DNA from: an uncultured bacterium
GTDB lineage: Bacteria; Margulisbacteria; Marinamargulisbacteria; GCA-2716485; GCA-002719695
Assembly (NCBI GenBank): GCA_963979105.1
Contig: CAXBWG010000001.1
Coordinates: forward strand, 1-33,392
Direction of reading: 5' to 3'
Length of the DNA: 33,392 nucleotides
The position numbers and the translations under genes were made by a program. Each line of letters opens with the position of its first letter. Positions within the stretch are counted from its first letter, which is position 1. The notes under the pieces were generated by a model, which was not told where the DNA came from, did no database searches, and saw nothing but the letters and a program-made list of their open reading frames with translations. Below are positions 1 through 33,392 of this stretch, piece by piece.

Positions 1-1103
1 TAAAATATCGCGGTGTATCTTTAGCAGACATTGTCGCCGGTTGTGAAGAATCTAAAACGCATCATTTTGAACGAACATGTTTTCTTTTATTAGTAGGAAG
101 ACTCCCAGATTACAAAGAAGAAAAAGCGTTTTCTCAATACATGGCAAAACACAGAGAAGTTCCGCAAGAAATTATAGATAACATTATTATAGGAATTCCA
201 TCAAAAGATATTATGAATAAGCTTCAAACATCTATTTCTGCATTATATGCATTTGATGACGATGCAGATTCACTAGACCCAGCAGAGACCTTTTTTAAAA
301 GTATTCGACTCATAGCAAAATTACCATCTATCGTAGCGCTCAGCTATTTAACTACTTACAAACCAAAAGCTGAAATTGTAAAACCAACAGAAAAGATGTC
401 ACAAGCAGAAGCGTTTTTACATATATTATCATCTGGAAAAAACTCATCGGCTTTTGATGCCTACATTGTTGATTTAGCACTAGTATTGCATTGCGAGCAT
501 GGTGGCGGAAACAACTCTACATTTACAACATATGTTGTATCTTCATCTGGTTCTGACCTCTATTCCTCTTTAGCTGCAGCTGTTGCCAGTTTAAAAGGCC
601 CTCTACACGGGGCTGCAAATAAAAAAGTAATGGATATGATGGCAGATATTAAGCAAAATGTATCTCAATGGGAAAATGTAGATGAAATTAAAGACTACCT
701 AACAAAACTAGTAAAAAAAGAATCTGGAGATAAAAGTGGTAAATTATATGGATTAGGCCATGCTGTTTACACAAAATCAGACCCTAGAGCAATTGCAATT
801 AAATCTATTGCAAAACGAATTGCAGACCAAAATAACAGATCTAAAGAATATAATTTATATAATCTGATTGCAGAAGTAGGACCTAGTGTATTTCAAAATG
901 TAAAAAACTCTCAAAAAGTAATTTCACCTAACGTCGATTTTTATTCTGGCTTTGTTTATGATTGCCTTGCTATTCCAAAAGAGATATTTACACCTATTTT
1001 TGCAATGGCCAGAGCTACCGGTTGGTGTGCGCATAGAATTGAAGATATGCTTTCTGGGAAACGTATTATAAGACCTGGCTATAAATACGTAGATCCAAAA
1101 TAA
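1..1103 (+). CDS. gltA: citrate synthase, 5'-truncated by the window edge
   Basis: Frame 3 is open from base 3 (KYRGVSLADIV...FERTCFLLLVGRLPD) into ORF 141..1103. Citrate-synthase signatures are present: GPLHGAANKKV, GLGHAVYTKSDPRA, DFYSG, ARATGWCAHRIE. Confidence 0.9.
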   Translation, partial: KYRGVSLADIVAGCEESKTHHFERTCFLLLVGRLPDYKEEKAFSQYMAKHREVPQEIIDNIIIGIPSKDIMNKLQTSISALYAFDDDADSLDPAETFFKSIRLIAKLPSIVALSYLTTYKPKAEIVKPTEKMSQAEAFLHILSSGKNSSAFDAYIVDLALVLHCEHGGGNNSTFTTYVVSSSGSDLYSSLAAAVASLKGPLHGAANKKVMDMMADIKQNVSQWENVDEIKDYLTKLVKKESGDKSGKLYGLGHAVYTKSDPRAIAIKSIAKRIADQNNRSKEYNLYNLIAEVGPSVFQNVKNSQKVISPNVDFYSGFVYDCLAIPKEIFTPIFAMARATGWCAHRIEDMLSGKRIIRPGYKYVDPK

Positions 1104-1104
1104 A

Positions 1105-1539
1105 TTAATTATCTAATTTATCTAACCTACGCTGGTGTCTACCCCCTTCATAAGCTGAATTAAGCCAAGTAGAAATATAAATTTTTGCAGACTCAAAAGA
1201 CGTTGTTCTACCACCTAAACATAAAATATTTGCATTATTATGTTCTTTTGCCATTTTAGAAGTAAATTCATCATATACCAACGCAGCACGAATCCCCTTA
1301 TTTCGATTAGCCTTTATTGAAATACCTATTCCAGTTCCACAACACAAAATCCCTAAATTATTACTATCATTTAACACTTGCTTAACAACACTATCTGCAA
1401 TATCTGGGTAATCCACCGATTGCGTATCAAACGTACCGCAATCTGTAAGGTCGATAGCTGTAATTGTTTTTAAATAAGCTACAAGTTTATCCTTTAACTC
1501 AAGAGCTCCATGATCTGAACCTATAAATAATTTTGTCAT
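1105..1539 (-). CDS. rpiB: ribose-5-phosphate isomerase B (RpiB/LacAB family)
   Basis: Motifs LFIGSDHGA, CCGTGIGISIKANR, GIRAALV. I moved the start to ATG 1539 (MTKLFIGS), which lies 7 nt downstream of GGAGG (1547-1551). The ORF-track extension to 1593 lies inside the upstream gene. Confidence 0.85.
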   Translation of the reverse strand: MTKLFIGSDHGALELKDKLVAYLKTITAIDLTDCGTFDTQSVDYPDIADSVVKQVLNDSNNLGILCCGTGIGISIKANRNKGIRAALVYDEFTSKMAKEHNNANILCLGGRTTSFESAKIYISTWLNSAYEGGRHQRRLDKLDN

Positions 1540-1541
1540 AA

Positions 1542-2402
1542 TTAAACCTCCATAATCTGATTTTGATAAAACATTTTTAAACTTTCCTTCCAATGAACCC
1601 TCTTAATATCTAACACCCTATCTAATTTAGTACAATCAAGACGTCCATTTAAAGGTCTTTTTGCAGGCGCCTTATATTCGGAAGATGAAATTGGTAAAAT
1701 ATTACCTTTATAGTTTTCATAACTAGCAATTTCTTTACAAAACTCATACCAAGATGTAACTCCATTATCCGTACAATGATATATCCCACTTTTAGGACGT
1801 GATTTAATAACAGCTGCAACATAATTACTTAATGAATATGTATAAGTAGGTGTTCCAATTTGATCATCAATTACTCTTAATTCCTTTTTTTGATTAAATA
1901 ATCGCTTCATAGTAGATACAAAGTGGTTACCATTTGGTCCATATAACCACTGAATTCTAAAAATATAATAATTCGTTAACAATTGGGCACAATATTGTTC
2001 ACCCAAATATTTAGATTTTCCATAAACACTAATTGGGCTACACTTATCTTCTTCCACATAAGCCCCTCCCTCTAAAGCACCATCAAAGACGTAATCTGTA
2101 GAAAAATGAATAAATAAAGCATTAATTTTTGCAACTTTTTTTGCAATATTTTTAATTACATCTGCATTTAACAAAAAAGCTAGATCAGTTTCAAGCTCGG
2201 CATCATCAACACGTGTATAAGCCGCGCAATTAATAACGACATCTACATTTGAATGTTTAGAAAACACACAATCAAGCAACCCTTCATCACAAATATCACA
2301 TGTTTTTGACGAATAGCCAATAACCTCATAATTATTTTTTTTTAATATCTTTTCTAACATACTACCCAGCATCCCAGTAGCTCCAAATAACATTATTTTC
2401 AT
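1542..2402 (-). CDS. rfbD: dTDP-4-dehydrorhamnose reductase-like NAD(P)-dependent reductase (RmlD family)
   Basis: N-terminal Rossmann motif MLFGATGMLGS and catalytic YGKSKYLGE (YxxxK); RmlD-like length. The likely start is ATG 2402 (MKIMLFGATG) rather than 2438. No other rml genes are in the window. Confidence 0.7.
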   Translation of the reverse strand: MKIMLFGATGMLGSMLEKILKKNNYEVIGYSSKTCDICDEGLLDCVFSKHSNVDVVINCAAYTRVDDAELETDLAFLLNADVIKNIAKKVAKINALFIHFSTDYVFDGALEGGAYVEEDKCSPISVYGKSKYLGEQYCAQLLTNYYIFRIQWLYGPNGNHFVSTMKRLFNQKKELRVIDDQIGTPTYTYSLSNYVAAVIKSRPKSGIYHCTDNGVTSWYEFCKEIASYENYKGNILPISSSEYKAPAKRPLNGRLDCTKLDRVLDIKRVHWKESLKMFYQNQIMEV

Positions 2403-2504
2403 GGATAAAAAGATATCATATAACACTAAAAATAACATTGAATGTTTAATAAATTAAAATATAGGGGAAATATTAAACAAATCAAAAACTTAAAGGCTAA
2501 AATA

Positions 2505-3194
2505 ATGATAATCAACAAAAAAACAATAATATCGCTTATTTCATTATTATTATTTTTCTCAATACACACCTATGGATTAGATAAAGAAAAATATAAACTA
2601 GGAATTTTTGCAGAAGCCCCCCTAACAAATGGGTTTATATTAGAAAAAAAACTAGATAAAAACCACTTTTTTTCAATTAAATACGGTATCGCACCCGAAT
2701 ATTACATGAACATGTTAGGCTCTGGACTTGAAAATTTTGATTGGTGGAATAGCATCTATTCCAATCTTCTTACAGAAATTTGCACGGGCATGCAAGGTGG
2801 TGAGCTTTCTTTTGGAACAACTAATTTCTTAAACAAAAAAAATCTTATAGCAAGCTTTGGCGTTTCACTTTATAATGTCGACTATAATTCATACGGAAAC
2901 GAATTATTTAATGCTACTTTTGGAACATCTTTAGACAAAGAACAACCGTTAGGAATAAAAGCAAAATTAGTCGCACTTAATTTTAATATTTCAAAAATAC
3001 ACCCCCTCAAAAAAAACTGGGAATTAGTTACTGGATTTAACATAAAATATATAAACTCATTTTATGGATCTGTATATTCAGACGTTGCGATTAACGATCA
3101 ACTATCCTATTCATTAAACAATTGGCTTACAGCTTATTTAGAAAGTTTATTCTTACCAACACTATCGATACAATTAAAATATACATTTAAATAA
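2505..3194 (+). CDS. hypothetical secreted protein, possibly a small outer-membrane beta-barrel
   Basis: Taking ATG 2505 as the start gives a Sec-type signal peptide (MIINKKTIISLISLLLFFSIHTYG). The rest shows an alternating hydrophobic/polar beta-strand-like pattern rich in aromatics. I recognised no family motif. Confidence 0.5.
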   Translation: MIINKKTIISLISLLLFFSIHTYGLDKEKYKLGIFAEAPLTNGFILEKKLDKNHFFSIKYGIAPEYYMNMLGSGLENFDWWNSIYSNLLTEICTGMQGGELSFGTTNFLNKKNLIASFGVSLYNVDYNSYGNELFNATFGTSLDKEQPLGIKAKLVALNFNISKIHPLKKNWELVTGFNIKYINSFYGSVYSDVAINDQLSYSLNNWLTAYLESLFLPTLSIQLKYTFK

Positions 3195-3197
3195 TTA

Positions 3198-3920
3198 TTA
3201 ACTTAAATCATAAAAAATATCACGTAAGCCTATAAAAATAAGTTGAGGTTCATATTCATCAGCATCTAAAAAGGGCTCTAAAACAGAAATTGCAGACCCC
3301 GTAGCAATCACTTTTAAATCCGAATATTTCATCCTATATTCAGCAATAAATCCATTAATTAAATATCTAAATCCATTAAACAAACCCACCTCAACTGCTT
3401 GCTTTGTGTTTTTCCCCATTAAAGCATCAACTTCTTCAACATATATTAACGGAATTTGCGCAGTATAATCGTTTAATGCCTGAGATGAAATTTTTAATCC
3501 AGGAAAAATAGCCCCACCCTGATACACCCCTGTAGAATCTACAAAACAAAATGGTAAAGCTGTTCCAGAATCAATAATCAAACAAGGTTGTTTATATTTT
3601 TGATATGCAGCATAGGCTGTAATAATTCTATCAGAACCCAACTCAGCAGGTGTGTCTATATTAATTTTTAATAATGGAACATTAGATGAATCAATAAACA
3701 ATACCTCAGAATTTGGAATTAAATAAAACATCTTATTTAAATTAGGGACAACAGAAGAAATAATACACCTTGAATTACAAAAAAAAGAATTCAATTGAGT
3801 TTGATCTAATTCACAAGTACGAATAAATTTTTGATTAACTAAACTAGCATCTTCAGATAATTCATAATACTCTAAATTAGAATTACCTAAATCAATTAAA
3901 AAAGTTTTATTTTTGCTCAT
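3198..3920 (-). CDS. coaX: type III pantothenate kinase
   Basis: Motifs FLIDLGNSN (DxGN[ST]), IIDSGTA, GGAIFPG, and about 240 aa, all typical of CoaX. Confidence 0.85.
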   Translation of the reverse strand: MSKNKTFLIDLGNSNLEYYELSEDASLVNQKFIRTCELDQTQLNSFFCNSRCIISSVVPNLNKMFYLIPNSEVLFIDSSNVPLLKINIDTPAELGSDRIITAYAAYQKYKQPCLIIDSGTALPFCFVDSTGVYQGGAIFPGLKISSQALNDYTAQIPLIYVEEVDALMGKNTKQAVEVGLFNGFRYLINGFIAEYRMKYSDLKVIATGSAISVLEPFLDADEYEPQLIFIGLRDIFYDLS

Positions 3921-4007
3921 AATGGGAATAGTAAGAAAGTTGAGTTAAAAAAACAATAATTAGTTTAATAGAAAAAATACATAGTAAAGGTTAAAATAGA
4001 GTTACCC

Positions 4008-7000
4008 ATGCCAAAAAAATCAACAAATAATACATTAGATTATAAAAATAAATTAAAAAATGAAATTTTAAATCTATCAAAAAACAATACATTATTAACT
4101 CAATTTTGCAGTTGTTATATTACATCCCTAAATACAAAATCCCTACATAAATATACATCAGAAACATTATTTGAATTTTTAAAAACACAATTTAATTACC
4201 TTGTAACTTTTTTTGAAAAAAAAGAAAACTATTTACTCGACATAAAAAATACATCTCACCGTAGTATTACAGTGACAATTATATGCCCTGATGTCCAATA
4301 TTTAATTTTCACACTAGAAAATTTATTTAAACAATTCAATTTAACAATAACAAGAATGAATCATCCATTAGTATCAGTTTATAAAAATCAAAAAAAAGAA
4401 ATCACATTTATTGATTTACCAAAAAAAGATAGTAAATTATTTTCATGTTGTTCAATTGAATGTCAATTTGAAAATTCAAAATTAGAATTAAACAAACTAG
4501 AACAAGAATTAAAATATCGTCTAAATGCAGCTCTTTGTATTTCAAAAGATAGTAATCAAATGATGAAAAACCTAATTTTTGTACAACATGATGTATCTAA
4601 AACACCAACACATTTTCCTGAATTTCAAAAAGAATGGATAGAATTACTAGATTGGTTAACAAATGAAAACTTTTCTTGTTTTGGATATGGAGAATTTTTA
4701 ATTACAAAAACAGGCACTTCACACTTAATAAAATTAAATGAATCAGAATCATTAGGATTATTATCAAAAACCTATTTAAATCACTCTAACTCAACATTAG
4801 TTTCACAAATTAAAAATCAAATCAAAAACCTAATGGATTACAGATCTCCCTTTATTTTTGACTCCCTAAAATATAAAAGTCCAATAAAAAGATTTGAAAA
4901 TTTAATGAGAATTAACCTTAAAATACCAACAGGTCCAAACAAATGGATTCAATACAACTTTATTGGATTATTAAAACGAAGCTCATTATTAGCAAAAAAC
5001 ACAGAAACCCCCATTATTAAATTAAAAATAAAAACAATATTAGAAAGAAAACAAATTTGGCCTGGAAGTCATAACTACTACCAAACCATTCGATTATTAA
5101 ACAATGTTCCAAAAATAGAATTATTTAAAACACCTATCGAAAACCTTCAAGAAATTATAGAAAACCTACTTTCAATTACAAATCCAAATGACATTTCTTT
5201 TTTCAAACTAAAACAAATCGATAAATCTAAATTGTTCGTTATGGGAGTTATTCCTAATAGTGTATTTTCCAATTCTAACCTAATCAAGATTATAAACTAT
5301 CTTGAAAAAGAAATTCCAAACTCCGGAATAGAATACTTTGTAATACCAAGTGAACAATTTGTAAGAATTCATATTTACTTTGATCAAGAAAAAACAAATG
5401 AATTTAATATAGATTTAAACAAAATAGAATCTACAGTTATTGAACTCATTCAACCTTGGGAAAAACGATTTCATCAAATACTTATTAACAACTTTGGAAT
5501 CAAAAAATCAGATACTCTTTACACCAAGTACGTCCATTCATTTCCTGAACATTATAAAATCAGACGATCCCCTAGAGATGCAATTATTGATGTTGATTAT
5601 TTTGAAAGCTCTACTATTAACAAAAAAACCGAATTCAATTTAGTTCCGTTTAAATTTAAAGATTCATTACTTACAGGAAAAGCAAATTTATTAAATATTT
5701 ATCATTATGAAAAAATAGATTTATTTCAATTTATTCCAATTTTTCAAAATTTAAATATATACTTTTTTGATGAGTTAACAACACGAGTCGGGTCAATAAA
5801 TTCAATCATAGGCTATATTCATGCATTTAGAATTAAATTTATTGAATCATCCCATTACACCCCTCAATTTGAAAGTTTTAAAGATAGGTTAATTCATTTA
5901 TTAAACGCCATTTTTCAAAACAAACTACCAAATGACCCAATCAATGGGTTAATTAGTTGTACAGAACTAAATTGGAAAGATATTTTTATTCTCCAAGGGT
6001 ATCGAAATTATTTATTACAATTACGGCCAAACTACACTAAAGAAAAAATTAACACCACAATTTTAAAACATAAACATCCTATAGAACTAATAATTAAATA
6101 TTTTAAAACAAAATTTACCTATACCAACAATCATACGCCAAGCAAAAAGCAAATAAATCAATGCCTCACACTAAAAGAAGCCTTTTTAGACTCCCTATCA
6201 AGCGTAAGTGATATCGACGAAGATTACATTTTAAAGTGGATATTCAATTTAATTGAACATACATTACGAACTAATTACTTTAAACATGAATTAGAAACAA
6301 GCAATCTACTAAGCTTAAAGCTTGATGGAGAAAAAATTATCGCACCATTACCAAAATCGTTTAAAGAAATTTTTATTTTTGATCCAGAAGTAGAAGGAAT
6401 CCATATTAGATTTGGCGCAGTCTCAAGAGGGGGAATCCGTTGGTCCAGTAGGCCAAATGACTACCGAAGTGAAGTATTAGGCCTAGCTAAAACACAACGA
6501 GTCAAAAACGTTGTAATAATACCAAATGGATCCAAAGGTGGATTTGTAATAAAAAAGAAATTTGAAAAATCAAATACCCCTACAGAGTCAAAAAATCAAT
6601 ATGAAAAATTTATTGAAGGTTTAATTTCATTAACAGATAACGTAGATAACAAAAACAATATAATAAAACCAGAAAAAACAATTTGCTATGATACAGATGA
6701 CCCTTACTTAGTAGTAGCTGCAGACAAAGGAACAGCAACATTTTCTGATTTCGCAAACAATATATCTACAACTAACAATTTTTGGCTTGATGATGCATTT
6801 GCATCTGGAGGAAGTGCTGGCTTTAATCATAAAGAACTTGGAATTACAGCAAAAGGAGCATGGGAATGCGTAAAACTCCACTTCTTAGAAATTGGAAAAG
6901 ATATAAACAAAACCCCATTTACATGCGTAGGAATAGGAGATATGTCGGGAGATGTTTTTGGAAATGGAATGTTATTATCTAAACAAACAAAATTAATAGC

Positions 7001-8723
7001 AGCATTTAACCATCTTCATATTTTTATAGACCCAACTCCAGATGCAAAAATAAGCTGGGAAGAAAGAAACAGATTATTTAATTTACCAAAATCAACTTGG
7101 GAAGATTACAACAAAAAATTATTAAGCACTGGCGGAGGAATCTATAGTAGGTACTCTAAAAAAATAACCCTATCAAACGAAATAAAAAAATTATTAAATT
7201 TAGAACAAAACGAGCTAAACGGCTCAGAACTTATTCATGCCCTTTTACAATGTAAAGTTGAACTTCTTTGGTTTGGAGGAATAGGTACTTATATTAAATC
7301 AGAAAATCAATCACATTCATCCGTTGGAGACCTTGCCAATGACAGTGTTAGAATAAATGATTCTCAATGCAAAGCAAAAGTTATTGGAGAAGGTGCAAAT
7401 CTTGGGATAACCCAACAAGCCAGACTTAAACTAAGCGAAAATTCTATTCATTTAAATACAGATTTCATAGATAATTCAGCAGGAGTAAATATTTCTGACT
7501 ACGAAGTTAATTTAAAAATTTTTCTACAAAAACTTCTTCAGAAAAAGCACATAAAAACAACAAAAGATCGAAATAGTTTATTAAAAAAATCAACTAAAAA
7601 TGTGATTGAAAATGTTTTGAAAAACAATATTTATCAACACAAACTTCTTTCAATGGAAGAAATACGATCAAAAATATCGATTTCCCCATATACAAATTTA
7701 ATTACACATTTTATTAACGAAAAAAAACTTAACCCACAAACAGACATCATTCCATCACAGGAAAAATTTGAAGAACTCGATAAAAAAAAGATGTCACTAC
7801 CACGTCCTTTACTAGCCTTACTCCAATCACTAATTAAATTAGATATAAATGGTACGTTATTAGAAAAATTTAATTCAAAAGATCCTTTTTTAAATAATTT
7901 CTTTTATAATTACTTTCCAAAATCTGTGATTGAAAAATTCAAAAAAGAATTAAACAACCATCAACTTAAACATGAAATCATAATTACTGAATTAACAAAC
8001 TACATTATTAACAACGCAGGCGTATTATTCTTTAGATCTACTCAAGAAATTACTGGAAAATCGATAAAAGAAATTACCGAAACCTACCTAATTCTAGACA
8101 AAACATTAAATTACCAATCACACAGAAAGGAACTATTAAAACAACAAATTCCACTCTCAGAAAAATATAAACAGTTAATCAAATTAGAATCTCAATTAAA
8201 ATATATTATTATAGATGCCCTACTAATCCCAAACTCAAAATTCAATATAGAAAATTTTTCTAATATTCAAAAATTATATACAACATTTCTTTCTAACTTC
8301 AACCCCAATACACTGAGCAATACCACTATTGAATTAAATAGATTTTTTATCCCTTATTATACAATTCTAACTACCCTTAAAAAGCCCCATACTAAAACAA
8401 CTCTCAACTCAATTGAAAAAATCTATAGTTATTTTAGTTTCGATTTTATATTAATGGCATTAAATCAAACTATTCTAAACTCAAACTGGGAAGTTGAACA
8501 AATAAAATTATTATACAAAATTTTATCACAAAAAAAGATAACTATTATTAATAAAGTCTTAACTACTAAACCCAACAAAGACACTCTATCCTCAGATAAA
8601 ATCCAATCATTTTTCTCAACAGACTTAAACTCATTTAACAACCTAATTTTAGAGGTAAAATCTATAGAAACTGTTTCATTATCTGCATTAACTGTAATAA
8701 TTAATAAATTAAATTTATTATAA
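4008..8723 (+). CDS. gdhB: NAD-specific glutamate dehydrogenase, large (about 180 kDa) Bac_GDH type
   Basis: 1571 aa. The catalytic core carries VSRGGIRWSSRPNDYRSEVLGLAKTQRVKNVVIIPNGSKGGFV, VVAADKGTATFSD, GDMSGDVFGNGML and EGANLGITQQAR, as in the large NAD-GDH family. Confidence 0.9.
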   Translation: MPKKSTNNTLDYKNKLKNEILNLSKNNTLLTQFCSCYITSLNTKSLHKYTSETLFEFLKTQFNYLVTFFEKKENYLLDIKNTSHRSITVTIICPDVQYLIFTLENLFKQFNLTITRMNHPLVSVYKNQKKEITFIDLPKKDSKLFSCCSIECQFENSKLELNKLEQELKYRLNAALCISKDSNQMMKNLIFVQHDVSKTPTHFPEFQKEWIELLDWLTNENFSCFGYGEFLITKTGTSHLIKLNESESLGLLSKTYLNHSNSTLVSQIKNQIKNLMDYRSPFIFDSLKYKSPIKRFENLMRINLKIPTGPNKWIQYNFIGLLKRSSLLAKNTETPIIKLKIKTILERKQIWPGSHNYYQTIRLLNNVPKIELFKTPIENLQEIIENLLSITNPNDISFFKLKQIDKSKLFVMGVIPNSVFSNSNLIKIINYLEKEIPNSGIEYFVIPSEQFVRIHIYFDQEKTNEFNIDLNKIESTVIELIQPWEKRFHQILINNFGIKKSDTLYTKYVHSFPEHYKIRRSPRDAIIDVDYFESSTINKKTEFNLVPFKFKDSLLTGKANLLNIYHYEKIDLFQFIPIFQNLNIYFFDELTTRVGSINSIIGYIHAFRIKFIESSHYTPQFESFKDRLIHLLNAIFQNKLPNDPINGLISCTELNWKDIFILQGYRNYLLQLRPNYTKEKINTTILKHKHPIELIIKYFKTKFTYTNNHTPSKKQINQCLTLKEAFLDSLSSVSDIDEDYILKWIFNLIEHTLRTNYFKHELETSNLLSLKLDGEKIIAPLPKSFKEIFIFDPEVEGIHIRFGAVSRGGIRWSSRPNDYRSEVLGLAKTQRVKNVVIIPNGSKGGFVIKKKFEKSNTPTESKNQYEKFIEGLISLTDNVDNKNNIIKPEKTICYDTDDPYLVVAADKGTATFSDFANNISTTNNFWLDDAFASGGSAGFNHKELGITAKGAWECVKLHFLEIGKDINKTPFTCVGIGDMSGDVFGNGMLLSKQTKLIAAFNHLHIFIDPTPDAKISWEERNRLFNLPKSTWEDYNKKLLSTGGGIYSRYSKKITLSNEIKKLLNLEQNELNGSELIHALLQCKVELLWFGGIGTYIKSENQSHSSVGDLANDSVRINDSQCKAKVIGEGANLGITQQARLKLSENSIHLNTDFIDNSAGVNISDYEVNLKIFLQKLLQKKHIKTTKDRNSLLKKSTKNVIENVLKNNIYQHKLLSMEEIRSKISISPYTNLITHFINEKKLNPQTDIIPSQEKFEELDKKKMSLPRPLLALLQSLIKLDINGTLLEKFNSKDPFLNNFFYNYFPKSVIEKFKKELNNHQLKHEIIITELTNYIINNAGVLFFRSTQEITGKSIKEITETYLILDKTLNYQSHRKELLKQQIPLSEKYKQLIKLESQLKYIIIDALLIPNSKFNIENFSNIQKLYTTFLSNFNPNTLSNTTIELNRFFIPYYTILTTLKKPHTKTTLNSIEKIYSYFSFDFILMALNQTILNSNWEVEQIKLLYKILSQKKITIINKVLTTKPNKDTLSSDKIQSFFSTDLNSFNNLILEVKSIETVSLSALTVIINKLNLL

Positions 8724-8794
8724 CTTAAATTAAAAGAATATAAATTAACTACCTAAAATAATACCTCTTAAACACCCCTATTAAAAAAACTAAA

Positions 8795-8947
8795 TTAATT
8801 AAAACTTATATTTTCAAAAATTGCACTCAATGCTTCCTTTGCTACCTCTGTATTATTTTTAATTGCATTAGAACGAATGAAAAACAAATCATCCAATACA
8901 ATTACATCCTGAGATGAGAAAATTTGAGCATTGTTTTTATTATCCAT
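8795..8947 (-). CDS. small hypothetical protein (50 aa), absent from the ORF track
   Basis: Hand translation gives MDNKNNAQIFSSQDVIVLDDLFFIRSNAIKNNTEVAKEALSAIFENISFN*. The ATG at 8947 is preceded by AAGGAG (8953-8958) with a 5-nt spacer. It sits in the otherwise empty 290-bp gdh-miaA spacer. Confidence 0.4.
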   Translation of the reverse strand: MDNKNNAQIFSSQDVIVLDDLFFIRSNAIKNNTEVAKEALSAIFENISFN

Positions 8948-9013
8948 AGTAACTCCTTAATTTATTTGAAATTGATATTGTTTTATTACCCTTAGTTAGA
9001 TACTATAAAAACA

Positions 9014-9898
9014 TTGAAATTTTTTGATATGACAAACAACACCCCTCACACTTATTACATCATTGGACCAACTGCAATAGGAAAATCAAATTACGCTATA
9101 GATTTAGCAAAAAAAATAAACGGTGAAATTATTTCTGCAGATGCCTATCAGATTTATAAATACATGAATATCGGGACAGGGAAAACACCAATTAAACACC
9201 AACAAAAAATACCTCATCACCTTTTAGATATCTTAACCCCAGATCAGAACTATAATGTTACTGATTTTTTAAAAAGAACAAATACCCTAATAAACTCTAT
9301 AACAAAAAAAAATAAAACAGCAATTATTTGCGGTGGAAACGGGCTGTACCTTCAATCATTTTTATATAACTATACATTCCCTGCTGCAAAAAGTGATCCT
9401 GAAATCAGAAAAAATCTAGAAGAAAAGTATATAAGCAAAGGCAAAGAATATCTATGGAATTATTTAAATAAAACTGATCCTGTATCTGCAAAAAAAATAC
9501 ATCCAAACAACAAACATCATCTCCTACGCTGTATTGAAATATATGAAATCACAAAGAAAATTCCATCAGAAATAAAACAAAAATCCCCTACAATTAGACC
9601 CAATACAAAAATAATTGGTTTAAACTCCTCTAGAAATGTGGTAAAAGACCTTATAAGCACAAGAGTAGATAACATGATAAAAATAGGATTAATTGAAGAA
9701 GTTAATTTATTACTCAAAAAAGGGTACCCTCATAGTTTACCTGCATTAAATTGTATTGGATACAAAGAAGTAATAAGTTATTTAAAAGGTATTATTGATA
9801 AAAAAGACATGATAGAATTAATTAAGAGAAATTCCTATCATTTCTCAAAACGACAACTAACATGGTTTAAAAAAATTGAAAATATTAACTGGCTTTAA
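9014..9898 (+). CDS. miaA: tRNA dimethylallyltransferase
   Basis: P-loop IIGPTAIGKS, ISADAYQIYKYMNIGTGK, GGNGLY, and a C-terminal RQLTWF-like motif. The track start at 9014 is TTG; ATG 9029 (MTNNTPH...) is an equally plausible start. Confidence 0.9.
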   Translation: MKFFDMTNNTPHTYYIIGPTAIGKSNYAIDLAKKINGEIISADAYQIYKYMNIGTGKTPIKHQQKIPHHLLDILTPDQNYNVTDFLKRTNTLINSITKKNKTAIICGGNGLYLQSFLYNYTFPAAKSDPEIRKNLEEKYISKGKEYLWNYLNKTDPVSAKKIHPNNKHHLLRCIEIYEITKKIPSEIKQKSPTIRPNTKIIGLNSSRNVVKDLISTRVDNMIKIGLIEEVNLLLKKGYPHSLPALNCIGYKEVISYLKGIIDKKDMIELIKRNSYHFSKRQLTWFKKIENINWL

Positions 9899-11981
9899 AT
9901 CATTAATTCAAAACAAAAAAGACAACATATTAATTTATGTGTTTTTAGCTATTGTTACCTCAATATTTTCATTAATCATTTTTTCACCATCTATTCCTCA
10001 AAATATAACTCTTCAAATTGGAGACATGGCACAAGAAACAATTGCATCTCCTAAATTATTAGAATTTCAAACAAAAAAAGATATTACATTAACAAATCAA
10101 CAGCAAAAAAACATCGAACAAAATATTGGAAAAATATATTCTATTAATCCAAAAATAACCAAAAACATCCGTAACAATATAAATTCTTTTTTTTCTGACT
10201 TAATTATGTCAGAAACTATAAAGTTTTACATGAAACAAATTATTACAGCTGAAGAATACACTCACTTAAAATCATTAACTAAAGAAGACCTAAAAAAACT
10301 TAAACAAGCACTTCTTATTGCAACTAACTCCATTTTAGAAAAAGGAATTTATGAAACACATCTACCTAGTATTACAAATGAATTAAACAAGCAAGTTGAT
10401 TACAATTACACAGAAGCTAAAAAAGCTGGAATAAAAGTTATTAAATTTTATATAAAACCCAATATAATAAACAATGAAAACCAGCGTCTTGCGCTCCTAA
10501 ACCAAGCAAAAAACTCAATCAAAAAAGTAACAACAACAATAAAAAAAGGAGAACCCATCATTTATCAAAATGATATTGTAAATTCCTATCATATTGAAAT
10601 ATTTAAGGCCTTACAAATGTACAACAAAAAAACAAATTTAACTCAATACTTTGGAATTTTCATTTTATGTTTTTGTGCATTGATAATATTAGAGCGTTTC
10701 ATTTATTGTTTTTCAAATTCATTTTATTCATTTAAATATATATCATTAGTCATGTTAATTTTATTAATTTTAATATTAATTTCCAGATCATTAATAACAC
10801 TTGAGTTTATCCCCAATCATCTTTCAATTTATATATTAGTACCCATTTCAATTTCTGCAATGTTATTATCTTTTTTAGTTACATCAAAAATTTCTATAAT
10901 TTGTGGAACATTTATATCACTATTTGCATCTCTTATTTTTAGCACAAGCTATGAAGCCTTTATTTTTTTATTTTTAAGTAATTGCATAACTACCTTTATT
11001 ATTTTCAATTCATATAAACGCTCAGATGTTATTGTTTGTGGATATATTATAGGACTATTTAATGTCATTATTATTTTAGGAATAGGTCTATTTACAAAAG
11101 AAGCCTCCTATATGTGGTATAGCATTAATAGTATTTTTGGATTTCTTAATGGAATTATTTCATCGATGATCACACTTGCTATTCTTCCCTATTTTGAATC
11201 GATATTCAAAATAACAACAAATCAAACTCTTTTAGAACTATCAAATCTAAATCATCCCATATTAAAACGGCTTATGTTAAATGCACCAGGAACATACCAG
11301 CATAGTTTAATGGTATCAAACTTAGCTGAAGCAGCCGCCGAAACAATTCAAGCCAATACGATTTTATGTCGAGTAGGAAGTTATTTTCATGATATAGGAA
11401 AACTAAAACGTCCTATATTTTTTAGCGAGAATCAATTTTCAGAATCTAATCCTCATGACACATTATCCCCTAGAATAAGTAAACTTATTATTATTTCACA
11501 TGTAAAAGATGGAGTTGAACTTTCAAAAAAACACAAATTACCAAAAGTGTTACAAGATATTATCGAACAACATCATGGAACTTCTCTTTTATCTATTTTT
11601 TATTCACACGCAAAAGCAGATGAAGGTAACAATATATCAACAGACGATGAATTTCGTTATTTGGGACCAAAGCCCCAAACTAAAGAAGCTGGAATTATTA
11701 TGCTTGCAGATTCAGTTGAAGCGGCAACCAAATCATTAGAAAAACCAAATCCTCAAAAAATACAAAATATTATCGACAAAGTTTTTAAATCAAAACTAGA
11801 TGATTTACAACTATCTGAATGTCCTCTAAGTCTTAATGAAATTTATATGATTAAATCATCATTTTTATATTTATTTAAAGGGATGTATCATAACAGAGTA
11901 GATTATTCATCTGAATTAAAATCCTTTGAAAATTCAACAAAACAAAAACCTGATTCTAATTCCAAAAAAACAAATGAATAA
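9876..11981 (+). CDS. pgpH: 7TM-receptor/HD-domain membrane phosphohydrolase (PgpH/YqfF family, candidate c-di-AMP phosphodiesterase)
   Basis: An N-terminal TM is followed by an extracytoplasmic region and a block of about 7 TM helices. The HD domain carries HSLMVSNLAEAAA, GSYFHDIGK, HHGT. Apparent TTG start overlapping miaA by 23 nt. The position upstream of ybeY matches the conserved operon. Confidence 0.85.
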   Translation: MKILTGFKSLIQNKKDNILIYVFLAIVTSIFSLIIFSPSIPQNITLQIGDMAQETIASPKLLEFQTKKDITLTNQQQKNIEQNIGKIYSINPKITKNIRNNINSFFSDLIMSETIKFYMKQIITAEEYTHLKSLTKEDLKKLKQALLIATNSILEKGIYETHLPSITNELNKQVDYNYTEAKKAGIKVIKFYIKPNIINNENQRLALLNQAKNSIKKVTTTIKKGEPIIYQNDIVNSYHIEIFKALQMYNKKTNLTQYFGIFILCFCALIILERFIYCFSNSFYSFKYISLVMLILLILILISRSLITLEFIPNHLSIYILVPISISAMLLSFLVTSKISIICGTFISLFASLIFSTSYEAFIFLFLSNCITTFIIFNSYKRSDVIVCGYIIGLFNVIIILGIGLFTKEASYMWYSINSIFGFLNGIISSMITLAILPYFESIFKITTNQTLLELSNLNHPILKRLMLNAPGTYQHSLMVSNLAEAAAETIQANTILCRVGSYFHDIGKLKRPIFFSENQFSESNPHDTLSPRISKLIIISHVKDGVELSKKHKLPKVLQDIIEQHHGTSLLSIFYSHAKADEGNNISTDDEFRYLGPKPQTKEAGIIMLADSVEAATKSLEKPNPQKIQNIIDKVFKSKLDDLQLSECPLSLNEIYMIKSSFLYLFKGMYHNRVDYSSELKSFENSTKQKPDSNSKKTNE

Positions 11982-12402
11982 TAATAAAGAATTTATTCAA
12001 ATAAATTATTCAACAGAAATAAAATTAAATTTTAATGTTAAAGAATTTATTAAAAACGCACTTAATATATTTAATTTTCAACTAATATTTTTCGAATTAT
12101 CATTTACAAACGATGAACAAATCAAACAAATCCATAATCAATATTTAAATTTAAATACGACCACAGATGTTATTACATTCAATTTAAATAACCTAGAAGA
12201 ACCTCACGGAGATATTTATATTTGTATTGATGAAGCAAAAAGAAATGCAAAAAGCTTAAACCATTGTCTGGATTATGAAATAAAAACATTAATCATTCAT
12301 GCGTTACTACATTTAATTGGATATACAGACACTACAAAGGCTGAAAAAGAAAAAATGTTTAAAGAACAAGACAGACTATTAAATTTATTAACAACAGCCT
12401 AA
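11974..12402 (+). CDS. ybeY: rRNA maturation endoribonuclease YbeY
   Basis: Metal-binding motif HALLHLIGYTD, about 140 aa. I chose ATG 11974 (MNNNKEF), which overlaps the pgpH stop; the ORF-track TTG at 11926 lies inside pgpH. Confidence 0.85.
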   Translation: MNNNKEFIQINYSTEIKLNFNVKEFIKNALNIFNFQLIFFELSFTNDEQIKQIHNQYLNLNTTTDVITFNLNNLEEPHGDIYICIDEAKRNAKSLNHCLDYEIKTLIIHALLHLIGYTDTTKAEKEKMFKEQDRLLNLLTTA

Positions 12403-12779
12403 TGAAACATAAAAATTCAATTATATCCAGCTTCAAAGTTGCATTGAAAGGTTTGAAGATAGCATTTATTTCAGAAAAAAACATAAAAATACATTCAATC
12501 ATAGCACTGCTAACACTAATACTAAGTTTTATATGTCAGCTATCTACAATAGAAATAGCAATTATCTTATTATGCATAGGCATAGTAATCTCTTTAGAGC
12601 TTATTAATACAGCATTAGAGTCCTTTTTAAACTTATACTCAACACAATACAACTCAACAATAAAAAACATCAAAGATATCGCAGCTGCAAGTGTTTTATT
12701 TATAAGCACAATAGCATTCACCATAGGATGCGTAATTTTTATTCCAAAATGTTTAAAATATATTGAATTATGGAAATAA
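12402..12779 (+). CDS. dgkA: diacylglycerol/undecaprenol kinase (DgkA family)
   Basis: 125 aa with 3 TM helices and motifs EKNIKIH and SLELINTALE. The start overlaps the ybeY stop (TAATG). Confidence 0.8.
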   Translation: MKHKNSIISSFKVALKGLKIAFISEKNIKIHSIIALLTLILSFICQLSTIEIAIILLCIGIVISLELINTALESFLNLYSTQYNSTIKNIKDIAAASVLFISTIAFTIGCVIFIPKCLKYIELWK

Positions 12780-12798
12780 TAGAATATTATATAAGTTT

Positions 12799-14091
12799 AT
12801 GACTAATACATTAATATTTTTATCCTTTATTTTGTTATCTTCTTTTTTTTCTGGAGCAGAAACAGCATTCACTGCAATAAATAGAATAAAACTAAGATCT
12901 ATAATTGAAAAAAAAGAAAAAAAGACAACCTATTTAGAATTTCTGTTAAGATCTCCAAAAAAATTACTTACATGTATTTTAATTGGAAATAATCTTGCAA
13001 ACATAGCCGCAACTACGTTTGCAACAGCATTTTTCATAAACATATTTAAATCTGTAGGAATTCATAGCATTGCAACATCATTAACACTAATCACAATTAT
13101 AGTTACCTTTATTTTGTTAATTTTTGGAGAGATATCCCCAAAAACATTTGCAATGAAAAACCCAACAAAATGGGCTTTGCGAATTTCTCCAATAATTTAT
13201 TACATCTATATTGGATTATACCCTTTAGTATTACTATTTTATTCATTTTCAAAAATTATAAGCAAAATTTTAGGCATTAAATCAACTTCAAACTCACATT
13301 TAACAGAAGAGGAAATTAAACTGTTAATCCAACTTGGACAAGAAGATGGAATCTTAGAAAAAGAAGAACAAAAAATGCTACATGGCGTAATAAATGTTTT
13401 TGATAAAGTTGTAAGAGAAATTATGACACCAAGAACAGATATGATATGTATTGAAATAACAGATAATGTTTCAAATGTAATTAACATAATAACCACAAAA
13501 GGTCATTCAAGAATCCCAATATATGAAGACAAAATAGACAATATAATAGGGTTTATTTACGCAAAAGACTTATTAAATATAAACCCTTCAATTAAAACAC
13601 ATAATCTAAGAAGTTTTATGAGAGAAGCTATATTTATTCCAGAAACGAAATCAATAGAATCATTATTACAACAAATGAGAAAATCAAAATTTCATTTAGC
13701 TGTGGTAGTAGACGAACACGGAGGTGTATCCGGACTTGTAACAATGGAAGATATTATTGAGGAAATAGTAGGAGAAATACATGATGAATACGACAAAGAC
13801 AATGTATATATTAAACAAATTAATACCAATCATCTTATTATAAATGCCAAAACAAATTTAGATGAACTATCAAGTTATTTAAACTTTACATTCCCTAAAA
13901 AAGACGATTATGACACAGTTGCTGGCTTTATTTTATATGAATTAGGATCCTTTCCTAAAAAAAATCAAGTAATCAAATATGAACATTTTGAATTCATTAT
14001 AAAAGATATTCGGAATCGACGAATAATTGCATTTGATGTTAAAATCAATAAATCAACTGAAGAAGTCGATAATGCAAATGAAAATAAATAA
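12799..14091 (+). CDS. DUF21/CBS-pair/CorC_HlyC membrane protein (hemolysin-like TlyC/CorC family)
   Basis: N-terminal DUF21 TM region (FFSGAETAFTA), a CBS pair (REIMTPRTDM..., HLAVVVDEHGGVSGLVTMEDIIEEIVGEI) and a C-terminal transporter-associated domain. Start taken at ATG 12799; the TTG at 12763 lies inside dgkA. Confidence 0.85.
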   Translation: MTNTLIFLSFILLSSFFSGAETAFTAINRIKLRSIIEKKEKKTTYLEFLLRSPKKLLTCILIGNNLANIAATTFATAFFINIFKSVGIHSIATSLTLITIIVTFILLIFGEISPKTFAMKNPTKWALRISPIIYYIYIGLYPLVLLFYSFSKIISKILGIKSTSNSHLTEEEIKLLIQLGQEDGILEKEEQKMLHGVINVFDKVVREIMTPRTDMICIEITDNVSNVINIITTKGHSRIPIYEDKIDNIIGFIYAKDLLNINPSIKTHNLRSFMREAIFIPETKSIESLLQQMRKSKFHLAVVVDEHGGVSGLVTMEDIIEEIVGEIHDEYDKDNVYIKQINTNHLIINAKTNLDELSSYLNFTFPKKDDYDTVAGFILYELGSFPKKNQVIKYEHFEFIIKDIRNRRIIAFDVKINKSTEEVDNANENK

Positions 14092-16387
14092 ATTAAACAC
14101 CAAATTTTTAACAAAACTAAAATTAAATAAAAGTCCTCTAAACTATTTTAAATCTATACTAGTTAACCGTGGATTTGATAATTTTGTAATACTTTCAGAC
14201 TACGCCAATAGACTCTGGCCACACTGGATTCACAAGTATCTAGATCCCAATCAAAAAAACATGTCTTATGAAAATACAATATTAACAATAATTAATAACA
14301 AATTTAGAAACTGGACCTATTTAAAAGAAAAAAACACTAAGACAACAATAACTGTTGATCCTCATGGATTAATATTTATAGAAAACTCACCATATTCGAT
14401 TGATTTTTGGATAGCTGAAGAAGATAATTTTTATTTTTATGCAAAAAGTAAAAATGTAAAACAAAAATATCACCCGCAACATAACACTATAGAAACTAGT
14501 CACAGCTTTAATCAACTAAACATAGTAAGCTCTACATTTTTTAGATCATTACCTCAAAAACACAATATTTTATTTTGCGATAACAAAATCACAAACACCT
14601 CAAATACAAAAAAATCATTATCTTTTTTCATTTCAATCCGCCCCTATGACCTCGAAGGAGTAACCTCCTTAAAAAAAATTCAATATGTCCAATCTAATGC
14701 ATTTTTAATTAACTCTAAACTGAGCATATGCCTTGATAATAAACCCGATAATATTCTATGCCTCCCATTTTCACATGGGGATGTATCTCAGTTTCACAAC
14801 AAACTAGAGATGATTTTCCAGGCAACATGTAACCACAAAAAAGCATCAGGAGTAGCGCAATTCAATCTCAATCTAGACCCTGGGGAATCTAAAATAATTT
14901 CCTTTAAATCACCATTTACAAAAAACAAAATATCTAAATATTTATTTTCCAAAAAATATAAAATAGAAAATTTAAAATTAAAAATAAATAATTTAAAAAA
15001 GCTATCTTCATCTCAATCAATTATTGATTCTAGCGTATCAAAAACTGAAACTCAAATTAAAACACCAGACAAAAAGATTAACACCTTTTTAAAATCAATC
15101 TATGCACAACTATCTAGCTCATATAATTATACAGATATAAACACGGGTATATACTTTAATTATTTATATAATTCATCAGATTTCTTAAACTATATTATAT
15201 TGCTACATAAATTTGGGTATTCAAACAATGATTTAAACATAACATTAAATAATCTATATTTTAAAAAAGTATTAAAAGAATTAAAAAGTCAAAAATTCGC
15301 CTACGAAAAATTAGGTCAATGGTTTGATCAAGTATACTACCTATATAACTCAAAAATATTAACATTAACAAAAGAAAAACTTTTAATAATAAAAGACATA
15401 CTAAGTTACTGTATTGGAAACCTAGAAAATTTTAACACTATTAATACAAAAATTTTAAACAAAAGAAATTGCGAAAGAAAAAATAAAAAAAGAAATTATT
15501 TAATAGACAATTTATCTGTATTGCAAAGTATAAAAACATATAAAGAACTATTAAACCATTCATCTATTTTTTCAACAAAAAAGTTAAACAAAGAATTTGA
15601 GAAAACAAATCATGCAGAAATTGTTTTAACAAATGGAATTCAAGAATTTATTAAAACTACTACTAAAAAAACTCTCATAAAAGACCTAATTTCACCAAAC
15701 TTATCCCAAACAGTAACGCTAAACTCCATTGAATGCACACAGTATTTTACTAAACTATTTCCAACAAAAACAACATTAATTCAAAAAACTATAGAGGAAA
15801 TTAAAACTCAATATTTTCATAACGGTATAGTTTATTCAGGAATAAACCCCTCAGGATATCCATTACATAGTAATTTATCTTATGCAGATATACTGTATAA
15901 TTTAAATGATACCGAGTATTTTAATTTCTTAAATTCGTTGCTAAATCTTACAACAGATACATATACACTACCTAATGTAATTCATTTAACAACCAAATGT
16001 GGAAGCGAGGGAGACGGGCATAATATTTTAATTACAACATTACTGGCACTAAAGCTTATAAAATGTTTTATAGAAGAGAATCCAGCTAGCTTAGAACTAT
16101 TTAAACACACACCAAAAGAGTGGTTAGTGAATGAAAAATTATATATAACAAATATAAACACATCATTTGGCGAATTCTCATTCCAATTAACCCCGAAAGA
16201 AAAGACAGTAGAATTGAATTTTAATCTTTCAGAAACATCTCCCTGCGCATTTATTATTATTCATGTCCCAAATGAATTCAAAAAATTCTCAATTTCAGAA
16301 AATATTTTTGAAATTTCAAAACCCGATATAAAAATACCAATAAACTCAAAAAAGGTTATATTTCATAAATCAAATGAAAATAAATGA
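14072..16387 (+). CDS. large hypothetical protein (about 770 aa), no recognisable family
   Basis: A long uninterrupted ORF in an AT-rich genome, translationally linked to both neighbours. It overlaps the corC-like stop and the downstream methyltransferase start. Candidate starts are ATG 14072 and 14078. There is no signal peptide, no TM helix and no motif I can name. Confidence 0.6.
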   Translation: MQMKINKLNTKFLTKLKLNKSPLNYFKSILVNRGFDNFVILSDYANRLWPHWIHKYLDPNQKNMSYENTILTIINNKFRNWTYLKEKNTKTTITVDPHGLIFIENSPYSIDFWIAEEDNFYFYAKSKNVKQKYHPQHNTIETSHSFNQLNIVSSTFFRSLPQKHNILFCDNKITNTSNTKKSLSFFISIRPYDLEGVTSLKKIQYVQSNAFLINSKLSICLDNKPDNILCLPFSHGDVSQFHNKLEMIFQATCNHKKASGVAQFNLNLDPGESKIISFKSPFTKNKISKYLFSKKYKIENLKLKINNLKKLSSSQSIIDSSVSKTETQIKTPDKKINTFLKSIYAQLSSSYNYTDINTGIYFNYLYNSSDFLNYIILLHKFGYSNNDLNITLNNLYFKKVLKELKSQKFAYEKLGQWFDQVYYLYNSKILTLTKEKLLIIKDILSYCIGNLENFNTINTKILNKRNCERKNKKRNYLIDNLSVLQSIKTYKELLNHSSIFSTKKLNKEFEKTNHAEIVLTNGIQEFIKTTTKKTLIKDLISPNLSQTVTLNSIECTQYFTKLFPTKTTLIQKTIEEIKTQYFHNGIVYSGINPSGYPLHSNLSYADILYNLNDTEYFNFLNSLLNLTTDTYTLPNVIHLTTKCGSEGDGHNILITTLLALKLIKCFIEENPASLELFKHTPKEWLVNEKLYITNINTSFGEFSFQLTPKEKTVELNFNLSETSPCAFIIIHVPNEFKKFSISENIFEISKPDIKIPINSKKVIFHKSNENK

Positions 16388-17720
16388 TGAAATAACCTCT
16401 ATTTCTATTGAGAAGTTAGTAAATGAAGGGCTCGCCTTAAATTATATTAACAACAAAACAGTATTAATATATAACGCAATTCCAGGTGACATTGTTACAA
16501 TTAAAATAATAAAAAAGAAAAAAAGAATATTCTTTGCAAAAGTAATAAAAATTGAAAAAAAATCCGAATTCAGAAAAACTTCAAATTGTATACATAGTAA
16601 AACTTGCGGCGGATGTATATATCAAGAAATTGACTATGCAACACAAATAAAATTTAAAGAAACCGTATTAAAAGATATAATAAATTATAATTTACCTGAA
16701 TTAGAAAACATTGTCTGGCCAATAAAAAAATGTAATAAAATACAATATCATCGTAACAAAATGGAATTTGCATTTTCAAAAAAAGATTCTAAGTTAATTT
16801 TAGGACTTAAAGAAAAAAATTCTTTTGATAACGTAGTTGAAGTTGAAGACTGCAAATTATTATCCAAAGAATCTAATGAATTTCTAAAATTTACAACAAA
16901 CTATTTTTCAAATATAAATATTGAACTTTGGGATTCAAGAGAACAGAAAGGATGTCTAAGCCACTTAGCTATCAGGCATTCAAAAGCATTTGATAATTAC
17001 ATGGTAAATATTAAAGCCCATTCATATAATGACACCTTTAATAATTATGCAACCGCTTTAACAAAAGAATACAAAAAAATAACATCAGTGAATCTAATCC
17101 TAATAAATGAAAAAAAAGGATCCCCAACAACAACTCAGAGTATAAATCTTATAGGAACTAAAACCTTAAAAGAAAATATTGGAGATTTAACATTTTTAAT
17201 ATCTCCGTTATCCTTTTTTCAAACAAATACAGAACAAACAAACATACTTTATGACACAATCAAGGAACTAGCCAGTATAAAAGAAAACTCAAAATTATTA
17301 GATTTATACTGTGGTACAGGAACCATAGGTTTATATCTTTGCGATAAAGAGGGATTTGTAACGGGCATTGAAGAGATAGAAGCCGCCATTGAAAATGCGA
17401 AAGAAAATGCAAATATAAATAAAATAAAAAACACTAATTTTTATGCGGGTAAAGTGAAAAATATTTTAAAGTTTAATGAATTTGATATCACAACAATAAT
17501 CGTAGATCCTCCAAGATCTGGAATGACACCAAAGGCACTTAAACGAACTGCTGAGCTAAGATGCAAAGATATAATATATGTATCATGTAACCCGATAACA
17601 TTAATGAGAGACATAAAGGAATTTATAAAACTTAACTATAAAGTAACCCATTTAATTCCAGTAGATATGTTTCCTCATACATACCATCTTGAATGTGTAG
17701 TAAAGCTTAGGTTAAACTAA
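16374..17720 (+). CDS. rlmD: 23S rRNA (uracil-C5)-methyltransferase, RlmD/RumA (TrmA) family
   Basis: N-terminal TRAM-like domain, Fe-S cysteines CIHSKTCGGC, SAM motif LDLYCGTGTIG, and catalytic VDPPRSG and YVSCNP. Confidence 0.85.
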   Translation: MKINDEITSISIEKLVNEGLALNYINNKTVLIYNAIPGDIVTIKIIKKKKRIFFAKVIKIEKKSEFRKTSNCIHSKTCGGCIYQEIDYATQIKFKETVLKDIINYNLPELENIVWPIKKCNKIQYHRNKMEFAFSKKDSKLILGLKEKNSFDNVVEVEDCKLLSKESNEFLKFTTNYFSNINIELWDSREQKGCLSHLAIRHSKAFDNYMVNIKAHSYNDTFNNYATALTKEYKKITSVNLILINEKKGSPTTTQSINLIGTKTLKENIGDLTFLISPLSFFQTNTEQTNILYDTIKELASIKENSKLLDLYCGTGTIGLYLCDKEGFVTGIEEIEAAIENAKENANINKIKNTNFYAGKVKNILKFNEFDITTIIVDPPRSGMTPKALKRTAELRCKDIIYVSCNPITLMRDIKEFIKLNYKVTHLIPVDMFPHTYHLECVVKLRLN

Positions 17721-17726
17721 CACTAT

Positions 17727-18098
17727 ATGAACCAAAATTATTCAACAGGACATCATCATATAGATGAACATCACGAACATCTTTTAGAACTAATTACTCA
17801 ACTTGATAGCGTAATCCAAACAAATAGAAGAAAAAACATAGAACCACTAATAGTTTTTCTAGAAGATTATTCTGAAGATCACTTTAAAGAAGAAGAAGAT
17901 ATCATGAAACAAACGAATTATATTGGATACTCTCTTCATAAAGCGGAACATCAAAAATTTAAACATTTAATAAAAGATCTAAGAAATTTATACGAAAAAG
18001 ATAAGCCAACAGCTCATTTGGTATTTTTTATAAGAAAAATTATTGATCAATTAGTCACACATATTAAAACCATAGATGTATCTATAAAAGATTTATAA
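17727..18098 (+). CDS. bacteriohemerythrin (HHE cation-binding domain)
   Basis: Hemerythrin ligand pattern: HIDEHHEHLL, HFKEEEDIM...YSLHKAEHQKF, LVTHIKTID; 123 aa. Confidence 0.85.
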   Translation: MNQNYSTGHHHIDEHHEHLLELITQLDSVIQTNRRKNIEPLIVFLEDYSEDHFKEEEDIMKQTNYIGYSLHKAEHQKFKHLIKDLRNLYEKDKPTAHLVFFIRKIIDQLVTHIKTIDVSIKDL

Positions 18099-18109
18099 AG
18101 GAGGGTTAA

Positions 18110-18553
18110 ATGCAATCAAATCCACACACAATTTTCGAAGACTATCTAAAAAGCACAGAAGGTAGATACACAAAAACAAAACGACTTATTACAAATGAAA
18201 TTTTTTGTTTAAACGATCATTTTGAAATAGAAAATTTTATAGACCATTTAAGAGTAAAAACAAAACTTATATCCAGAGCAACCGTATACAGAACAGTAAA
18301 ACAATTACTAGAAGCACAACTCCTTCAAAAAATATCAACAAAAGATGGTAAAGTATTTTATGAACAATCATTACCTCAAAAAGAACATGCACATATAATT
18401 TGTAATAATTGTGGAAAAATTATTGAAATGCACGAATCTAAATTACATAAAATTATAGAAGACTATTGCAAAAAAATTAAATTTTCTATCGACTATCAAT
18501 CGATTCATATATATGGTGAGTGCACTGACAAAAAAAAATGTAAAAAAGCATAA
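18110..18553 (+). CDS. fur: Fur-family metalloregulator (Fur/PerR/Zur type not resolvable)
   Basis: Winged-helix segment ISRATVYRTVKQLLEAQLL, metal ligands EHAHIICNNCGKII (HxH, CxxC) and a C-terminal GECTDKKKC. A strong SD, AAGGAGGG, sits 5 nt upstream of the ATG. Confidence 0.85.
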   Translation: MQSNPHTIFEDYLKSTEGRYTKTKRLITNEIFCLNDHFEIENFIDHLRVKTKLISRATVYRTVKQLLEAQLLQKISTKDGKVFYEQSLPQKEHAHIICNNCGKIIEMHESKLHKIIEDYCKKIKFSIDYQSIHIYGECTDKKKCKKA

Positions 18554-18576
18554 AAAGTTTAATAAAAAAAATTAAT

Positions 18577-18585
18577 TGGTATAAT
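18577..18585 (+). promoter_or_regulatory. candidate extended -10 promoter element (TGGTATAAT) immediately upstream of the nqrM-like ORF
   Basis: TGnTATAAT is matched exactly at 18577-18585. Only 5 nt separate it from ATG 18591 and there is no SD between them, so any transcript from here would be leaderless or nearly so. Confidence 0.3.
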
Positions 18586-18590
18586 ACAAT

Positions 18591-18824
18591 ATGATAAATA
18601 TATTTATAGGATCATTCATTATTTGCTCGGTATGCTTTATTTTTATTGGTGTAGGAGTTTTATTTTTAGGGAAAACAGCTAAGCATGAAGCTTGTGGACG
18701 AGTACCAGATCTTGAAGATCAAAATGAATGTGCATCACAAAAAGCAGGTTTGTGTCCATTTGAAGATAAAACCGGCGCTTTAAAAATACAAAGAAAAACA
18801 AGACTTACCTATCCTAAGATTTAA
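18591..18824 (+). CDS. nqrM: small Cys-containing single-TM protein, NqrM-like (DUF539) Nqr maturation factor candidate
   Basis: 77 aa with one N-terminal TM helix, followed by a basic stretch and spaced cysteines (ACGR...NECASQ...GLCPFED). Size, topology and proximity to nqr-apbE resemble NqrM. The identification rests on pattern only. Confidence 0.5.
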   Translation: MINIFIGSFIICSVCFIFIGVGVLFLGKTAKHEACGRVPDLEDQNECASQKAGLCPFEDKTGALKIQRKTRLTYPKI

Positions 18825-20632
18825 AAAAAATAATTAAAAGTTTTAAACACAATAATAGAAGAGATATATGCAAATACGGTATAAAATACAAACTGTATAC
18901 TTGCAAAAGCTATACTATTTGTCTCTTTTTTAGAAATTGCTAAAGTAGACATACATTGCAATGCAATCATAAAAAACACAATAAGACTAACAATTGAAGG
19001 CAACTCAAACAATAATTTATTTGAACCATCAAAAGTGGCAAAACTTAAGGTTTCTAACAAATTAGATGAAGTAGCAGAAATACTAAAAATAACAACTAAC
19101 GTAGATACAAACACCTCTCTAGCCGCAAAAGATAACAAAATTGCAACACCCACTCGCCAGTCTAGGCCCATTGGCAAAAAAACAGGTTCAATAAATTTTC
19201 CTATCATAATAATAAAGGAATTTTCTGGAGATGGAAAAAAGGATATTATCCATAATATAATAGATAAAATAAATATAATTGGTCCTGCATTAAAAATAAA
19301 TGAAAAGGTTTGCCTAGTCATTGAATACCAAATATTTAATAAATTTGGATATCTCCACTCAGGAAGCTCTAAATTAAATTTTTTATTTGTTTTACCTGGA
19401 ATAAACCGCCCTACTATAATAGCAACAAAGGCGCTAAGAATTAAACTTATAAGATAAATTAAGGTTAAAGCTAAAGCACTTTTAAAAGCGCTATTAGGAA
19501 ATAACAACGTAAGTAATAAACCATAAACAGGAAGTCTAGCTGAGCATTGCATTAATGGAATAATGAAACAGCAAATTAGTTTAATTTTTTCTTGTTGAAT
19601 ATTTCGTGTCGATAGCATAGCCGGTATTGCGCACGCAAAACCAGACAATAAAGGAACAAAACAACGACCATTTAAACCAATAAAGGATAAAGGTCTATCA
19701 ATGATTATCGCACCTCTAGCTAAATATCCAGAAGATTCCATCAATCCAATCCCAAAAAACAAAAATGCAATTTGAGGAACAAAAATCACAACAGATCCAA
19801 TAGCGTTTATGAGTCCATCCGAAACAAACTTAGCCAAAATAGTGTTAGAGAATATATAAGGAACCGAATTATTAAGCTGTGTAAAAAGAAAGTCAATTAA
19901 ATTAGTAAACGGAGCAGCTAAAGAAAATATACTATAAAAAAATAAAAGCATTATCAGAATAAAAAAAAAGGGCCCCAGATATGGGTTTAAAAACACATTA
20001 TCTAAATCAAAGCGATTATCATCTACACTGGTATATGAAATCTCATTCAAAATAACTTCAATTCTGGAATAATAAGATTTAAAAGAGTCCGTAATATTGG
20101 AATTTAATTGATACTCTGTAAACGAATAATCTTGAAAAAAATGATGAATGTTTTCAAAAGTAGAGTTTGACGAATCTAATTTAAAAACAGGTACATTTAA
20201 CTGTGATTTTAATTTCTCAAAATTAAATTTAACCTTACTTTTATTTGATTTTGAAAACATAGTCAACATAACAACAACAGGAAATCCTTTATCTATTAAC
20301 TGAAGAGTAGTTAAAAGATGCCTACTTGGTTGGTTAACATCCACAAACGAAATAACGAGATTAGGATTTTTAGATGACTGCCCGACTAATGAATTTAAAT
20401 TCTCCAAAGTTTTAACTGAAATTTTTTCATCATCTGATTTTGGTTTTAAAGAATACAAACCAGGGGTATCTAAAAATATTAAATTTTCATTAAAAATCGA
20501 TTTTGCAATACATATTTCAACCGTAGATCCGGGATAATTAACTACTTTAGATTTCTTACCTGTAATTTGATTAAAAAATGTTGTTTTTCCAGAATTAGGA
20601 GGCCCAACCAACGCAATATAGTTTATAGACAT
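18821..20632 (-). CDS. feoB: ferrous iron transporter FeoB
   Basis: N-terminal G-domain (ALVGPPNSGKTTFFN, DTPGLYS) followed by a polytopic membrane domain with gate-like motifs; sits directly after feoA. Confidence 0.9.
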   Translation of the reverse strand: MSINYIALVGPPNSGKTTFFNQITGKKSKVVNYPGSTVEICIAKSIFNENLIFLDTPGLYSLKPKSDDEKISVKTLENLNSLVGQSSKNPNLVISFVDVNQPSRHLLTTLQLIDKGFPVVVMLTMFSKSNKSKVKFNFEKLKSQLNVPVFKLDSSNSTFENIHHFFQDYSFTEYQLNSNITDSFKSYYSRIEVILNEISYTSVDDNRFDLDNVFLNPYLGPFFFILIMLLFFYSIFSLAAPFTNLIDFLFTQLNNSVPYIFSNTILAKFVSDGLINAIGSVVIFVPQIAFLFFGIGLMESSGYLARGAIIIDRPLSFIGLNGRCFVPLLSGFACAIPAMLSTRNIQQEKIKLICCFIIPLMQCSARLPVYGLLLTLLFPNSAFKSALALTLIYLISLILSAFVAIIVGRFIPGKTNKKFNLELPEWRYPNLLNIWYSMTRQTFSFIFNAGPIIFILSIILWIISFFPSPENSFIIMIGKFIEPVFLPMGLDWRVGVAILLSFAAREVFVSTLVVIFSISATSSNLLETLSFATFDGSNKLLFELPSIVSLIVFFMIALQCMSTLAISKKETNSIAFASIQFVFYTVFAYISSIIVFKTFNYFF

Positions 20633-20641
20633 AAAAATAAA

Positions 20642-20860
20642 CTATACAACTAATATCTGTTCTGCTTCAAATTTCCTAATAGCAACTCTTGCTCCCCTCA
20701 GCATAACAGTGATAGGTCCTGAAAAAATTGATTCTGAAATTATTGTAGCTTTAGTCCCGGGAACAAATCCTAAAATTTCTAATTCTTCTTCGTGTTCTTT
20801 ATTTACTAAAGATTCAATTGTAATTGTTTTCTTTTTTTTAACTTCACTTAATTTATACAT
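20642..20860 (-). CDS. feoA: FeoA (SH3-like ferrous iron transport accessory protein)
   Basis: 72 aa with LEILGFVPGTKATIIS...GPITVMLRGARVAIRKFEAEQI, typical of the FeoA fold; 9 nt upstream of feoB. Confidence 0.8.
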   Translation of the reverse strand: MYKLSEVKKKKTITIESLVNKEHEEELEILGFVPGTKATIISESIFSGPITVMLRGARVAIRKFEAEQILVV

Positions 20861-20879
20861 TTTAATTCCCTAAATAAGA

Positions 20880-21569
20880 CTAAGTCTCATTATCTTTAAA
20901 TAGTTTATTTTTGTCAATCATAAAACGATATTTTTTAAAAAAAATAACAATTCCAGTCAAAATAATTACCAATAAAAAAACACTTACAATAGTATTAATT
21001 TTTTTAAAAAATACATGTGGTAAATATCCAGTATGTAATGACCGAATAAATTCCCAAAAATCCCAAGGGGACCTATTAATAAAATGCTGAAACCAAGCAT
21101 TATCTTTATATTCATACCCCCCCTGATTGGTAGTAATAAATAACTGATTCTGATTTGAGCTAACAGAATATAATTCATATGAATCAGGGATAAGTATTCT
21201 TTCAAAAGAATAGGTATTAGGATCCATTTTAAACAACAATCCATTTGATAACCCAATCCAATATGCCTGTTTAAAAAACACAATATCTATAATATATTTA
21301 GAAGAAAATGGAATAGAAATCTCTTTAAAACGTTTTAAATCAGAAGATAAAAACAAAGAAAAACGAGTAACTATAAAATAATTATCTTGAAAAACAAATG
21401 TCATTTTCGGATATTGTTGGTAAGGATCATCAATTATTTCATTTGATTTAAAATTATCTGGGTTATTTAAAATAATTCCAGTTAAAACCAAAGATAAAAT
21501 AAAAATAGCTGATATCACTCCAAGCCAAGAATGAATTAACGTAAAATATTTAGTCTTAATAAAACGCAT
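20880..21569 (-). CDS. PepSY_TM-like two-TM membrane protein with a periplasmic loop (VciB/FoxB-like candidate ferric reductase component)
   Basis: TM1 carries LIHSWLGVISAIFILSLVLTGIIL (His13, codon 21531-21533). The pre-TM2 segment carries FIRSLHTGYLPH (His179, codon 21033-21035) followed by TIVSVFLLVIILTGIVIFF. These H-x-W-x-G and L-H-x-G signatures are those of PepSY-associated TM helices. Confidence 0.6.
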   Translation of the reverse strand: MRFIKTKYFTLIHSWLGVISAIFILSLVLTGIILNNPDNFKSNEIIDDPYQQYPKMTFVFQDNYFIVTRFSLFLSSDLKRFKEISIPFSSKYIIDIVFFKQAYWIGLSNGLLFKMDPNTYSFERILIPDSYELYSVSSNQNQLFITTNQGGYEYKDNAWFQHFINRSPWDFWEFIRSLHTGYLPHVFFKKINTIVSVFLLVIILTGIVIFFKKYRFMIDKNKLFKDNET

Positions 21570-21578
21570 TTTACACCT

Positions 21579-22127
21579 TTATATTAAATATCCAATAATA
21601 ACTAACGCACGTTTAACCCCACTTGCAATAGACCATGTTGAAATTGTAGCCCCAGAAATACCCATAATATCTTTATCTACAACTAATCCATCAGATTTTG
21701 TTTTATTAATAAACTGTTTTAAAAATCGTTTTTTTCGTATTTCACTGCCGATTTTTTCTCGATAAACCATCACAACAACTTGTTTTACTTTTAAATCTGA
21801 AGTAATCCCCGTCATAAAAGTAATAGGCTTATACTTACCTTTTTCATCCAACACTAAACAATACCCAATTAAATTGTCTTTTGTACTGACTTTATAAAAA
21901 ACCAATTTAGAATTAGTAATAAAAAAACCAAGCTTTTTTTCGATTTCTTGTTTAGTTTTAGCATCTAAAGTAATTTCCTTTTTTAAAAAAGAATCAGTAT
22001 TAGGAAAAATTTTATGTATAGCCTCATTTGCACTATAATAGACTTTACTATAATAAATACCTTCGTCACTATAACTCTGTTGAGATAAGAGAAACAAAAA
22101 AATAATTACTAAAAACCGAATCCTCAT
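21579..22127 (-). CDS. secreted FMN_bind-domain protein with an ApbE flavinylation motif
   Basis: Sec signal MRIRFLVIIFLFLLSQQSYS. The C-terminal DKDIMGISGATISTWSI matches the D-x-x-SGAT flavinylation site also seen in NqrC (VDGISGATITS) in this window. The S-G-A-T codons were verified at 21645-21656. Confidence 0.75.
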   Translation of the reverse strand: MRIRFLVIIFLFLLSQQSYSDEGIYYSKVYYSANEAIHKIFPNTDSFLKKEITLDAKTKQEIEKKLGFFITNSKLVFYKVSTKDNLIGYCLVLDEKGKYKPITFMTGITSDLKVKQVVVMVYREKIGSEIRKKRFLKQFINKTKSDGLVVDKDIMGISGATISTWSIASGVKRALVIIGYLI

Positions 22128-22132
22128 TAAAA

Positions 22133-23335
22133 TTAAAACCCAACGGCTACAGAAGAAATAAATTGTGTTTTATAACCTGTTTCTGAAACTTGGCGATAAT
22201 CATCTTGAGAAATTTCAAATTTATAAACAACAGATTCGGTAGGTCTGAAATTAAAGCCTAAAGTATATCGAACTGTAGTATTATTTAATACAGTATCTGT
22301 GTTCACATATCCTAATCTAGAAAATAAAGTTATAACAGGTTTAGATAGCGAAGGCAGTTTTTTTCGTAAATACCCCTGTAGTACATGAGATCTAAACTCT
22401 AAGTAGCCACCTTCCATTTGAGCAGGAATGGAACTATATCCATCATTATCAATAAAAGCTTTAGCAAATTCTAATAGTGTTTCATATCTACCATTTTTAT
22501 AAAATAGATCTATACCTGTTAAAAGTAAATTATTCTTACCAGCATCATCATAATTACCAGAATATAAACTCATACCCAAATTAAGACCTAAACTTGGAGA
22601 AACCTCTACTCTAGCAGCTATTGCTTTTGATCCATTATTATCTTGTTTATAATTAGGACGAGATTTTCTAATTCCTTCTGATAGTGATATGTCATCAGCC
22701 GTAGATCCAGAAGTATCGGCTAACCCATTAAATACATATAGCTCATAACCCAACTCTAAATCTTGTATATCTTTCTGACCATAAAACCCAACTCCCGTGT
22801 CCATCCATGTTGAAGGTACAATATATGAAGAATAAATGGGCCGCTGAGTAGCCTCTCTTACATCGGAATCATGTAACACATTTACTCGTCCAAAGGGAAC
22901 TAAAATTATGCCAACTCGATTTACAAATAACTCAGATACACGATAATCTAACCAAGCTTGCTCAATTTTAATTTCGCCTTTTTGAACACCACTTGCAGAA
23001 TTTGTAACATAACCTCCATATTCAAACTCAATTTCAGAGTTAATTAAAATATCTTCATGCACCTGCGAAGACACCTCAAGAATAAATCGATGGGCTTTAA
23101 AAGTCGAACTTGAATCTGACTTAGACGAAGTATAATCAGAATCTAAAACATTAACATATTCAGTATCAAAATAACCCCCAATAGATCTTTGCCCAATCCT
23201 ATCAAATGCAGTTATAGAACGCCCTCCAGGCCCATTTCTATCTAAAATAGGATTAGAAAAAATATAAGAATTAACAGTAGTTAACATAAGAATAATACCC
23301 ACTAATAATAACTTTTTAAAAACAACATTACACAT
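22133..23335 (-). CDS. outer-membrane beta-barrel porin-like protein
   Basis: N-terminal signal peptide, Gly/Tyr/Asp-rich alternating beta-strand pattern, and a C-terminal ...SSVAVGF ending in Phe (the classical OMP terminus). GAGGT RBS at 23341-23345. Confidence 0.6.
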   Translation of the reverse strand: MCNVVFKKLLLVGIILMLTTVNSYIFSNPILDRNGPGGRSITAFDRIGQRSIGGYFDTEYVNVLDSDYTSSKSDSSSTFKAHRFILEVSSQVHEDILINSEIEFEYGGYVTNSASGVQKGEIKIEQAWLDYRVSELFVNRVGIILVPFGRVNVLHDSDVREATQRPIYSSYIVPSTWMDTGVGFYGQKDIQDLELGYELYVFNGLADTSGSTADDISLSEGIRKSRPNYKQDNNGSKAIAARVEVSPSLGLNLGMSLYSGNYDDAGKNNLLLTGIDLFYKNGRYETLLEFAKAFIDNDGYSSIPAQMEGGYLEFRSHVLQGYLRKKLPSLSKPVITLFSRLGYVNTDTVLNNTTVRYTLGFNFRPTESVVYKFEISQDDYRQVSETGYKTQFISSVAVGF

Positions 23336-23350
23336 AACATACCTCTATTT

Positions 23351-23369
23351 GATATTGAGTCTCAATATT
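23351..23369. promoter_or_regulatory. Fur-box-like operator (perfect 8-1-8 palindrome ATATTGAG-T-CTCAATAT at 23352-23368)
   Basis: Counted by hand, GATATTGAGTCTCAATATT matches the 19-bp Fur consensus GATAATGATAATCATTATC at 13 of 19 positions. It overlaps the predicted -10 and start site of the porin operon. A Fur-family gene is in the window. Confidence 0.45.
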
Positions 23370-23393
23370 AATATGGAACATCGTAACAATCAA
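23365..23393 (-). promoter_or_regulatory. candidate sigma70-type promoter of the porin/FMN_bind/PepSY_TM/feoAB operon
   Basis: The minus strand reads TTGATT (23388-23393), a 17-nt spacer, then TAATAT (23365-23370). The predicted 5' UTR is about 20 nt and contains GAGGT. Confidence 0.4.
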
Positions 23394-23400
23394 TAGTTTT

Positions 23401-23422
23401 AAAAAAAACTAAATTTCTTAGT
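23401..23422 (-). terminator. weak candidate intrinsic terminator after apbE
   Basis: The minus strand reads ACTAA-GAAAT-TTAGT (23408-23422), and the final stem T (23408) runs into seven more T (23401-23407), giving a run of eight T. The stem is only 5 bp and AT-rich, so this is weak. Confidence 0.25.
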
Positions 23423-23448
23423 ACAATAATTTTATAAAAAAATTAAAT

Positions 23449-24489
23449 TTAAAATTCAATTTGTGAAGACGAAACATATTTTGAAAATCCAGAGGAGCTA
23501 AACAATTTTAGGCTCGCATCTTTTTGTCGTACAACAAACAAACATTCAACATCTTTATAAGATTCAACAATACTTAACCCTCTATTTAACCCTATTACAA
23601 AAAGTGAAGTAGCAAGCGCATCTGAAAGCATGCAGTTAGGTGCAATTACAGTAACAGACGCAATATTATTTGATATCGGCTTACCAATTCGCGGATCAAA
23701 TAAATGAGAATAAATAACATTATCCTTTTCAAAATAGTTCTTGTAATCTCCACTTGTTGCAATAGAGTTGTTTTTTAAATTCAACGTTAACAACAATTCA
23801 TTATCAGATTTAAAGTATTGGGGATTAAGTACTCCTATATTCCAACCAGAATCTTTTTTGGAAGAACCAACACGAACCTCACCACCTATTTCTACCATGT
23901 ATCTATCTACACCAATTTCAGTAAGAATCTCAACAATTTGATCAACCCCATACCCTTTTACAATAGATGACAAATTCAAACTAAACTTAGAATGATTCTT
24001 TTTTAATTTAGTATCTTTAATAACTAATTTGTTAAAGCCTACATAATCAAATACTTCTTTAACTTGATCATCAGTTGGAATTTCATAATATATTGTATTA
24101 TTACCAAATCCCCATAAATCAAATAATGGTTTCATTGATGGATCATAAGCACCTTTACTTAATTCATATATATCATTAGCCGTTTTCAAAACACCAACCA
24201 ATTCAGGAGACACATCAACAAAATCAGTACTTTTAAGGGTATTAAATTTACTTAATTCCGAATGATCATTCCATGTAGAAAATGTCATATTAATACTATG
24301 AAGCTTTTGTGTAATTTGTTTTTCTAAAGATTTTTTAGATCTCCATGAATCAACATACACTTTAATCGTATAAGTTGTTCCCATAGTCTCACCACGAAAC
24401 ACTAAAAACTTATCTTGAAAAACCCAAATAACAAATACTGGAATAAAAAAAAGAAACAAAAATAAAAATAACCGCTGTTTTAGAGTCAT
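23449..24489 (-). CDS. apbE: FAD:protein FMN transferase (flavin transferase ApbE)
   Basis: N-terminal membrane anchor or signal, plus motifs YDPSMKPL, KGYGVDQ, EIGGEV, ATSGDYKNYF, SDALATSLF. It immediately follows nqrF, as in canonical nqr loci. Confidence 0.9.
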   Translation of the reverse strand: MTLKQRLFLFLFLFFIPVFVIWVFQDKFLVFRGETMGTTYTIKVYVDSWRSKKSLEKQITQKLHSINMTFSTWNDHSELSKFNTLKSTDFVDVSPELVGVLKTANDIYELSKGAYDPSMKPLFDLWGFGNNTIYYEIPTDDQVKEVFDYVGFNKLVIKDTKLKKNHSKFSLNLSSIVKGYGVDQIVEILTEIGVDRYMVEIGGEVRVGSSKKDSGWNIGVLNPQYFKSDNELLLTLNLKNNSIATSGDYKNYFEKDNVIYSHLFDPRIGKPISNNIASVTVIAPNCMLSDALATSLFVIGLNRGLSIVESYKDVECLFVVRQKDASLKLFSSSGFSKYVSSSQIEF

Positions 24490-24504
24490 CTTTGTAATTA
24501 AATA

Positions 24505-25722
24505 CTATCCAAAATCATCAAAACGAATCATTTCTCTATCAACGCCAATATTATCAAGCATTTCCATCATGCATTTAAGCATAATCGGGGGTCCACACAA
24601 ATAATATTCAATTTCTGTAGGATCTTCATGCTTTGATAAATAATTATCATAAAGAGCATTATGAATAAATCCAGTTAACCCCTTCCAGTTATCTCCTTTT
24701 AAAGGATCAGATAACGCAACATGATAATCAAAGTTATCTAGTTTATCTTCTAACGTTTTAAACTCATCATCATAAAACATTTCCCTTTTAGATCGTGCCC
24801 CATACCAAAAAGTTGTTTTACGTTTTGTATTTAGTGTTTTAAGCTGATCAAAAATATGACTTCTCATTGGAGCCATTCCAGCACCACCCCCAACAAAACA
24901 CATTTCTCTATCTGTTTCCTGAACAAAAAACTCACCAAAAGGTCCGCTAACATCTATTTTATCTCCAGGTTTTAAATCAAAAATAAAAGAAGACCCTATT
25001 CCTGGAGGGAAATTAGTTCCAGGAGGAGATGTAGCGATTCTTACATTTAACATAATCATACCTTTTTCAGCAGGATAGTTTGCCATTGAATAAGCTCGAA
25101 ATAACTCTGTATCATTACTAGCTTGAGTATCCCATAATTTAAACTTATCCCAGTCTTCTTTATACTCATCTTCAACTATAAAACTACTAAACTGAGTCGT
25201 AAACGGAGGAATATAAAGTTGAATATATCCACCTGCTTTAAAATTCATATCTAACCCAGTAGGAAGCTTTAATCGAAGCTCTTTAATAAATGTTGCTACA
25301 TTTTCATTTGACACAACTTCACATTCAAACTTTTTAATAGAAAAAATTTCATCTGGAACTTTAATTTTAACATCATTTCTTATTTTCACCTGACACCCTA
25401 AACGAACACAAGACTTTCTTTCTGCAATAGATAAATGAGGTAATTCTGTCGGTAAAACATCCCCCCCACCAGCTAAAACTTCTACCTTACACATTGCACA
25501 TGTTCCCCCTCCGCCACATGCAGAAGGTAAAAATATTCCTGTATCAGATAAAGCAGATAACAGATTAGTTCCAGAACTAACTGTTGGACTTTTTTCTTCA
25601 TCTCCATTAATTAAAACAAGACAATCACTAGATCCAATAATATTTTTTTCTACAAAATACAACATCGTTACTAAACTCATAATAATAAATAGAAAAACAC
25701 CAATACTAATAATATAAACCAT
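24505..25722 (-). CDS. nqrF: Na+-translocating NADH:quinone oxidoreductase subunit F
   Basis: N-terminal TM, 2Fe-2S ferredoxin motif CGGGGTCAMCKV, FAD/NADH domain RAYSMANYP and GGGAGMAP. Start set at ATG 25722, preceded by GGGAG; the track's TTG at 25755 overlaps nqrE. Confidence 0.92.
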   Translation of the reverse strand: MVYIISIGVFLFIIMSLVTMLYFVEKNIIGSSDCLVLINGDEEKSPTVSSGTNLLSALSDTGIFLPSACGGGGTCAMCKVEVLAGGGDVLPTELPHLSIAERKSCVRLGCQVKIRNDVKIKVPDEIFSIKKFECEVVSNENVATFIKELRLKLPTGLDMNFKAGGYIQLYIPPFTTQFSSFIVEDEYKEDWDKFKLWDTQASNDTELFRAYSMANYPAEKGMIMLNVRIATSPPGTNFPPGIGSSFIFDLKPGDKIDVSGPFGEFFVQETDREMCFVGGGAGMAPMRSHIFDQLKTLNTKRKTTFWYGARSKREMFYDDEFKTLEDKLDNFDYHVALSDPLKGDNWKGLTGFIHNALYDNYLSKHEDPTEIEYYLCGPPIMLKCMMEMLDNIGVDREMIRFDDFG

Positions 25723-25732
25723 GAATTTCTCC

Positions 25733-26347
25733 CTATGTAAGCTTAATACCCGCAAACGACATAAACGCCATTGCGATTAATCCAGTAACTATCATGTTAA
25801 TTGCAAACCCATCTAAACCTTTGGGCAAATTTGCATATTTTAATTTTTGAAGAACTGCTGAAAATGCAACTATTGCTAAGAACCAGCCAATACCCGAGCT
25901 AAAACCAAAAACCACAGCCTCTGAAAACGTATAATTTCGTTGTTCCATAAATAAAGACGTTCCTAAAATAGCACAATTTACTGCAATCAAAGGTAAAAAT
26001 ATTCCAAGAGATGTATATAAACCTGGCGAAAATTTTTCCATTAACATTTCAACTAATTGAACTTGAGACGCAATAACAGCAATAAACGAGATAAACACTA
26101 GAAAACTTAAATCTAATTCAGGAAACCCCATCCAAGCCAATGCTCCTGGCTTTAGAAAAAAATGATTAATAGCCCAATTAACAGGTGTTGTAATTGTTAA
26201 AACAAAAATAACAGCTAGCCCTAAACCCGTAGCCGTTTTAATATTTTTAGCACATCCTAAAAAAGAACACATTCCCAAAAATAATGCTAATAATATATTA
26301 TTTATAAATATTGACTCTAAACCTAAACTTACTAAATGCGCAACCAT
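25733..26347 (-). CDS. nqrE: Na+-NQR subunit E
   Basis: NqrE/RnfA family polytopic protein, 204 aa, with conserved cysteines in LGMCSFLGC and AVNCAILGTS. Confidence 0.9.
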   Translation of the reverse strand: MVAHLVSLGLESIFINNILLALFLGMCSFLGCAKNIKTATGLGLAVIFVLTITTPVNWAINHFFLKPGALAWMGFPELDLSFLVFISFIAVIASQVQLVEMLMEKFSPGLYTSLGIFLPLIAVNCAILGTSLFMEQRNYTFSEAVVFGFSSGIGWFLAIVAFSAVLQKLKYANLPKGLDGFAINMIVTGLIAMAFMSFAGIKLT

Positions 26348-26359
26348 TACCCTTACTCC

Positions 26360-26980
26360 TTAAGCCTTACTTGTAACCAAATTTTGAATCCAAACTAATA
26401 CCCCTATTAAAATAAACGCACCTGGTGCTAACAACATTAACCCCATGTCAACATAGCCTAAATCATACACAAATTGCGGAATAACTTTTACGCCAAATAA
26501 AGCACCTGAGCCTAACAGCTCTCTAAAAAACCCAACTAAAACTAAAATATAGCCATAACCTAATCCATTACCAATACCATCCCACATAGACAACCAAGGT
26601 CCATTTGCTAATGCAAAGGCTTCTGCACGTCCCATAATAATACAATTCGTAATAATCAACCCAACAAAAACACTAAGTTGTTTACTCACATCAAACATAA
26701 ATGCTTTTAAAAATTGATCTGCTAAAATAACCAACGTAGAAATAACAACTAATTCTACAATAATTCGAATATTTTTTGGAATTGCATTTCTAAGAATAGA
26801 AATCGTAATATTAGAAAAAGTTAATACAAACGTCATTGCAAGAACCATAACTATAGACGGTATAATTTGAGTTGTAACAGCCAAAGATGAACAAATTCCT
26901 AAAATAGCTACAGAAATTGGATTTGCCTCTATAATTGGTTTTTTAAACGTTTTAAATGCATCTGTGTTAAATATATTCAT
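26360..26980 (-). CDS. nqrD: Na+-NQR subunit D
   Basis: NqrD/RnfE family, 206 aa, with conserved cysteines in ILGICSSLAV and ITNCIIMGRAEAF. Confidence 0.9.
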   Translation of the reverse strand: MNIFNTDAFKTFKKPIIEANPISVAILGICSSLAVTTQIIPSIVMVLAMTFVLTFSNITISILRNAIPKNIRIIVELVVISTLVILADQFLKAFMFDVSKQLSVFVGLIITNCIIMGRAEAFALANGPWLSMWDGIGNGLGYGYILVLVGFFRELLGSGALFGVKVIPQFVYDLGYVDMGLMLLAPGAFILIGVLVWIQNLVTSKA

Positions 26981-27663
26981 GAACGTCTCCTTAAATGCTT
27001 TGAAAATAACTCATAAGAATTAAGATCTTGCTTTAAATACTTTTCAACACCTTTACTAGTTATTGTAGCCCCACTAATTCCATCTACAAAATTACTATAC
27101 CGATCCTTAGAAATAGTTGAATCCTTAAGTTTCCCCTTGACTACACTAATAGAAACAAAGGCTCCTGACATATCTGTGATTTTTTTTCCTATAAATTGCT
27201 TTTGAAACCAGTCTTTTTCTACTTCGGCACCTAAGCCGGGTGTTTCTTTATGATCGTAAACCGTTAATCCAACTACAGTTTCACCATCGCCTTTAATAGC
27301 AATATAGCCATAAACCCAACTCCATAAACCATAAGCTTTAAATGGAACAACATACATATCTATTGAACGTTTACTACCAACTACAAAAACTGGTAATTTT
27401 GTAACCTCATCAGTTAACCTTCCTGAATCGGAAATATAAAATTCTTTAACATTAGTTAAATATAAGTCTTCAATTTCATTTACAGTATATTTTTTAGTTG
27501 AAACAAGCAAACTTAATGATTTTAAAATATTTTTTTGGCGATCAACCAACATATTTTTCTCTTGTTTTGATTTTAAACCAACCGCAGTTGCAGTAAGTGC
27601 TATACTACAAAACAAGCACATTAATAAAGCAAATAAAAATGTTTTTTGTGTATCAGATAACAT
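26977..27663 (-). CDS. nqrC: Na+-NQR subunit C
   Basis: Single N-terminal TM and an FMN_bind domain with flavinylation site VDGISGATITSKG (S-G-A-T codons at 27064-27075). Confidence 0.9.
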   Translation of the reverse strand: MLSDTQKTFLFALLMCLFCSIALTATAVGLKSKQEKNMLVDRQKNILKSLSLLVSTKKYTVNEIEDLYLTNVKEFYISDSGRLTDEVTKLPVFVVGSKRSIDMYVVPFKAYGLWSWVYGYIAIKGDGETVVGLTVYDHKETPGLGAEVEKDWFQKQFIGKKITDMSGAFVSISVVKGKLKDSTISKDRYSNFVDGISGATITSKGVEKYLKQDLNSYELFSKHLRRRS

Positions 27664-28837
27664 GTGGAATCCTCTTTTTTGTTTTAATTTCCATCACAAC
27701 ATGATCTATTAATGGTGCGAATACATTCATTAATAAAATAGCAAGCATCCATCCTTCTGGATATGCTGGATTTATAACACGAATAATAATCCCCATCATT
27801 CCAATTAATACCCCATAAATAAATCGTGAAATTTCAAGAGAAGGGGAAGAAACAGGATCTGTTGCCATAAAAACAGAACCAAATGCAAAACTCCCTAAAG
27901 ATAATTGCCATAAGGGATTCAATCCAAGAAAAGCGCCCCCTTCTGGCCCTGCTACTAAATTTAAAATCAACGTCATAGAAGTGGCCCCAATTACACATCC
28001 GAGCATGGTTCTCCAACTACCTACCTTAGTTAATATTAAAACAACAGCTCCAAATAATGCACAAATAACTGACGTTTCCCCAATACTTCCTGGAATAAAT
28101 CCCAAAAATGCATCTTGCAAACTAAATCCAGCATCTATCAACCTATCTGCTGCGTTTTCTCCAGTTGGTGTAAGAGCCGCCACCCCTAATGCCGTAGCGC
28201 CACTCCAGCCATCTACAATTTGATCTTTTGCAACAAGAACCTTCGTCCATACCTCACCGCTAATATAAGCAGGGTATGTAAAAAATACAAACGCTCTAGC
28301 TGTAAGTGCTGGGTTTAAAAAATTTCGTCCAGACCCCCCAAACACTTCTTTTCCAATAATTACACCAAAAGCAATCCCAACACCCGCTTGCCATAATGGC
28401 AATGTTGCAGGCAATGTTAACGGATATAAAATCCCAGTAACTAAAAAACCTTCATTAATTTCATGCCCTCTAAAAATAGCAAATAACAATTCTATAATTC
28501 CACCAACTGCATAAGACACTATAATTAAAGGTAAAACTAACTTTAAACCTGTCATTACTACTGGAAGAAGCTCCAAACTTAGCCCCGCTGCTTGATGAGT
28601 TTGTAAACCAGAATTATATATACCAAATAAAATACATGGCCCTAATGCCGCTAAAACTATAGACATATATCGCTTTGTATCTAAAGAATCCCTTACATGC
28701 ACTTTCGATTTTGTAGTTTCTTTTGTACTAAATAAAAATGAATCCCCAGCTTCAAAAAGCGGATATAATTTTTCTAATTTTCCACCTTTTTTAAATAATT
28801 TTTCTTGACTATCTAAAAACTTCGTTAAAAACTTCAT
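27653..28837 (-). CDS. nqrB: Na+-NQR subunit B
   Basis: NqrB/RnfD family polytopic protein with flavinylation site VDGWSGATALG (S-G-A-T codons at 28193-28204). Confidence 0.9.
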   Translation of the reverse strand: MKFLTKFLDSQEKLFKKGGKLEKLYPLFEAGDSFLFSTKETTKSKVHVRDSLDTKRYMSIVLAALGPCILFGIYNSGLQTHQAAGLSLELLPVVMTGLKLVLPLIIVSYAVGGIIELLFAIFRGHEINEGFLVTGILYPLTLPATLPLWQAGVGIAFGVIIGKEVFGGSGRNFLNPALTARAFVFFTYPAYISGEVWTKVLVAKDQIVDGWSGATALGVAALTPTGENAADRLIDAGFSLQDAFLGFIPGSIGETSVICALFGAVVLILTKVGSWRTMLGCVIGATSMTLILNLVAGPEGGAFLGLNPLWQLSLGSFAFGSVFMATDPVSSPSLEISRFIYGVLIGMMGIIIRVINPAYPEGWMLAILLMNVFAPLIDHVVMEIKTKKRIPHVI

Positions 28838-30183
28838 GCTGTTACTTCCTTGTATAATTTTGTTTTTGCAGCTCTAAAAATTTCATCTAATTCTATTTTC
28901 GATGGACATACATACGTATATAAACCAGTATCAACAATATCTAACAAGCCATATTTAACAGCTGTTTCTATATCGTCAACATTTAAACTTTTCATAATCA
29001 TCTGAGGAGCAGAATCTACCTGACATACTTTTGCGCACACTCCACAAGAGATACACGCCCGATGCCCTCCATTCGTAGACGACGTCATAGAAAATTTTTG
29101 TTTTTTATTTATTGCAGACAAATACGTATTTCCAAAAGTAGGCTTATCGTACCCCCCTCTAAAAAACGTTAACAATTCTCGCTCTTGTCCTTCCCGAATC
29201 AAATTTATTGCATAATCGTTATACCCTAAACCCGATTCAAGACTCACTTTATCTCCAGTTAAAACACCCCCTGCAATAATTCGAACAGGATCTGAATTCA
29301 CAAATTCCTTAGATAAAAAGTTTAAACTTATCGCTTCACGTGTTTTTATATATCGTGGCTTTTTAGCTTGAGTCCCTGCTAACACAATTAATCGTTCTAT
29401 TGGATAGTTTCCAGACTTAAATAATTGACCAATCCGAATAATATCTAAAGAACGTATTCCCCAAGAAGCATTTTCTTCTTGAGTCTTTTTATTATGATAA
29501 AGAAAAACACCCGGGTTATTTGCAGGATAGTCCCCTTCTAACCTATGAGTTGCAAGTAAATTTAATTTTGATTGATCAAACTTATTTTTTTCAGATACTC
29601 CAACATAAACTGCTGAACTTAATTTTTTAATTATCTCTAAACCAAACACAAAATCATCATAATATTCTTTTAAAAAAACAGCTGATTCAGGCATAAACGG
29701 CTCATCATAATCAACAGTTACATATATAGAAGGTGCAATGTCATCTTGTTTAGGGGCTGCCTCAAATGGATATTGTGTAATTAAATTCCATAAACCGCCA
29801 TCAATAATACGACTAACAACATCTTCACGAGACAATTTAGTTAATTGATCATCAGTTACAGGAGAAAACAATTCCTCTACCTTTTCAGCTGAATCTTTTT
29901 GTATAACAACCTTTTCCACCACGCGCCTATGTCCATAAACGATTTCTTTTACTACGCCACTAACTGGAGATAAAAATTTTAAATGTGGTTGTTTTTTATC
30001 GATTAATAAAAGCGAGCCAATAGCCACTGCTTGATTTTCTTTAACAACTAATTTTGATTTAAAATTTTTAATTCGCACAGGATTGATTATAAATTCATTT
30101 GAATGAATAACCTCTTCTATAATAGTAGAAGGTTCTCCTTTTAAATTTAAATTGTATGTATTTTTAATTTTTAATTGCTTCAT
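28834..30183 (-). CDS. nqrA: Na+-NQR subunit A (with an atypical ferredoxin-like cysteine motif)
   Basis: 449 aa with an NqrA-like N-terminus (MKQLKIKNTYNLNLKGEPS). It is first in the nqrABCDEF order and overlaps nqrB by 4 nt. AGGA RBS upstream. Confidence 0.88.
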   Translation of the reverse strand: MKQLKIKNTYNLNLKGEPSTIIEEVIHSNEFIINPVRIKNFKSKLVVKENQAVAIGSLLLIDKKQPHLKFLSPVSGVVKEIVYGHRRVVEKVVIQKDSAEKVEELFSPVTDDQLTKLSREDVVSRIIDGGLWNLITQYPFEAAPKQDDIAPSIYVTVDYDEPFMPESAVFLKEYYDDFVFGLEIIKKLSSAVYVGVSEKNKFDQSKLNLLATHRLEGDYPANNPGVFLYHNKKTQEENASWGIRSLDIIRIGQLFKSGNYPIERLIVLAGTQAKKPRYIKTREAISLNFLSKEFVNSDPVRIIAGGVLTGDKVSLESGLGYNDYAINLIREGQERELLTFFRGGYDKPTFGNTYLSAINKKQKFSMTSSTNGGHRACISCGVCAKVCQVDSAPQMIMKSLNVDDIETAVKYGLLDIVDTGLYTYVCPSKIELDEIFRAAKTKLYKEVTA

Positions 30184-30261
30184 AGAATATCCTAATTAAT
30201 TTTATAATTTTAGTTAATTACATAGTTTATCAAATTATACAAAAACAATGAACACCAAAAA

Positions 30262-31290
30262 TCATAAATAACTTTCGCCTAACTGGCCACATGCAGCCGT
30301 AATATCTTGTCCTTTTTTATATCTAATTGTAACCCTACATTTATTTTTTTTCACACTATCTCGAATTGCTAAAAGCTTTTTAATTGCAACTGGCTTAAAA
30401 GGTATTTTAAAATGGGGATTTAAATTAATTAAATTAACTTTAGCATTTAAGTAATGAGCCAAATTTATTAATGAGCTAATATCGTAATCTGAATCATTAA
30501 CCCCCTCTAGTAAAGTATATTCCAATGTAACTTTACGATTATGTAATTGCTGATATGCATACAACACTTTTACAAACTCAACAATAGGATTACGGCTTTC
30601 AATAGGCATAAATTTTATACGTTTAATCGGATCAGCAGATCCAACAGAAAAAGCTAAATTTAAATATCGCTCATCTTTAATAAGCCTCTTTAGCCCAGCC
30701 ATATAGCCCGCAGTAGATACAGTAATCGCTCTTACGGATAAATCATAAGTTTGCTTTGCTGTTAAATAATCAATTGCAGCCACAACATTTTCATAATTCA
30801 TTAACGGCTCTCCCATTCCCATAAATACAATATTTTTTATGGGATAACCAATCAAAAAGCAATACACAACTTGTTTAACAATCTCTGCAACACTCAAATT
30901 TCGTTTAAACCCTACAACACCTGTTAAACAAAACTTACAATCAACAGCACACCCGCACTGAGATGAAATACATAGCGTATAATAATCTTCTTGATCCAAG
31001 ATAACACATTCTACTATGTTGCCATCCTCTAAATAACAAATATTTTTAATTGCATTTTCTTCTTTTGAATGAACAGATTTAACATCTTTAAATAACGAAA
31101 AATCAAATAACTCTGCAATCTTTTCTCTATTACTTTTCGAGATATTACTCATATTCGCAACATCATAAACATGTTTTTTATAGACCCAATCCAAGCATTG
31201 TTTAGCCACAAAGCCCTGAAAACCAAGCTCAATAAATTTATCTTTTAATCCTTGAACAGAAAAATCAAAAAAAGAATGTTTATTACTCAT
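30262..31290 (-). CDS. rlmN: dual-specificity 23S rRNA/tRNA adenine-C2 methyltransferase RlmN (radical SAM)
   Basis: Radical-SAM motif CAVDCKFCLTG (CxxxCxxC), GMGEPLMNY, and a C-terminal ACGQL cysteine; 342 aa. Confidence 0.9.
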   Translation of the reverse strand: MSNKHSFFDFSVQGLKDKFIELGFQGFVAKQCLDWVYKKHVYDVANMSNISKSNREKIAELFDFSLFKDVKSVHSKEENAIKNICYLEDGNIVECVILDQEDYYTLCISSQCGCAVDCKFCLTGVVGFKRNLSVAEIVKQVVYCFLIGYPIKNIVFMGMGEPLMNYENVVAAIDYLTAKQTYDLSVRAITVSTAGYMAGLKRLIKDERYLNLAFSVGSADPIKRIKFMPIESRNPIVEFVKVLYAYQQLHNRKVTLEYTLLEGVNDSDYDISSLINLAHYLNAKVNLINLNPHFKIPFKPVAIKKLLAIRDSVKKNKCRVTIRYKKGQDITAACGQLGESYL

Positions 31291-31314
31291 ATAAGCCCTA
31301 TAAATTTAACTATT

Positions 31315-31542
31315 TTATCCTGGTGATTGAATCTTATCTTCTATTTTCTCAGTTTGAAAATTAGAAGTAGTTTGAGCCGAATTATCCTCTATTTCAATAG
31401 ATTGAATGTTTTTATCAGATTTAAATGCAGCATTAAATTTATCTGAAGGTTCAGAAATGTCATCTTTTTTTGATTTTTTTTTCAAAAAAAAAGCACTAAA
31501 AAAAGAACTTGCAATCAACAATTTAACCAATCTTCCAAACAT
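31315..31542 (-). CDS. hypothetical small membrane-anchored protein (doubtful)
   Basis: 75 aa with a hydrophobic N-terminus (LVKLLIASSFFSAFFL) followed by a charged low-complexity tail. There is no SD upstream, and it contains long A/T homopolymers. Confidence 0.3.
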   Translation of the reverse strand: MFGRLVKLLIASSFFSAFFLKKKSKKDDISEPSDKFNAAFKSDKNIQSIEIEDNSAQTTSNFQTEKIEDKIQSPG

Positions 31543-32224
31543 AATATGATTACTGTAGTCGAATACTTAAATAAGCACAAGAAAAACTAAAAGTGCCAGA
31601 GTCTTATTCGTAAAAAGTACCAGAATTAAAATTGTAATATGATAAAAATATATCCCTAAATAATTTAATTAAATATAATTAATATAACCTGATACCTCCC
31701 CTACATATTTTAATAGTACATAAACAATCATTTACAGTTACAAAACAGATTAAAAAAAAGAATATATAAAATTCTCAAAAAAAAACTAACTACCCAATCA
31801 TATAAGAATCAAACACATGCACTCCGTAATCTTGAATATGTAAATTTTTCTTTAGATTTAGCTTTTTTAATAGTAGTTCCAATGCAACGTATACCATCTG
31901 TTACATTTTTAAATAACAAATCATACTCCATTAATTTTTCAAAATTAATTTTATGATAAACAATTTTAGGACTTGTTGATTAATAGAATCAGGCCCTAAG
32001 CAAACAATACTATCTACTTATAAATCGTTAATTAAATTAAAAAAACACTTACGTACCAAGTAAACTTGTTAACCCTATAACTAAAAAATTTTTTTGTTCA
32101 TATAATTTAAGTTTAACAAATTAAAGTAATTTGAATGGCAATTAAATTATGAGTTAAAATTCCAAAATAATTAAAATAGATTCAATCCTTTATTTAGTTT
32201 AAAAATTTCTGTAAAATAACAAAA

Positions 32225-32527
32225 ATGCACCACCCAATTATAACAAAAAAAGATATCGCTAAAGAATTAAGTATTTATATGGGTTGGACTAAAAAAAAAT
32301 CAGAAAGCTTTATTGAAAGTATGTTTAATTGGATAAAAAAAGAAATGAATAATCAAAAAAAAATCATTATTACTGGCTTTGGGTCTTTTCAATTAAATAA
32401 GCGAAAAAAACGAGTATGCCTACATCCTAAAACAAAAGAAAAAATTACAATCCCAGAACGCTTAGCCCCTCACTTTAGCAGCTCTTCTCACTTATTAAAA
32501 AAAATAAATTTAGGAGAAATACAATGA
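32225..32527 (+). CDS. HU/IHF-family DNA-binding protein
   Basis: 100 aa with [10 protein letters not shown]..., [36 protein letters not shown]. This is the GFGxF, basic beta-arm and Pro pattern of HU/IHF. Confidence 0.8.
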
Positions 32528-33392
32528 ACCCTGTATCACAAAAAGCAGATGATCTAATTCGCTTATTAAACCTATTACCACAGCGACTTAAAAATTATTT
32601 AAATGACTCCGAGCATTTAGAAGAACTCGAAGAAATAGTAATGGACTTAGGTTATTATCCAGAAGTGCGATTTTCACATACCATTTATAGGTTAAAAGAA
32701 CTTGGAGAAATATCGATCGAAGATATTATGGGAATTACAAAACGTATTGGCCAGTTTAATACAGATAACAGAGCTGGAATAGAACGAACTCTGCATAGAA
32801 TTTCTGCTATAAAAAATAGATCCGGAAATATTATAGGTTTAACCTGCAGAATTGGACGTGCGGTAGAAGGAACAGTAGATATAATTCAAGATATTGTTGA
32901 AAGTGGTCAAAACTGTTTATTTTTAGGACCTCCCGGAATAGGAAAAACAACACTATTACGAGAAGTTGCTCGAGTTTTATCTACCATTACATCAAAACGA
33001 GTTATTGTTGTTGACACGTCTAATGAAATTGCAGGTGACGGTGACATTCCACATCCTGGCATTGGCTATGCAAGACGAATGCAAGTTCCATCACCAGATC
33101 AACAACATACAATTATGATTGAAGCTGTAGAAAATCATATGCCAGAAGTTGTTATTGTCGATGAAATTGGAACTGAAGAAGAAACCAAAGCCAGTAGAAC
33201 AATAGCTGAAAGAGGTGTTCAACTAGTCGCCACCGCACATGGTTACCAACTTGATAACTTAATTAAAAATCCAACATTATCAGATTTAATTGGAGGATTT
33301 CAAAGTGTTATTTTAGGTGACGAAGAAGCAAAATTCAGAGGAACAAATAAATCTATAATCGAACGTAAAGGGCTTCCAACTTTCGATGTAAT
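32524..33392 (+). CDS. SpoIIIAA/Ycf45-like AAA ATPase (usually carries a C-terminal R3H domain), 3'-truncated by the window edge
   Basis: Hand-translated open frame with no stop to the window end: [15 protein letters not shown].... It has Walker [13 protein letters not shown], Walker [13 protein letters not shown] and VATAHG. The ATG overlaps the HU-like stop (ATGA). It is absent from the ORF track because it has no stop. Confidence 0.75.

What the first reader, a model, noticed from the sequence alone, without database searches (positions are those of the whole stretch)
18821..23393. Candidate flavin-dependent ferric-reduction and ferrous-import module: porin, flavinylatable FMN_bind protein, PepSY_TM-like protein, FeoA and FeoB in one operon beside nqr-apbE
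Seen directly in the sequence:
- Five same-strand genes are separated by 5, 9, 19 and 9 nt.
- A 113-nt spacer upstream carries a -35/-10 pair and a Fur-box-like palindrome.
- The products are an OMP ending in Phe, a signal-peptide protein with an SGAT flavinylation motif, a 2-TM protein with His in each PepSY_TM-type helix signature, and FeoA and FeoB.

Established knowledge:
- ApbE attaches FMN to Thr in SGAT motifs of extracytoplasmic FMN_bind domains, as in NqrC, RnfG and Listeria PplA.
- PepSY_TM proteins such as Pseudomonas FoxB are membrane ferric-siderophore reductases.
- As far as I recall, Vibrio VciB (2 TM helices, essential histidines) reduces Fe(III) to feed Feo.

Inference:
- The porin admits Fe(III) or a chelate.
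- The membrane protein and the flavinylated periplasmic protein pass electrons to it.
- FeoAB imports the resulting Fe(II).
- The adjacent ApbE would serve both Nqr and this module.

Computational surveys have noted FMN_bind/PepSY-like pairings. I know of no characterised Feo system with a dedicated flavoprotein subunit and porin in the same operon.
Basis: partly seen in the sequence, partly recalled or inferred. Interest (0 to 1): 0.78.

Follow-up and report, generated by a model that had tools for sequence, protein, structure and literature searches.

The report
Flavoprotein iron-reduction module beside Feo
Five adjacent genes look like a complete route for iron: in through an outer-membrane pore, reduced in the periplasm by a flavin-carrying protein fed by a small haem-type membrane protein, then imported by FeoAB. 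The same gene partnership recurs in unrelated bacteria, but none of the chemistry has been tested.

Summary
Five minus-strand genes (porin, FMN_bind, PepSY_TM, feoA, feoB; gaps of 5/9/19/9 nt) follow nqrA-F and apbE. SGAT/Thr161, the C-terminal Phe and the 17-nt palindrome are all present.

- The five-gene order recurs in five close relatives and in a Pseudomonadales MAG.
- The same parts occur in other orders in an Elusimicrobia MAG, a Krumholzibacteriia MAG and an unnamed metagenome contig.

New findings:
1. feoAB has its own conserved promoter and Fur-box-like operator, so there are two co-regulated units rather than strictly one operon.
2. The PepSY_TM protein is a half-size form: 2 TM helices, one invariant His per membrane face, and a three-blade BNR half-propeller. 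It probably works as a dimer.
3. The deepest conserved core is porin plus FMN_bind, found in 74 of 76 informative loci across many phyla. Most of these carry a different small HxH membrane protein and no feo.
4. PepSY_TM–ApbE and FMN_bind–ApbE fusions tie the module to flavinylation.

Flavinylated PepSY-like iron reductases (Méheust 2021) and Fur-controlled Porin_O_P-like porins beside feoAB (Rodionov 2004) had already been predicted. I rate this a new variant of a known kind. It is biochemically untested.

The parts
23350..23393 (-). Upstream control region P1. Weak -35 TTGATT (23393..23388), 17-nt spacer, -10 TAATAT (23370..23365). Fur-box-like operator TGAGACTCAATATCA (23364..23350) sits inside the perfect palindrome at 23368..23352. 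RBS AGAGG at 23346..23342.
   Evidence: The block ATTGA[GT]ACTNNNTATC is conserved upstream of the porin gene in L001, L003, L005 and L008. A perfect palindrome TGATACTTAGTATCA sits there in L091.
22133..23335 (-). Outer-membrane beta-barrel protein, 400 aa. It is a distant Porin_O_P (OprO/OprP) relative with a signal peptide and a C-terminal Phe.
   Evidence: Pfam PF07396, 1.2e-7. A profile of 15 homologues hits OprO 4rjx at E=5e-4. Invariant residues are H82, R83, E101, E103, E105, E125, H155, R165, R226, R340 and K372. It lies immediately upstream of the FMN_bind gene in 74 of 76 informative loci.
21579..22127 (-). Secreted FMN_bind (RnfG/NqrC-like) protein, 182 aa. It carries the flavinylation motif SGAT at 158-161, so the candidate FMN-Thr is 161.
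   Evidence: Pfam PF04205. Motif position. G159, A160 and T161 are invariant in 13 homologues down to 26% identity. Nearest solved relative is RnfG 7zc6_G at 7e-14, aligned through the flavinylated Thr.
20880..21569 (-). Half-size PepSY_TM membrane protein, 229 aa. Layout: TM1 (invariant H13 near the cytoplasmic face), a periplasmic three-blade BNR/Asp-box half-propeller (about 47-171), invariant H179 in LHTGY at the periplasmic face, then TM2.
   Evidence: Pfam PF03929, 4e-10. Invariant residues. BNR propeller hits at 1e-11 to 1e-7, and FoxB TM1 at E=0.0028. AF2 monomer pLDDT 83 with 12 strands. Foldseek gives propeller fragments, with Pizza3 at TMt 0.69. The tandem model behaves as one ring. 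ApbE fusions are P0110 and P0124. Charge distribution fits N-in/C-in topology.
20875..20917 (-). Internal control region P2 for feoAB. -35 TTGACA (20917..20912), 17-nt spacer, -10 GATAAT (20894..20889), then operator-like TGAGACTTAGTCTTA (20889..20875). It overlaps the last codons of the PepSY_TM gene.
   Evidence: Best sigma-70-like site in the region, 11 of 12 positions. Operator match, sequence. TTGACAA and AATGA.ACT.AGT.T are invariant upstream of feoA in the window, L001, L005, L007 and L008; also present in L091.
20642..20860 (-). FeoA, 72 aa.
   Evidence: Pfam PF04023, 6e-14.
18821..20632 (-). FeoB, 603 aa: ferrous iron transporter with an N-terminal GTPase domain and a Gate/FeoB_C membrane domain.
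   Evidence: Pfam hits. TIGR00437 scores 380.5 bits, above its 315.65 cut-off.
23449..24489 (-). ApbE, the FAD:protein FMN transferase, last gene of the nqrABCDEF-apbE block. It is the candidate enzyme for flavinylating Thr161.
   Evidence: Pfam PF02424, 1.7e-83. The same position is seen in L001, L005, L008 and L091. In L007 it is separated from the module by four genes.
18110..18553 (+). Fur-family regulator, 147 aa, convergent with feoB. It is the candidate binder of operators P1 and P2. A hemerythrin gene (17727-18098) precedes it.
   Evidence: Pfam PF01475, 7e-23; NCBIfam cannot separate Fur from PerR. It is co-conserved beside feoB in L001, L005, L007, L008 and L091. In Elusimicrobia locus L090, fur lies directly upstream of the module, and similar palindromes precede both fur and the module.

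Best explanation
This is most likely a reductive iron-uptake module controlled by a Fur-family regulator. It is built from two tandem, co-regulated transcription units: porin-FMN_bind-PepSY_TM and feoAB.

Proposed mechanism, with each step marked:
1. Shown by sequence only. The 229-aa PepSY_TM protein spans the inner membrane twice, N-in and C-in. It has one invariant His near each membrane face.
2. Inferred. Two copies pair to form a four-helix bundle with two bis-His b-haems, as the single-chain 4-TM FoxB does. Their three-blade loops close into a six-blade periplasmic propeller. This carries electrons from an unknown cytoplasmic or quinol donor to the periplasmic face.
3. Inferred, well supported. 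ApbE attaches FMN to Thr161 of the secreted RnfG-like protein. That protein takes the electrons.
4. Inferred. The reduced flavin reduces Fe(III) species that entered through the dedicated Porin_O_P-like channel. Alternatively, it keeps incoming iron ferrous.
5. Family assignment shown, coupling inferred. FeoAB imports the Fe(II).
6. Inferred from conserved operators. The neighbouring Fur-family protein represses both units when iron is replete.
For: Anatomy: gene layout, domains and motifs are confirmed.

Synteny within the lineage: the full five-gene order plus Fur recurs in L001, L005/L006, L007, L008 and L091. FMN_bind identity in L001, L005, L007 and L008 is 44-64%.

Recurrence outside the lineage:
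- Pseudomonadales MAG L068 has the same order.
- L089 has ferritin-ferritin-feoA-feoB-porin-FMN_bind-PepSY_TM-apbE.
- Elusimicrobia L090 has fur-70aa-porin-FMN_bind-PepSY_TM-apbE-feoB-(DtxR_C/FeoA).
- Krumholzibacteriia L027 has feoA-feoB-porin-FMN_bind-(PepSY_TM-ApbE fusion).
- Different gene orders argue for selection on the linkage, not inherited synteny.
- feoB lies within 6 kb in 6 of 80 species-level loci. Binomial p is about 3e-6 against an assumed 0.5% background.

Flavinylation:
- GAT is invariant, and the RnfG alignment runs through the modified Thr.
- Fusions exist between FMN_bind and ApbE (L012, L013) and between PepSY_TM and ApbE (P0110, P0124).

Haem conduit:
- The protein passes the PF03929 threshold.
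- H13 and H179 are invariant down to 19% identity.
- FoxB has two b-haems, each held by conserved His at the two bilayer edges. Its 4-TM bundle is built as two TM-domain-TM halves (bioRxiv 10.1101/2021.01.28.428567; PMC13038864).
- In the tandem AF2 model both beta halves have pLDDT of about 90.
- The Foldseek TM-score to a whole propeller (virginiamycin B lyase) rises from 0.34-0.35 to 0.58.

Regulation:
- The operator is conserved at P1 and P2 and resembles a Fur box.
- Similar palindromes precede fur itself and the module in L090.

Prior prediction and established chemistry:
- Flavinylated PepSY-like clusters were proposed as assimilatory iron reductases (PMC8238504).
- Reduced flavins reduce Fe(III) chelates readily. 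This is from my own knowledge of flavin-dependent ferric reductases.
Against: - There are no experimental data for any member.
- The TM helices of the tandem model have low confidence (pLDDT 50-68). I could not measure His-His distances, and haem binding is untested.
- The electron donor is unknown.
- In the wider porin-FMN_bind family most loci have no feoAB. They sit instead beside MntP, an ArsP_1/HMA permease, TonB-dependent receptors or DHOR. The core module may therefore not be iron-specific.
- PepSY_TM relatives can serve copper rather than iron (CrpH, PMC13038864).
- The porin's invariant alternating Glu residues could mean that Fe2+ or Mn2+ enters already reduced. That would make an Fe(III) reductase less obviously necessary.
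- L003/L009 carries the triad with its operator but no feoAB nearby.
- The Fur-family protein cannot be told from PerR by NCBIfam scores.
Confidence: 0.6

Rival explanations
1. The porin-FMN_bind-(His membrane protein) triad is a general extracytoplasmic redox or metal-handling module. Possible substrates are Mn(III/IV), Cu(II), another metal, or a non-metal periplasmic oxidant. Feo is only one of several interchangeable neighbours. Under this reading the window's module need not reduce Fe(III) for Feo.
For: - The porin plus FMN_bind pair occurs in 74 of 76 informative loci, but feoB is near only 6 of 80.
- Other neighbours are MntP (10 loci), ArsP_1/HMA permease (14), DHOR (7) and TonB-dependent receptors (7).
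- The usual third gene is an unrelated 4-TM HxH protein, not PepSY_TM.
- A PepSY_TM subfamily supports copper enzymes.
- A glutathione peroxidase gene follows feoB in L033.
Against: - Modules that carry the half-propeller PepSY_TM are linked to feoAB in about 10 of 14 untruncated loci. These span several lineages and gene orders.
- The same operator precedes both the triad and feoA.
- Ferritins and Fur sit beside the module in L089 and L090.
- The other recurrent neighbours are still metal-homeostasis genes.
Confidence: 0.2
2. The module protects or conditions ferrous iron rather than producing it. The cation-type porin admits Fe2+, and the flavoprotein/PepSY_TM pair keeps periplasmic iron reduced, or scavenges oxidants, under micro-oxic conditions before Feo takes it up.
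For: - The porin has invariant alternating E101/E103/E105, plus E125 and two His, rather than an obvious OprP-type basic ladder.
- Rodionov et al. proposed Fe2+ transport for Fur-regulated PF07396-like porins.
- A hemerythrin, a possible O2/iron sensor, is co-conserved with the Fur-family gene.
Against: - This reading differs from the main explanation only in where the iron is oxidised.
- No selectivity data exist.
- The inward orientation of the conserved Glu residues is inferred from alternation only. No reliable porin model could be made.
Confidence: 0.1
3. The porin and the flavoprotein form a trans-outer-membrane electron conduit, a flavin analogue of MtrAB-type porin-cytochrome complexes. 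It would reduce extracellular insoluble Fe(III) or Mn(IV).
For: - There is a near-obligate porin-FMN_bind pairing and a three-tier (inner membrane, periplasm, outer membrane) gene set.
- The module is present in Labilibaculum manganireducens (L070).
Against: - The barrel protein is only about 375 mature residues and is related to OprO/OprP diffusion porins. From my own knowledge this is much smaller than the roughly 26-strand MtrB sheath.
- No CxxCH motif occurs in any module protein.
- No docking evidence was obtainable.
Confidence: 0.05
4. Chance adjacency: an unrelated triad happens to lie between nqr-apbE and feoAB.
For: - feoAB has its own promoter-like site.
- The L003 genome keeps the triad elsewhere, without feoAB.
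Against: - The linkage recurs in different orders and phyla.
- The two units share an operator.
- Enrichment p is about 3e-6.
Confidence: 0.03

Closest known systems
Flavinylation-associated PepSY-like systems (bioinformatic class of Méheust et al. 2021, eLife; PMC8238504)
   Same: - A PF03929/PF16357 membrane protein is clustered with an ApbE substrate and ApbE.
- The proposed role is extracytosolic iron reduction for assimilation, with Fur control noted in some species.
- The window meets their operational definition.
   Different: - Their typical partners are DUF2271, DUF4198, VIT1, TonB-type receptors or a fused NAD-binding domain. Feo and porins are not mentioned (0 occurrences).
- Here the substrate is an RnfG-like FMN_bind protein and the transporter is FeoAB.
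- A Porin_O_P-like OMP is an integral part.
- The PepSY_TM protein is a 2-TM half with a BNR half-propeller.
FoxB-type PepSY_TM ferrisiderophore reductases (FoxB, PDB 7ABW; also FpvG, FhuB/FsrB, HiuB) and the copper-linked CrpH
   Same: - Same Pfam family, with a profile hit to FoxB TM1.
- Conserved His residues lie at both membrane faces, which in FoxB ligate two b-haems.
- The periplasmic domain is flanked by TM helices.
   Different: - Known members have at least four TM helices and alpha/beta PepSY domains forming a siderophore cavity.
- They partner with TonB-dependent receptors.
- This protein has 2 TM helices, one His per face, a three-blade Asp-box half-propeller and a flavoprotein partner.
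- Haem binding would require a homodimer.
Vibrio cholerae VciB (Peng & Payne 2017), which supports Feo-dependent iron uptake
   Same: It is an inner-membrane PepSY-like protein reported to have extracytosolic iron-reductase activity (as summarised in PMC8238504). It is functionally linked to ferrous uptake.
   Different: [quoted passage not shown]
- It is not in a feo operon, to my knowledge.
- Its sequence and the paper were not available here, so homology was not tested.
Fur-regulated hypothetical porins of Geobacter and Desulfuromonas: psp (PF07396-like), and the porin-feoA-feoA-feoB operon of G. sulfurreducens (Rodionov et al. 2004; PMC545781)
   Same: A predicted Fur-box-controlled outer-membrane porin, weakly Porin_O_P-like, was proposed to admit iron for FeoAB. 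In one case the porin shares an operon with feoAB.
   Different: - No flavoprotein or PepSY_TM partner is described.
- The G. sulfurreducens porin belongs to the OprB family.
- The Fur box differs (WTGAAAATNATTTTCAW).
- Orthology of psp to this porin was not tested.
RnfG / NqrC subunits of the Rnf and Nqr complexes
   Same: They share the FMN_bind fold family. The flavinylated Thr in S/TGAT aligns, and both are extracytoplasmic ApbE substrates.
   Different: - RnfG scores fall far below the NCBIfam cut-offs (35 bits against 102).
- This protein has a cleavable-looking signal peptide instead of a membrane anchor.
- It is not encoded with Rnf or Nqr membrane subunits. The true NqrC is at 26977-27663.
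Reductive iron uptake in cyanobacteria: porins admit inorganic Fe, which is reduced before FeoB import (from my own knowledge; Qiu et al. 2018 is only cited in PMC7376174)
   Same: The same logical route: outer-membrane diffusion channel, periplasmic or plasma-membrane reduction, then Feo.
   Different: The components are unrelated and genetically dispersed there. Here the route would be encoded as one compact, co-regulated locus.

Membership tests
Pfam PepSY_TM (PF03929) | Score above the Pfam gathering threshold | tested here: met
   40.4 bits against 28.8, E=4e-10. All homologues carry PF03929.
FoxB-type di-haem PepSY_TM reductases | Four-TM bundle in one chain, capped by two PepSY (PF03413-type) domains | tested here: not met
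   Two TM helices only, with a three-blade BNR/Asp-box loop. Known members have at least 4 TM helices.
FoxB-type di-haem PepSY_TM reductases | Conserved axial His ligands on both faces of the membrane | tested here: inconclusive
   H13 (cytoplasmic side of TM1) and H179 (periplasmic side of TM2) are invariant to 19% identity. There is only one His per face per chain, so a dimer is needed. The tandem model is suggestive for the propeller but has low confidence for the helices.
FoxB-type di-haem PepSY_TM reductases | Binds b-haem and reduces Fe(III) substrates | not testable with these tools
   Needs purification, UV-vis spectra and a ferrozine assay.
ApbE-flavinylated FMN_bind proteins | FMN_bind domain above threshold, with the [S/T]GA[T/S] motif | tested here: met
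   PF04205 scores 32.6 bits against 22. SGAT lies at 158-161. G, A and T are invariant in 13 homologues. The site aligns with the RnfG flavinylation site.
ApbE-flavinylated FMN_bind proteins | Extracytoplasmic location, and an ApbE encoded in the genome | tested here: met
   The N-terminal signal-peptide-like sequence was judged by inspection; no predictor was run. apbE lies 113 nt upstream of the module.
ApbE-flavinylated FMN_bind proteins | Covalent FMN on the motif Thr | not testable with these tools
   Needs fluorescence SDS-PAGE or mass spectrometry, with and without ApbE.
Flavinylated PepSY-like system (operational definition of Méheust 2021) | [quoted passage not shown] | tested here: met
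   The PepSY_TM gene is adjacent to a secreted FMN_bind gene and two genes from apbE. The definition is quoted.
Feo ferrous iron transporter | FeoA plus a FeoB with G-domain and Gate/FeoB_C membrane domain | tested here: met
   FeoA scores 52.3 bits. FeoB_N, Gate and FeoB_C are all hit. TIGR00437 scores 380.5 bits against 315.65. No FeoC was seen.
Porin_O_P (OprO/OprP) porins | Sequence membership | tested here: met
   PF07396 scores 31.8 bits against 20.9. It is hit by 13 of 15 homologues. The profile hits OprO 4rjx at E=5e-4.
Porin_O_P (OprO/OprP) porins | Phosphate/anion selectivity (basic ladder lining the pore) | tested here: inconclusive
   The invariant set includes E101, E103, E105, E125, H82 and H155, as well as R83, R165, R226, R340 and K372. 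No structure could be modelled and no alignment to the OprP ladder residues was made.
Fur regulon | Fur-box upstream, with a Fur protein that binds it iron-dependently | tested here: inconclusive
   The box matches 11 of 14 and 14 of 19 positions, with about 3% of shuffles reaching that score. It is conserved at P1 and P2 and in front of fur in L090. The regulator cannot be assigned to Fur rather than PerR. Binding is untested.
Porin-cytochrome (MtrAB-type) conduits | Multihaem c-type cytochrome (CxxCH motifs) paired with a large sheath barrel | tested here: not met
   No CxxCH in any of the six proteins. The barrel protein is 400 aa and OprO/P-like.

The most novel reading that the evidence does not exclude
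The window shows one form of a widespread, undescribed three-tier envelope redox module.
- The core is a dedicated Porin_O_P-like outer-membrane channel paired with a covalently flavinylated periplasmic RnfG-like protein.
- That core is plugged into one of two unrelated small His-bearing inner-membrane proteins.
- One option is a 2-TM half PepSY_TM. It would homodimerise into a di-haem four-helix bundle capped by a six-blade propeller assembled from two half-propellers.
- The other option is a 4-TM 'TTHxH' protein with no Pfam family.

In its PepSY_TM form the module would be the missing dedicated ferric reductase that feeds FeoAB. It would be the first Feo system with its own porin, flavoprotein and electron conduit.
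Probability: 0.35. Interest if true: 0.8.

Novelty: new variant of a known kind. Interest (0 to 1): 0.62.

Why it matters
How Feo, a ferrous-iron importer, gets substrate in oxic or micro-oxic habitats where iron is ferric is a long-standing question.

If this reading is right, the locus offers a compact genetic answer that can be tested:
- an outer-membrane channel
- a flavin-based periplasmic reductant
- a minimal haem conduit
- FeoAB, all under one Fur-type operator

It would also give three further things:
- A function for a large orphan porin/FMN_bind gene pair found in many phyla, including Marinimicrobia, Bacteroidota, Acidobacteriota, Fibrobacterota, Omnitrophota, Ignavibacteria and Elusimicrobia.
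- A natural example of a membrane protein whose periplasmic propeller is assembled from two half-propellers.
- A small (229 aa) model for PepSY_TM electron transfer.

Tried and rejected
- The search for related loci with the PepSY_TM alignment A1 failed because no stretch was conserved enough. I used the FMN_bind alignment A2 instead.
- The first word-index search with the PepSY_TM protein found only 2 proteins. The profile search found 12.
- One homologue, P0008, had no contig on record.
- The VciB paper is not held, so VciB topology and homology could not be checked.
- Searching the supplementary files of Méheust 2021 for PF07396, PF02421, PF04023, FeoB and Porin_O_P found nothing in the text held. 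A literature search for FeoB + FMN-binding + ApbE found no paper.
- Single-fragment PDB searches with TM1 and TM2 did not reach FoxB. Only the family profile did, weakly. I could not map H13 and H179 onto numbered FoxB ligands.
The accepted tandem model had homologue rows over the first copy only.
- No porin model was made.
- The sigma-70 and terminator scan is uninformative in this AT-rich DNA (35 sites against 31.5 expected). It found no intergenic terminator within the cluster; its one terminator-like hit lies inside feoB.
- Rfam found nothing in the window.
- The HxH protein that replaces PepSY_TM elsewhere has no Pfam family. hhalign shows no relation to PepSY_TM (probability 0.2).
- The conserved 77-aa Cys-rich protein has no Pfam hit even at E of 10 or less. 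I dropped the idea that it is NqrM.
- My first iterative ApbE HMM was contaminated by FMN_bind-ApbE fusion proteins. I ignored ApbE labels that coincided with short FMN_bind ORFs.
- I first judged the palindrome unlike a Fur box because I mis-registered it by hand. The computed alignment corrected this.

Full report
**1. What is in the sequence**

The window is a complete 33,392-bp metagenomic contig with about 28% G+C.

On the minus strand, nqrA-F and apbE (24489..23449) are followed by a 113-nt spacer and then five ORFs:
- a 400-aa protein (23335..22133)
- a 182-aa protein (22127..21579)
- a 229-aa protein (21569..20880)
- a 72-aa protein (20860..20642)
- a 603-aa protein (20632..18821)

The gaps between them are 5, 9, 19 and 9 nt.

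The smaller details also hold:
- The OMP ends in Phe.
- The FMN_bind protein has a signal-peptide-like N-terminus and SGAT at 158-161.
- The PepSY_TM protein has two hydrophobic spans.

A hemerythrin, a Fur-family regulator and a conserved 77-aa Cys-rich membrane protein lie convergent with feoB.

**2. Is the gene partnership real?**

*Close relatives.* Exact-protein look-ups of FMN_bind homologues gave the same layout in five related contigs: L001, L005/L006, L007, L008 and L091. That layout is nqr-apbE, porin-FMN_bind-PepSY_TM-feoA-feoB, then small protein-Fur(-hemerythrin). FMN_bind identity in L001, L005, L007 and L008 is 44-64%.
- In L007, four unrelated genes separate apbE from the porin. 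The apbE adjacency is therefore not obligatory.
- A more distant relative (L003/L009, GCA_038109055.1) has only porin-FMN_bind-PepSY_TM, away from nqr and feo.

*Species-level survey.* A scan of one genome per GTDB species with the FMN_bind alignment returned 80 loci from many phyla. I called ORFs, built in-house HMMs and clustered the neighbours.
- The porin lies immediately upstream of the FMN_bind gene in 74 of 76 loci that have room for it. This count corrects three ORF-calling artefacts. One exception, L033, carries a different OM barrel.
- PepSY_TM follows in only a minority of loci.
- In 41 loci the third gene is an unrelated 166-aa, 4-TM protein with an invariant TTHxH motif. It has no Pfam family and no detectable relation to PepSY_TM.
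- In Acidobacteriota, apbE sits between the two. In two Nitrospirota loci, FMN_bind and ApbE are fused.

*Link to feoAB.* feoAB lies within 6 kb in 6 of the 80 loci. Binomial p is about 3e-6 against an assumed 0.5% background.
- The link is concentrated in the PepSY_TM form of the module.
- A Pseudomonadales MAG (L068) has the identical five-gene order behind a TonB-dependent receptor.
- Three look-ups of PepSY_TM homologues that are 23-32% identical to the window protein all found feoB in the locus, two of them in different arrangements:
  - L089: ferritin-ferritin-feoA-feoB-porin-FMN_bind-PepSY_TM-apbE
  - L090 (Elusimicrobia): fur-70aa-porin-FMN_bind-PepSY_TM-apbE-feoB-(DtxR_C/FeoA)
  - L091: the window's own order
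- The Pfam-less 380-397-aa genes in these loci are confirmed as the same porin family, at 1e-95 to 5e-109.
- Krumholzibacteriia L027 has feoA-feoB-porin-FMN_bind-(PepSY_TM-ApbE fusion).

Recurrence in shuffled orders across phyla is the strongest evidence here that the parts work together.

**3. Regulation: two units, one operator**

It is ATATTGAGACTCAATAT at 23368..23352, a perfect 8-1-8 repeat.
- Its core TGAGACTCAATATCA matches the Fur 7-1-7 consensus at 11 of 14 positions.
- It matches the E. coli 19-mer at 14 of 19 positions, which about 3% of shuffles reach.
- More tellingly, the block is conserved in otherwise diverged spacers upstream of the porin gene in L001, L003, L005, L008 and L091.

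Promoter-like hits in this AT-rich DNA are at chance level.

A second copy of the operator was unexpected.
- In every relative it lies directly upstream of feoA. It sits behind an invariant TTGACAA and an AT-rich -10.
- In the window this is TTGACA-17-GATAAT-TGAGACTTAGTCTTA at 20917..20875. That is the best sigma-70-like site in the region.
- It overlaps the last codons of the PepSY_TM gene.

So feoAB has its own promoter. The locus is better described as two tandem units under the same operator. Read-through remains possible, because no terminator was found between them.

In Elusimicrobia L090, similar palindromes (TGAGACTGATTCTCA and TGAGATTTTGTCTCA) precede fur itself and the module. This points to the neighbouring Fur-family protein as the binder. 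NCBIfam cannot decide between Fur and PerR for it.

**4. The PepSY_TM protein is a half-size form**

*Invariant residues.* Across 12 homologues down to 19% identity, the invariant residues include H13 (HxWxG, in TM1), H179 (LHTGY, just before TM2), W159 and several Gly. H162 and H185 are not conserved. The charge distribution fits N-in/C-in topology. That places H13 near the cytoplasmic face and H179 at the periplasmic face.

*The periplasmic loop.*
- The loop (about 47-171) is homologous to BNR/Asp-box propeller blades. A family profile hits GH74 xyloglucanases, Ycf48 and sortilin at 1e-11 to 1e-5, and FoxB TM1 at 0.0028.
- Distant homologues keep clear SxDxGxTW boxes that have decayed in the window protein.
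- An AF2 model (pLDDT 83) shows 12 strands between two long helices.
- Foldseek finds only propeller fragments of about 115-135 residues. One hit is the designed three-blade 'Pizza3', at TMt 0.69.

*Comparison with FoxB.* FoxB, the solved family member, is a single chain of TM-PepSY-TM-TM-PepSY-TM. Its four helices hold two b-haems through conserved His at the two bilayer edges. All characterised relatives are reported to have at least four TM segments.

The window protein is therefore one half of that plan, with a different periplasmic domain. A homodimer would restore four helices, two His per face and six blades.

*Tandem model.* I modelled a head-to-tail tandem of the window protein. This is topologically permissible because both termini are cytoplasmic.
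- Both beta halves were confident (pLDDT about 90).
- The TM-score to a whole propeller (virginiamycin B lyase) rose from 0.34-0.35 to 0.58, with about 370 aligned columns. This is consistent with the halves being placed in one ring.
- The helices were of low confidence (pLDDT 50-68), and I could not inspect the coordinates.

The dimer is a supported inference, not a result.

*Size of the subfamily.* The exhaustive representative search shows that this short architecture is a real subfamily. About 45 of the best 150 hits are 209-257-aa proteins covering the whole profile. Two representatives, P0110 and P0124, are fused to ApbE. That fusion links this PepSY_TM form directly to flavinylation.

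**5. The flavoprotein and the porin**

*Flavoprotein.*
- Its nearest solved relatives are RnfG subunits (7zc6_G at 7e-14). The alignment runs through the flavinylated Thr.
- G159, A160 and T161 are invariant in the family.
- Its scores are far below the RnfG equivalog cut-offs. The genuine NqrC is elsewhere in the window, at 26977-27663.

*Porin.*
- It is a distant Porin_O_P member. The profile hits OprO at 5e-4, and PF07396 is hit by 13 of 15 homologues.
- It has its own signature. Invariant residues are H82, R83, E101, E103, E105, E125, H155, R165, R226, R340 and K372.
- Three alternating Glu on one predicted strand would face the same side. This hints at a cation path rather than the phosphate-type basic ladder, but I could not model the barrel.
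- No protein in the cluster has a CxxCH motif.

**6. Most likely mechanism**

I commit, at about 0.6, to a Fur-family-controlled reductive iron-uptake module.
1. A PepSY_TM homodimer passes electrons outward through two b-haems. The donor is unknown, as it is for FoxB.
2. The ApbE-flavinylated periplasmic protein accepts the electrons.
3. It reduces ferric species that came through the dedicated porin, or keeps incoming iron ferrous.
4. FeoAB imports the Fe(II).

What is shown: the parts list, the motifs, the co-occurrence and the shared operator.

What is inferred: haem binding, dimerisation, flavinylation, the direction of electron flow, the identity of the metal and what the porin admits.

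The main rival, at about 0.2, is that the porin-flavoprotein core is a general metal or redox module. Most members sit beside MntP, an ArsP_1/HMA permease, TonB-dependent receptors or DHOR rather than feo. A PepSY_TM subfamily also serves copper enzymes. Even so, the neighbours are nearly all metal-homeostasis genes, and the PepSY_TM form is preferentially tied to feoAB.

**7. Comparison with what is known, and novelty**

- Méheust et al. (2021) defined flavinylation-associated PepSY-like clusters and proposed assimilatory iron reduction. Their partners were DUF2271, DUF4198, VIT1 and TonB-type receptors. Neither that paper nor the 2024 follow-up mentions a porin, and neither discusses Feo as a partner of these systems.
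- Rodionov et al. (2004) predicted Fur-regulated PF07396-like porins (psp) and a porin-feoA-feoA-feoB operon in Geobacter, with no redox partners.
- VciB is the functional precedent for a PepSY-like reductase helping Feo, but it is not flavin-linked.

The idea is therefore not categorically new, and the window meets the operational definition of a known predicted class.

As far as my searches reach, the following are new:
- the obligate porin-FMN_bind pairing
- the half-size PepSY_TM with a half-propeller
- its ApbE fusions
- the repeated direct coupling to feoAB under a shared operator

I rate it a new variant of a known kind, with interest about 0.6. It is a well-supported and testable candidate answer to where Feo gets its Fe(II), but it remains entirely computational.

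Noticed in passing
L009-L088 (e.g. L046:7790-9462; L061:7725-9510): A Porin_O_P-like OMP gene sits immediately upstream of the orthologous FMN_bind gene in 74 of 76 informative species-level loci. The loci span many phyla, including Marinimicrobia, Bacteroidota, Acidobacteriota, Fibrobacterota, Omnitrophota, Ignavibacteria and Calditrichota. This pair, not PepSY_TM or feoAB, is the deepest conserved core. I found no description of it.
   Followed up: partly
e.g. L046:9481-9981, L033:9525-10013, L029:811-1326: In 41-48 loci the gene after FMN_bind (or after apbE) is a 4-TM protein of about 166 aa. Its only invariant residues are two His in a TTHxH motif. It has no Pfam family and no hhalign relation to PepSY_TM, and appears to be an alternative inner-membrane partner. 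In L029 and L033 it is followed directly by feoA-feoB.
   Followed up: partly
window 18591-18824 (+): A conserved 77-aa protein has one TM helix and three invariant Cys (ACG[KR]VPE...C.SQ.AGLCPFED). It is convergent with feoB and overlaps the feoB stop codon by 4 nt. It is present in all six related loci and has no Pfam hit at E of 10 or less. Its position near nqr-apbE recalled NqrM, but nothing supports that.
   Followed up: partly
window 17727-18553 (+): A hemerythrin gene directly precedes the Fur-family gene. The pair is co-conserved in L005, L007 and L008, which suggests O2 or iron sensing upstream of the regulator. NCBIfam scores do not separate Fur from PerR.
   Followed up: no
window 20880-20917 (-); L001:9190-9270: In the window and L001, the last 12 or so codons of the PepSY_TM gene (IDKNKLFKDNET) are encoded by the conserved feoA promoter and operator. 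In L005, L007 and L008 the gene stops earlier and the same DNA is intergenic. The C-terminal tail looks like read-through into a regulatory region.
   Followed up: partly
P0110, P0124, P0144 (representative library); L012:677-2230, L013:6652-8193; L027:9449-11368: Several fusion proteins turned up: half-propeller PepSY_TM fused to ApbE, and FMN_bind fused to ApbE. P0144 is a PepSY_TM with a double-length BNR loop (about six blades) in one chain.
   Followed up: partly
L041, L052, L061, L063, L065, L070, L072, L073, L081, L088 (Labilibaculum, Ancylomarina and relatives): In Bacteroidota the porin-FMN_bind pair has no third gene on the same strand. It is flanked by an ArsP_1 permease with an HMA domain, an MntP manganese exporter and a TPR sensor kinase. 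One carrier is Labilibaculum manganireducens. This hints at a manganese or other metal link for the core pair.
   Followed up: no
L016-L025, L030, L037 (Acidobacteriota, Latescibacterota and a few others): A di-haem oxidoreductase (DHOR/DUF1111, 'thiol oxidoreductase') gene is often inserted in or beside the module. The same family lies in the strongly iron-induced BT2473-2482 locus of B. thetaiotaomicron, which also contains a porin (PMC10434189).
   Followed up: no
window 14027-16387 (+): A 786-aa ORF has no Pfam domain. It is conserved in length and position (766-776 aa) next to the TrmA-like methyltransferase in L005, L007 and L008.
   Followed up: no
L007:2128-6691: In this relative, four genes are inserted between apbE and the porin: a hypothetical, an Oxidored_molyb protein, a short-chain dehydrogenase and an MFS transporter. 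The P1 operator is absent upstream of the porin, while the feoA operator is kept.
   Followed up: partly

Follow-up and report, generated by a model that had tools for sequence, protein, structure and literature searches.

In papers up to 2025, the NqrA subunit of Nqr is described as cofactor-free (PMC4014512, PMC9588780, PMC11889175, PMC12174285), and reviews up to the same year list it without a cofactor and without an assigned function. The region of the Rnf subunit RnfC that aligns to the C-terminus of NqrA carries two [4Fe-4S] clusters (PMC9588780). In the V. cholerae complex, the NqrA segment R330-N379 intertwines with the N-terminus of NqrB (PMC9325719). Our literature search found no paper describing an iron-sulfur NqrA, and the passages searched in PMC6349859, which reports Nqr in Marinamargulisbacteria, make no mention of the motif that is the subject of this study. 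Likewise, a one-cluster derivative of an iron-sulfur NqrA, which is what the gene analyzed here is predicted to encode, was found described in no paper.

The window is the whole stretch of 33,392 nucleotides analyzed here, which stems from an uncultured marine bacterium of the Marinamargulisbacteria (Margulisbacteria; contig CAXBWG010000001.1). It contains a complete nqrABCDEF-apbE operon on the minus strand, in which every standard cofactor motif is in place. The first gene, nqrA (28834-30183), codes for a protein of 449 amino acids with the Pfam domains NQRA_N, NQRA_2nd, and NQRA_SLBB (PF05896, 73 bits; PF24836, 100 bits; PF11973, 39.7 bits; all above the cut-off), which represent an N-terminal barrel-sandwich, a second alpha/beta domain, and an SLBB domain. 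It is followed by nqrB (27653-28837; NF003756, 478 bits, above the cut-off), whose product has an SGAT flavinylation motif with T215, nqrC (26977-27663; TIGR01938, 184.5 bits, above the cut-off; SGAT motif with T200), nqrD (26360-26980; NF006777, 284.7 bits), encoding C30 and C113 for the membrane [2Fe-2S] cluster, nqrE (25733-26347; TIGR01940, 281.9 bits; C27 and C125), and nqrF (24505-25755; TIGR01941, 587.5 bits versus a cut-off of 295), which encodes the NADH/FAD/[2Fe-2S] input subunit with C80, C86, C89, and C121. The apbE gene (23449-24489) for a flavin transferase matched NF007774 with an E value of 2.9e-59, below the equivalog cut-off.

NqrA models rank first for the window protein among the NCBIfam profiles. 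It narrowly missed the cut-off of the equivalog model TIGR01936 (317.8 bits, cut-off 321.05) and also stayed below that of NF003761 (385.3 bits, cut-off 450), which is consistent with a divergent branch of NqrA. The AlphaFold2 model (pLDDT 92, falling to 72-77 in the stretches 370-379 and 420-429) has a TM score of 0.90 to V. cholerae NqrA (7xk3_A) and of 0.70-0.73 to RnfC. A Pfam search did not find PF01512 in the window NqrA, and the glycine-rich FMN/NADH loop of RnfC, GMGGATFP in 7zc6_C, aligns to LWNLITQYPF. NqrF and not RnfB takes the last position among the subunit genes, and the rnfC profile TIGR01945 was matched nowhere in the window genome (1.57 Mb, 79% complete) except inside nqrA. 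The gene thus encodes a genuine NqrA of an Nqr and not a component of an Rnf.

The window NqrA contains exactly five cysteines, C377, C380, C383, C387, and C426, all of which occupy ferredoxin ligand positions. The initial annotation had noted a CxxCxxCxxxC signature at residues 377-387 and a Cys-Pro at residues 426-427, and the codons confirm both. Motif I, C377-x2-C380-x2-C383-x3-C387 (29023-29055, minus strand), is intact and reads TGT (29055-29053), TGT (29046-29044), TGC (29037-29035), and TGT (29025-29023), followed by CAG for Q388 instead of a proline codon; the distal pair reads TGT (28908-28906) and CCA (28905-28903). By our own arithmetic, scattering five cysteines randomly over 449 positions yields the CxxCxxCxxxC pattern with an expectation of about 1e-6, so the pattern is not due to chance. 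The annotation had further related the motif to RnfC, and it is indeed a true remnant of the ferredoxin domain of that protein. Residues 372-445 (28849-29070, minus strand) form a C-terminal ferredoxin-like domain that is homologous to the 2x[4Fe-4S] domain of RnfC and matches positions 360-433 of TIGR01945 with an E value of 1.4e-24. In the HMMER alignment, residues 376-443 pair without gaps with residues 364-431 of C. tetanomorphum RnfC (7zc6_C), and the spacing from the first to the eighth ligand position is 49 residues in both proteins. C377, C380, C383, and C426 are thereby paired with C365, C368, C371, and C414 of 7zc6_C. Pfam Fer4 models matched residues 376-390 weakly (E 0.003-0.5, below the cut-off).

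Ligand columns C-I to C-VIII were mapped against RnfC and against NqrA proteins with eight cysteines. The five cysteines of the window protein fall into columns I-IV and VIII, and I416, T419, and Y422 (codons ATT, ACT, and TAT) correspond to C-V, C-VI, and C-VII of a decayed motif II (28903-28938, minus strand), of which C426-P427 is kept. Two-cluster ferredoxins ligate one cluster through the first three cysteines of motif I together with the last cysteine of motif II, and the other one through the reciprocal set. According to this rule, C377, C380, C383, and C426, the predicted fourth ligand, represent a complete set for one cluster, here termed cluster A. This agrees with the initial annotation, which had counted the ligands for at least one [4Fe-4S] cluster, and the pattern found is that of single-cluster [4Fe-4S] ferredoxins, CxxCxxC plus a remote Cys-Pro, in the same register as in the ferredoxin domain of RnfC. 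As the three cysteines of motif II are replaced by I416, T419, and Y422, the second cluster, cluster B, would be gone and C387 left without partners. Of the five cysteines whose convergence the initial annotation had proposed to examine, only four belong to one ligand set, and C387 is, judged by its register, the orphan ligand of the lost cluster B. In alignments with 8a1u and 7xk3, the residues of V. cholerae NqrA opposite C377, C380, C383, and C387 are M, I, Y, and M. The motif is hence missing there, as the annotation had stated, but two distal cysteines are kept (CTFVCPGK) rather than the single one that had been assumed.

The idea that such a motif is unusual for NqrA did not withstand a wider survey. 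Among 333 NqrA sequences scored at the eight ligand columns of a joint alignment, a sample biased towards relatives of the query, both sites were present in 231, neither in 86 (two of these being truncated sequences), only the cluster A site in 19, and only the cluster B site in 9. All eight cysteines are kept in the 231 sequences down to about 30% identity, and this version is the commonest state in the sample and occurs in hundreds of species. Both complete motifs were also found in most of 120 homologues, including proteins from Marinamargulisbacteria, Desulfobacterales, and Thermodesulfobacteriota. When a single genome of each species was scanned with a pattern that is biased towards this type of NqrA, at least 567 genomes turned out to encode a relative carrying it; 78 of the best 80 had both motifs, and nqrB-F lay downstream in nearly all cases in which the contig was long enough. 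Among the 150 best cluster representatives at 50% identity, eight-cysteine and cofactor-free forms were about equal in number. To judge from these alignments, the ferredoxin signature is real and common in NqrA. The five-cysteine form is uncommon (19 of 333 sequences) and was found only in the phylum of the window.

The 15 sequences of the five-cysteine clade are 50-100% identical to one another, with 30% of the alignment columns unchanged, and every one of them retains all five cysteines and P427. The former ligand columns of motif II vary in the same sequences, with I, T, or F at C-V, T or S at C-VI, and Y or C at C-VII, and the one member that still has C-VII shows a stepwise decay. Position 388 is Q in five, S in two, and P in eight of the sequences. 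In cofactor-free NqrA, the C-I to C-III positions are hydrophobic or aromatic and never Cys, indicating that the fold does not need cysteines there, and C-VIII, often together with C-VII, persists, so that C426 alone says little. Taken together, the conservation pattern favors selection on a putative metal site.

Both states occur side by side in the family of the window, with eight cysteines in three genera (g2, g3, and g5) and five cysteines in two (g1, which includes the window, and g4). The eight-cysteine relatives of the same family are about 46-51% identical to the window NqrA. The NqrA of Candidatus Marinamargulisbacteria SCGC AG-343-D04 is present as an identical copy in a genome of the GTDB family of the window, and that of SCGC AAA071-K20 is encoded by a genome of the same order. 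Among 146 species genomes of the phylum, NqrA was found in 31 and RnfC in 71, and only one genome (G057) has both. The two proteins are almost mutually exclusive in the phylum; RnfC occurs in no genome of the window's order and in most of the other lineages.

In a FastTree phylogeny of 345 sequences rooted with RnfC, the eight-cysteine state extends along the backbone and the window clade is nested within it. A second tree was calculated with IQ-TREE (LG+C20+F+G4, 100 sequences) with the ferredoxin columns left out, so that the trait itself cannot shape the topology. Here, the window clade had an SH-aLRT support of 98, and the same value was obtained for the clade around it, which consists of nine sequences with eight cysteines and ten with five. 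This larger clade lies in a clade of 60 sequences (SH-aLRT 100) that is separate from the clade holding all cofactor-free and all B-only forms (SH-aLRT 98). A tree constrained to unite all reduced forms was 374 log-likelihood units worse, and a common origin of these forms was thus rejected by the AU test (p 3.3e-5); the group had been named after the first tree was seen. The IQ-TREE topology implies at least three origins of the A-only state, all of them in the phylum of the window. In this phylum, cluster B was lost and cluster A never. Both trees indicate that cluster loss in NqrA was repeated and took place in different orders. B-only forms diverge at the root of the cofactor-free clade or close to it, and the Vibrio-type lineage therefore appears to have lost cluster A first. 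In the window lineage, it is cluster B that was lost, secondarily and independently of the loss in the Vibrio-type lineage. The window NqrA probably descends from an NqrA with both RnfC-type [4Fe-4S] clusters, motif II having decayed after the family of the window had arisen.

Partial decay of motif II was also observed in another family of the same order (genome G021, locus L089, LDYVDAGLCTYVCPSKI), where C-V is replaced by Tyr and C-VI by Ala and C-VII is kept; cluster B was thus lost a second time in the order, independently of the window clade. The reciprocal B-only NqrA was found in Planctomycetota and others, among them the cultured strain Kolteria novifilia Pan216 (L075, 7001-8356) and the sequences P0165, P0168, P0093, P0256, P0174, P0096, and P0097. 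In these proteins motif I is absent or interrupted (in Kolteria, C-II is the one cysteine replaced, by Ser), and motif II and C-IV are intact. A different arrangement is present in bacterium UBP8_UBA817 (L016, 6983-10435), in which nqrA is of the eight-cysteine type and has behind it only apbE and a short gene for an NqrB/RnfD-like protein (336 amino acids) without the usual SGAT flavin site in its middle, before a fur-family gene begins; nqrC and nqrE were not seen downstream in this locus. Genome G038, which belongs to the class of the window, encodes an NqrA with an identical C-terminal stretch, and nqrD and nqrF were not found anywhere in this genome, which is 84% complete. These two cases may represent a two-subunit module of NqrA and an NqrB-like protein without the remaining pump.

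Directly downstream of apbE, positions 18821-23335 of the minus strand of the window encode a porin-like protein, a small FMN_bind protein, a PepSY_TM-like protein, and FeoB, and an iron-uptake operon thus adjoins an Nqr that is apparently in the course of shedding an iron-sulfur cluster. On the plus strand, the window also contains the gene of a large-type bacterial NAD-specific glutamate dehydrogenase of 1571 amino acids (4008-8723; PF05088, 705 bits) and, amid housekeeping genes, an open reading frame of 786 amino acids (14027-16387) that matched no Pfam family at an E value of 1e-5. A SufB fragment in the window genome points to genes for iron-sulfur cluster assembly. The oxidase families PF00115 and PF01654 were not found in this genome, which is no evidence of their absence, since it is 79% complete and a haem-copper oxidase (COX1) is encoded in all seven other genomes of the family. 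As same-family relatives with a haem-copper oxidase keep both clusters, lifestyle alone does not account for the cluster loss.

By homology to V. cholerae, electrons would pass from NADH to NqrF and via NqrD/E and NqrC to the FMN of NqrB and from there to riboflavin and the quinone, with NqrA capping NqrB on the cytoplasmic side. We consider it probable that the window NqrA still binds one [4Fe-4S] cluster that has a structural or auxiliary role off this main path. The cluster would be held by C377, C380, C383, and C426 in the C-terminal domain of NqrA, and I416, T419, and Y422 presumably fill the former cluster B pocket. Most likely, it would act as a structural keystone for the C-terminal domain, the part of NqrA that clamps this subunit to NqrB, and in the alignment motif I begins right where the segment equivalent to V. 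cholerae R330-N379 ends. At most, the cluster might in addition act as a redox spectator or buffer near the riboflavin of NqrB. Because NqrA has neither a flavin nor an NADH site, the cluster would lack an onward partner within NqrA and would lie off the NADH-FAD-2Fe2S-FMN-FMN-riboflavin-quinone path. The invariant orphan C387 counts against this explanation, as a one-cluster model does not account for it. Furthermore, clusters were lost repeatedly in NqrA and are thus dispensable, so that the remaining site may be a relic that will be lost as well. Should the organism be aerobic, we would also expect an exposed cluster to be at risk from oxygen.

The initial annotation had considered an extra electron entry, exit, or regulatory site, and such a site may exist. 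It is unlikely, in our judgment, that the retained cluster is a working redox centre that exchanges electrons with the NqrB riboflavin like the proximal cluster of RnfC. In that case the pump would have a second cytoplasmic port, serving a ferredoxin, a flavodoxin, or some other acceptor, or else a sensor of redox state or oxygen that tunes its activity. Such a role could fit the geometry of Rnf, in which the riboflavin of RnfD is 11.7 Å from the nearer RnfC cluster (PMC9588780), provided that cluster A corresponds to the nearer one, and the position of motif I at the end of the segment that is intertwined with the NqrB N-terminus in V. cholerae (PMC9325719). The retention of eight cysteines over the wide range of identity described above argues for more than inertia, and the exclusive loss of cluster B in the window's phylum points in the same direction. 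However, no flavin or NADH site is left in NqrA and no partner gene was identified, and the existence of both reciprocal one-cluster forms, A only here and B only in Planctomycetota and others, indicates that neither cluster is universally needed. Moreover, the potentials of ferredoxin-type clusters usually lie far below those at the riboflavin/quinone end of Nqr, and a forward flow into the cluster would consequently be uphill. Distinctly improbable is the most far-reaching version of this idea, according to which a live redox centre is wired to the NqrB riboflavin, Nqr has a second electron port or a redox or oxygen sensor both here and in the eight-cysteine lineages, and the "cofactor-free NqrA" is one derived branch only.

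We likewise doubt that no cluster is bound at all and that the five cysteines are inherited relics, which possibly bind Zn or nothing and are conserved for packing in a domain nearing the cofactor-free state. The cofactor-free NqrA of V. cholerae folds the same domain without clusters, as the TM score of 0.90 illustrates, C-VIII and C-VII persist in many cofactor-free forms without a cluster, the proline after C387 is already gone in the subgroup of the window, and the Fer4 matches remain below threshold. Against this reading, C-I to C-III are invariant at only 50% identity, although the cysteines of motif II are replaced by varying residues in the same lineage, and the hydrophobic or aromatic residues at the motif I positions of every cofactor-free form show that packing does not require Cys.

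The suggestion of the initial annotation that this NqrA is an intermediate on the path from Rnf to the Vibrio-type Nqr was ruled out by the trees and the AU test, which place it on a side branch where the other cluster was lost secondarily inside the eight-cysteine clade. A misannotated RnfC and an assembly or frameshift artefact could also be ruled out, the former because NqrF is present and the TIGR01945 score is 86.5 bits versus a cut-off of 245.95, the latter because the same pattern of five cysteines occurs in independent Logan, ENA, NCBI, and Tara assemblies (P0002-P0011) and in the species genomes G017 and G018.

With one predicted cluster site kept and the other lost, the window NqrA represents a halfway stage of cofactor loss, reached in a lineage other than that of the textbook enzyme. 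Many NqrA sequences keep the cluster sites of Rnf, contrary to the descriptions of the subunit as cofactor-free, and the window adds a form with exactly one of them. There is thus a natural series with two clusters, either single cluster, or none, which could show what the clusters do, which of them faces the riboflavin, and what purpose NqrA serves. That clusters were lost more than once and in different orders constrains scenarios of how Nqr arose from Rnf. The value of our computational result is that it makes the question of clusters in NqrA testable; we regard its interest as moderate and as residing mainly in the series that is completed by the window form.

In comparison with V. cholerae NqrA (7XK3, 8A1U, 4U9O), the window protein shares the three N-terminal domains, the fold, 29% sequence identity, the position of its gene at the start of nqrABCDEF, and the lack of a NuoF-type FMN/NADH loop. 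It differs in having four cysteines at motif I and the distal Cys-Pro, whereas the V. cholerae protein is free of cofactors in all solved structures. With RnfC (7ZC6, 9ERI, 8AHX) it has in common the C-terminal ferredoxin domain, which aligns without gaps and has motif I and the final Cys-Pro in register. RnfC, however, contains two complete CxxCxxCxxxCP motifs for two clusters as well as FMN and an NADH site, and its partner is RnfB, whereas the window NqrA offers a single ligand set, lacks an FMN/NADH loop, and has NqrF in place of RnfB. The eight-cysteine NqrA proteins of Marinamargulisbacteria, Desulfobacterales, Planctomycetota, and others have the same architecture and operon and keep both CxxCxxCxxxCP motifs, whereas the window clade is without C-V, C-VI, and C-VII. 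A parallel outside these complexes is provided by the single-cluster [4Fe-4S] ferredoxins of Bacillus thermoproteolyticus, Thermotoga maritima, and Pyrococcus furiosus, which derive from two-cluster ones. They show the CxxCxxC...CP pattern, have lost the second site, and still contain a leftover cysteine from it. In contrast to these free soluble electron carriers, the module in the window is the C-terminal domain of a subunit of a membrane complex and has no evident redox partner.
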